A stretch of DNA of 63,902 nt, counting the filler, from Octopus bimaculoides (lineage: Eukaryota): the NCBI RefSeq assembly GCF_001194135.2. It is 4 parts of 4 records of this genome, joined end to end, with 100 filler letters (N's around TTAATTAATTAA, not from the genome) between each part and the next. Parts side by side here need not be neighbours in the genome. Positions count along the whole stretch, not along the records: positions 1 to 28,669 come from NC_068982.1; 3 more parts are not named here. One strand, given 5' to 3'. Numbering within the stretch: position 1 is the first letter of the stretch; each line of letters opens with the position of its first letter. The notes under the pieces are model-generated. The model did no database searches. It was not told the origin of the DNA and was given only the letters and a program-made list of their open reading frames with translations. The position numbers and the translations under genes are program-made. Shown in pieces: positions 1-63,902 of this stretch.

Positions 1-35
<35 letters not shown>

Positions 36-640
36 ATATGTGTGTGTGTGTATATTCATGTCTATGTGTGTGTGTGTGTGTGTGTTGATTATAGATATGT
101 GTGATCATAGTTGACCAACATTTAAGCAGCAACAGTAATAATTATAGCAACCAAGAATCCTCTAGATAACTCCTTGTCTTGCAAAACATTTGACTCCAGT
201 CACTCTTACTGTCTTAAAAACTTGATCATAGGATAATCTACCATTAGCTACTTTAGTCATTTTGAATGTAAAAAAAATAGAGTGATTAAAGATGGAAAGT
301 CTTTGATCAATATTCTGCTCGATGAAGTTTGATATAGAGATAAAAGTAACAATAACAACAATTATAACTTGTAGTATAGCAATGAATTAATTTGCGGTGA
401 CCTCATCAACTTATGTAACAACGGGCTTGAACAAGTTGAATTAGAATACATTGAAACAACATACAAACTAATGCAACTCTCGAACAAGAGATATGACTGA
501 CAAAAACTAGAGAGTATTATCAAATGATACATTTGGTTAAATAAAGACAGAAAAGAACGTTAACAATAGTAAAAACATCAGTTGAGAGGGATGTTCTATG
601 CTATCATTAAGAATACAGTCAGTTTTGCCAATAATACTCT

Positions 641-838
641 CAAATTTTGCTATAAGGCCAGTAATTTTAAAAGAGATGGTAAATTGATTATATCGACCTC
701 AATGTTCAAGTGAGACTTACATTACCAACCTCGAATGGAAGAAAGGTAAAGTGGATCCCGACGGAATTTCAACTTAGAACAGCCGGTAAAAATGCCGCTA
801 AGTATTTTCTCTCACTCGGTAACGTTTCTGCGGCTCAG
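641..838 (-). mobile_element. SINE family B, degenerate copy
   Basis: Reverse complement resembles the B body (gaaacgttaccgag...cggcattttt...gttctaagttgaaattccgtc); heavily diverged. Confidence 0.6.
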
Positions 839-904
839 TTGTGTCAATTATAAGATTTAATATCAATCATAACATCAGTGACAATATACAGCAAAGTATC
901 ATTT

Positions 905-1095
905 ACACAATATTGGTTTCAAATTATGGCACTAGGCCAGCAGTTTCAGGGGTGGGGCTAATTCGATTACATCGACCCCCCAGCACTCAACTGGTAATTA
1001 TTTTATAGACTCAAGAAGGATGAAAGGCAAAGCCGACTTCGGAGGAATTTGAACTCAGAATACAGAGACGGACGAAATACCGCTAAGCATTTAGT
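905..1095 (-). mobile_element. SINE family B (tRNA-like head, CCTTTCATCCT..GGTCGATAAA..AGTACCAG central domain)
   Basis: Reverse complement reads atgcttagcggtatttcgtc...ctgagttcaaattcctccgaagtcggctttgcctttcatccttc; the 5' end is cut off near the family A insertion. Confidence 0.85.
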
Positions 1096-1116
1096 TACAC
1101 AATATTGCTTCTAAGT

Positions 1117-1500
1117 GGAGGCGCAATGGCCCAGTGGTTAGGGCAGCGGACTCGTGGTCGTAGGATCGTGGTTTCGATTCCCAGACCGGGCGTTGTGAGT
1201 GTTTATTGAGCGAAAACACCTAAAGCTCCACGAGGCTCCGGCAGGGGATGGTGGCGAAGCCTGCTGTACTCTTTCACCACAACTTTCTCTCACTCTTACT
1301 TCCTGTTTCTGTTGCACCTGTATTTCAAAGGGCCAGCCTTGTCACACTCTGTGTCACGCTGAATCTCCCCCGAGAACTACGTTAAGGGTACACCTGTCTG
1401 TGGAGTGCTCAGCCACTTGCACGTTAATTTCACGAGCAGGCTGTTCCGTTGATCGGATCAACTGGAACCCTCGTCATCGTAACCGACGGAGTGCCAAACA
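1117..1500 (+). mobile_element. SINE family A, full length (tRNA-derived head)
   Basis: A-box TGGCCCAGTGG and B-box GGTTTCGATTCC. Near-identical copies at 7404, 19006, 24551 and 49943. Flanked by a ~13-bp TSD attgc(t/c)tctaagt (1104-1116 / 1503-1515). Confidence 0.92.
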
Positions 1501-2723
1501 CCATTGCCTCTAAGTCCAACATTTTCAGCATTTTACTAAATCTAGTAAAATAATAATGATTAAAGTAAAGGAACAATACTCAATAGTGAACGGTAGTTTT
1601 AGGTCGTAAAACATTTACCTTTAATAATTAAGTTGGAGTTAGTGTATTTAATAGAATAATCATTACAAATCTAATCAAGAATAACAATGCGGTGAGGAAA
1701 CTACAATATTAATCAATGAGTGATATTGTGTTAACCAATCTAGCAAGTATCGGTCATGTTTCCGTGTTATTGAACCTCTTCTCTGAAGGATAAAATATAC
1801 CGTATTTACTTATGTGAAGAGGAAAGAAACACTAAGCAGATATTGTACATGCATTGATAGAACAACTTCATATATTAATTAATTAATTACTGGAATACCA
1901 TATGCATGCAAGACAATAGCGAAGTTAATGCTAATGTATATAATGTAGGGAGCATTAAATATCTAGTCATTAGTAATTAAGCAGTGAGGAAATGAAGCTA
2001 TTAATCATTGAATAATATAACATTAATTATTCCCGGAAGTACATCTCAGTGTATAAGAGTCTAAAAAGCTCATAAAGTCCGTATTATGCTTTGCCTCGAA
2101 TTTTAACATGTTTATATTAAATAGAAGAACTGAGATGAAAATGCAGTGTGATTCAATGAGTCAACGGTTTTAAGGATCGGAGCAACTTAACGGGATATCT
2201 AACAACTCACCACTTTGCTTTGCTTTATTTTTTTGCGAATAAAATTTAAAAAAAAATAATTATAAAAAAAACTATTTGCACACATACATACACAAACACA
2301 AGCAAAACAAACAAAAAACAAACAATTAGAAAGAAAAAAACCCACTGAATTCGAAATACAAATCCTGTAGGTTTTTAACTACATAAACAGTAGCAGTAGC
2401 AATAGCAACAATCACACACACAAAATAAAGAAGGAAAAGAAAACAATTAAAAACAAAGTATCTATATTTACTGATTTATAGCCTGGCATCTAGTCTAAGA
2501 GGCTAGTCTTTTTCAGAGTCTTCTGTTACGGTGTTAAAGTCAGACGAATGAGTCACTAAATGGTTTATGGTAGAGTGTCAGTTGTAAATTATGTTCTGTT
2601 GATTCACGGTTGCTGTGAATGTCCAACTTTTTAATCGCTTTAGACAAGCAATCACTCACTGATAGCTGGTGGTTGAGGTACTTAGTAACAACCGGGAAAT
2701 TTAGAGTTTCTGCTTCATTGCAG

Positions 2724-2842
2724 ATGACTGGCTTCGAATTTATATTACGACATTTTGGCGTGTGTTGTTTCCAAAGAAACTTCTACAGACATTGGCCAAC
2801 GAGCTTCATAGAATAGTTTCTGACAACGATCTCCTTCACTTT
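2724..2842 (+). CDS. Candidate internal coding exon of an unidentified host gene (xD-DWLRIYITTFWRVLFPKKLLQTLANELHRIVSDNDLLHF)
   Basis: Pyrimidine-rich acceptor TTTCTGCTTCATTGCAG ends at 2723 and donor GTATGT starts at 2843. The 119 nt (2 nt + 39 codons) are open, non-repetitive and protein-like. Protein family not recognised. Confidence 0.4.
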
Positions 2843-4498
2843 GTATGTGTGACCAATTTATGAAAAATATTAAAACATAAAATGATATTTTTTTTCCTCT
2901 CGTTCCTTTCCTCCCTTCCACCGACATTTCTATCTTTTACGTTTACCGTTTCTTATGTTTATTTATGTTCTTTGTTTATTTATTTTCCTTCTTATTTTAT
3001 TTTATCTTAAAAACCAACACTGAGAAAGGACAGTAGAATTTTATTGATTTCTTTGGTGGTTATCACAAACTTGCAAAGAGAAGGATAATAGCGAAATTTG
3101 ATTAAGTAAACTACAAAAAGAACTGGTGATACATTCCAACATATTCCTTTCGCTTTGATCAACGGAGGAAACTAATTGCTTGGTGAATCGGAATTTTACC
3201 ACTATTAGATCGTAAAGCTTCATCAGACTTGCCAAACATCTGTAGATATCGACTTACTTTGCAGGAACTATTAACTATTTCATTTCGGCTTTTGTCTCTA
3301 AGATCATTTCCTAAGCAGTTTCTGAAGTTTATACTTTTTCTTCCAAAGCATTGGACAATAAACTAATATGTCAGTGTGTAAGTTTGTGGTGTGTATTTGA
3401 ATAATGTGAGATTGCTCTCTCGCTCGCTTTCTCCCCCCCCTCTCTCTCTCTATATATATATACGCATGCATATACGCACACACGCACATGTATGTGTGTA
3501 TATGTGCGAGTGTGTGTAGACATATATATGACATATACGTACATGTAAACACACACACACGCACACACATACACATACACACACACACACGCACACACGC
3601 ACACACACAAGCACACATCGATTCGCGAACAATTTTTTTAATAAAGAAATACTACTACACACATAAGGTAGAGTTTCTATATTTCATTAGATGCCGAAAC
3701 TTCTTGGTTTGATCGTTATTCTGAGTTTCACGCTTCCGATTATTCATACGATAGAAGAGAGGTCATGCGACAATACATAAGTAAAATATTCTGAGTTCGA
3801 TAAACTAGTAACTTATAAAGAACCATATGTAATCGAGAAGGCAAATATTAGGATTGTTGGTTACCTTATCATAATTTCTACTAAACATTTTATGATCTCT
3901 GTAGTCTGCTGGAAAATGCTAATTTCTAAGACTTGAAGAAATTCTGGTGATATTAGAACAAACTTTTAAACTATATGGAGAATTATGCCATAATATTTCG
4001 TTTCTTATTTTGTGTTTTGAGTTAGTGTTATCAAATAGATAATATACTCTATCTTTGAAGCCATTTCATCTTTCAAAAGCACTAGTTTGCTAAGTTAAGA
4101 TCGCTCATGCAATGTATCATAGCTATAGAGGGCTTACTGAAAAATCTCATAAATAAAGATTGTCACAAGAGATCCAACGAAGAAACCTCTACAAGATCAC
4201 GTTATTTACTAAAAATAGTAAACCGAATGCCTTCAAGTTTTGATGAAGCGTCTTAAAAGAAAAGAAGAACAGGAATACATTAGACTATGTGGTCTTGAGT
4301 GCACTGTGTTTAGGAAAAATACTGGGTGGTCACGACTAGAATCCTTTTAATAATAATCCAAGGCTGATTGCAGATAAAGCAAAAATGATACTAAGTTTAG
4401 TTTAGAATAAAAATGTTGCTCGAAGTTACTGGTGTCACATCGAATCTAGAAACTAGAAGAAAAATATCAAACAATATGGAATAAAGGCTGCCAGCTAC

Positions 4499-4781
4499 CA
4501 GTGGTTCTCAATCGGGGTCCACATGGCCCGTGGGGATCTATATGAGATATTGTTGTTAAAATTTATGTTAAAATTTATGTGCAATAAATTGGTTACACTT
4601 CTACAATACACAAAAGATTTTAATTTTTTAATTACAATTCATAATAATATCTAATCATAAAAATACAGTAAGATTTTTTTATATACATCAAATGGCTATG
4701 GAGGCTCCGGCAGAGTAAAATAGGAATCAAAGGGGTTCATAGGAAAAAAAACCCCATAAAAAAAATAGTTGAGAACTACTG
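4499..4781. mobile_element. hAT-like MITE (~280 bp)
   Basis: TIRs CAGTGGTTCTCAA / TTGAGAACTACTG. Internal body (atttatgtgcaataaa..ggtta..cttctacaatacacaaaa) is shared with the copies at 19695 and 38438. Confidence 0.75.
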
Positions 4782-5155
4782 AGCTAGACTCTGTAATCTA
4801 TCAAATTCCTGTTTTAAAGGTAAAAAGGATATACTAACTTATTAAATGAACGAAGTGTAGTGTGAAAGAACCAAAGGTTCATAGGAAGAGAGAAACATTA
4901 AAAAAATAGTCAAGAACTACTGAGCTAGACTCTGTAATCTATCAAATTCCTGTTTTAAAGGTTAAAAAGGATATACTAACTTATTAAATGAACGAAGTGT
5001 AGTGTGAAAGAAACAAATGTTCATAGGAAAAAAACATTAAAAAATAGTTGAGAACTACTGAGTTAGACTCTGTAATCTATCAAATTCCTGTTTTAAAGGT
5101 AAAAAGGATATACTAACTTATTAAATGAACGAAGTATAGTGTGAAAGAAACAAAT
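4735..5155. repeat. Tandem triplication, ~140-bp unit
   Basis: gttcatagga...aaatagttgagaactactgagctagactctgtaatctatcaaattcctgttttaaagg...gaacgaagtgtagtgtgaaagaa occurs three times head-to-tail. Confidence 0.95.
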
Positions 5156-5344
5156 TAAGTCGGAGAATTTATCAGGCAAAGATATAAAAAATAAAAAAAA
5201 TTCACTAAAAACGTTACCTCATCAGATAGATATTTAACGAGCCACCCAGTCATCTAAGTGTGTATTATTTGACAATAACGAAACTTTGATTATAAATGGA
5301 GCATTAAAGTAATCTATGAAAATAATGTAGTAAATAATATGATA

Positions 5345-6470
5345 TTTATTTCTAATTTTGATACAAGGTCAACACTTTTTGAGAGGAAAGGATTAATCGA
5401 TCACATCGACGCCAGTACTTCATTGGCTCTTTACTGTATTGACCCCGGAAGGAAGAAAAACCTATGTTGACCTTGACGGGATTTGAACTTGATTAGAAGC
5501 TGGTAAAAATACCGGAAGCATTTTCTTCTCGACGCTCTATCGACTTTGTCAATCTACCATACAATAATTCAACGTAAGAAAAGCTTCTGATTTAGACACA
5601 AGGATAGCAATTTGAGTTTAATCGATACCAGCAACCTCAGTGCTTGTTAGGTACTTATTTTATCGACCTCGGAAGGATGAAAAGTAAAGTTAACTCGACG
5701 GGACTTGAACCCAAACCATAACGGACCAGAAGAAATACTGCAAGGCATTTTCCCAACGCGGTTATATTTCTCATAGATCGCCGCCCTGTTGTTCAACGTA
5801 GTAATTATTATCACTGTAGGCACAAAACCCAAAATTTGGTGGGAGGAGGCTTATCGATTACACCGACCTCAATTCCCAACTAGTAATTATATCATCGATT
5901 CCGAAAAGATGGCAGGCAAAGCCGACCTAGCCGGAATTTGAACTCAGATCATAAAGCCAGAAGAAATGTCATGGCGCTCAGCATTTTGTACTTTATGCTA
6001 ACGATTCTCTCTGCTTTCGCCTTATAGCTTAACGTATTAATAGTTATAAATTTTAGCACAGGACCAACAATCTCGGGATTAGGGGTATGGCAATTACAGC
6101 GACACCAGAGATCAACTAGTACGTGATTTATCGATCTCGAAAGAATGAAAGGCAATTTGAACTGAGAACGTAATGACAGATGAAATGTTGCTAAGAATTT
6201 TATTTGGCGTGCTAACAATGTTGCCAGCTCGCTCCCTTATAGTTCATAGTAATAATCGCTTCTACTATAGGCACAAGGCTTGAAATTTTGTGGGTGAGAG
6301 CTAGTCATTTACATTGACCCCTGTGCTCAGCTGGTACTTATTTTATTGACCCCAAAAGGATGAAAGGCAAAGTCGACCTCGGCGGCATTTGAACTCAAAA
6401 TGTGAAGACGGATGCAAGACTGTTAAGCATTTTGCTCGGCGTGCTAACGATTCTACCAGCTCGCAGCCTT
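5345..6470 (-). mobile_element. Train of five degenerate family B SINEs in the same orientation
   Basis: The motif ttatttta(t)tcgacc..gaaggatgaaag(g)caaagtcgacc..gaatttgaact recurs at about 5430, 5655, 5890, 6125 and 6340. Confidence 0.85.
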
Positions 6471-7403
6471 TATAGTGTCAAAGCAATGGTAAAAATGAAT
6501 AATATCAAACGATAAGCTAAAATCTTTTTCAGTTTAAATAGAAAATTGAAGAATAAAAAACAAAAAAACAAAAAACAAAACAAAATGAAAAAAAAAAAAA
6601 CAAGGGAGAATAGATAATAATAAGCCAAACACATGAGTTAACAGTTAAACTATCTGAATAAATAATTACATAAGTATATAAAGGAATGAATTTACCTCAT
6701 AAACAGAAAAACAGAGAAATGTCATGATAAGTAGTATTTTCTTAGCTGAAATTTATCTGGTAATTTTTTCAGCAGTTTGCTATTTTAACTGCATTTATGT
6801 ATTATATATTAATATAATATAAAATAACACACACGCACACGCACACAAATATGCATGTGTACATGTGTGTGCATTTACGAGCGCGTATAGGTATGTTTGT
6901 ATTTGTATCAGTGTATGCATCTGTATGAAGTAGGCAGATATCTACCCTTAATTACTTTCCCACTTTCTTTATCTGTGCACTAAATAATTAATACGCATCT
7001 CAAGCCATATGCGTCTGTTTTTCCCCAAACTGACTTGAATCTTATAGAGTAAATGGCGAACAGTTAAAACTTAAAATGACTCTTCTAAGCCTTATCACCT
7101 GCTCAAGTTGTCCAATAAACTAACTAATTAATATACAATGTTGATTAATTTTACTTTACACACATTTCCTTTCCAAATTCTGCATTCACCGCAAGCTTGT
7201 ATTCTTAAACAATCTCCTCTTTTGACTGTAACTTCCCTTATTTTTCGGTATTTCTTCCATTAATTCTTTGCTAGTTTAAATGGGAAATATAGCTGACATG
7301 CACTGTAAAAGGAGAATCAGAAGTAACGAGCTATCGATAGAGCAATGAAAGAACGTCATTATCTGTGTGTATGTATGTATGTATGTATGTAGGTATGTAT
7401 GTA

Positions 7404-7748
7404 GGGGGCTCAATGGCCCAGTGGTTAGGACAGCAGACTCGCTGTCATAGGATTGCGGTTTCGATTCCCAGACCGGGCGTTGTGAGTGTTTATTGAGCGA
7501 AAACACCTAAAGCTCCACGAGGCTCCGGCAGGGGATGGTGGCGAACCCTGCTGTACTCTTCCACCACAACTTTCTCTCACTCTTACTTCCTGTTTCTGTT
7601 GTGCCTGTAATTCAAAGGGTCAGCCTTGTCACACTGTGTCACGCTGAATATCCTCGAGAACTACATTAATGGTACACGTGTCTGTGGAGTGCTCAGCCAC
7701 TTGCACGTTAATTTCACGAGCAGGCTGTTCCGTTGATCGGATCAACTG
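7404..7748 (+). mobile_element. SINE family A, 3' end lost in gap
   Basis: Colinear with 1117-1500 up to the N gap. Confidence 0.9.
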
Positions 7749-8037
7749 NNNNNNNNNNNNNNNNNNNNNNNNNNNNNNNNNNNNNNNNNNNNNNNNNNNN
7801 NNNNNNNNNNNNNNNNNNNNNNNNNNNNNNNNNNNNNNNNNNNNNNNNNNNNNNNNNNNNNNNNNNNNNNNNNNNNNNNNNNNNNNNNNNNNNNNNNNNN
7901 NNNNNNNNNNNNNNNNNNNNNNNNNNNNNNNNNNNNNNNNNNNNNNNNNNNNNNNNNNNNNNNNNNNNNNNNNNNNNNNNNNNNNNNNNNNNNNNNNNNN
8001 NNNNNNNNNNNNNNNNNNTATATATATATATATTATC

Positions 8038-8076
<39 letters not shown>

Positions 8077-8447
8077 GTAGACATTCACACACGTGCCCGC
8101 ACACACACATGAAAGAGAAAAAAATCCGATATGTATGTGCAAATGCGTTCTATTATTTGAAGCTTGTAGAGAGATTGGGGTAGAGATGGGTGAAAATAAG
8201 TATGCACGTGGGAAGAAGAATAACAGAGTGGAGGAGTTAACGAGAAGTAGAAGCAATGTGGAGTATATTTTTGTGAAAGAACAGAACGTCTTGCGTAGCA
8301 TTATGGGATATACATACATCTTGCTGCCAATTTAGTGAAAACACTAGGACAACATGAAGGACGACAGAAGATATGGTAAATATACGTTTCTAGAAAATAT
8401 CTTTGCTTCATGTGAATCATTATTTAAACAGTATATCTGATGTCAAA

Positions 8448-8662
8448 AGGAGGCGAGCTGGCAGAAACTTTAGCACGCCGGGTGAAATGCTTTGCGGTAT
8501 TTCGTCTGCCACTGCGTTCTGAGTTCAAATTCCGCCGAGGTCGACTTTGCCTTTCATCCTTTCGGGGTCGATAAATTAAGTACCAGTTGCATACTAGGGT
8601 CGATCTAATCGACTGTCCCGCTCCCCCAAAATTTCGGGTCTTGTGCCTAGAGTAGAAAAGAA
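8448..8662 (+). mobile_element. SINE family B (B2 tail), full length with 16-bp TSD
   Basis: ggaggcgagctggcagaaac...gagttcaaattccgccgaggtcgactttgcctttcatcctttcggggtcgataaattaagtaccag...gtagaaaagaa. TSD tatatctgatgtcaaa at 8432-8447 and 8663-8678. Confidence 0.95.
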
Positions 8663-9942
8663 TATATCTGATGTCAAATCACATTCAAATTCTCAAGATC
8701 CCAACAGGTGTAGTAGAATGATCAAATGAGATGAGCACAATACTTTATAGGAAAGATTATGCAAGAGGGAAAGTGATGAATACACTGGTAAACTGAATGA
8801 TTTCGTGATTAAGTTGGAGATGAAATTAGACCTCGTAAATACTAGTTCCCAATCGGTCCTGAGGTTTACACAAATATGCTTAGTTTTTGTTAAATCTGGA
8901 GGATGGAGCAGAGCCCATGGCCATTGCATTCTTTCGGAGATTGGTGAGACTAGTGTCCTTAATGTTCTGTTGGAGCTTTTGCCAGTCAACGCTCGCAAGA
9001 AAGACGTGGGCATGAAAGAGCTAACACTGGAAGACGATGTTCTTGAGGAAGATAATTGGTCATAATGGTTAATGCGAGGAATGGGAGGTTGAACGCAACA
9101 ACTGTGACGATAGGTGGAGAGACGAGTATGCTGGGAGTGCCGGAGTAGCAGAGCTATGAGACTAACCAGCTCCAAGAAACAGAAATCATTGTTATCATTG
9201 TCACTACTATCGCTACTGGTGTTGCTGTTGTTATTGTTTTTCTGCTGTGTAGTTTGATGTTATCAGGTTAAACAGCACCAACATCAACAACAGGATAGGA
9301 AAGTCTCTTTTTAAGCAACGTTCAGTCATGCTCATCCCAACTTTTTGTACATTATCCACGTTGTTGTTTGTTTCCTTCTCTTTTAAGAAGACACAACTGA
9401 TAATGACCTACGAATTCTATTTAGATCCTGTAAAGAGTAGAGTGGAGCAATGCTAGGATGCTGGGCAGGTAAAACAGAGGTACGAAGATCATAACCTTAC
9501 CCTGGTATCAAGTATATTTATTCAAACAAGGTAAAGTGGTGGCTTAGCATAATCGCTAAAGCGTCGGACAAAATGACATGACATATAGAATTTGCTCCGG
9601 GTCTTCGCGCTTGAAGTTCAAATATGAACGAGGTGATCATACCAGAGTCGTAATATATTAATAGAATACTAGTTAGGTACTCGATTTATGACCTATTATG
9701 AGAGTTAGGAGTATATACATCAAGATGTAGTTTGGGGGAACTTGTCTATTACAACTACTATTTCGAACGATCATATAGAGCGTCACTCAAGTAAGAGACG
9801 TGTGTGAATTTATGTAGATTAATAAGGAGTGGGGTAAAAGATCCTAAGCTTAATAACTGCTGAGAATTGCTAAGTTCAGAGTGATTAGGAGGTGTTAAAA
9901 TGTTACGAAAACACTATTGTATATAAATGAGTATATTATTAA

Positions 9943-11002
9943 CCTTTCCGCTAGAGATTGACATTCATATTCGGCACCAAGGGCGGAGTAACTACGTCTG
10001 TATGTAAGAATTTTGTTTATGTATGTATGTATGAATGTATGTATGTATGTCAGGTCACTTTTATTGCTACTGGTAAAATGTAACCCAGTGCAACCTGCTG
10101 CATGGTCGGGCCGTAGGCATCTAAATTAGCAACCCTACAAAACCTGTTTAACAGGGAGAATGGCTTTCGAGGGTCAACCTACAGGATGAGAAAAGAACCC
10201 GGCGGAGAGGGCGGATGAATTCAGTAAAGTCAACGGCAACCCAACAGCTAAGGGATCTCTACCCAAGTCTTTCTTTAGACGTACCTCGAGGAGAAGGTAC
10301 TTCTAAAATAACACCCACCTCATTGCAAACTCAGAGATCTTGCTCTTGCTTCTTTCTGGACAGCTTGGTTTTCTAAGGGAGTGCCTAAGCAGTATTGTTC
10401 AAGCTGTTGTTGACTTTAGATTTCAGCACAAGCATTGCTGACAACCATTGTCGTTAACAGCTTGGATAAGATAATTTGACAGTGATGGTCATACTCGTCA
10501 ACGAGTTAGCAGCCACCTCGTACGTATCTATGCATGTATATGTATGTATGTATGTATGTATGTATGCATGTATGGTGTAGGCAAGTATATATTAACATCA
10601 TAAATTGGGATTGCATTGCATAAAGTTTCACCGACGCAAAAAGCATGCCTGATTACCGGATGCTAATTACTCAGTATTAAGTGTCCGATCGATCACTCAA
10701 TCTGTTTTTGCATTTACGAAACAACTTTAATTGAGGCCAGTCTGTATCAGACATTTAAATCCTACAACCTGTATGGTATGTAGTTTTCTTTCGTTAATAT
10801 ACAACTTTTTGTCTCTCCCTCCTCACCTCTCTCGCTTTGTCACTGCCTTTTCAGACTGTCTGTTAGTCTTGCTCTCTCTCTCTGTCTTTATCTGTCTCTG
10901 TCCGTCTGTCTGTCTGCCTGCCTGCCTGTCTGTCCGTTTGTCCGTCTGTCTGTTTGTCTGTCTCGCTTTCTCTTTCACTTTCTCTCTCTCTCTCTCTCCC
11001 CC

Positions 11003-11040
<38 letters not shown>

Positions 11041-11151
11041 GTGTGTGTGTATGTGTGTGTGTATGTATAATCTATATACATATATGGATGTATATATATG
11101 TGTATACATATATATATATATATGCGCACGTGTGTATATATNNNNNNNNNN

Positions 11152-11202
<51 letters not shown>

Positions 11203-11242
11203 CCAGAGAAGTAGGAGGAAGAAAAATACATGTAGATATTTA

Positions 11243-11275
<33 letters not shown>

Positions 11276-11624
11276 CTGTGTATGTGTGTGAGTGTGTATA
11301 CGTATCTGTATATATAAATGTATGCATGCGAGGAGAAGAGATAGAAACAAAAGAAAAAAAGGATGGAGAGATGTTTGTTTTGATTATTAATATCACTGCG
11401 TCGTGCAATGTAATGAGGAAGTAATAGAAAGAACAAAAACAAAGAAGAAAGAAAATCCTTGAAAAAATATAAAAATCACAAAGAAAAAGAAGAAAAATCA
11501 CGCAAGACTAAAGATTAATAAAGAAAACAAACAAAACTTAGACCAAAACTGAATACCTTCTGTCTGTTTCTGCTTGTACACGAACAACGCACACACACAC
11601 ACGTTTGAATGCATACATACAGCC

Positions 11625-11664
<40 letters not shown>

Positions 11665-12190
11665 NNNNNNNNNNNNNNNNNNNNNNNNNNNNNNNNNNNN
11701 NNNNNNNNNNNNNNNNNNNNNNNNNNNNNNNNNNNNNNNNNNNNNNNNNNNNNNNNNNNNNNNNNNNNNNNNNNNNNNNNNNNNNNNNNNNNNNNNNNNN
11801 NNNNNNNNNNNNNNNNNNNNNNNNNNNNNNNNNNNNNNNNNNNNNNNNNNNNNNNNNNNNNNNNNNNNNNNTATATATACGCGCACACACATATGTAAGT
11901 ATGTATATATATATACATATATACACATATATATGTGTATGTATATATATACATATATATATATACACAATATATATGTATGTATATATATACATATATA
12001 TATATACACAATATATATGTATGTATATACATATACAATATATATATATATATATGCATACGAACAAACGTTGATACGCATATACTTTTCTGCAACCGCC
12101 GCCGTGTAGACTCACGCAGAAGCTCTCATATACAGAGGCAGTTACTCCGCCCTTGGTGCCGAATATGAATGTCAATCTCTAGCGGAAAGG
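9943..12190. mobile_element. Putative non-autonomous piggyBac-type element (TTAA-flanked, 51-bp perfect TIRs)
   Basis: TTAA(9939-9942)|CCTTTCCGCTAGAGATTGAC... and ...GTCAATCTCTAGCGGAAAGG|TTAA(12191-12194). CCY termini plus TTAA are piggyBac hallmarks. No transposase inside. Confidence 0.5.
10050..10520 (+). mobile_element. GC-enriched fragment, possibly the 5' leader of an RTE-type LINE
   Basis: Non-repetitive GC-richer block. The motif aggagaaggtacttctaaaataacacc resembles RTE 5' UTR sequence as I recall it. No ORF support. Confidence 0.25.
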
Positions 12191-12994
12191 TTAATAATAT
12201 ACTCATTTATATACAATAGTGTTTTCTTAACATTTCAGCACCTTCTAATCACTCTGAACTTAGCAAAACTTAACAGTTATTAGGCTTAGGAACTTTTGCC
12301 ATACTCCTTATTAATCTCCTTAATTTCACACACGTCTCTTGCTTGAATGACGCCCTATATGACCGTTCGAAGTAGTAGAAGCAGTTGACAAATTCTCTCA
12401 AATTATACTTTGATATATGTAATTGCGAATACACACTCTAGGCCACAGATCGTCGTGAATACGTAAGTAGTATTTTGCATATATATTATCATCCTGGTAG
12501 GATGAACGGCAAATATCACATCAGTCAGATTTGAACTTGAAGCGCGAAGACCTGGAACACATGCTGCAAGTAATTTTATCCAACGTTCTAACGATTCTGC
12601 CAAGCCACCACTTTACTGAATATATGAAGCATATATTTAAATAGATATATATATATATAAATAAATATATGAAGCATACATTTAAATAAATATATGCTTC
12701 ATGTCAGGACAAGTTTAAGATCTTTGTATTCATATGCTATGCGCTTGAAGCTCTGTCTTTATGTTTAACTTAAAAAGAAACAAAACTAGTGTATTTCTTT
12801 TATTTCACATTATTTCCTTTCAATATAAGTTAAGAGCGTGGTTTTTTTTTTAACAGTACTGCCACCACTACTGTAGTGACCTGCAGTTATACTCAGTAAG
12901 GAATGAGACGAGAGTAATTATTTTTAACATAAGCATGAGACTAGAAATTTGGCAGGAGGAGATAAGTCGATGAATACTAATCTCGTATTTCCAC

Positions 12995-13188
12995 ACGGGC
13001 AGCATTTTCGGGGGAAGGGATGAGTCGATTATATCGACCCCAGGGTTCAACTGGTACTTATTTTATCGACCCCGAATGGATGAAAAGTAAAGTCGACCTC
13101 AGCAGAATTTGAAGTCAAAACGTAGCGACGGGTGAAAAACTGCTAAGCATTTCGTCCGGCGCGCTAACGATTCTGTCAGCTCACTGCC
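12995..13188 (-). mobile_element. SINE family B
   Basis: Reverse complement contains ggcagtgagctgacagaatcgttagc...gacttcaaattctgctgaggtcgactttacttttcatccattcggggtcgataaaataagtaccag. Confidence 0.85.
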
Positions 13189-13484
13189 TTAATAATTATA
13201 ATGATGATGGTGATGATGATGATGATGATGAACTTATTGTATAAAGTGCTCAAGTGCACTATTATGCTCAGGTGTGCTACAGGTGCCTTGCTGCTTATGA
13301 TATCTTTCCGTGGAATTTCTGGACAGTGGTGCTTTGAAATCTGAAGAAAGTTGTTGCTTATTTTTTTCCATACAGAAACGAAATATTTACGCTTCCATGG
13401 CAAGTAAAAATGAGAAAGAAGTCAAACAAGTAGCAGAATATATATGGCAGATTTCACTAAAAACTGATAAAAATAAGAGAAAGA

Positions 13485-13598
<114 letters not shown>

Positions 13599-14074
13599 GA
13601 AAAGCATAGTTGGAAAAAGCAAAACAAGTGAAAATAGAGTGAAATAGAGTTTAAAACATGAAAGGGACACGAAAATATGGGAAATTATCCTAATTTATTC
13701 CATGAATCTGGAAACAGGTACTCCCTTACGCCTCTGTCTATGAAGAGAACTGATAGCAAATAACTACTGAAAGCAAAAACAGTGTAGAATTTTACTTTAA
13801 CGGTTAGTCTAATTTGCAAACTGTGCGCTTGTCGGTCACGTGATTAAATATTTAATGAATATTCATGGTCAGAACAGCGTGCATTGGAAATTCTCAGATT
13901 AATTGAAAGTACATAATCTACAAGTTTTTTTTGTCGTGTAAATGTAAATAGATGTAACTGTATCTAGTTTTTCTTTTCGAACTGGGAATTTAGCGTTAGT
14001 GTATAAGCAGAGTATAACAAGATATATTCATATCTCTTTCTCTCTTTCAGGTTTCCACAGCGAAACGCTTGCAA

Positions 14075-14076
<2 letters not shown>

Positions 14077-14107
<31 letters not shown>

Positions 14108-14165
14108 GCTACTACTACTACTGCTACTGCTACTACTACTGCTACTGCCACTGCTACTGCTGCTG

Positions 14166-14204
<39 letters not shown>

Positions 14205-14210
14205 ATACTG

Positions 14211-14257
<47 letters not shown>

Positions 14258-14264
14258 GCCACTG

Positions 14265-14358
<94 letters not shown>

Positions 14359-14370
14359 TGATAATAATAA
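14077..14370. repeat. Compound (ACT/GCT)n-(TAA)n microsatellite
   Basis: Direct reading; it explains the poly-T/Y/S/V/I ORFs in the track. Confidence 0.97.
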
Positions 14371-15042
14371 CCAAAGCGTCTCCGCTGTGCCGCATCTGCA
14401 ATAGAGTGGATGAAACCATTGCCCATATCACGAACGAATGCCCTAGACTTGCCCAAAACCGCTACGACCAGGTAGCGAAAGTGCTACATTGGAAACTGTG
14501 CGAAACTGGGAGCTAGAGAGATGCAAGACGTGGTATGAGCACAAACCGCAGAGACTGGCAGAATCGGAGACTAGCAAAATCCTCTGAGATTTCCCAATCC
14601 AAACAAATCAGGTCTTAGAGTATAACAGACCGGACCTAGTGGTGTTGGACAGGGTGCACCACATGCGCTATGTAGTTGACGTTGCATGCTCCTTTGACCC
14701 ACGAATAGCCAAGAAGGAAAGCAAAAAGATAGATAGATAGATACAACCCTCTTAAGTACGAAATAGCCCGGCTATGGAAAATGAAGAAGGTGAAGACAGT
14801 GCCAATTATTGATGGGTCCTTGGGAACCGTAGAAGAAGGCATCAAGGGTAATATAAAGGAAACTGAATTAGAGTGCCCAGTAGAACTTTTACAACAGGTT
14901 TGCCCCCTTGGCACGGCCATATTAATCAAGAAAGTATTAGATAGCTGAAAAGAAGGAATAGCATGGTACCGTAGGTTGCAGGTAGTAAGCTCGCTACGCA
15001 TACAAGACTCCAGAAGCTCCAAGAAAACCTGTGATAAAGAGA
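14371..15042 (+). mobile_element. 5'-truncated R4/Dong-clade non-LTR retrotransposon (CCHC knuckle + restriction-like endonuclease), pseudogenised
   Basis: Translation across frameshifts gives CRICNRVDETIAHITNECP...VAKVLHWKLC...WYEHKP...KIL*DFPIQT...NRPDLVVLD...VVDVACSFD...KESKKIDRY..LKYEIARLW...VPII.GSLG...LGTAILIKKVLDS*. Flanked by (TAA)n. Confidence 0.9.
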
Positions 15043-15053
15043 TAATAATAATA

Positions 15054-15300
15054 ATCATAGTAGGTGCCTTAGGTATAATAAAAAAATATTCAGACAAATA
15101 CATAACAAAAACACCAGGACTTACAAATATATATAACATACAGAAAATTGCACTACTGGGCACTGCACACATCCTACGCATAACACTTTCAATACAGTAA
15201 ACATAAGAACACCACAGCAAACCACAGCACATACCCAAGGCGCACAGAGCTGCGCTCGGTAGTGAAGTGAAAGCACGTTATAAAAATAAAACTACTGAAC
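15054..15300 (+). mobile_element. Second R4/Dong-clade 3' fragment (different family)
   Basis: IIVGALGIIKKYSDKYITKTPGLTNIYNIQKIALLGTAHILRITLSIQ* (stop at 15198-15200), a ~100-bp 3' UTR, then (AAT)n. Confidence 0.85.
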
Positions 15301-15328
15301 AATAATAATAATAATAATAATATTAATG

Positions 15329-15375
<47 letters not shown>

Positions 15376-15510
15376 CCTTTCTACTATAGGCACTAGGCTT
15401 GAAATTTTGCGGGAGGGGCCAGGTCATCCTCGGCGGAATTAGAACTCAGAACATAAACGCGGACGAAATGCCGCTAAGCGTTTCATCCGGGGTGCTAGCA
15501 ATTCTACCAG
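15376..15510 (-). mobile_element. Family B2 SINE, internally deleted
   Basis: ccttctactataggcactaggcttgaaattt tail joined to ctcggcggaattagaactcagaac head; the central domain is missing. Confidence 0.7.
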
Positions 15511-15989
15511 ACATTCTTCAGAATGTAAAGAATGCAAATAGTGAGAGACAGAATTTTAAAATTTCATCGTTTGTTAAAAATATAGAAAATTCTTTTTTGT
15601 ATCAACGCGATTTCAGATGTGGAATTTAAGTGTTAATATAGTTATGAGCACGTATTTTACAAGTCAATTATTTCACAATTCAATTATTTTACAATTCAGT
15701 TATAACTTACTACTTCTATAGTGTATCATAAACCACCAAGAAACGGCAGGTGTATTTAACTACAGGTATATTAACCAACAACGTGCAGGTAATTAAATCG
15801 TTAAGAATACACATACACAAACCTTTTAAAGGTACCTATTCTTATATGTGTAGCTACAAACAGATAAAATCACATACACATATTGTTAGGTTTATACGCA
15901 ATAAAGTTCACTATGTATACCCAGCATACTCAAAAGCACTCAATCGCTTATACCCAGTGATGTATATACATGTATGTGTGAGTGTGTGT

Positions 15990-16375
<386 letters not shown>

Positions 16376-16468
16376 ACTACTACGTGTTTTCTATACTGAG
16401 CATATGTGTAGCTCCTACCTAATATTTATTTATATATATCTATATATGTATATCTATATGTATATATA

Positions 16469-16912
16469 GGCGTAGGAGTGGCTGTGTAGTAAGTAGCTAG
16501 CTTACCAACCACATGGTGCCGGGTTCAGTCCCACTGCGTAGTACCTTGGCCAAGTGTCTTCTACTATAGCCTCGGGCTGACCAAAGCCTTGTGAGAGGAT
16601 TTGGTAGACGGAAACTGAAAGAAGCCCTTCGTATGTATGCATATATGTATGTATGTATGTACGTTTGTATGTATGTATGTATGTATGTATGTATGTATGT
16701 ATATATATATATATATATATNNNNNNNNNNNNNNNNNNNNNNNNNNNGATGTTGGTGTGTTTACGTCTCCGCAATTTAGCAGTTCGGCAAAACAGATCGA
16801 TAGAATAAGTAGTAGGCTTACAAAGAATAGGTCCTGGGGTCGATTTGTTCGACTAAAGGCGGTGCTCCAGTATGGCCACAGTCAAATGACTGAAACAAGT
16901 AAAAGAATAAAC
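16469..16912 (+). mobile_element. SINE family C, full length (tRNA-like head + CORE-like domain + internal microsatellite + 3' half)
   Basis: ggcgtaggagtggctgtgtagtaag...gggttcagtcccactgcgtagtaccttggccaagtgtcttctactatagcctc, (TATG)n, then gttggtgtgtttacgtc...gactgaaacaagtaaaag. The accttggNcaagt motif resembles the CORE domain. Confidence 0.9.
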
Positions 16913-16945
<33 letters not shown>

Positions 16946-17229
16946 AAAAGATGGGATTAAAAAAACCTGGCAGATATCAAGTAAGCTCTCAGTATAAAGG
17001 AATAAGGTTAAATTTCCAACAAGTAGATATCAGTAAATGTATGTAGAATAGAAATCCCAGGTAAATCCTCATGCATGACAGGTAAATCCAATTATCATTA
17101 TGCAGAATTTTGATAACAACAATCAATAATATCTTTATTTTAGATCACACCTCAAAAATCCAACAGTTCTTTTAATTGCATTAACATATATATACATTTA
17201 TATATATTTTCATATATACACATATAAAT

Positions 17230-17267
<38 letters not shown>

Positions 17268-17469
17268 GCATACACACATACGTATACATAATATTATTAA
17301 AATTAATATGTACGAGAATTTATTTCAACACATGATTTAAAATAAAGATATGATTTTCTTCGTACACATAATTGATTGTTATATATATGTATGTGTGTGT
17401 GTGTGTGTGTGTATGTGTGTGTGTGCGTGTATGTGTACGCACGCGCGCGCGTGGGTATATATAAGTATA

Positions 17470-17635
17470 TTAATAATGAAGGATACTATTGGAAGCACCA
17501 GCATGCTAAAAATAGCAGTCATGAATGGCTCTCCCGACTTCACCATTGTGTGAAAGGGAAAATTTCTGGTTTTGAGTCATTATTAACTGCTATTCTTAGC
17601 ATGCTGGTGCTTCTAATAGTACCCTTCATTGTTAA
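17470..17635. mobile_element. Near-palindromic MITE (~165 bp) bounded by TTAA
   Basis: 17475-17519 vs 17586-17630 are 45-bp inverted arms with 3 A/G differences; TTAA at 17470-17473 and 17632-17635. Confidence 0.7.
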
Positions 17636-17638
17636 TTA

Positions 17639-17851
17639 ACTAGCTGGCTCCGTGCCGTCAAATATGACGGCTAATTGTAGTATTTTATATAGAAATAAGG
17701 GACAAATTAAGGTACATAATAATCACACATACAAACATTCACATACTTCTGTTGTACACGCACACACATACATATACTCACACAGTGTTGAAATGCTGTT
17801 TAATTTCTTTTAACAGCGTTTAATGTTCACCATCCCACTTCAATTGCACAC

Positions 17852-17895
<44 letters not shown>

Positions 17896-18647
17896 ACACA
17901 CAGAGAGAAACATTCACATGACTCCCTTGTACAGACAAATACATTTACTCACGCAGAGTTGAAACGCCATTTCATTTCTTTCACCGTAGAACTTCCATCA
18001 TCCCACTACCAAGTTTGTCATCATCCCTTCCTTCCTTATTCATTTATCACTCTTCCTTTCTCATTCATATGTTGTGAGGGAGAAATACACAAGTGTATTA
18101 TTATAGTAGAAGATATGGATGGTAATACAAATTAATACAATTGTCAATGGTATCTAGCAGTTGGCTTTTGAGATGTGACATCGACCATTGTTTATTACTG
18201 AAGGAACGCCAGTTCACACATACAAACATTCACATACTTCCCTTGCACAGGCATATACTCACACAGAGTTGGAATGCTGTTTGATTTTTATTTTCAGCGT
18301 TGAACGTTCACCATCCGCACGCACGCACATTCATATACCTCCCTTTCACAAACACACACACATATACTCGCACAGAGTTGTAACATTGATTTTTTTCACC
18401 CCCCTCCTTCGTTATTCATCTGTCACCCCTTTCTTTCTCATTCATATGTTCTGATGGACAAAACACAAGAATATTATTATAGTAGAGATACACGACGCGC
18501 TCTTTACCACTTCTCTCTCATTGTTATTACTTTCTCTCACTCCCTCTCATTCAGGGCTATTACTCTCACTACTTCTCCTTCACTGAATTACTATTTTCTC
18601 TCCTCTCTATACTACTTTTTCTCCTATTCCCTCCTTCGCGATTTTGG

Positions 18648-18653
<6 letters not shown>
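17639..18653. mobile_element. Putative Helentron/HINE-like element with internal tandem repeats
   Basis: Starts ACTAG, followed by the hairpin GCCGTCA-AATA-TGACGGC (17654-17671). Four diverged units (acattcacatacttc..catatactcacacagagttg) are arranged as two dimers (~17725-18115 and ~18212-18490). Ends at a (TA)n tract. Confidence 0.35.
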
Positions 18654-18707
<54 letters not shown>

Positions 18708-19005
18708 ACTACGCTCATTATTATATTACGAGTTGATTTTTTACTTTATGATTTTTTACGCATGCTAGCCACTGATATTATTGTGAATTATGAATAGTAA
18801 TATCCTTATATATTTTAATATACATACATACATGCATGCATAATACATCAGCATGACCGCAGCCACTTGGCTGAAACACATAAATAAAGAAAAAATACAT
18901 GCATACATACATACATACATACATACATACATACACACATATATATGTACGTATATATATGCAAATTAGATACATACATATATATATAAATATGTATGTA
19001 TGCCT

Positions 19006-19390
19006 GGAGGCGCAATGGCCCAGTGGTTAGGGCAGCGGACTCGTGGTCATAGGATCACGGTTTCGATTCCCAGACCGGGCGTTGTGAATGTTTATTGAGC
19101 GAAAACACCTAAAGCTCCACGAGGCTCCGACAGGGGATAGTGGCGAACCCTGCTGTACTCTTTCACCACAACTTTCTCTCACTCTTTCTTCCTGATTCTG
19201 TTGTACCTGTATTTCAAAGGGCCAGCCTTATCACACTGTGTCACATTGAATATCCCAGAGAACTACGTTAAGAGTAGACGTGTCTGTGGAGTGCTCAGCC
19301 ACTTGCACGTTAATTTCACGAGCAGGCTGTTCCGTTGATCGGATCAACTGGAACCCTCGACGTCGTAAGCGACGGAGTGCCAACAACAAC
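19006..19390 (+). mobile_element. SINE family A, full length
   Basis: Colinear with 1117-1500; ends gacggagtgccaacaacaac. Confidence 0.92.
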
Positions 19391-19431
19391 ATGTATGTAT
19401 GTATTTATGTATGTATGTATGTATGTATGTA

Positions 19432-19492
<61 letters not shown>

Positions 19493-19694
19493 GTGTCCTG
19501 CATAGTGCATATCAGATTTAATAGTGCTGGAAACCGCTCAGTCTTGATAAATTGGCGGTATACAACAAACAAAAGTAACGAACTGAAATAAGAAGCGGTT
19601 TGGATATGTTCTACTAAAACCCTTCAATCTATGACCCATGATGGCTGGTTGCTTACGACTGAGAGCAGTTTAAGGATAAATGAATAGTCTAAAG

Positions 19695-19954
19695 CAGGGT
19701 TTCTGAACAGTAGTCCCTTTGACCATTAGGGTACCATATAAGATTTTGTTGTTAATATTTATGTGCAATAAATGGGTTATGCTTCTACAATACACAAAAT
19801 ACTATAACAAATTTTTATAAAGTTCCTAATAATATTTAATATTCAATAGTAATAATATAATAGGATTATTTTAACATTAAATGATGTATGAAAGTACACA
19901 AGTAAAATAGAAACCAACGCGGGTCCACATGCAACAAATAGTTGAGAATCACTG
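19695..19954. mobile_element. hAT-like MITE
   Basis: cagggtttctgaac ... gttgagaatcactg termini; body shared with 4499-4781. Confidence 0.7.
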
Positions 19955-20353
19955 GTTTAAGAAAACTCGTGACGACTCCGACGAGGGGCAGGAGGAGGAC
20001 GAGAAGGAGGAGAAGGCGGAGGAAAACAATAAGGATAAAGACGGTGATGGTACACTTTTTGCAATGGCTAAAGTTAATTTGTCTAGTCCATTATTCAAAG
20101 TACTTGTCTAAATTTCAGCTTCTCCATTGCTGTTTTTGATGTTGCTTTTAGTGATAGGTTGTGTTGTTGCTTTTGCTGTTCTTGTGTCTGCTGTTGTTGT
20201 CGCTGTCGGCCATATTGTTTTTTATTGCTTTTGTTCTTTTTTACTATTGTTATTGTTGACTCCTTTTGTCTTCGTTGTTCTTTTTCTTTCTATTTATCTC
20301 TTCTATTTCTTCCGCTTCTTTACGATGATAGTCACCATCAACATTTTGTACGC

Positions 20354-20396
<43 letters not shown>

Positions 20397-20631
20397 CTTA
20401 AACTGTTGTTGTTGCAGATAATGCTGCCCTTCTTGCTATGAGTGATGACGTCAACATTAACAACCATCATGCTTATATTTCATCCAGTCACGAACAATAA
20501 TTTTGTAGGTTGCATGAGCCTACAGAATTGTCCATTGTGCTAATCAATGTTACTGTACTAATTAACTTGAATCGGTGGAGGAATTGAATCTGGGCTGACA
20601 GTATAACGTAAATATTCTATTCTTGAACCAC

Positions 20632-20702
<71 letters not shown>

Positions 20703-21531
20703 NNNNNNNNNNNNNNNNNNNNNNNNNNNNNNNNNNNNNNNNNNNNNNNNNNNNNNNNNNNNNNNNNNNNNNNNNNNNNNNNNNNNNNNNNNNNNNNNNN
20801 NNNNNNNNNNNNNNNNNNNNNNNNNNNNNNNNNNNNNNNNNNNNNNNNNNNNNNNNNNNNNNNNNNNNNNNNNNNNNNNNNNNNNNNNNNNNNNNNNNNN
20901 NNNNNNNNNNNNNNNNNNNNNNNNNNNNNNNNNNNNNNNNNNNNNNNNNNNNNNNNNNNNNNNNNNNNNNNNNNNNNNNNNNNNNNNNNNNNNNNNNNNN
21001 NNNNNNNNNNNNNNNNNNNNNNNNNNNNNNNNNNNNNNNNNNNNNNNNNNNNNNNNNNNNNNNNNNNNNNNNNNNNNNNNNNNNNNNNNNNNNNNNNNNN
21101 NNNNNNNNNNNNNNNNNNNNNNNNNNNNNNNNNNNNNNNNNNNNNNNNNNNNNNNNNNNNNNNNNNNNNNNNNNNNNNNNNNNNNNNNNNNNNNNNNNNN
21201 NNNNNNNNNNNNNNNNNNNNNNNNNNNNNNNNNNNNNNNNNNNNNNNNNNNNNNNNNNNNNNNNNNNNNNNNNNNNNNNNNNNNNNNNNNNNNNNNNNNN
21301 NNNNNNNNNNNNNNNNNNNNNNNNNNNNNNNNNNNNNNNNNNNNNNNNNNNNNNNNNNNNNNNNNNNNNNNNNNNNNNNNNNNNNNNNNNNNNNNNNNNN
21401 NNNNNNNNNNNNNNNNNNNNNNNNNNNNNNNNNNNNNNNNNNNNNNNNNNNNNNNNNNNNNNNNNNNNNNNNNNNNNNNNNNNNNNNNNNNNNNNNNNNN
21501 NNNNNNNNNNNNNNNNNNNNNNNNNNNNNNN

Positions 21532-21569
<38 letters not shown>

Positions 21570-22084
21570 CTTAGCTTCCCATTCATATTTTAATTCTGAC
21601 TTATCTGTCCTTTCATTTATTCGATTTCATTCATTTATACAGCCGGTATTTTTCCTGTTATTGATGGATACATTCCGCTTCTTCTTATATATTCTTTACA
21701 TATTTCTTACTTCTCCGATTTCTATATATTTCTTGGAATGAATATTTGTGTATTCATTCCCTCCCTCTTTCATAATACTTTCAGCGTTCGTGTGTTTCCG
21801 ATTTTTTCTCTCAGTTTCTATATAATCATTCGAGCGTTCATTCATTCATTTATATATATATACATACATACATAGGCTTCTCCCAGTTATATATTTCATT
21901 TTCATCCATTTATACTACCGGTCTTTCATTCATACAAATCTCTATATTTTCATGTCTTTCCTTTTTCTTTACTTATATTTATATATGCACTGTTTCATTA
22001 TTTTGATTTCTTGCTTTTACATTCCTTTCCATTTTTCCATTCATTTATATCACAATTGTTTCGTTCATTTATAATTTTATTTAT

Positions 22085-22438
22085 CTTGTCCATAGCCTCG
22101 GGTTGACCAAACCCTTTTGAGTAGATTTGGTAGACGGAAATTGAAAGAAGTCCGTCGTATAGACATGTATGTGTGTGTGTGTGTATCTGTGTGCGCGTAC
22201 GTGCATGTGTGTGTGTGTTTGTATGTGTGTGTATGTCTGTGTGTGCTTGCTCCCCACAACAATAGGTGCTGTTTTGTTTACGTCCCTGTAAATTAGTGGT
22301 TCACCAAAAGATTCCGATAGAATAAAGTAGCAGGCTTTAAAAACAAAAAGTACTGGGGTCGATTCATTCGACTTGAAGAACTTCAAGGCGGTACCTCCAG
22401 AATGGCCGCAGGCTAATAAGTGAAGAAAGTAAAATATG
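22085..22438 (+). mobile_element. SINE family C, 5'-truncated
   Basis: catagcctcgggttgaccaaa...gatttggtagacggaaattgaaagaagtccgtcgtat, (TG)n, then the 3' half. Confidence 0.85.
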
Positions 22439-22449
22439 AATATATATGC

Positions 22450-22590
22450 ACACGACGGTCTTCTTTCATTTTCTGTCAACCAAATCCAAAGTTGTCGTCA
22501 GCCGAAGCAATAGTAAAAAACACGCCGTGGGATGGAACCTGGAACCATGTGGTTGGGAAACAAACGTTTTACTACACAGCTACGCCCGTG
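22450..22590 (-). mobile_element. SINE family C, 5' half
   Basis: Reverse complement: gtagctgtgtagtaaaacgtttgtttcccaaccacatggttccaggttccatccc... Confidence 0.7.
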
Positions 22591-22824
22591 CCTCGTTTTC
22601 ATTTCTTTCCATTTTTTTCAGTTATATATTCTGTCTTTCGTTATTTCATAGTCTGCTCTGATTTTACAAGTTTCTCTATTTCCTTCATGTTCTGTTTTAT
22701 ATTTATATATTCACTAAAATCTTTGTTTTACGTTTCAATCTCGGATTATCTTTCCTTCTTTCATTCAATTTTATTAATTTATATAAAGACAAATACGAAC
22801 ACCCATGCTATATATAAATATATA

Positions 22825-23667
22825 CAGGGCCGGTGAATATACTGTCGTCTAAATTACGCAAAAATGAAAATAACACTTACATCTCATTTTAGCAGATATA
22901 TTTACCAAAGTTACATCAAAATATCTTGAAATACTAAAGAGTAAATTTATTCAATAAAATCACCGTTGGCTTCAACCACAGCATCCAAACGACTTCAGAA
23001 TCCTCTGCAACTCTTCTGGATGGTTCCCTTGTTTAAATTCGTGAATGTTGCCATAAACCTTGCCTTCAGTTCATCTTTGGTGTTACAAGGAGTTTTCTTG
23101 GTCTCCCGCTCAACTGCACTCCACACATGATAATCAAGGGGGTTGCAGTCTAGAGAGTTAGGTGGCTAGGAGTGATGTGGTCGGAGAAATTGTCTGATAG
23201 CCATGACTGAGTTCTCCTGCTTGTGTGGCATGGTGTATAGTCCTGTTGCTAGACATAGGGTCTTCCAGCAGCCACCCTGTTGGCCCATGGCATCACTATC
23301 TCCTCCAGGAACTTGATGTAGGCCCTCGTGCTGAATCTGAGGCCGTGTGGGAAGATGAATGGAGACATAACGTCGCCACCACAAATGATCACTCCAAATA
23401 ACATGGTGTTGATTGGATGTTTGATTTTTATCATTCTCGGTACATATCCTCAGACGGACACCCAAACACTTAGAAATGTTCGTATTGTAGCTTCCGGCGC
23501 GAATGCCATGTCGTACAGCATGTCGTTTCCAAAAATTCTGGCGTTTTCCTCACAGACGGTGCCCGACTGACCTTACTATACTGTGTAGTCGACAAAATAA
23601 AAATCAAACGGTGCGCATGTGCGAAATAAAAAATATAAAATGGTGACAATTTACACATCGCACCCTG
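22825..23667 (-). mobile_element. Internally deleted Tc1/mariner transposon, maT (DD37D)-like
   Basis: TA|CAGGG at both ends with imperfect TIRs. Minus strand encodes an HTH start (KRHAVRHGIRAGSYNTNISKCLGV) fused to ...FGVIICGGDVMSPFIFP...PYV*QQDYTPCHTS...PNSLDCNPLDYHVWSAVE...VEANGDFIE*. D-to-D spacing is 37 only after restoring an inferred ~7-bp deletion. Confidence 0.85.
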
Positions 23668-24550
23668 TACACACACAGACACACACACACATCTAAGAAA
23701 AAGTTTAAAATAATAGCCATTACATATATTTTCTTTATGCAAAAATTTCGTAAGTCCAAAGGGTTGCTTTTTCAGAAAACGAAAAAAAATTGTTTCACCA
23801 TTCCATAGCAAAACCGTCGTACTCCACTTTGATAATTTTTGGTATATTGGCATCTGAAGCAGCTAGAGATACGATAGTTTGGCCAAAAGAACCGGCTATT
23901 GCAAGCAAAAATANNNNNNNNNNNNNNNNNNNNNNNNNNNNNNNNNNNNNNNNNNNNNNNNNNNNNNNNNNNNNNNNNNNNNNNNNNNNNNNNNNNNNNN
24001 NNNNNNNNNNNNNNNNNNNNNNNNNNNNNNNNNNNNNNNNNNNNNNNNNNNNNNNNNNNNNNNNNNNNNNNNNNNNNNNNNNNNNNNNNNNNNNNNNNNN
24101 NNNNNNNNNNNNNNNNNNNNNNNNNNNNNNNNNNNNNNNNNNNNNNNNNNNNNNNNNNNNNNNNNNNNNNNNNNNNNNNNNNNNNNNNNNNNNNNNNNNN
24201 NNNNNNNNNNNNNNNNNNNNNNNNNNNNNNNNNNNNNNNNNNNNNNNNNNNNNNNNNNNNNNNNNNNNNNNNNNNNNNNNNNNNNNNNNNNNNNNNNNNN
24301 NNNNNNNNNNNNNNNNNNNNNNNNNNNNNNNNNNNNNNNNNNNNNNNNNNNNNNNNNNNNNNNNNNNNNNNNNNNNNNNNNNNNNNNNNNNNNNNNNNNN
24401 NNNNNNNNNNNNNNNNNNNNNNNNNNNNNNNNNNNNNNNNNNNNNNNNNNNNNNNNNNNNNNNNNNNNNNNNNNNNNNNNNNNNNNNNNNNNNNNNNNNN
24501 NNNNNNNNNNNNNNNNNNNNNNNNNNNNNNNNNNNNNNNNNNNNNNNNNC

Positions 24551-24869
24551 CAGACCGGGGCGTTGTGAGTTATTGAGCGAAAACACCTAAAGCTCCACGA
24601 GGCTCCGGCAGGGGATGGTGGCGAACCCTGCTGTACTCTTTCACCACAACTTTCTCTCACTCTTACTTTTGTTTCTGTTGTGCCTGTAATTCAAAGGGTC
24701 AGCCTTGTCACACCGTGTCACGCTAAATATCCCCGAGAACTACGTTAAGGGTACACGTGTCTGTGGAGTGCTCAGCCACTTGCAGGTTAATTTCATGAGC
24801 AGGCTGTTTTGTTGATCGGATCAACTGGAACCTTCGACGTCGTAAGCGACGGAGCGCCAACAACAACAA
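24551..24869 (+). mobile_element. SINE family A, head lost in gap
   Basis: Colinear with other A copies from cagaccgggg onward. Confidence 0.9.
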
Positions 24870-25735
24870 TACTTATATAGAATTCTTTCACTGTCATAGA
24901 ATTCTTTCACGTCTCTACATGTGTTTCGTCTCTCCATATATTTTGTTTCGTTTTTTGTTCTTATCATCCGATCATAAATTTTGTATAATCATTCTTTCAA
25001 AATATTTACTTTGTTAGTAATATCTGTAGTTTTCGTTTCATTTTCTCTTTTTTTTTTGTCATTCACTCTGTCCTTCATTCAAATCTCTTTCTACATTCAT
25101 GTTTCTTTTTATCTTTTCGTTCAGATCCTTTCTATTATTCACCATTTTCATTGTTTCAAACTTCTTTTCATCTTTCCATGTCTTTTAAGTTATTTTTCGT
25201 TTCATCCATTTATATAGTAACTATTTTGTTGTTTATCTTTGTCTTTACATGACTTTAATTTCTTTTGTTCGTCATTTAAACATTCATCTATTAGCGGGTT
25301 CGTTCTTTTTGATTTATCACTATATTTGCTGTTTGTATTTCTTACACTTATTTTCATTCATATATTTATATACTCACTATTGTAACTTACTTTTCCATTC
25401 TGTTTTTAACAGTTAAATTTTGATTTATATAATTTCTTATTATTTGTGTGTGTGTGTGTATTCGTTCCTGGTCCATTATTTTACTATTGAAATAAATAAT
25501 TAATATTCTGTCATTAAATATGGCTATATATATTCCCAAAATATAGAAATAACAGAGAAATGTTTCAAAAATTGGAAATAGAATATATATTACATATAAA
25601 CGTATGTATATANNNNNNNNNNNNNNNNNNNNNNNNNNNNNNNNNNNNNNNNNNNNNNNNNNNNNNNNNNNNNNNNNNNNNNNNNNNNNNNNNNNNNNNN
25701 NNNNNNNNNNNNNNNNNNNNNNTATATATATACAT

Positions 25736-25796
<61 letters not shown>

Positions 25797-25974
25797 CAGA
25801 TGCACATTTACATACATATGCCTATATATGTATCTCTGTGCGTATTACACACACACATGCAAACACACTCACACACACGCACGCATCCATATATCTACTT
25901 TTTATCATTTATAATCGGCAGAAGTGAAAAAAAGCAATGGAAAAAGTATATACACACACACACATGAGCGTATG

Positions 25975-26271
25975 AGAGGGCGCGTGGCTAAGTGGTTAAG
26001 GCATTCGACTTACGGTCGTGAGTTCAATTTCCGGCGACAAGACACTTTAATTCACGTTGCTCCAGTCTACTCAGCTGGCAAAAATGAGTAGTACCTGTAT
26101 TTCAAAGGGCCAGCTTTGTGACACTTTGTGTCATGCTCAATCTCCCTGAAAACTACGTTAAGGGTACACGTGTCTGTGGAGTGCTCGGCCACTTGCACGT
26201 TAATTTTAACGAGCAAGCTGTTCCGTTGATCATATCAGCTGGGACCCTCGTCGTCATAACCGACGGAGTGT
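25975..26271 (+). mobile_element. SINE family A variant (different head and body, same 3' tail)
   Basis: gagggcgcgtggctaagtggttaagg...gagttcaatttcc head, a distinct middle, then the A tail gtacctgtatttcaaagggccagc...gacggagtg. Confidence 0.8.
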
Positions 26272-26476
26272 TCGTTATATATATATATATATATCTATAT
26301 ATATNNNNNNNNNNNNNNNNNNNNNNNNNNNNNNNNNNNNNNNNNNNNNNNNNNNNNNNNNNNNNNNNNNNNNNNNNNNNNNNNNNNNNNNNNNNNNNNN
26401 NNNNNNNNNNNNNNNNNNNNNNNNNNNNNNNNNNNNNNNNNNNNNNNNNNNNNNNNNNNNNNNNNNNNNNNNTATA

Positions 26477-26526
<50 letters not shown>

Positions 26527-26829
26527 GGGTAAAATTAATTAATAATTAATGATTTTACCAAGTAGTTCGGTATGTGTTAAAATAACCTTTATCGGTAACT
26601 TTATACAAAAATTCTATAATTATAAGCATAATTATAATTAGGGTTCAGCAAAAATTGCTTCACCACAAACCGAAATTTAGAAATAGCAGTTAAATACTAT
26701 TCCTCTACCGTAAGATATCTCCCAGACAGCAATACTCTTATTTTACTAAACTCATCTTTAGGGTTCCGGATCATTTAATGCTAATTCGGCTATCGGCTAC
26801 CGCTCAAAGTTTACAAAGACATTCAGAGT

Positions 26830-28669
26830 GAATTCAGCACAATGTAGGAAGACCAAACGTCCAAGGAACCACAAACTGATCCGAGGCCCGGGTTACCGAG
26901 CTGCCAACAGCTTCAAGAGGGTAAGTAACCCCGCTCTTTTTTCTTTTCCTCAACTCTTTGGAGTCGTCATGGCAATTGTTAGAGTGGATCGCATAAATGT
27001 TCGCGTCCTGAGGTCACCCTGGAAGCAACGTCGTTTGCTCAATGAACTCAGGTCGCTAGGTTTGGATGTGATAGCAGCCGATGAGACTAGGATTTCCGTG
27101 ATCTTGCACCCATTTTCGACGATTATTAGATCTACGCATCTCTTAATCAGTTTGGAGTGGTAGGCGGGGTGGCAGTGCTGTTTAGGAAAGACCTGCATCT
27201 CGAAGTTCAGACAATCTTCCTGGACCCAGAGAGTAAGTTGGTGGTCTTTGACATGAGCGACAGTGAAGGTGGTGCATTTAGACTAGTCGATGTTTACGTC
27301 CTCACGGGAGCGGGATAGCCAAATTTCTTCAGGCGTTTGGAGGTTTTCCTTGGGACGTCACGCACTTTTATGCTAATGAATGGCTGGACGCCATCTTGGA
27401 CGCATGCCTGGATAGGGTGAGGCTAGCTGACAGGAGAGTGGGGAGTAAAAGCCTCACAAACTTGCTCAGTCACTTCCAGTTGGCTCACAGTTGGCTGAAT
27501 TACCCGAATGCGCCAATGTCGACATGGGCAAACCGCATCGGGTCTTCCAGATCGTATTTAGATAGAGTACTTTGTAGGCTTGTTGATAAAAGTAGTATAA
27601 ATTGTCCCCGTTTCAAAGTCGGTGGTTACACGAACCATAAATTTGTGATATGTACGGTCGACATAGATAGGATCTATAGACAGGGCCCTGGATACTGGAA
27701 GCTGAGTGCGTCCTTCCCGGCGCGCCAAGCTTTCAGAAACCGGGTTAGCAAGTTAGTTCAATCGTCAACAACGACTAAACAACTGCCTCTACTCTAATAG
27801 CACTTTTCAGGGCTATTAGAGTTGAGGCAGTAGGTTTTAGTAAGGAAATAGCGTTAACGGAATGTAGGATAGAGGGAGATCTAGTTAGGAAGCCAGAAGA
27901 GGCGTTTAGGCGGCGAGCTGGCAGAAACGTTAGCACGCCGGGCGAAATGCTCAGCGGTATTTCGTCTGCCGCTACGTTCTGAGTTCAAATTCCGCCGAGG
28001 TCGACTTTGTCTTTCATCCTTTCGGGGTTGATTAAATAAGTACCAGTTACGCACTAGGGTCGATATAATCGACTTAATCCGTTTGTCTGTCCTTGTTTGT
28101 CCCCTCTATGTGTAGCCCCTTGTGGGCAGTAAAGAAATAAGAAGAGGCGTTTAGGAAAGGCATAGCGACCGACGTGCTAGCGGCGAGATTGGCTTTTGAT
28201 CAACTCTTCAATGTCAAGCACGAAAATTTAGTTGTCAGAGCTAGGGTGCGTGCACTGAGGGGACGAAAGCCGTTCGATTGGCCCGGGTGGCAGAGGCGCT
28301 ACGTGGAAATGAAGCAACAATTCAGTCTATAGAAGGCTGTGATGGGCGCATGATAACGGAGTCTAAGCAGATGTTTGCGGAATTTCAGCGGCACTTCACC
28401 GAACTGTATGGCACACGCAGTGGTTCTGGCATGGTGGTGGATTTCACTTCCTAGCTCAGTGGCATGCTGTGCCTCTCAGCCAGGGATACAAAGTTCTGCG
28501 AAATGCCGATAACAGCTGAAGATGACGAGCTGTGAAAACAAGAAGTGTCCCGGGCGGGATGGTCTGTCCTTCGAGCTTTATTTTCATATGCCAGACCTGT
28601 TCGGTGGACTCTTGGCAGACGTCTACCACAACTGGTAGCAAAACGGGAGAATTCCCAATGCCATCTGCC
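26830..28669 (+). mobile_element. Decayed L1/Tx1-clade LINE ORF2 (APE endonuclease to start of RT), interrupted by a SINE and a gap
   Basis: ATG at 26969: MAIVRVDRINVRVLRSPWKQRRLLNELRSLGLDVIAADETR; then GGVAVLFRK, SYLDRV, YTNHKFV, GPGYWKLSAS and KCPGRDGLSFELY (KSPGxDG-like), with multiple stops and frameshifts. Confidence 0.9.
27909..28139 (+). mobile_element. SINE family B (B1 tail), young insertion into the LINE, with TSD
   Basis: Full head-to-tail copy. TSD agaagaggcgttta(gg) at 27895-27910 and 28140-28155. Confidence 0.97.
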
Positions 28670-28946
28670 NNNNNNNNNNNNNNNNNNNNNNNNNNNNNNN
28701 NNNNNNNNNNNNNTTAATTAATTAANNNNNNNNNNNNNNNNNNNNNNNNNNNNNNNNNNNNNNNNNNNNATATATATATATATATAAATTGTATTACAAT
28801 TTTTTTTCTGAATTTTCAGGGTTTTTTTTTTATATGCTTGGCCACTTGGTTTTAAATTGAATTAATATTCAATTTATCACCCTATCTATATAAGCTGTTT
28901 AGTTCGTCTACTGTCCATGCCATTACCATTGCTCATGCTCCGTATC

Positions 28947-28996
<50 letters not shown>

Positions 28997-29008
28997 GCTA
29001 TTATCATT

Positions 29009-29109
29009 GCCTTTGCACAGCTTCTAACGCTGGAGATGTACTACGGTGTCAGCTGTTCACTATCAGTGAACTAAGGCAACACCTCTTATTTTTCGAGCAC
29101 CTTCCGGAG

Positions 29110-29113
<4 letters not shown>
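29009..29113 (-). mobile_element. Third R4/Dong-like 3' end inside (TAA)n
   Basis: Minus strand reads ILRKVLEK* followed by a ~70-bp UTR and (AAT)n; (TAT)n tracts lie on both sides. Confidence 0.65.
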
Positions 29114-29182
<69 letters not shown>

Positions 29183-29339
29183 TACTACTATTATTATTAT
29201 TATATTTGTTGCGGAACACATCAGACGTGTTTTCGAACGCTCTAAGTCCATGTTTATTTACACCAGGATCGGAGTCCTTTGTCAATGATTATTTTATTCC
29301 AAGTTGTGAATAGAAAGAAACACCAGAAAGCTATTACTG

Positions 29340-31360
29340 TTGTTATGGTCGTGTAGCTCCCAGAGGGGCGATTTTCGGCCCACCAAACAACTTCGGTGGG
29401 CGTTAAATTTAATCGAATCAAATACAAGAAGACGGCGGAGCGCGTCTTGAAAGAGTTGAGAAATGAACCCCTACAAAGCAAACCCTTCCACCAATATGGT
29501 AATAGATGAAGACTTCCCCTTCTCTCCGTCATGGGTAACAATACAGGGAAGGGGAGGAGGAGAAAAACAAGACTGTCATGGTACAAAGTTCAACTAACTG
29601 TAACAACAATAGTAGCAGAAACACTAACAGCAGTAGAAATGACAACAGCAGCAGCCGCAACTAGGAAAATAGATAGTAAAAGTGTAGAATGTACACTCTT
29701 TAAAACGGTTGCCTATTCAGACCATAAGTTTGTAATCTGTACAGTCAACCTAGATAAGACGCGTTGGTTAGAATCCGGGCATTGGAAGCTGAACATGTCG
29801 TTTCCGACACGTAAGGCTTATAGGGGCCGGGTCAGCAATTTAGTTAAGCAGAAGTTGACAGGGATGGGGGATCGTCAACAGCAGGTGGTGGGCGGCTCTC
29901 AAAAGAGAGATTAGAGTAATGTCGATAGGGTTTAGCGAAGAAATAGCATTGGAAGAAAATAGAAAAGAGGAGGGGTTAGTAGCTAAACTAGATGAGGGTA
30001 TTTGTAGTGGCATTGCAAACCAACGTGCTAAGCAGCGAGAATGGCATTAGATCAGTTCTTCAACGCGAAACATGAAGGCTGTATTGTCAGAGCTAAGGCG
30101 CATGCTCGAAGAAACGAGGGAATCAAAGCTGTTCGATGGGCTCGCGTGGCGGAGACGCAGCGTGGTAACAAAACCACAATTCGGTCTTTGAAGGACCGAG
30201 ACAGACACGGGCTGAGAGATCCCAGGCAGCTGTGTGAGGCCTTTTGCCAGCACTTTGCTCAGTTGTTCGGAGAGAGTGGCGGAGCGGAGATGATGGCGGG
30301 CTTCAGTCCTTACCTCGACGGCTTGCCGCGCCTCTCGACGGCCGACACTGAACCGAAATTCAGGATAACCTCGTCGGCTGCAGGAGGCACAATTCACCCG
30401 GTTTAGACGATCTGCCCTATGCCCACTACCAGGCGGGCAATGCGATCAGTGGAACATCCACTCTTGAGTTCTCTAGAGGGTTAGTGGAGGGAAAGAGCGA
30501 TGGAGAGACGCTAGGCGTTAACGAAGTCAATCTAACCAGTCTGTTCAGGAGAACTTTTGAGTCGGGAACGATGGATAATTTCCAGAAATCCCTAGATTGG
30601 CAGTGCTACCGGATGGGGCACTGCTGGTTCCAGATAAACTCTACAGACACGGAAATGCTGTCGGACAGACCTGACCAAGATGTACGCTGAGCGACGAAAC
30701 CGTCCTGCACGCACTCGTCCAGTGTCCTTGCGTTACTGACTTGTGGAGTTATGTTGAACAGCTGTTATCAGGTGTAGGACGGATCCGGCTATCGGCCGAG
30801 TCCATAATGAAGATCGATCCGCCGCCTTCTATTGGTCCAGGAGGGCAGGCAATTTCCCTCTGTCTGATAGCAATAGCGAAAGCCGTTGTATGGTGGACGA
30901 GGTTGAAAGGACTGAAGACAGACACTTTTTTCTTCGGCCAATCCCTCATCAACTTTTTCAAATTTCACCTGGAATGGAAGATGACGGTGGAGAGAGAAGT
31001 GCTGCCTCCCAGTATATCTACTAAAAGGTGGGCGAATGTAGTGAAAATGGCCCGTGGGAGTGGACCTACTCTAATAATGCGCCTGTAGGTTAATGAATTT
31101 GAGAGGGAGAAGGGTGCTCTTCCAGGAAGCCCTCGAAGCGTCGAGTGGTTCAGGATTGGTGGGGTACCTGAGCCAACTCCAGGTGGTTACCCCCCCCCTA
31201 TTGGGGAACTTCCATTGTTATATTCTTTTGTTGGATATAATCGTTATTGTTTTAACTGTGTACTCGTTGTGTTTTGTGTAAAGTCCCCACTGTCCATGTC
31301 TACTGCATCGTCCCCTATATGTCGGCCCAAGTGGCTAATAAATGAAATATTAATTATTAT
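29340..31360 (+). mobile_element. Internally deleted L1/Tx1-clade LINE lacking RT
   Basis: AYSDHKFVICTV...ESGHWKLNMSF (EN C-terminus), a linker (ALDQFFNAKHEGCIVRAK...), then almost directly the zf-RVT region (ETVLHALVQCP.V.DLWSYVEQLL...KAVVWWTR), 3' UTR, AATAAA at 31337-31342 and an (ATT)n tail. The 5' boundary is uncertain. Confidence 0.85.
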
Positions 31361-31610
31361 TATTATCATATCTTAATACATTTTTTTCAGATTCGATTGA
31401 ACAATTAGATGTAAGAAATTCAATTAAAACCCTCTTCCATAAGAATGCTGATGTAGACATTATCAAAGTCTTAAGTTTATATGGTGGCGAAGGCTTGGCA
31501 CCGATAACTGTTACGCAAAACCCGAAGAACAGTTCCACACTTAAAATTTATGTGAGTATTGAATAGATTTCGTCTTCTATGTTATAAGATTTTTATTCTT
31601 TTGTAACGAA

Positions 31611-31775
31611 GGCGCAGGTATGGGTGCGTGGGTAAGAAAGTCACTTTGCAACCATAGGGTTTTGGGTTCAGCCCCGCTGGGTAGCAACTTGGGCAAGTAT
31701 CTTCTATTGCGGTCCCGGGCCGACCGATGCTTTCAGAGTAAATTTAGTTGATGGAAACTCTGTGGAGGCCCGTCG

Positions 31776-31778
<3 letters not shown>
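31611..31778 (+). mobile_element. SINE family C, 5' half
   Basis: ggcgcaggtatgggtgcgtgggtaag...caactttgggcaagtatcttctattgc, followed by (CTAT)n. Confidence 0.75.
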
Positions 31779-31808
<30 letters not shown>

Positions 31809-32172
31809 GTCTGCCTAATTAGTTATCTGTCTGTCTGTCCGTCTGCCTATCTATCTATCTGTCCGTCTATCTATCTATCTTTTTGTCTGTCTGTTTGTCT
31901 GTCTGTCAGTCCGACTGTCTGCCTGCCTGCCTGCCTGTCTACTTCTGTTCGTATATACCTACCTACGTTCCTATCTATCCATCGACCTGTCTGTTTCTCT
32001 CTCTAGCTATGTATTTTGTCTTTCTGTGTTTCTTTCCATTTGTCTGTATATCTATCTAACAACAACAGCCACNNNNNNNNNNNNNNNNNNNNNNNNNNNN
32101 NNNNNNNNNNNNNNNNTTAATTAATTAANNNNNNNNNNNNNNNNNNNNNNNNNNNNNNNNNNNNNNNNNNNN

Positions 32173-32498
32173 CAGGACTTATTCTTTGTAATCCTAGTAC
32201 TTATTCTATCGGTCTATTTTGCCGAACCGCTAAGTTACGGGGGCGTAAACACACCAGCATCAGTTGTCAAGCAATGGTGGGGGGACAAACACAGACACAC
32301 ACACAAATACACATATATATATACATATACCTATATACGATGGGCTTTCAGTTTCCGTCTACCAAATCCACTCACAAGGCTTTGGTCGGCCCGAGGCTAT
32401 AGTAGAAGACACTTGCCCAAGGTGCCATGCAGTTGCACTGAACCCAGAACCATGTGGTTGGTAAGCAAGCTACTTACCACACAGCCACTCTTGCGCCT
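32173..32498 (-). mobile_element. SINE family C
   Basis: Both halves present on the minus strand; the tail runs into the gap. Confidence 0.9.
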
Positions 32499-32519
32499 AT
32501 ATATATCTATATATGTGTG

Positions 32520-32690
32520 TCCCACCCACTCCACCAACACTTGATAATCTATGTTGGTGTGTTTATATCTCTGTAATTTAGTGGTTTGGCAAAAGAGACC
32601 AATAGAATGAGCTCTAGGCTTATGAAGAATAAGTTCTAGGATTGATTTCTTGGACTAAAATGAGTAAAACATGTAAAAGAATAAAAGAAT
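32520..32690 (+). mobile_element. SINE family C, 3' half
   Basis: gttggtgtgtttatatctctgtaatttagtggtttggcaaaagagaccaatagaatgag. Confidence 0.75.
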
Positions 32691-33030
32691 ACATGTATAT
32701 ATGAATTAAAGATATAAACTTAAGTGATGGCATATAAAACATTTCATATATTAGCGTCGGTTTTCTGTAAGTGAGTTTCAGAATGAAAGAAAATTGCATT
32801 TTACCAGACACTTAGCTTATGAAAACTTTTATTGAATAAGAATATGTACAGGTTTGTGTAAAAGAAATTTTACAGAAACATACAAAAAAAACAAAAAACA
32901 TATTTTACTAACTGGTTTGCATTGTTATGCAGCTTGTCAAAGTTTAAACTCATGTTGTGGGCTAAAATTTTCCTTCTTCAGGATTATGGAGTGCCTGATT
33001 TTTCTATAACTGAATTTTTGTTAGCGTATA

Positions 33031-33330
33031 CATCATCATCATCATCATCATCATTTAACGTCCGCTTTCCATGCTGGCATGGGTTGGACGATTTGACTGA
33101 GGTCTGGTGGACCAGGTGGCTACACCAGGCTCCAATCTGATTTGGCAGAGTTTCTACAGATGGATGCCCTTCCTAATGCCAACCACTCTGAGAGTGTAGT
33201 GGGTGCTTTTACGTGCCACCGGCACGAAGGCCAGTCAGGCGGGTACTGGCAATGGCCACGCTCGAAATGGTGTATTTTATGTGCCACCTGCACAGGAGCC
33301 AGCCCAGTGGTACTGGCAACGATCTCGCTC
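33031..33330 (-). mobile_element. RTE-LINE 3' UTR fragment with (GAT)n tail
   Basis: Reverse complement of the 33920-34195 tail (ttaggaagggcatcc...ccaacccatg...gcatggaaagcggacgttaaa-gatgatgat). Confidence 0.9.
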
Positions 33331-33421
33331 GAACATATGTATGATGAATTTGAATTGAGATTAATCTGTCTTTACTGTTAGTAAACAGATACAGTTTGAA
33401 ATCACAATTAGGCTCTGTCGT

Positions 33422-34195
33422 CAGAGTGTAAGTATCTTGAGAGAAAAGCTGAACATTAGAAGCATCAGTTGTGGCGTGCAAGAGAGACGATTGCGCTGGT
33501 ATGGACATGTGGTGAGAATGGATGAGGATAGCTGCGTGAAAAAGTGCCACACCCTAACAGTTGAGGGANNNNNNNNNNNNNNNNNNNNNNNNNNNNNNNN
33601 NNNNNNNNNNNNNNNNNNNNNNNNNNNNNNNNNNNNNNNNNNNNNNNNNNNNNNNNNNNNNNNNNNNNNNNNNNNNNNNNNNNNGTGCAAGAGAGACGAT
33701 TGCGCTGGTATGGACATGTGGTGAGAATGGATGAGGATAGCTGCGTGAAAAAGTGCCACACCCTAACAGTTGAGGGAACCCGTGGAAGAGGTAGGCCCAG
33801 GAAGACCTGGGCTGAGGTGGTGAGGCAAGACCTTCGTACATTGGGCCTCACCGAGGCGATGACTACTGACCGAGACCTTTGGAAATGTGCTGTGCGTGAG
33901 AAGACCCGGCAAGCCAAGTAAGATCGTTGCCAGTGCCCCTGGACTGGTTTGTGCGGGTGGCACATAAAAGACACCATTTCGAGCGTGGCCGTTTTCGTGC
34001 GGGTGACACGTAAAAGCACCCACTACACTCTCTGAGTGGTTGGCGTTAGGAAGGGCATCCAGCTGTAGAAACTCTGCCAAATCAGACTGGAGCCTGGTGT
34101 TGCCATCCGGTTTCACCAGTCCTCAGTCAAATCGTCCAACCCATGCTAGCATGGAAAGCGGACGTTAAACGATGATGATGATGATGATGATGATG
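33422..34195 (+). mobile_element. 5'-truncated RTE-clade LINE (ORF C-terminus + 3' UTR)
   Basis: LREKLNIRSISCGVQERRLRWYGHVVRMDEDSCVKKC...RGRGRPRKTWAEVVRQDL...DRDLWKCAVREKTRQAK* is a typical RTE C-terminus; (GAT)n tail. The ~92-bp duplication across the 33569-33684 gap is an assembly overlap. Confidence 0.92.
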
Positions 34196-34813
34196 AATTA
34201 CAAAACAAATCAAGACTGCTGATGACTTAATTCAGAAGAAATGTATTAGGGTTGGTTCCCCTTGTCTCCTATGCATAGAGCAGAGGGTGTGAATTTAGTG
34301 CTACTAACCTACACACGTTTTAATTGATTAAACAATGTTTGTATTACTATATATTGAAGAACTATACATACATCATGGTACTTATTTATAACAAGAAGCA
34401 CTGAACTGGACAGCATAAAGCATCACCATAGTGGTTCAATATAAATCTTTCAGATATTCAGAAGCAGATCAACAACCACTTAACCCATCTGTCATCAACT
34501 GCTTTAGTTAGAATAATGCACACAATACATGGAATGCAAAGCTGATTATTTTTCACAGAAATATGAAACAGTCAAATGCACACTTACAGAACAAACATTA
34601 AATTCGATGTTAAAGAATGTTAACATATGGTTTGGTTTACATGATGCTTCTTTTTTTTTAATTCTCGTAAGTTTTTAACGAGATATGCTAGAAATATATA
34701 GAAAAAACATGATGAAATAGCTTTGCAAAATGTGGAAGAAAAGAACAAAAATTGGTTCGAATTAAGATTGAAATGACATCTATACAAATATGCAAGAACT
34801 CATATATATGTAT

Positions 34814-34850
<37 letters not shown>

Positions 34851-34918
34851 TAAGTATATACATATATAACTATATATATTTATATATATAAGTATATATA
34901 TATATATATATATATATA

Positions 34919-35179
34919 GTGAAGTATATTTGCCATTTAAATGTGGCTGACCCCTAAGGGTGGATGTTACTGTTGCTTTTAGCCCCAGGAGAACATCTCC
35001 TCCAGCTGGCTTATCGACACATATCTGTGCCAAGGGAAGTTATCCTTCCCATCTTGATCTGCGATACGTACGGACCCGAGTTTCAGGGTTATTTCCCTTC
35101 TTCAGCGTACGATAATCGCCGACCTTTGATGAGAATGACAATCCCTTGGCAATATATAAGTCTTTTTTCCAGTGAAGTT
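34919..35179 (-). mobile_element. Hammerhead-bearing short element (PLE pLTR / retrozyme-like), left arm
   Basis: Reverse complement of 35643-35900 apart from a 15-bp deletion; abuts (TA)n. Confidence 0.8.
35067..35111 (-). ncRNA. Type I hammerhead ribozyme
   Basis: Minus strand: CGTACG CTGAAGA AGGG-AAATAA-CCCT GAAA CTCGG GTC CGTACG. Confidence 0.85.
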
Positions 35180-35642
35180 NNNNNNNNNNNNNNNNNNNNN
35201 NNNNNNNNNNNNNNNNNNNNNNNNNNNNNNNNNNNNNNNNNNNNNNNNNNNNNNNNNNNNNNNNNNNNNNNNNNNNNNNNNNNNNNNNNNNNNNNNNNNN
35301 NNNNNNNNNNNNNNNNNNNNNNNNNNNNNNNNNNNNNNNNNNNNNNNNNNNNNNNNNNNNNNNNNNNNNNNNNNNNNNNNNNNNNNNNNNNNNNNNNNNN
35401 NNNNNNNNNNNNNNNNNNNNNNNNNNNNNNNNNNNNNNNNNNNNNNNNNNNNNNNNNNNNNNNNNNNNNNNNNNNNNNNNNNNNNNNNNNNNNNNNNNNN
35501 NNNNNNNNNNNNNNNNNNNNNNNNNNNNNNNNNNNNNNNNNNNNNNNNNNNNNNNNNNNNNNNNNNNNNNNNNNNNNNNNNNNNNNNNNNNNNNNNNNNN
35601 NNNNNNNNNNNNNNNNNNNNNNNNNNNNNNNNNNNNNNNNNN

Positions 35643-35943
35643 CTTATATATTGCCAAGGGATTGTCATTCTCATCAAAGGTCGGCGATTATCGTACGCTG
35701 AAGAAGGGAAATAACCCTGAAACTCGGGTCCGTACGTATCGCAGATCAAGATGGGAAGGATAACTTCCCTTGGCAAAAATAGACAGGACACAGATATGTG
35801 TCGATAAGCCAGCTGGAGGAGATGTTCTCCTGGGGCTAAAAGCAACAGTAACATCCACCCTTAGGGGTCAGCCACATTTAAATGGCAAATATACTTCACT
35901 TTATCGTGCAGTTACTGTTAACACCTCGTTCAGAGATTTAACA
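35643..35943 (+). mobile_element. Hammerhead-bearing short element (PLE pLTR / retrozyme-like), right arm
   Basis: HHR followed by ~210 nt of hairpin-rich sequence ending gagatttaaca-(TA)n; homologous to 56024-56274. Confidence 0.8.
35684..35742 (+). ncRNA. Type I hammerhead ribozyme, canonical core, predicted cleavage after GUC (35730)
   Basis: Stem I GCGAT-tat-CGTACG / CGTACG-t-ATCGC; core CTGAAGA (35698-35704); stem II AGGG/CCCT with loop AAATAA; GAAA; stem III AC-TCGG-GT; C17. Confidence 0.9.
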
Positions 35944-35983
35944 TATATATATATATATAAGTATATATATGTATATATGTAGG

Positions 35984-36014
<31 letters not shown>

Positions 36015-36111
36015 GTGTGTATATATATGTATAGATGTAAGTATATAGATGTAAGTGTATATATATGTATAGATGTAAGTATATATATATATGTATATAT
36101 ATATGTGTATA

Positions 36112-36179
<68 letters not shown>

Positions 36180-36545
36180 TATACAGAAACAGATATGAAC
36201 AGGAAAAGATAAGCACTTGGTTGAATGCAACAAACAAAATGAAAAAAAAAAATTGTTAGTGTGCAGAAGTTTAAGAATAGTACATATTTCATAGGAATTT
36301 TTTTTTGTGTCAATTATATGTAGAGACATAAGTAGTTAAATGGATAGATTGATAGGCACACACACATGCTCAGACACACATACATATTCACACGCACATG
36401 CACAAACATGCAAATACTTTCACACGTATTTTTTCATGAGTGATTATTAGTAAGAAAAAATTATGATAGCTGACTTTTGCCATGTGTAACAAACAAAAGT
36501 GTCAATAAATATGCAATAAATTGTAAAAAGAAAAACTATACTATG

Positions 36546-36593
<48 letters not shown>

Positions 36594-36846
36594 CATACAA
36601 ACACACATTATTTTATAAATATATAGATATATGTATATAGTACATAGATATGCATAAGGATCTATATACATCGTATATATATAATACTATATAAACACAC
36701 ACACACATAAATAGTATATATTGTTTATATATAAAAGCAGTATATATATAAGGCATATGTGTACATAAATATATGTAAATGTATGTAAACACACACACAC
36801 ACACACACACATAAACACACACACATAAATATATGTAAGTATATGT

Positions 36847-36879
<33 letters not shown>

Positions 36880-36929
36880 AACACACACACATAAATATAT
36901 GTAAGTATATGTAAACACACACACACACG

Positions 36930-36963
<34 letters not shown>

Positions 36964-37193
36964 GTGTATTCAAAAGCATATATGTAAATATTTAGATGCA
37001 CTTTCCTATATGTATGCATATACGTATACATGTATAAATGTTTGTTTATGTATATATATGTAATATTTAACTTTTAATAATTATGATAACAGTAACGAGC
37101 CCCACAGCAACAGCAACAACAACATCAAATAAGAATGACAATTACAACAACTCCAGCAACAGAAATAATCATAATTACAAGTGCAAAATTACA

Positions 37194-37229
<36 letters not shown>

Positions 37230-37724
37230 AACTAGTAGTAATAATAATAAGATGATGGCAAAAACATCAGCAACAATAACAACAACTAAGAATAACATTT
37301 GTGACTGTCTGGATGAGCAAACACAACTCAACATCGAATGCAAGACTTGTCCATCAAGAGACCATCACCATCACCATCACAAAAAAACAAACAAACAAAA
37401 AAAATGTTCTCCAGAATAAAAATATTTAGATTTCGTAGAATTTTTTTCCTTTATGACAAGTATAGGTGTTTTTTTTGGAGAGATGCATGTACTTTTGCTA
37501 GGAATATTCCATGTGTATTGGAATATAGGTTGGAATTTGATTTGCTTGCTGATGTGAATGTTTAAGGGTATGAAGACAGTATATTTTATGTGAGTGTGTT
37601 TCTGGATGTGTATGCATGCATGTATGTGTGTGTGTGTGTCTGAGTGAGAGAAAAAGAGAGAGAGAGATGTATTAGATTGCTTCCAAGTTTGGGGATCCAT
37701 TAAGAAAGGTATGGCAGATCAGTG

Positions 37725-38437
37725 GCTACTCTTTTACTCTTTTATCTGTTTCAGTCATTTGACTGCGGCCATGCTGGAGCACCACCTTTAGTCGAGCAAA
37801 TCAACCCTAGGACTTATTCTTTGTAAGCCTAGTACTTATTCTATTGGTCTCTTTTATTTTGCCGAACCGCTAAGTTACGGGGACGTAAACACACCAGCAT
37901 CGGTTGTCAAGCGATGTTGGGAGGGACAAACACAGACACACAAACACACACACACACACATATATATANNNNNNNNNNNNNNNNNNNNNNNNNNNNNNNN
38001 NNNNNNNNNNNNNNATATATATATATATATATATATATTATATTATATTCTTTTATTCTTTTACTTGTTTCAGTCATTTGACTGTGGCCATGCTGGAGCA
38101 CCGCCTTTAGTCGAGCAAATCGACCTCAGGACTTATTGTTTGTAAGCCTAGTACTTATTCTATCGGTCTCTTTTTGCCAAACAGCTAAGTTACGGGGACA
38201 TAAACACGCCAGCATCGGTTGTCAAGCGATGTTGAGGGGACAAACACACACATATATATACATATACATATATATGACGGGCTTCTTTCAGTTTTTGTCT
38301 GCCAAATCCACTCACAAGGCTTTGGTCGGTCCGAGGCTATAGTAGAAGACACTTGCCCACGGTGTCACGCTGTGGGACTGAACCCGGAACCATATGGTTG
38401 ATAAGCAAGCTACTTACCACACAGCCACTCCTGCGCC
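37725..38437 (-). mobile_element. Two family C SINEs (3' half at 37725-37950; full copy at 38045-38437)
   Basis: Reverse complement matches the C consensus; separated by (TA)n and a gap. Confidence 0.88.
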
Positions 38438-38694
38438 TGGTTCTCAACCATTTTTTAGCTAGGGACTCTTTTGATTCCTATTCTATTCTACTGGATCTTC
38501 ATAGCCATTCAAAGTTAAAATAAAATCCTATTATATTTTCTATAATTAAATATTACTAGGAATTGAACTTTAAAAAATTGTTTAAAATATTCTGTGTATT
38601 GTAGAAGTATAACCAATTTATTGCAGATAACTTTTAACAGTAAAATCTTATGTGGACCCCCAAAGGCCATGTGAACCTTGGTTGCGAACCACTG
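38438..38694. mobile_element. hAT-like MITE (opposite orientation to 4499)
   Basis: tggttctcaacc ... ggttgcgaaccactg; the body is the reverse complement of the 4499 and 19695 copies. Confidence 0.7.
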
Positions 38695-38955
38695 GTATGG
38701 ATGTTTGTTTATATGAAGAAATAATACAACGTATATACATATATACATATACACATACATATGTCCTGGAGTTGTGGGGAGCATAGTGACATCCCTTAAT
38801 CATCATTATTACCAGTCCATTATGATTTAGAATGGTAGAACCTGTCAGGCTTCCAGGAATGGGTTAAATAGACTTCCCAGGATTAGGGAAGGCTCATGTT
38901 ACTTTTGAGAAAGCTATGAGGAATGCATATATGTGTGTGTACTGTGTATATAAAT

Positions 38956-39016
<61 letters not shown>

Positions 39017-39377
39017 NNNNNNNNNNNNNNNNNNNNNNNNNNNNNNNNNNNNNNNNNNNNNNNNNNNNNNNNNNNNNNNNNNNNNNNNNNNNNNNNNNNN
39101 NNNNNNNNNNNNNNNNNNNNNNNNNNNNNNNNNNNNNNNNNNNNNNNNNNNNNNNNNNNNNNNNNNNNNNNNNNNNNNNNNNNNNNNNNNNNNNNNNNNN
39201 NNNNNNNNNNNNNNNNNNNNNNNNNNNNNNNNNNNNNNNNNNNNNNNNNNNNNNNNNNNNNNNNNNNNNNNNNNNNNNNNNNNNNNNNNNNNNNNNNNNN
39301 NNNNNNNNNNNNNNNNNNNNNNNNNNNNNNNNNNNNNNNNNNNNNNNNNNNNNNNNNNNNNNNNNNNNNNNNNNNNT

Positions 39378-40263
39378 ATATATATAATACAGAATGGGAC
39401 AAGAACGCAAAACACTAAGACAGTTAGGTGATACAAGAAGGGGACAAAACATTTAGATAGACGATACAAAGAAAACACGGACAGGTCATTCGGAGTTTTC
39501 TCTCTTCAGTCAAGGTCCAGATTATCTTTGCAATTTAGGCTGGTTATTCTCGATATTGCTCCAATCTGGCCAGCCCCAAGGAAAAACAAAGCTAAGAGCA
39601 TTAGATTCCTTGGAAGAAAGCAGCGAATCTTTACAAAAACAAGGACGGAAAAAAGATGAACAATGTTACACAAATACAGTAGGAATAATAACAGCACAAA
39701 CCAACAGATGTCTTTCGACTAAGGCCGTATAAAATTAAGCTGGCGAGTATGGAAATAAGGCCTTACAGCCGGGATACACGATTTCACAGGAACAGGGAGG
39801 AATAACGATGTTGCACGCTCAACGGCCGCCCAGGAAAGAAAGGTCAGGCCTGGCCGAACACCGGTTACTTGGGAAGTGAAGAAAGAGAGGTAGAGGCAGA
39901 GGTACAAAAGAATTAAGGAGGGGCGAGAAAATATGACAGGGACACAGTGAAGTGAAAAGTGGAGTGAGAAGAGAAGGCAAGGAAATGTGAGCGAGGGAGA
40001 ACGAAAGAACGAACATTAGAAAATTCCTATAAGAGATGAGAGTAGTAACTATACTGCGAAATCATGTTTATAGCCACATCAATATGGCTGTTTGATGTTG
40101 CTACCGTTTTTAAGCCCAGGAAGAGCCTCCTCCAGTTGGTTGTCAATGCAATCTGCACCCGGTATATATTGCAAGTAGCAAGTGAACTTCTGCCATTTTT
40201 TAACAGACGATGGGGTCATCAGACCGAATGGTTTCAGGCTGGATGTGCCTGTCGTCAGTGGTG

Positions 40264-40264
<1 letters not shown>
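39378..40264 (-). mobile_element. ~880-bp non-coding element between (TA)n tracts with a hammerhead at its 5' end (PLE-like)
   Basis: 5' HHR at 40216-40264. Block 40040-40170 is homologous to the 35643/55983 elements (cca.ctggaggag...tcctggg.ct.aaaa.c..tagcaacatc). A second HHR-like motif lies at 39480-39509. Confidence 0.65.
40216..40264 (-). ncRNA. Type I hammerhead ribozyme variant (extra C after A9)
   Basis: Minus strand: TCACCA CTGACGA C AGGC-ACATCCA-GCCT GAAA CC-ATTC-GG TC TGATGA; stem I has one C.A mismatch. Confidence 0.7.
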
Positions 40265-40294
<30 letters not shown>

Positions 40295-40944
40295 GATTTC
40301 TTATTAGCTCTGTATATATTCTATTCTTTGCACTAATATTTAACATTTGAACTATACACTAATATTTAATATTGAATTATACATTTGCCCCCATGGATAA
40401 TATTAGGAAATGCAGTCTACAAACAATAATTATGATTTAACTTTTATGAAATTTATTGGTGCTTATACAAAATGATCAAATAATGAAATATTTTTATACA
40501 AAAGATAATATTTATAATCTTAAATTAAAATGAAATTGAAACAAATTTCTGATTGGTGTAACTTCTCCCATAACTTCTCTTCTTTGTCTATGAGTGTTTC
40601 TCTCTTACTAAGTGCATGTGTGTGTGCAGGGAGAGAGAGAAAGAGAGAGAGAATGACAAGTAGAGAGAGAATGACAAGTAGAGAGAGAAAGAGAGAGAAT
40701 GACAAGTAGAGAGAGAGAGAGAGAGAATGACAAACGCAGAGAGAGAGAGATAGAGAGAGAGAGAGAGCAAGCATTCATTTACTCACTGTCTGTCACCAAA
40801 CCTAGTATGTACAATCTCTCCTTGCCTGTCATTTGCTCTCTCTCTCTCTCTCTTTCTCTCTCACTCTCTCTCCCTCTCTCTATATATATTGTACAATGTG
40901 ACTGTAGAAATCAGCCATTGTACAGCAACCATGAAGAATTTTAG

Positions 40945-41260
40945 TCAAATGAATGAAACCTCTTTTTGTTTGAAGCCTATTACTTATTTTAACGGTACTT
41001 TTTGCTGAACTGCTAAGTTACAATAGCATAAACAAACCAACACCAGTTAGGTACAGATATACAGACATACACACAGACATACACACACATATGCACGTAC
41101 ATATTTGATGGGCTTCTTTCAGCTTCTGTTTGCTAAATCCTCTCACCAGGCTTTGGTTGGCTTGAGGCCATAGCACATGACACTTGTACAATGCACCACA
41201 CAGTGTTACTGAACCCAGAACTGCATGGTAGAGAAGCAAATTTCTTACCACACAGCCATA
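40945..41260 (-). mobile_element. SINE family C, degenerate
   Basis: Both halves are recognisable on the minus strand. Confidence 0.75.
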
Positions 41261-41343
41261 TCATATATAGATATATACATACATATATGTGTATATACAT
41301 ATATATATACACACATACACACACATTTATATCTGTATATATA

Positions 41344-41392
<49 letters not shown>

Positions 41393-41973
41393 ACTCTACA
41401 GTCTCCTGTTGCCTCTCTCTTACTCTCTCACCCATTACATCTCTCTTTATGTCCTTCTGCACAGACAAGTCCCATCTCTAATGGCTAATGATGATAGCTA
41501 AACATTATGCTGGTAACGGGAGAGTCAAGGGACTTGATAAAGCTTAGACAATATTTTCTGATCCGTATCGGACTGATATGTAATGTAATAGACTGATGGC
41601 TTTATATTGATTACTGATAGAAATAGACACAAGAGGGCGTGTCTAGCTATATGTATTTGTTTATGTGTCAGTATATATGTATGTGTGTAGCTCTGAGTGT
41701 ATGTGCGTGTATATGTGTACATCACATTTCATGGGTAAACATTAACAACTATAGGTGTGTGTATGTGTGAGTATATTTGAGTGCTTTTGATTTTGTATGT
41801 TTGTGTGCATATATGCTTCGATTTATTTGCATGTGCACCTGCATTGTTATATATATAAATGTGTGTGTGTTTGTGTGTGTGTGTGTATACATGGCTATGT
41901 ATGAATATATCTACGCGTGCATGTGTGCGCATGAAAGTTTTTGTATATTTGTGTATACCTGTATGTATATGTA

Positions 41974-42030
<57 letters not shown>

Positions 42031-42455
42031 ATGTATGCCCATTTATCTATCCATCTATCAATCTGTCAATATGTATGTACATATACATATATATACAAAT
42101 ATTTTTTAGCATGTGCGTGTCTATGTACATGCACGCAGGTATGTATAGGATGCTTGTATTTATATCTATAGTTTTGTGGTTGGTCTATATGTAATATGGG
42201 TCAGATTTGTTGAACACAGAGTGTGAGCATCTAAAATTACGTATTTTTATGTACGTATATATCCATGTAGACCTATATACTTATATATATATATATATCG
42301 TTATACATTAGGCTAAACAAATTGTTGTACTAAATCTCTGGCTGATGATCTTCAGTAATATATAATCTTCAGAATATCGGCGACAGAAAATTCGTCGAAA
42401 TAATTTGCAATTTTTACGTATTGGCTTCATCCTTTCCTTTACATGAAACAGCTTC

Positions 42456-42495
<40 letters not shown>

Positions 42496-43389
42496 TTATC
42501 TGCCTGTCTGTTTGTCTGTCTGCCTGTCTGTTTTCCATTGTCTGTATGGACATATATAAGTCTATTTGAACGTAACATTATGCTCTCCTCACTGTGTGTG
42601 TATGTGCTAATAAATGATCCGCTATGTATCACTATATGCATGTGTGTGTGTTTGTGCCTTTGCGCAGACGCGCTCTGTATTTGTAAACATGTTAATATAT
42701 AATTATATATTTCTCTATGGAGCAGTGATTCTGTTTATGGGCTACTATATGCTGTTGTTTAATTTAGCATGAATTTTATCCTTTTTTTTTTTATTAGTAA
42801 TGGTCAGCAAATTAATGGAATCGATCAAGCATTGGTCAGAACGTCTTTGCAGTATTTGTGACTTTTTTTATGTGTTTTCAGTTCAAATTTAGCTAAGATT
42901 CATTTCGCCTCCTTTTGAAATGTTTGACTTCTTACGTTAAAAAAATACATTAATCTTATCTAGGCCATAACAATTTTGAAACTTCGGAGAGGATTAAATA
43001 AATCGTTTATAATGGAGTAACTCGAAGGAGATAAAGCTATAAATAATGTGTAAATAGGTTAAAATTCCTTCTTGGCTGGAAGAAGTCAAGGGCCGTAGTT
43101 CTTTACACTGAACTCTGAAAAGGGTTTGGTTGTGTAAAATTGATGTTGATGAAAACTAGGAGTAGAATAGAAGATAAACGAATACAGTCGTTAGAAATTC
43201 CTTAGAATTCCATTAAGTAGTTGTTTCACTTCTCTCAGTTCCGATCTTTCCGATGTCAACTTTGTCTTCTTCGATATTTTCTATCCAAGAGTTTTATTTA
43301 AGCCATTATTTACATGCTGTTATCTTTAGATTTATTTATTTCGAGTTTCGCGGTTAAAGATGATTTATCAATTTTATATTTTAAAGGAA

Positions 43390-44232
43390 AGCAGTTTGGC
43401 AGAATTACTAAAACAAAAGTAGTAAAACAGCATTTAGTTACTTCTTTTACGTTTTGGGTTCAAATTCCATCAGTGTCTTCTTGCCTTTATTCCTCAAAGA
43501 CGGAAGAAATAAGCAGCAGTGACACCGTGGTTTCAATCTAAAGTTTCTTGTTTCATTCAGAATTTCTAGCAACAAACCTATATTTAGAAATCCTTATTTT
43601 ATCACATCAAACGGACAGACACGCCAGCGCTCCAAACAAAATATTTAGGGGCGTTTCTTCCGACTCTTTACGTTTTGAATTCGTAACCCGCTGTGGTTAA
43701 CTTCGCTTTTCACCCCTCTGGAATCAATATATCATAAAGTACCAGTCAAGTACTGGGATTGATTTTACTAACTAACCCATTTCTCTAAAATTGATGGCCT
43801 TCTGCCAAAATTAGAAAGCTTTACAAGGTGGCGAACTAACAGAATAGATAACGTATCATACAGAATGCTTAATAATATTTCTTGCAGCTCTGTGTATTGC
43901 CTTTCATCTTTTAAGGGTCGATAAAATAAGGTACCAGTCAAATATTTTGGTCAATGTAATCGATCAACTCCTTCCCTCCAAAAGTTTCTGAGCTTGTTCC
44001 AAAATTTGAAACAATTTAATCAATTATTGGACAAACAGAAGATTAGACTTTCAGGCCTGCGCACTCCGTTTGGTTGATGTTCTGCTTGAAATTCTGTAGG
44101 TTGGCACTGATAAAGATAAATGGAATCGTTAGAAAGTCGTTCAGAAATCCTTACACTGTTTGTTCCGGTTCTCTGCATTCTGAGTCCCAATCCAGCTGAG
44201 GGGTCAACTTCGCCTTCCTTTTGGGGGTTGAT
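43390..44232 (+). mobile_element. Cluster of about four degenerate family B SINEs
   Basis: Recurrent cagaat..(t)ag..a..aaaatg, gttcaaatt, gccttt.atc.t.t..gggtcgataaaataag.tacc motifs. Confidence 0.7.
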
Positions 44233-44280
44233 GAAATAGTGCATCAGTGCAAGCAGTGGAATGTTGTTTTCGTGGTTGCC

Positions 44281-44748
44281 CTTCTTCTTCTTCTTCTTCT
44301 TCTTCTTCTTCTTCTTCTTCTTCGTCCCCTGCAAGTTCTTTTCTTCTTGTCTTCCCCGTCATCCTCCTCCCCTCCTCCCATTCTCCTCCTCCTTTGTATC
44401 CTCAAAGTTCTTCTTCTTCTTCTTCTTCTTCTTCTTCTTCTNNNNNNNNNNTCTTCTTCTTCTTCTTCTTCTTCTTCTTCTTCTTCTTCTTCGTCCCCTG
44501 CAAGTTCTTTTCTCCTTGTCTTCCCCGTCATCTTCCTCCTCCCCTCCGCCCATTCTCCTCCTTCTTTGTGTCCTCAAAGTTCTTTTTCTTCTTCTTCTTC
44601 TTCGTCCCCTGCAAGTTCTTTTCTCCTTGTCTTCCCCGTCATCTTCCTCCTCCCCTCCTCCCATTCTCCTCCTCCTTTGTGTCCTTCTTCTTCTTCTTCT
44701 TCTTCTTCTTCTTCTTCTTCTTCTTCTTCTTCTTCTTCTTCTTCTTCT
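44281..44748. repeat. (CTT)n-anchored minisatellite, three ~110-bp units
   Basis: tcgtcccctgcaagttcttttct.cttgtcttccccgtcatc...cccattctcctcc..ctttgt.tcctc at about 44323, 44491 and 44602, separated by (CTT)n. Confidence 0.9.
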
Positions 44749-46923
44749 ATAGACAGTTACATAATCGATATCCTTTTTTCCACATCAATAAACCATATCA
44801 GCATTAGGTTGAAATACACAATTTCCTGAAGTAGTCGCTGATGTCTCGGAACTCCAAATGACTTTCTGGTAACATTATCGCTATATGCTCTTTCAGCCAG
44901 ACTGTATGATAGGGATAGTTTGCAAAGAAGTACCTGTAACTAGCTACCACACACACACACACACACACACACNNNNNNNNNNNNNNNNNNNNNNNNNNNN
45001 NNNNNNNNNNNNNNNNNNNNNNNNNNNNNNNNNNNNNNNNNNNNNNNNNNNNNNNNNNNNNNNNNNNNNNNNNNNNNNNNNNNNNNNNNNNNNNNNNNNN
45101 NNNNNNNNNNNNNNNNNNNNNNNNNNNNNNNNNNNNNNNNNNNNNNNNNNNNNNNNNNNNNNNNNNNNNNNNNNNNNNNNNNNNNNNNNNNNNNNNNNNN
45201 NNNNNNNNNNNNNNNNNNNNNNNNNNNNNNNNNNNNNNNNNNNNNNNNNNNNNNNNNNNNNNNNNNNNNNNNNNNNNNNNNNNNNNNNNNNNNNNNNNNN
45301 NNNNNNNNNNNNNNNNNNNNNNNNNNNNNNNNNNNNNNNNNNNNNNNNNNNNNNNNNNNNNNNNNNNNNNNNNNNNNNNNNNNNNNNNNNNNNNNNNNNN
45401 NNNNNNNNNNNNNNNNNNNNNNNNNNNNNNNNNNNNNNNNNNNNNNNNNNNNNNNNNNNNNNNNNNNNNNNNNNNNNNNNNNNNNNNNNNNNNNNNNNNN
45501 NNNNNNNNNNNNNNNNNNNNNNNNNNNNNNATATATATATATATAAGGGATAGAGAAAAGCAACAATGGCAATTTAATTGGTAAGAAGTGCGCAACCCTC
45601 TCACTGGTAATATTCCAAAAGACATCCTTTAAACATGCCAACTGTCTCAGCAAAAAATGCCAAGTAAAAATAATAATAGTAATGCTGACGACGACGACGG
45701 CGGCGGCGCCGATGATTAGGATGATGATAATGATAATAATGGTGATGTTGGATGACACTACTACTACTACTACTACAACTACTACCGATGTTGATGATGA
45801 TGATGATGACGATGATGATTGTAGTAGAAGTAATAATAATAACAACAACAGATAATAACAACGAAATATAAATAAATATAGAAAATGAGAGCAAAGCGCT
45901 GAGGTCTCTGACACGGTACAACTTGGTACACACGCTGACACACACACGCTGACACATACACGATGATACACACACACACACGCGCACACAGTTGTATGTA
46001 TATATACATATATGTGTGTGTGTGTATATATGTATTCATTTATATAAGTACGTGCATATATATATTCGTATATACATGCATGAAATAGAAATATATATCA
46101 TATTATATCATATATATATATATATATATATATATANNNNNNNNNNNNNNNNNNNNNNNNNNNNNNNNNNNNNNNNNNNNNNNNNNNNNNNNNNNNNNNN
46201 NNNNNNNNNNNNNNNNNNNNNNNNNNNNNNNNNNNNNNNNNNNNNNNNNNNNNNNNNNNNNNNNNNNNNNNNNNNNNNNNNNNNNNNNNNNNNNNNNNNN
46301 NNNNNNNNNNNNNNNNNNNNNNNNNNNNNNNNNNNNNNNNNNNNNNNNNNNNNNNNNNNNNNNNNNNNNNNNNNNNNNNNNNNNNNNNNNNNNNNNNNNN
46401 NNNNNNNNNNNNNNNNNNNNNNNNNNNNNNNNNNNNNNNNNNNNNNNNNNNNNNNNNNNNNNNNNNNNNNNNNNNNNNNNNNNNNNNNNNNNNNNNNNNN
46501 NNNNNNNNNNNNNNNNNNNNNNNNNNNNNNNNNNNNNNNNNNNNTATATATATGCACACATGTACATGTGTATATGCGTCTATGGATGTACGCATATACG
46601 TGTGTGTATACGTGCATCTGTGTCAATTTCTCTTTAGCGGTTGACATGTTCTGATGTAACTTGTAGTTAATGGATGCGATTCTCAGGTGAAAACTGCGGA
46701 TACCTTTTCTATTAGTTTGACTGACATAAGGACGAAGTGCAGGGAAAAAATGGAAGTAAAGTAATCAGAGTAAAAACGGAAAGATAATGTATATAGGCTT
46801 GATGTAATAGTACGAGTCATATGTAAAATACATATACACACACCCATATGTGTACTTGTATATGTACATGAACATATAATTATACGTATGTGTATACACG
46901 TACACATATTTACACATACATGC

Positions 46924-46962
<39 letters not shown>

Positions 46963-47138
46963 TTTATGATAATATTTTGTTGATAGATTGTATTCTACGT
47001 ATGTATATGCTTGTGTTACAGTGAGTGTATGTAATACATACAGCGATGCAAAAATATGATCATTGATACATACATAAAAAATATATGCATATATATGTAC
47101 ACGCCAATACTTATGTTTCAACGTACATACACAGAACT

Positions 47139-47199
<61 letters not shown>

Positions 47200-47747
47200 T
47201 AGATATGTATGCATGTATCTGGGAACACACACACATATATATTTATATGTATCTGTGTACACACACACACATACATAAATGTGTATGTGTGTGTGTATGT
47301 TTATCTATGTATAGCACCTCTCACATACACACATATATGATAGAACAAAATGTCAGAGATTATTCACATAAGATACTTAGTTATGTATACCATCTTACGT
47401 ACATTTCATTAACAAAAAGTGTTATTAGTTACGCATTGTAAGTTACATCATCATAATGTATAGTAAAATATTCAGAGACTTCTAACATTCATGAATAAGG
47501 GATTATTGAATTATTAACACAATTAACCAAACGAAGTGTAATGACCGTCTCCGTCATGTTAAGTCAGGGTGGTTGATTATAATTGGTATTAAGTTGGGTG
47601 AAGCCAAAATGAAGGAAATGAGATATGTGGGAGATTGAATGTCGTCAGAGATGCATCAAACCAATGTTTTCCTGCTTAATGATTTTATTGTTCTTTTATT
47701 CATCAGTTGTGTCTTCTCAAAATCCATTTTTTCTTTTAAAAGCAGAA

Positions 47748-47778
47748 AAATTTGTCGGCAGCCAGTGCCGACAAATTT
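47748..47778. other. Perfect 13-bp inverted repeat with a 5-nt loop
   Basis: AAATTTGTCGGCA-gccag-TGCCGACAAATTT. Confidence 0.9.
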
Positions 47779-49104
47779 ATCTTTCTACTTGTTCTACAAT
47801 ACATTTCAACGCTTCGAAAACAAACTTGTCTGTTTACACCGGACATAAGATGAGTTTAAATTTAAGGAAGATGTAAATTTGATTAAACGGATCTTAGTAT
47901 TTCATTCGTACTTATTGTACGCAAAGTCGACCTATGTAGGATTTCAATTCAAAAGTTGTAGTTGTATAACTAAATAACGCAAATTAAGAAAAAAATTTGT
48001 TCGATGCTCTGCGTATTTTACCAATCGGCAGACATTTTTTCTTTTTCTTTCCGCCACTGGATATGAAACCAGACGAAAATATATAATTTTTCTGTCCCGC
48101 GCGAAAACAGACAATGTTCAGTCCTTTCAGATTTCCTTGTTTCTAGAGCTAGCAACACGTTACCTGACATTCCGTTGATGGAATATCATACCTTTATGTT
48201 GCTATTTTATTTACCTCTCATCAGTATTTAATTACATCATTTCTTCAATATCATTTAATTACACGTTTCCTATTGTCATCTAATTAGTCCAATTTACTGG
48301 ATTCTTCTTCGTTGTCACCTTCTTTTTCATTATCACCCTCGCCATCATCTTAGTCATCATCGAGGTATTGGAATCTTCATCATCACCGCCGTCTTTGTCG
48401 TCGTTTCCACCATCGCCACCTTTAGTTTCAACTGCTGCTCTCCTCTCATTTTGTCATCTTTGTCTCCGTCTTCACTTTTTACTCCTCCGTCATGCAGCAT
48501 CGTCTCTTTGACATTGTTTTCAGCCGTACCGTCATCACCACTATTTTACCTACGTGCGCACACACACACACATACACATACACATACAACAAACAAACAC
48601 ACACAGACCACGCACACGCACATTCTATCTCATTCTTTCTTCCTCTTCTTCGTCTAATTGCTGTAGGTCCTAATTACTCTAATGTAAGTTGTCAACTAAT
48701 TTTATCTCTAAGTGTCTCGTCTTAATTGCATTATAAAAATTCACGTCGTCTAATTATTCCATGCTGCTGTGTCATTTACTTCTCTTATATGAGGGTTCCC
48801 TACCTCCTCCTCCTCCTCCACTTCCTCAATCTCCTTCTTTCTCCTCTCACCACTACCATCGCTACATCAGCAAACCACATTTTTCTGTTAATTATGTCAC
48901 CGGATAGTTTTTCGTGCTAGTATGTTTCTCCTTTCATCTACATTTTTTTTTCTCAGTTGAAGTTCTTGTGTTTTTGAAATTTCTACATATTTTCTTTTCT
49001 TCATCAACATTAAAAAAAAACAAAAAAACAACAGTTTATTTTGTCCAAGATAAGTAAATAAAAACTGAGAATAATTTCTTTGCTAATCCTTTTTCACCGA
49101 AGCC

Positions 49105-49167
<63 letters not shown>

Positions 49168-49289
49168 GTTATGGACGTATTTTCAGGTTACTCGTGAAAA
49201 AACTGATTATTACTAAGTTTTACTAAATTCTCAATGCCAAGAGTTGGAAGCTAGATGCTCGGACCTTGGTCATTGCCTGCAAAACCTGA

Positions 49290-49412
49290 ATTTGTCCTGA
49301 GTTCAAATTCCACCGAGGTCGATAAAAAAAGTACCAGTTGAATACTGGGGCTGATGTAATCGACTTACACCCTCCCCGAAATTGCTGGCCTTCTGCTAAA
49401 ATTTGAAATCAA
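49290..49412 (+). mobile_element. Family B SINE fragment
   Basis: ctgagttcaaattccaccgaggtcgataaaaaaagtaccagttgaatactgggg, with an internal deletion. Confidence 0.75.
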
Positions 49413-49479
49413 TATTTAGTCAAGTTTTATGGAAGTAAGGTTTAAGTGTGTATCATTATAGGTTTAAAGAATTGACCTC

Positions 49480-49770
49480 AGTCCTTGTTTTTTAAAGCCT
49501 GGTACGCATTCTATCGGTCCTCTTTTTGCTGAACCGCTAAGATATGGGGGTCGTAAACAAACCAACACCGGTTATCAAGCGGTGGTGGGGGACAAACGTA
49601 GGCACACGGTCACATACATACATTTGAAGGACTTCTTTCAGTGTCTGTCAACCAAATCTACTCGCGAGGTTTTAATAGGATGTACTTGCTCGTGGTGCCA
49701 TGCAGTGGGACTGAACCCAGAGCCATGCGATTGGGAAGCAAGCTTCTTACTCCACAGCCAGGCCTGCTCC
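49480..49770 (-). mobile_element. SINE family C, degenerate
   Basis: Reverse complement of the C halves with a short internal spacer. Confidence 0.8.
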
Positions 49771-49853
49771 TATGTGCATTTTGTGACTATTTTATATATA
49801 TATAATGTATACATATATGCACACACACACTCACGCACATATATATTTATATA

Positions 49854-49903
<50 letters not shown>

Positions 49904-49907
<4 letters not shown>

Positions 49908-50307
49908 CGCAATGGCCCAGTAGTTAGGGCAGNNNNNNNNNNGAGGCGCAATGGCCCAGTAGTTAGGGCAGCGGACTCGCGGTCGTAGGATCGCGGTTTC
50001 GATTTCCAGACCGGGCGTTGTGAGTGTCTATTAAGCGAAAACACCTAAAGCTCTACGAGGCTCCGGAAGAGGATGGTGGCGAACCTTGCTGTACTCTTTC
50101 ACCACAACTTTCTCTCACTCTTTCTTCCTGTTTCTGTTGTACCTGTATTTCAAAGGGCCAGCCTTGTCACACTCTGTGTCACGCTGAATCTTCCTGAGAA
50201 CTACGTTAAGGGTACATGTGTTTTGCACGTTCATTTCACGAGCAGGCTGTTCCGTTGATCGTATCGACTGGAATCCTCGTCGACGTAAGTTCCATGACGA
50301 AGTGCCA
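49904..50307 (+). mobile_element. SINE family A (head duplicated across a 10-N gap)
   Basis: gaggcgcaatggcccagtagttagggcag occurs at 49904 and 49943; the body is colinear with other A copies. Confidence 0.9.
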
Positions 50308-50519
50308 CGAATGACTATATATATATATGCACACACAATATACACACATACACGACCGCACACATATCTTCAAGGACAAACAACAGAATGAATGCACATA
50401 GCACATTATCACAAAGATACACTTTCATTTACAGTATGATAACTTCCAGTTATTGCTTTCTACTAATACTAGAACTAGGTTGTTGTACAGTGGTTCCCCA
50501 CACCAATATTTGCAGAGAA

Positions 50520-51120
50520 GGCGGTGAGCTGGGAGAAACGTTAGCACGCGGGGCGAAATGCATAGCGGCATTTCATTTGCTGTTACGTTCTGAGTTCAAA
50601 TTCTGCCGAGGTTGACTTTGCCTTTTATTCTTTCGGGGTCGATAAATTAAGTATCAGTTACGCACTGTGGTCGATGTAATAGACTTAATCCCTTTGTCTG
50701 TCATTGTTTGTCCCCTCTGTGTTTAGCCCCTTGTGAGCAATAAAAAAATAAGAAATGTTAGCACGCCGGGCGAAATGCTTAGCGGTATTTAGTCTGCCAC
50801 TGCGTTCTGAGTTCAAATTCCGCCGAGGTCGACTTTGCCTTTCATCCTTTCGGGGTCGATAAATTAAGTACCAGTTACGCACTGGGGTCGATATAATCGA
50901 CTTAATCCGTTTGTCTGTCCTTGTTTGTCCCGTCTGTGTGTAGCTCCTTGTGGGCAGTAAAGAAATAGGTATTTAGTCTGCTTTACGTTCTGCATTCAAA
51001 TTCCGCCAAGGTCGACTTTTCCTTTCATCCTTTTAGGGTCGATAAATTTAGTACTGGGGTCGATCTAATCGACTGGCCCCTCCCCAAAAATTTTAGGGCC
51101 CTCTGCCTAGAGTAGAAAAG
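50520..51120 (+). mobile_element. Composite family B SINE trimer (B1-B1-B2) within a single TSD
   Basis: Outer TSD aatatttg(c/t)agagaa at 50505-50519 / 51121-51135. Inner duplications gaaa(c/t)gttagc (50535, 50752) and ggtatttagtctgc (50784, 50968). Confidence 0.9.
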
Positions 51121-52203
51121 AATATTTGTAGAGAAAACAAGTTTTCGAAATCAGTTGAAAAGACTGAATTTTATTAATATATTTAAGTATTTTTTTTATT
51201 AATTATTTTTATCTTCTACACAGAATTAACATTTTTTTCTCATATAATTCGTTCTTTCATTTTTATATTATCCTAAATATGTTTTATTTCGATTTTATAT
51301 ATTTATATTTGGCTTTCACGTTTTTTTCCTCTTTGTGTGTGTATGCGTCTGTCTGTCTGTCTGTCTATCTGTCTGTCTGTCTGTATGTATGTATGTATCT
51401 ATCTATCTATCTACACACACACATATATACATAAATACAAGTATATATGCCATATATCTAAATATGATATATGTATTTTACGTGTATACACAAATGGTAT
51501 ATACATAAATGCAATATGAAAGCACACAAATATAACATATTTCTCTGTTTATATGCATACAATATCTCATAGATATAAGTATTCATATGTGTCCATAAAG
51601 TCATATATGTTGTGGACATATAGATATATATTAATCTGTGATGTACTTACACACACAGACACACACAGATATACACACATGGTATTTTCTCTCGTCACTT
51701 CTTACACTTGCTCCAAACAAGCTCCCTTAGACCCTTTTCTATTATTCCTTTGTTTCAACCCAAACTAATGTAAACCTTTCATATGTAAAGACACTTGTAA
51801 GTGATTACTTTTCATCCGAAAATGCCTCGATATCTGTGTAACGATGAACTTGTTCCTTCACTCTGGTTTTCTTTATATAAATGTATTGGCGATAATTGAC
51901 AGGGAGCTAAAATTAGCATTGGTCTCTTTCTGTCTCTCAGGTTCCCCATTCCTGCTCACCATTCTTTCTCTTTCTTCTGTTGGTGTTTGTCTATCAAATG
52001 GATTATTTAATTCTTTGTTTGTTTGTTTGTTTCTTTGTTAGTTTGCTTGCTAGTTGCAGAATCATCCTAGAAATCCTCCTAAATAAATTTGCCTCTCACT
52101 CTTTTGGTATTATTAAATTAGAATATCTGCATGATTAACTATGGGGAAACCGAACAAAATCTCTCTCTATATGTAAATGTTTACACGTGATTTTGTGTGT
52201 CTG

Positions 52204-52254
<51 letters not shown>

Positions 52255-52329
52255 ATATATATGTTTATGTATATACACATATATATAATTATGTATGTAT
52301 CAGTGTGTGTGTGTGCCTGCGTGTATATA

Positions 52330-52369
<40 letters not shown>

Positions 52370-52703
52370 TATAGATATATAGATATATATACACACACAC
52401 ACAAAATCACATAGAAATCTATATTCCGAAATACGTTGATAGAATCTCTGTGTGTATATGACTATGTAGATATGTGCTTTGTATACACACACACACATAT
52501 AGATACATACATATACGCATGCGTACATAAACACATACATAGAAATATTTCTTAGCATAGTGCTCAATACATTTTTCTGTCGTAGTCACAGAGTGCTTAA
52601 TGCCTCAACCAGAGCTATTATATAAATTTAATTTAATATACTTATACGTATAAAATTTGTGGCTGCGTACTTGTTTGTGTGCATACATACATACCTACCT
52701 ACC

Positions 52704-52741
<38 letters not shown>

Positions 52742-52747
52742 TATACA

Positions 52748-52916
52748 GGCGCAGGAGTGACTGTGTGGTAAAAAGCTTACTTGTCAACCACATGGTCCCG
52801 GGATCAGTCCTACTGCGTAGCATCTTGATCACGTGTCTTCTACTATAACCTCGGACTAACCAAAACCTTGTGAGTGGATTTGGTAGACGGGAACTGAAAG
52901 AAGCCCGTCGTATATG

Positions 52917-52949
<33 letters not shown>

Positions 52950-53402
52950 TATTTCTTTACTACCCACAAGGGGCTACACACAGAGGGGACAAACAAGGAG
53001 AGACAAACACGGATTAAGTCGATTATATCGACCCCAGTGCGTAACTGGTACTTATTTAATCGACCCCGAAAGGATGAAAGGCAAAGTCGACCTCGGCGGA
53101 ATTTGAACTCAGAACGTGGCGGCAGACGAAATACGGCTAAGCATTTCGCCCGATGTGCTAACGTTTCTGCCAGCTCGCCGTGTGTGTTTGTTTGTGTGTA
53201 TGTCTGTGTTTGTCTCCCCATCATCACTTGACAATCGGTGTTGGTGTGTTAACGCCCCCGTAATCTATCAGTTTGGCAAAAGAGACCGATAAAATAAGTA
53301 CTAGGTTTACAAAGAATAAGTCCTGGGATCGATTTGTTCGACTAAAGGCGGTGCTCCAGGATGGCCGCAGTCAAATGATTGAAACAAGTAAAAGAATAAA
53401 AG
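52748..53402 (+). mobile_element. SINE family C split by an antisense family B1 SINE
   Basis: C 5' half at 52748-52912 and C 3' half at 53195-53402. Confidence 0.88.
52950..53180 (-). mobile_element. SINE family B1 inserted in the internal microsatellite of a C SINE
   Basis: Full reverse-complement B1 copy flanked by (GT)n. Confidence 0.92.
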
Positions 53403-53407
53403 AATAC

Positions 53408-53438
<31 letters not shown>

Positions 53439-53630
53439 TATGCACAGTAGATTAAATTTATAATTTAGCCCTGTTCAATGCATCGACCATTTCCTCACTA
53501 TTCTACTGCCATGTCACCTATTGTTTAACTGGATTTATTCCCTATCATAACAGCATTCCTATTTAGTTTCTAAGTCTATATTTTCCTCTCGCATTCACTA
53601 TTTCTCTTCTATTTTTCTCCCTACCTCTGA

Positions 53631-54739
<1,109 letters not shown>

Positions 54740-55084
54740 ATACATCTACATTGAGTAGTATATAAAGACTGTTATTCGATACACACACAAACATATTTAA
54801 ATACTGACATAAATAATAAAAATAATTAAGTCAGAATTTGACCACTACAAACAAATCAACTTGTAACTGCTGAGGCAAATTACTAATGATGAATAAAATG
54901 GGTAAGTATACTAGAATTCAACCAGTAATGCAAGCAATAACACTAACGCCAAATATATTCAAATCAATTCTCGATAATGAGACTGTGAAGTTCTAGAAAT
55001 ATCACATATGCATTTAGGAACGCTACCCTTCCAAATCAACTGCAAAAAGTTAATAAGAAAGTATGATAAACAAAGTTAAAATTT

Positions 55085-55460
55085 GAACATAGTAGCGTGT
55101 GTGGCAAGAAACTTGCTTCCCAATCACATGGTACCAGGTTCAGTCCCACTGTGTGACACCTTGGGCAAATGACTTCTACTATACTCTCGGGCGGACCAAA
55201 GCATTGTAAGTGGATTTGGTTGATGGAAACTGATAGAAGCTCATCGTACACACACACACACACACACACATACACACATGCGTATGTGTACGTATGTGTG
55301 TATGTATCTGTGTTTGTCCTCCACCGGTGTTGGTGTGTTTACGTCCCCGCAACTTAGCACTGCTTTAAAAGAAATAAGTTACGGGATTGATTTGTTCGAC
55401 TAAAAATCTTCAAGGCGTTGCCCCAGTATGGTTGTAGTCTAATGACTGAAAGAAGTAAAC
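55085..55460 (+). mobile_element. SINE family C
   Basis: Both halves present, with a (CA)/(TG) spacer. Confidence 0.82.
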
Positions 55461-55982
55461 GATATATATATATATATATATATANNNNNNNNNNNNNNNN
55501 NNNNNNNNNNNNNNNNNNNNNNNNNNNNNNNNNNNNNNNNNNNNNNNNNNNNNNNNNNNNNNNNNNNNNNNNNNNNNNNNNNNNNNNNNNNNNNNNNNNN
55601 NNNNNNNNNNNNNNNNNNNNNNNNNNNNNNNNNNNNNNNNNNNNNNNNNNNNNNNNNNNNNNNNNNNNNNNNNNNNNNNNNNNNNNNNNNNNNNNNNNNN
55701 NNNNNNNNNNNNNNNNNNNNNNNNNNNNNNNNNNNNNNNNNNNNNNNNNNNNNNNNNNNNNNNNNNNNNNNNNNNNNNNNNNNNNNNNNNNNNNNNNNNN
55801 NNNNNNNNNNNNNNNNNNNNNNNNNNNNNNNNNNNNNNNNNNNNNNNNNNNNNNNNNNNNNNNNNNNNNNNNNNNNNNNNNNNNNNNNNNNNNNNNNNNN
55901 NNNNNNNNNNNNNNNNNNNNNNNNNNNNNNNNNNNNNNNNNNNNNNNNNNNNNNNNNNNNNNNNNNNNNNNNNNNNNNNNNN

Positions 55983-56274
55983 GATGTTACTGTTGCTTTT
56001 AGCCCCAGGATGACCAAGGTCATCAGCTGTCGAACGCCGACGAAGGGAAATAACCCTGAAATCCGGATACGTTCGTGCTGCTGGTCGAGGTGAGAGGGAT
56101 AACTCCCTTGGCAAACAGGACACAGTCGTGTGTCGATAAGCCAGCTGGAGGAGATGTCCTCCTGGGGCTAAAAGCAACAGTAACATCCACCCCTAGGGGT
56201 CAGCCACACTTAAGTGGCAATATACTACACTTTATCGTGCAGTTACTGTTAATACTTCATTTAGAGAATTAACA
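55983..56274 (+). mobile_element. Hammerhead-bearing short element with a 5' fold-back
   Basis: Homologous to 35684-35943 and ends gagaattaaca..(TA)n. 55983-56010 is the exact reverse complement of 56160-56187. Confidence 0.8.
56024..56080 (+). ncRNA. Type I hammerhead ribozyme, covariant copy with U4C core change
   Basis: CAGC-tgt-CGAACG CCGACGA AGGG-AAATAA-CCCT GAAA TCCGG ATA CGTTCG-t-GCTG. Confidence 0.8.
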
Positions 56275-56279
56275 TTGCT

Positions 56280-56326
<47 letters not shown>

Positions 56327-56787
56327 TTATATACTCACACACACACACATACACATGATATAACATTTGCTAACGTAGATTTTGATAATTTTTAAAGATT
56401 CTTTTATTAACTGTTATTTATATCATTTGATTACATTTTTAGTTTTCTTTTTCAATTTTTAATTCCTTGTTTTTTTATTAATCTCTTTCATCTTTTCTTT
56501 TATTTTTCGTTATAAATATATTATTTCATTCGTAGCTTATACTAGTTTTGTCATATAGTCTCTCTTATATGTCAGTTTCTCTTATAAAGTGATTCACTAT
56601 CCATGTAAAAAGGAAAACCTTTTCTGAGCATCACAATCACCTTTTTTTTCAATCATCGTTCAGCATCAAAGTTTTCTTCCCTTAAAGATGAAACACTTTT
56701 AATATCTATTATTTTCTTTGTATATTAGTTGTTGCTTGCTTTTGAATTTGGTTTGTAAGACAAATCGCAATCAATCAATACTTTCCA

Positions 56788-58041
56788 TTGGGTTGGCCAA
56801 AACATCCGTTCGGCTTTTGTCGACACTAAACTTCAATTACTTTAATAAGCAGCTTACTTCAGTCTGTCTCTGACACATGCGCAGTCGCAACACTTTAAGG
56901 TAGTCTGATGCGAACTTGCGACAAGACAGGTTGTATTTTGTGTGCTTGGGATCACCCTGAAAAATAAAGAACTAAAACAAACATTATCGACACCTCGTGA
57001 TATTTTTTATTTAAAAAAAATTAACAAGAAAGAAGCAGAAACCTGTCGGAAAGTATGCGCTGTGTACCAAAAGGACGCCGTTACGGTACGAGTGTACCGA
57101 AAGTAGTTTTCACCATTTTGATTGGGAAATTTTTAGATTCAAGATGCACCTCGCACTGGCAGGTCAACTGAGATTAATAGCGAGAAAATTAAAGAGCTAG
57201 TCGATACCAACTCCCGTTATGCAATCAGAATGATCACAGATATTCTCCAAATATCCAAATCGTCTGCATCAACTTGTTACGTCAGCAGGCTTTATGCCTG
57301 TGTCCCACATGAATTGTTTGCGTCTAACCTTGCCGAACGGTTTTTCTATTTGCGATTTGTTGCGGAAACGTGAAGAAAATTATCCTTTTATGAAGAGAAT
57401 GGTGACGGAATGAAAAATAGACCCTGTATAACAACGTGATGTACAAATGATCATGGGGGAGGGGAGTGTAGCGAACCATCACAAAAAGCTTCTAAAGTAG
57501 GACTTCTCCCGAAGAAGATCATGTTCGGAATTTGGTGGGATTGGAAGGGTGTGTCCTTTATGAGCTTCTTCACACGGACAAGGCCATGAATTCGGATGTA
57601 TATTATGACCAGCTGGACAATTAAATGTAGCGATCTACCATAAGTGTCTAGCACTATCTGATCGTAAGAGCATAGTTTTTCATTTACGTCAATGCCAGAC
57701 TACACGCTTATTTGCAGATGCTGCAAAAGCTACTGAGACTTCACACGGAAGTTTTGCCGCCTTCTCCATATTCACCCAGAATTGTACCTGTTTCGGTATC
57801 TCCAAAATTCAATAAATATACAGACCTTCAACTCTGAAGAGAATGTAAAAGTTCACCTGGAAGAGTTTTTCGCCATTAAAGACGGCAAATTTTTTTGAGC
57901 AGGGAATAATGGAACTGCCCACAAGATGGCAGTAAGTAGTGGAATGAAACAGTAATTATATCGGTGTCTGATGATAAATCGTCTTGTGTTTAAGACTTGT
58001 CTTAATTTTGCTTAAAAGACTTAGACTTTTGACAAACCCAC
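56788..58041 (+). mobile_element. Full-length decayed mariner (DD34D-type) transposon
   Basis: TIR remnants ttgggttggccaaaa / ttttgacaaacccac. Frameshifted transposase: HYRHLVIFF..KK..AETCRKVCAVY..DAVTVR, DAPRTGR, VPHEL, KRMVT, PKKIMFGIWWDWKG, PYSP, FFEQGIMELPTRWQ. Confidence 0.9.
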
Positions 58042-58734
58042 TGATAGATCTGGTCTTTATTTTCTATTAATTAGCATGCCAAATCATGATTAGAAATAAA
58101 TTTTGTTGTATTTTGGAAAAGGAAGTTATGTCAAAAAAGAAACACACGCGCTGATTGGTTATATTCCACGACTTTCTTGTTTTTTTACTAGTCAACTAGT
58201 TAACCATTTAAGTAATTAACTAATCGAAAGATTGATTAAAAGCTATGCTGAGAAATATCTGTATGTACTTCAGCTATGCTGAGAAATATCTGTATACTGA
58301 GAAATATGTGCCATTAATAAGTTAGCGGGGTAACTTATAAATGAAAGAACAATGAAGTACCTACCAGAATGAATAATTAGTCAAACGTATTAATCAAACA
58401 ATCGATTGGTTAACTGGTTGACTCATAATAATAACAGAAATAATATAGAAACAGTACGTGTGTTAATATTGACATAATGACTCCCAAGATACAAAATGTT
58501 ATATTTTAATTTTATATTAAGCACATTTCTAAATTTCTGCATTTCACTCGATATTGCACTACCTAAGGGTCAAACTCAGCGAAGACTGTAAATTTTGATA
58601 TAATAAGCATATTTACATCTATACACTCTACGCAAAGTATTTAGAAGTTCTATTCAGGATAAGGCGTACGATGTGTATACACTATGTACTATATGCATAC
58701 TATCACACACACATATATATATATATATATCTGT

Positions 58735-58942
58735 ATATTTATTCTTTTATTTGTTTCAGTTATTTCACCGCGGCCATGCTGGAGCACCACCTTCAGTCGA
58801 ACAAATCGACCTCATGACTTATTCTTTGTGAGCCTACTACTTATTCTATCGTTCGCTTTTGCCGAACCGCTAAGTTATGGGGACATAAATACACCAACAT
58901 CGGTTGTCAAGTGATCGTGGGTGTACAAACACAGAAACACAA

Positions 58943-58979
<37 letters not shown>

Positions 58980-59152
58980 TATATACAGTGCGCGTATTCT
59001 TTCTTGACATAACTTCCTTTCCAAAATACAACAAAATCCACTCACAAGGCTTTGGTCGGTCCGAGGCTATAATAGAAGACACTTGCCCAAGTGGGACTGA
59101 ACCCGGAACCATGTGGCTGGTAAGCAAGTTACTTACCACACAGACACTCCTG
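58735..59152 (-). mobile_element. SINE family C
   Basis: Both halves on the minus strand with a (CA)n spacer. Confidence 0.88.
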
Positions 59153-59251
59153 TGCATATATATAAATAAATAAAGATATCATTATTATTATTATTAACAA
59201 ATGATAACAACAATAATATAAGTGGGCGGCAAGCATTGTTGTTATTATTTA

Positions 59252-59290
<39 letters not shown>

Positions 59291-59537
59291 TCTTTACTTA
59301 TTTAAGTATAACTATACACAGATATCGTTTGAATTTGGCGCTGGTCTTTCAACNNNNNNNNNNNNNNNNNNNNNNNNNNNNNNNNNNNNNNNNNNNNNNN
59401 NNNNNNNNNNNNNNNNNNNNNNNNNNNNNNNNNNNNNNNNNNNNNNNNNNNNNNNNNNNNNNNNNNNNNNNNNNNNNNNNNNNNNNNNNNNNNNNNNNNN
59501 NNNNNNNNNNNNNNNNNNNNNNNNNNNNNNNNNNNNN

Positions 59538-59584
<47 letters not shown>

Positions 59585-59680
59585 ACACACACACATATGC
59601 ATACATATACATGTAACTCCCAATAAATTGGTTGAGTGCCCTTCATTCGTTTGTCCACTCACTCGTATATAGAATAATAC

Positions 59681-59721
<41 letters not shown>

Positions 59722-60029
59722 TAAAACTCCGTTGAACGATAAATTGCTGATGTAATCTCAAAATGTACATGTAGAGTGTTCTTTAATACATAATAAACAA
59801 AAATTACACGTTTCCGATCATTCAGCTGGTGATCTTGAGTATATTTTGAAATATTATGAAGTTATGAAGAAAGAGCGTATTTTTGTGTTCTTTTTAGAAT
59901 ATGTTGGTCGGGAATTAGTTTTCCAGTGTTCTTTCACCTGTTCGCATCCTTCAATTATGGACATCTGAAGAGAAAAAAAAAAGGGATGTCCTCGATGATT
60001 ATGGTTTGTGGTTTAAGTACAAAATTAGC

Positions 60030-60215
60030 AAATTCTAAGAGATGGGTTTAGTCAATATCATAGACCCTAGGCCTTGACTTTTATTTTACATATCGACCTT
60101 TGAATGGTGGAAGGCAAAGTTGACCTCAGCCAGGGCTTGAACTCAGAATATAAAATCACTGGACCAAATATTGAAAAGCATTTTCTTTAACGATCTAACA
60201 ATTTTCTCAGCTCAC
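60030..60215 (-). mobile_element. Family B SINE, degenerate
   Basis: tatcgacc.ttgaatggtggaaggcaaagttgacctcagccagggcttgaactcagaa. Confidence 0.65.
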
Positions 60216-60329
60216 AATCTTCTCTATTTTAATGATAATGAAGACAACAATTACGATAACAGTGATGATTGATATCTGCTAAGAACCTTCATATCTTAAT
60301 GTACCACATTAGTATTATATCAATGTATA

Positions 60330-61680
<1,351 letters not shown>

Positions 61681-61950
61681 ACTATATCAACATATACAAA
61701 AATATATTACTAACTCAATATTCTACTAAATTTTAAACTCTGATTTGAACATACAACGTCAGGAGTTATCAAAAATATATGAAATTTAATTTTCAAATAA
61801 AAAACAATTTCATAAGCAAAATGGTCTGTGTTATTGCATGTTCATATTTGATATATTTTTGTTGCATTTCAAAGTATGTAAATACATAATATATGATATA
61901 TAATGTATTTAATGTATCATATAACATAATATAATGCAATATGATATATA

Positions 61951-61993
<43 letters not shown>

Positions 61994-62093
61994 NNNNNNN
62001 NNNNNNNNNNNNNNNNNNNNNNNNNNNNNNNNNNNNNTTAATTAATTAANNNNNNNNNNNNNNNNNNNNNNNNNNNNNNNNNNNNNNNNNNNN

Positions 62094-62132
<39 letters not shown>

Positions 62133-62139
62133 ATATAGG

Positions 62140-62596
62140 TTTGTGTGTCTGTGTTTGTCCCCCAAACATCACTTGATAACCGATGGTGGTGTGTTTACAT
62201 CCCCGTAACTTAGCGGTGCGGCAAAAGACACCGATAGAATAAGTACTAGGCTTACAAAGCATAAGTCCTGGGGTCAACCTGCTCGATTAAAGGCGGTGCT
62301 CCAGCATGGCCGCAGTCAAATGACTGAAACAAGTAAAAGAGAAAAGAGTAAAAGAGTATACTTTTAGTTTTTCCTTCTTTTAATCAATTTATCATTACAT
62401 GCTCAAATAACTTGACAACTAATGTTGGTGTGCCTAGTCCATGTAACTTAGTGGCTCAGCAAAAGAGACCAATAGAATAAGTACCAGGCTTTACGAAAAA
62501 CTGATAAGTACTAGGGTCAATTGATTCGACTAACTTTCTTCAAGGCGGTGCCCGAGTATGGCTGCAGTCTAATGACTGAAGCAAGTAAAAGATAAA
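62140..62596 (+). mobile_element. Two family C 3' halves
   Basis: 62140-62352 and 62415-62596 both match gtgtgttta..cccgtaacttagcgg...gactgaa.caagtaaaaga. Confidence 0.85.
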
Positions 62597-63296
62597 AGAT
62601 AGATATGTGTTTACTGTGTGGGTTTAAGCGGGAGATGAATATGCTGAACTGAGAGAAAAACAACAACAACAAAAAAATAAACGNNNNNNNNNNGTCCAAA
62701 GAAAGAAATCCAGCACTGTTCATTGTTACCATTTATTGATATAAGATCTGATAATCAGTTAAAATGAAAGAAAACAATTTTTTTTTATTAAATCACTGGG
62801 GAAATAAGGAACCACATTACAACTGTAAGTGTACCCCAGGAATGCAAATAAAATGCCTATCTCTCAGAAATCCATTGTCAAGAGATTAAGAGTTGCTGTC
62901 TTGAGATCTCCATCTGTTTTTACTGATAGCAATATCTGAGAATTCTTTACCTCAACAACAATTATCTACGGCACACCCTTTCCTATGTTGTCATCAACCA
63001 GGCAGGTTTGACAAAATTCAGAATATCTGTAAGATGCCAAAATAAACTCAAATGCTATGGGACTTTATAATGTACTCCTGTGGGACAGAAAAAAATATAT
63101 CCTGTGTGATCATATATTTAGTACTTGCTCTTGTGCACGTTTTGACTGGAACAGTATCCAACCTTTGCTTCTGAGATTGTGAGTAATAAATAAAACAATG
63201 CACAACAATGTATAACATAATATACTTATATGAATACACACAAGCACACATACACACACACACACACACTCATAAACTCACTAAGACATACATGCA

Positions 63297-63346
<50 letters not shown>

Positions 63347-63436
63347 AAGAAAGGTATGTATTTATTTATCGACTGAAGTTGATTGGTATTCTATCCCATT
63401 CATCACTTCAAGTTTATTGAAACATTATCCCTTATA

Positions 63437-63596
63437 TATCATCATCATCATCATCATCATCATTTAATGCCTGTTTCCCATGCCGGCATGGGTTAGATAG
63501 TTTGATTGGATCTGGTAAGCCAGAGAGTTGTACCAAGCTCTAGTTATCTGTTTTGGCTTGGTTTCTATGGGCTGGATGCTCTTCCTAATGCCAACA
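63437..63596 (-). mobile_element. RTE 3' tail fragment
   Basis: (CAT)n-catttaatgcctgtttcccatgccggcatgggtt...ggatgctcttcctaatgccaac. Confidence 0.8.
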
Positions 63597-63870
63597 TATA
63601 TATATATCTGCTAATTACTCCGGCAGGAGCTATTCGGATAGAATGGAGCATGCCAATGCTAGGCCGAAACAGCTGTAAGTTTCTGTTTATTCTCAAATTC
63701 CTAATGTACTTTATATTTGTAACCTCGATTGTTAATATAGCTTGGTATATCATAAGCATTTGTATATTGTGGTTTTTGTCATTTTAGTTACAAAATAAGT
63801 TAATTAATTCAACGGAATACACTGTCTGCAAGTCGATGGGTACCGCATATTCTCCTCCATTTTCTAATTG

Positions 63871-63902
<32 letters not shown>

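What the first reader, a model, noticed from the sequence alone, without database searches (positions are those of the whole stretch)
9531..12616. Old inverted duplication with an 87-bp perfect core centred on a TTAA/piggyBac-type junction
Seen: arms of ~480 bp are ~86% identical over 9761-9906 (21/146 mismatches) and more diverged further out, where they share one decayed SINE head. They are 100% identical over 9907-9993 / 12140-12226. At 14% divergence, the chance of 87 mismatch-free bp is about 1e-6. The perfect core comprises 36 bp of flank ending in TTAA plus a 51-bp CCTTTCC... TIR. Removing 9943-12194 leaves a palindrome of ~800 bp centred exactly on TTAA. Ordinary transposition does not duplicate the flank in inverted form. 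Inference, three options: (a) an element inserted into the apex of an existing palindrome; (b) aberrant or sister-chromatid transposition copied one end plus its flank, followed by local gene conversion; (c) selection maintains an RNA duplex, such as an ADAR or splicing structure.
Basis: partly seen in the sequence, partly recalled or inferred. Interest (0 to 1): 0.75.

Follow-up and report, generated by a model that had tools for sequence, protein, structure and literature searches.

The report
Inverted SINE pair with identical patch
The 3-kb "palindrome" is most likely two old copies of one short retroposon (SINE) lying tail-to-tail around a microsatellite-rich spacer, with one 87-bp stretch later made identical; this is an ordinary repeat-landscape feature, not a piggyBac insertion into a palindrome.

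Summary
Arms 9531-10009 and 12124-12616 are inverted copies (391/498 columns, 79%) and hold an exact 87-bp patch (9907-9993 = reverse complement of 12140-12226). No permutation of the mismatches reproduces that patch (0/20,000).

The piggyBac reading is not supported. Identity does not change at the TTAA. TTAA occurs five times per arm. The spacer has no transposase remnant.

The outer edge of both arms falls, within 2-3 bp, on the 5' end of the commonest SINE-like retroposon in the window (11 other copies, some with target-site duplications). The left arm ends 2 nt before the first sense-strand TTTT and runs into a (TATG)n tract. (TATG)n tracts flank other retroposons here.

I therefore read each arm as one whole retroposon unit of about 480 bp, from a sister lineage of that SINE. 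Outside the patch the arms differ by about 21%, as old copies do. The patch has diverged homologous sequence on both sides, which is the signature of a short ectopic gene-conversion tract. A conserved 3' module or an assembly error remain possible.

No other copy of the 3' 310 bp, no reads and no orthologous locus could be obtained, so copy number and assembly are untested. The two arms lie in different gap-free blocks. Interest is low.

The parts
9531..10009 (+). Left arm: one retroposon unit ('SINE-B'), sense on + strand. It has a SINE-like head with A/B-box-like motifs, a body, and a 3' part.
   Evidence: Aligns to the right arm at 79%. Positions 9539-9680 match the SINE-A model at positions 9-150, E 1.2e-3. 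No TTTT on the sense strand.
12124..12616 (-). Right arm: second copy of the same unit, sense on - strand.
   Evidence: Positions 12611-12483 match the SINE-A model at positions 6-133, E 1.9e-11. It keeps a 13-bp and a 5-bp segment that the left arm has lost.
9531..9700 (+). Part of the left arm homologous to the abundant SINE-A family. The homology begins at the SINE 5' end.
   Evidence: Alignment A1, nhmmer. Against the SINE-A consensus there are 45 shared-derived changes and 17/14 private ones.
12440..12616 (-). Same SINE-A-homologous part in the right arm.
9907..9993 (+). Perfect 87-bp patch, left copy.
   Evidence: 87/87 identical to the reverse complement of 12140-12226. 0/20,000 permutations reach this length. 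No RNA structure of its own (z +1.1).
12140..12226 (-). Perfect 87-bp patch, right copy.
9939..9942 (.). It is one of five TTAA in this arm.
   Evidence: There is no change of identity here.
12191..12194 (.). Mirror-image TTAA in the right arm.
10010..10050 (+). End of the left unit: TTTT at 10011-10014 followed by a (TATG)n tract (10017-10050). This may be a pol III stop, a retroposon tail or a target microsatellite.
10051..10575 (+). Unrelated element X with its own (ATGT)n at 10525-10575. It has (TATG)n on both sides, so it was inserted into the microsatellite next to the left arm.
   Evidence: No Pfam match.
10576..12123 (.). Rest of the spacer: (CT)n, (GTCT)n, (TG)n and (TA)n microsatellites, short unique stretches and two assembly gaps (11142-11151, 11665-11871), both inside (TA)n.
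   Evidence: No non-simple inverted homology inside it.

Best explanation
Two decayed copies of one SINE-type retroposon of about 480 bp lie tail-to-tail, on opposite strands, on either side of a microsatellite-rich stretch. I call it 'SINE-B'. It is a sister lineage of the SINE-like family that fills this window.

Each arm is a whole mobile unit. It starts at the retroposon's own 5' end, where there are A/B-box-like pol III promoter motifs, and it ends at a T-run and (TATG)n tract.

The copies have since diverged by about 21%. Later, a short non-crossover recombination event between the two neighbouring inverted copies (ectopic gene conversion) overwrote up to 87 bp of one with the other. That produced the perfect patch.

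The TTAA and the 'TIR' are by-products of looking at an inverted repeat.

Shown: the repeat, the patch, the coincidence of the 5' boundary with the SINE 5' end, and the retroposon nature of the related family. Inferred: that the 3' 310 bp belongs to the mobile unit, that the two copies inserted independently, and that gene conversion made the patch.
For: 1. Homology starts sharply at 9531 / 12616. The first 15 bp are identical and the flanks just outside are unrelated.
2. That point is position 1 of a 223-bp model built from the window's SINE-A copies. armR matches model positions 6-133 (E 1.9e-11) and armL positions 9-150 (E 1.2e-3).
3. SINE-A is a genuine retroposon family: 11 further copies in 28 kb. 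Target-site duplications of 15 bp (copy 8446-8667) and 12 bp (5'-truncated copy 909-1095) are visible.
4. Against the SINE-A consensus the arms share 45 derived changes and carry 17 and 14 private ones. They are sister copies of a separate lineage with balanced decay.
5. The left arm has no TTTT on its sense strand over 479 bp (2.6 expected, P(0) = 0.057) but four AAAA. The right arm has one TTTT and four AAAA. The first TTTT in the left arm lies 2 nt past the end of homology. This fits a pol III transcript that spans the whole arm.
6. (TATG)n tracts flank several other retroposons here: SINE-C copies 7378 and 19005, and element X. Clustering of insertions around this microsatellite is therefore expected.
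7. Divergence outside the patch is 83/387 = 21%, with a transition:transversion ratio of about 1.5 and 4-5 indels. This is the range seen between other SINE copies in the window and argues for old copies.
8. The patch has diverged homologous sequence on both sides (13/76 mismatches outside, 4/16 inside). From established knowledge, interlocus gene-conversion tracts run from tens to a few hundred bp and occur between nearby repeats, Alu elements included.
Against: - No other copy of the 3' 310 bp exists in the remaining 26 kb, even with nhmmer --max. A 'SINE-B' family is therefore inferred from two copies only.
- No target-site duplication could be shown for either arm.
- The right arm is not followed directly by a simple-repeat tail.
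- ARAGORN and Rfam do not recognise a tRNA in the head.
- If SINE-B is a rare family, two copies within 3 kb would be an unlikely coincidence.
- Conversion between sequences only 80-86% alike is inefficient.
- Nothing here excludes an assembly error, because no reads were available.
Confidence: 0.45

Rival explanations
1. Same inverted pair of retroposon copies, but no conversion. The two copies are young products of two diverged source genes (subfamilies) that share an identical 3' module, the part a partner LINE's reverse transcriptase recognises. The differences are between masters, and the patch is a conserved functional module.
For: SINEs are modular and often share 3' tails with partner LINEs and with each other (PMC4758252, PMC4824008). 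In the head, matches between the arms cluster at the A-box-like start (15/15) and around the B-box-like GGTCTTCGCGCTTnAAGTTCAAAT, and the two A-box differences fall on degenerate positions. The patch lies near the 3' end of the unit.
Against: Divergence of 21% with several indels is large for subfamilies. One indel is a 13-bp loss inside a segment conserved in all SINE-A copies. The last 16 bp before the tail, which should be the most constrained, differ at 4 positions. Any post-insertion decay comparable to other copies in the window would have hit 87 bp. The 3' end shows no significant similarity to other (TATG)n-tailed elements here once the microsatellite is removed.
Confidence: 0.17
2. 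A local inverted duplication copied one SINE plus about 300 bp of its flank into inverted orientation. The mechanism would be replication template switching or fold-back priming at the microsatellites. Decay and a later conversion patch followed.
For: The 3' 310 bp is found nowhere else in the window. No target-site duplications surround the individual arms. The spacer is full of slippage-prone and self-complementary (TA)n tracts.
Against: The outer breakpoint would have to fall within +/-3 bp of the SINE 5' end (about 1-2% by chance). The inner one would have to fall at a T-run/(TATG)n tract. This still needs a second event to explain the patch.
Confidence: 0.13
3. Assembly or scaffolding artefact. 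The perfect patch, or the inverted orientation and spacing of the arms, was produced by short-read assembly, gap closing or polishing in a repeat-dense region.
For: The window has eight internal N runs. The arms lie in different gap-free blocks joined across two gaps within (TA)n. An exact 87-bp inverted duplicate is the kind of node that confuses de Bruijn assemblers.
Against: The arms differ by 14-33% immediately around the patch, so reads of 100 bp or more from the two arms would be distinguishable. Both arms are continuous sequence with no N within 1 kb of the patch on the outer side. The patch does not coincide with a contig end.
Confidence: 0.1
4. One reading: a non-autonomous piggyBac-type element (9943-12190, TTAA duplication, 51-67 bp terminal inverted repeats) sits at the apex of an older palindrome, or an aberrant transposition copied one end with its flank.
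For: TTAA abuts CCTTTCC... on both sides. PiggyBac elements exist and were recently active in Octopus vulgaris (PMC13282606).
Against: No break in identity at the TTAA. There are five TTAA per arm and eight palindromic 4-mers in the core. No transposase trace. No second copy of the terminus in the window or in any collection scanned. From my own knowledge, the terminus starts CCT rather than the CCC typical of the superfamily. The model needs an exact hit on the symmetry centre of a palindrome.
Confidence: 0.04
5. Selection keeps an 87-bp perfect RNA duplex, for example a hairpin-RNA/siRNA source or an ADAR substrate with a regulatory role.
For: If transcribed through, the arms would form a long double-stranded RNA with an 87-bp perfect stem. 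Cephalopods edit RNA heavily (general knowledge; PMC5625713 listed, not read).
Against: No evidence of transcription could be obtained. The rest of the stem is left to decay. The spacer is over 2 kb of microsatellite. The core has no structure or Rfam match of its own.
Confidence: 0.02

Closest known systems
Inverted pairs of SINE copies (e.g. inverted Alu pairs in primates)
   Same: Two copies of one short pol III-type retroposon in opposite orientation within a few kb. They can form a long hairpin in DNA or RNA and can recombine with each other.
   Different: The unit here is long for a SINE (about 480 bp). Its 3' 310 bp is known from these two copies only. Copy number, partner LINE and target-site duplications are not established.
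Ectopic (interlocus) gene conversion between dispersed repeats, as described for Alu elements and palindrome arms
   Same: A short tract of complete identity embedded in otherwise diverged paralogous sequence, between copies close together on one chromosome.
   Different: Donor, acceptor and timing cannot be determined without an outgroup locus. The surrounding identity (80-86%) is lower than in most documented cases.
Modular 'jigsaw' SINEs of molluscs and SINE/LINE shared 3' tails (PMC4758252, PMC4824008)
   Same: The head is shared with another family (SINE-A) for about 170 bp and is then followed by a different body and 3' end. A simple-repeat tract lies at the 3' end.
   Different: No partner LINE or shared tail could be demonstrated. 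No match to a CORE domain.
piggyBac-superfamily non-autonomous elements (TTAA-specific DNA transposons)
   Same: TTAA on both sides of an inverted-repeat-bounded segment. The terminus begins with CC.
   Different: The inverted repeat does not stop at the TTAA. There is no transposase remnant and no other copy. The resemblance is fully explained by the surrounding inverted repeat.

Membership tests
piggyBac-superfamily DNA transposon | Element bounded by terminal inverted repeats whose homology stops at the target site | tested here: not met
   Perfect identity continues 36 bp outside the TTAA, and about 79% identity continues about 410 bp outside it.
piggyBac-superfamily DNA transposon | TTAA target-site duplication | tested here: inconclusive
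   TTAA is present at 9939-9942 and 12191-12194. However, any palindromic 4-mer inside an inverted repeat is mirrored automatically. There are five TTAA per arm and 7.5 per kb in the window.
piggyBac-superfamily DNA transposon | Transposase (DDE_Tnp_1_7) or its remnants inside. Non-autonomous copies lack it. | tested here: not met
   Six-frame translations of 10010-11141 and four frames of 11152-11664 give no Pfam family at E <= 1.
piggyBac-superfamily DNA transposon | Other copies with the same termini at unrelated TTAA sites | not testable with these tools
   None in the window. No eukaryotic genome collection was reachable. Pattern scans of metagenome, viral and prokaryotic contigs were empty.
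SINE (non-autonomous pol III retroposon) | Homology to an interspersed family whose members show retroposition hallmarks | tested here: met
   Both arms match the SINE-A model (E 1.9e-11 and 1.2e-3). SINE-A copies carry 15-bp and 12-bp target-site duplications, one on a 5'-truncated copy.
SINE (non-autonomous pol III retroposon) | Copy begins at the family's own 5' end | tested here: met
   Arm homology starts at model position 1 +/- 3 bp in both arms, and the flanks immediately outside are unrelated.
SINE (non-autonomous pol III retroposon) | tRNA-, 5S- or 7SL-derived head with internal A and B boxes | tested here: inconclusive
   A-box-like TRGCNNA... and B-box-like GTTCAAAT motifs are present and conserved between the arms. 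ARAGORN and Rfam find no tRNA in the arms or in a SINE-A copy.
SINE (non-autonomous pol III retroposon) | No pol III terminator (TTTT) inside the unit on the sense strand | tested here: inconclusive
   Left arm 0 (2.6 expected, P = 0.057). Right arm 1. Four AAAA in each. The first TTTT in the left arm is 2 nt after the homology ends.
SINE (non-autonomous pol III retroposon) | Target-site duplications around each copy | tested here: not met
   Best left-arm candidate is a non-adjacent 9-mer (61/500 shuffles as good). The right-arm match is microsatellite only. An insertion (X) and microsatellites obscure the 3' flanks.
SINE (non-autonomous pol III retroposon) | Many dispersed copies of the whole unit | not testable with these tools
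   Only the two arms carry the 3' 310 bp within 28.7 kb.
CORE-SINE superfamily (octopus OR1 or OR2, named differently by the two papers; PMC4758252, PMC4824008) | Central CORE domain | tested here: not met
   Local alignment of the SINE-A consensus and both arms to a MIR consensus recalled from memory gives z of -0.1, -0.8 and 0.2. The reference was not from a database, so this is a weak test. I do not file the arms as CORE-SINE.
Ectopic gene-conversion tract | Patch of identity flanked on both sides by diverged homologous sequence, longer than chance allows | tested here: met
   0/87 mismatches, against 13/76 just outside and 4/16 just inside. 0/20,000 permutations reach this length.
Ectopic gene-conversion tract | Pre-conversion state visible in an outgroup or orthologous locus, or phylogenetic incongruence along the copies | not testable with these tools
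   No orthologous locus or further family member was available.
Hairpin-RNA / ADAR substrate | Transcription through both arms, small RNAs or clustered A-to-G changes | not testable with these tools

The most novel reading that the evidence does not exclude
The 87-bp perfect duplex is maintained because the locus is transcribed as a hairpin whose stem feeds an siRNA or ADAR pathway. Alternatively, the CCTTTCC... terminus belongs to a TTAA-specific element that preferentially integrates at the apex of hairpin-forming inverted SINE pairs.
Probability: 0.05. Interest if true: 0.6.

Novelty: already known. Interest (0 to 1): 0.18.

Why it matters
If my reading is right, this is routine repeat biology in a SINE-rich cephalopod genome, with three modest uses:

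- It gives a worked example of how an inverted repeat can mimic a 'TSD plus TIR' transposon junction.
- It flags a possibly undescribed SINE lineage of about 480 bp, related to the window's dominant SINE.
- It is a candidate case of short-tract conversion between neighbouring inverted SINEs, a process that shapes hairpin-forming (and hence ADAR-relevant) structures.

It would matter more only if the patch proved to be selected or the terminus proved to be a real transposon end.

Tried and rejected
1. External copies through proteins. Three homologous-protein searches all returned no candidate: the core peptide, a 133-aa ORF at 27396-27794, and an antisense translation of the SINE-A consensus. 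Exact look-ups of 10 window ORFs and of ORF 8693-9175 found nothing. The collection evidently holds no octopus repeat ORFs, so sampling the genome this way failed.

2. Exact DNA scans. Three arm or core patterns (22-29 nt) in metagenome contigs (two scans), viral contigs and prokaryotic genome contigs all gave zero.

3. Literature and reads.
- A full-text search for six 14-16-mers from the arms gave zero papers.
- The O. vulgaris repeat paper has no library in its supplement.

4. Shared LINE-type 3' tail. Similarity between the arm's 3' end, element X's 3' end and the right arm's inner flank looked significant with the microsatellite included. It is not significant without it (z 1.5, 1.0, 0.4). 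No similarity to the 3' ends of other (TATG)n-tailed elements. One marginal AT-rich match at about 22040-22074 did not extend.

5. Family assignment of the head.
- CORE-SINE assignment: not supported.
- tRNA origin of the head: not detected by ARAGORN or Rfam.

6. Rfam matches in the spacer are microsatellite look-alikes of miRNA families, far below gathering scores.

7. My by-eye impression that ORFs at 26828-27797 and 23166-23853 are LINE- or mariner-like got no Pfam support. I dropped it.

8. Baseline for long exact runs. SINE-C copies that are 87-93% alike share runs of 47-89 bp, as expected for their identity. SINE-A pairs share at most 35 bp. Long runs are therefore normal only for young copies, which the arms are not.
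Full report
**Observation**

The repeat finder reports inverted arms 9712-10009 / 12124-12421 (298 nt, 87%) and two outer pieces reaching 9531 / 12616. A gapped alignment of 9531-10009 with the reverse complement of 12124-12616 has 391 identical of 498 columns.

Identity by segment is as follows.

| Segment | Identity |
|---|---|
| 9531-9640 | 81% |
| 9641-9700 | 70% |
| 9701-9760 | 67% |
| 9761-9830 | 89% |
| 9831-9906 | 83% |
| 9907-9993 | 100% |
| 9994-10009 | 75% |

After 10009 there is no similarity. Spreading the 87 differences at random over the 478 columns gives a median longest exact run of 23 and a maximum of 73 in 20,000 trials. The 87-bp patch is therefore a real outlier.

**Gaps**

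The two N runs inside the finding (11142-11151 and 11665-11871) both lie within (TA)n tracts of the spacer. They interrupt neither arm, and nothing here is coding, so reading frame is not an issue.

The left arm lies in the gap-free block 8019-11141 and the right arm in 11872-16720. The spacing and the inverted orientation of the arms therefore depend on scaffolding.

**What the arms are**

The window is packed with short retroposons (self-comparison). I built a 223-position profile from five copies of the commonest one, 'SINE-A'. It finds 11 copies in 28.7 kb plus both arms.

- armR 12611-12483 matches model positions 6-133 (E 1.9e-11).
- armL 9539-9680 matches model positions 9-150 (E 1.2e-3).

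Projected back, model position 1 falls on 12616 and 9531. That is exactly where the arm-to-arm homology begins, with 15 identical bases and unrelated sequence just outside.

SINE-A behaves as a retroposon. Copy 8446-8667 is flanked by a 15-bp duplication (ATATCTGATGTCAAA). The 5'-truncated copy 909-1095 is flanked by a 12-bp one.

Relative to the SINE-A consensus, the arms share 45 derived states and carry 17 (left) and 14 (right) private ones. The left arm has lost 13-bp and 5-bp segments that the right arm and SINE-A keep. The arms are therefore sister copies of a lineage distinct from SINE-A, with balanced decay.

Beyond about 170 bp the arms no longer resemble SINE-A. This 3' part (about 9700-10009) occurs nowhere else in the window, even with nhmmer at maximum sensitivity.

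**Ends of the unit**

The left arm has no TTTT on its sense strand in 479 bp (2.6 expected; P(0) = 0.057) but four AAAA. The right arm has one TTTT and four AAAA. The first TTTT of the left arm is at 10011-10014, 2 nt after the homology stops. This is what a pol III transcript spanning the whole arm would look like.

That TTTT is followed by (TATG)n at 10017-10050. Such tracts also border other retroposons in the window. SINE-C copies at 7378 and 19005 sit inside (TATG)n. Element X (10051-10524) has (TATG)n on both sides. Microsatellites of this type seem to be insertion targets, which would favour clustering of insertions from either strand.

Three observations weaken the case:
- I could not demonstrate target-site duplications for either arm.
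- The right arm is followed by 63 bp of unique sequence before its microsatellite.
- Neither ARAGORN nor Rfam recognises a tRNA in the head.

I therefore call the head 'SINE-like with A/B-box-like motifs', not tRNA-derived.

**The piggyBac reading**

Nothing marks the TTAA at 9939-9942 as a boundary. The perfect stretch continues 36 bp outside it and the diverged homology about 410 bp further.

TTAA occurs five times in each arm and 7.5 times per kb in the window. The 87-bp core also contains TATA, ATAT and CTAG palindromes. Inside an inverted repeat, every palindromic 4-mer is automatically mirrored and followed by 'terminal inverted repeats'.

Six-frame translations of the spacer match no Pfam family. 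No second copy of the terminus exists in the window or in any collection I could scan. PiggyBac elements do exist in octopus genomes (PMC13282606), so the model is not absurd. It has no specific support here.

**The patch**

Outside the patch the arms differ at 83 of 387 aligned sites (21%). There are about 1.5 transitions per transversion and 4-5 indels. This is the range seen between other old SINE copies in the window; long exact runs occur only between young copies that are 87-93% alike. Copies that old cannot keep 87 bp intact by chance.

The patch is flanked on both sides by diverged homologous sequence, with 13/76 mismatches outside and 4/16 inside. This is the classical footprint of a short ectopic gene-conversion tract. 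The length is within the known range for such tracts (established knowledge, not tested here).

The alternatives I cannot exclude are:
- a 3' module conserved between two young copies from different source genes. SINE modularity and shared tails are documented (PMC4758252, PMC4824008). Against this, the terminal 16 bp differ, and the indels look like decay.
- an assembly or polishing error.
- selection on an RNA duplex. The core has no structure of its own (z +1.1) and no Rfam match.

**Independent insertions or one local duplication**

The coincidence of the outer boundary with the retroposon's 5' end would occur only about 1-2% of the time for an arbitrary breakpoint. Together with the inner boundary at a T-run and microsatellite, this favours two whole mobile units.

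The absence of other copies of the 3' part in 26 kb, and of target-site duplications, keeps a local inverted duplication alive. My estimates for each reading are in the table below.

| Reading | Probability |
|---|---|
| Two retroposon copies plus gene conversion | about 0.45 |
| Two retroposon copies sharing a conserved 3' module | about 0.17 |
| Local inverted duplication | about 0.13 |
| Assembly or scaffolding artefact | about 0.10 |
| piggyBac-type element | about 0.04 |
| Selected RNA duplex | about 0.02 |

**What failed**

Every route to sequences outside the window was empty:
- three protein searches;
- exact look-ups;
- four DNA pattern scans;
- a full-text k-mer search;
- a supplement check.

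A suspected shared LINE-type tail between the arm, element X and the right arm's inner flank vanished once the microsatellite was removed. A CORE-SINE assignment was not supported (the reference was recalled from memory). My by-eye calls of LINE- and mariner-like ORFs got no Pfam support.

**Verdict**

It is most likely ordinary: an inverted pair of old SINE-type copies with one homogenised patch. It is already known in kind and of low interest.

The decisive tests are:
- a genome-wide search with the arm and the core;
- the orthologous locus in sister species;
- long reads across the locus.

Noticed in passing
window 5343-6471 (- strand): Five consecutive SINE-A copies lie head-to-tail with a period of about 235 bp and are only about 50-58% alike. 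This is an old tandem array derived from a SINE.
   Followed up: partly
window 4734-5154: A 142-bp unit repeated three times in tandem at 92% identity (Tandem Repeats Finder score 714). It is unrelated to the finding.
   Followed up: no
window 1116-1504, 7378-7748, 19005-19392, 24550-24877, 26088-26302: Five same-strand copies of a retroposon of about 390 bp ('SINE-C') with a tRNA-like head (GGCGCAATGGCCCAGTGGTTAGG...), 87-93% alike. Copy 1116 has an 11-bp target-site duplication. Copies 7378 and 19005 are embedded in (TATG)n. Two copies are cut by assembly gaps.
   Followed up: partly
window 10051-10575: Element X (about 475 bp, no Pfam match) sits directly after the left arm with (TATG)n on both sides, as if inserted into that microsatellite. 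Its family is unknown.
   Followed up: partly
window 8446-8667 (+) and 12971-13191 (-): Two SINE-A copies also flank the finding in inverted orientation (76% alike). There is no further homology between 8400-9530 and 12617-13700, so this looks like coincidence in a SINE-dense region rather than a larger palindrome.
   Followed up: yes
window 26828-27797: Two ORFs (111 and 133 aa) looked to me like fragments of a LINE endonuclease. Pfam and the protein database gave nothing, so this is unverified.
   Followed up: partly
window 7749-8018, 16721-16747, 20703-21531, 23914-24549, 25613-25722, 26305-26472: Six further assembly gaps, most of them bordered by microsatellites or cutting repeat copies. 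The assembly of this region is fragmentary throughout.
   Followed up: no
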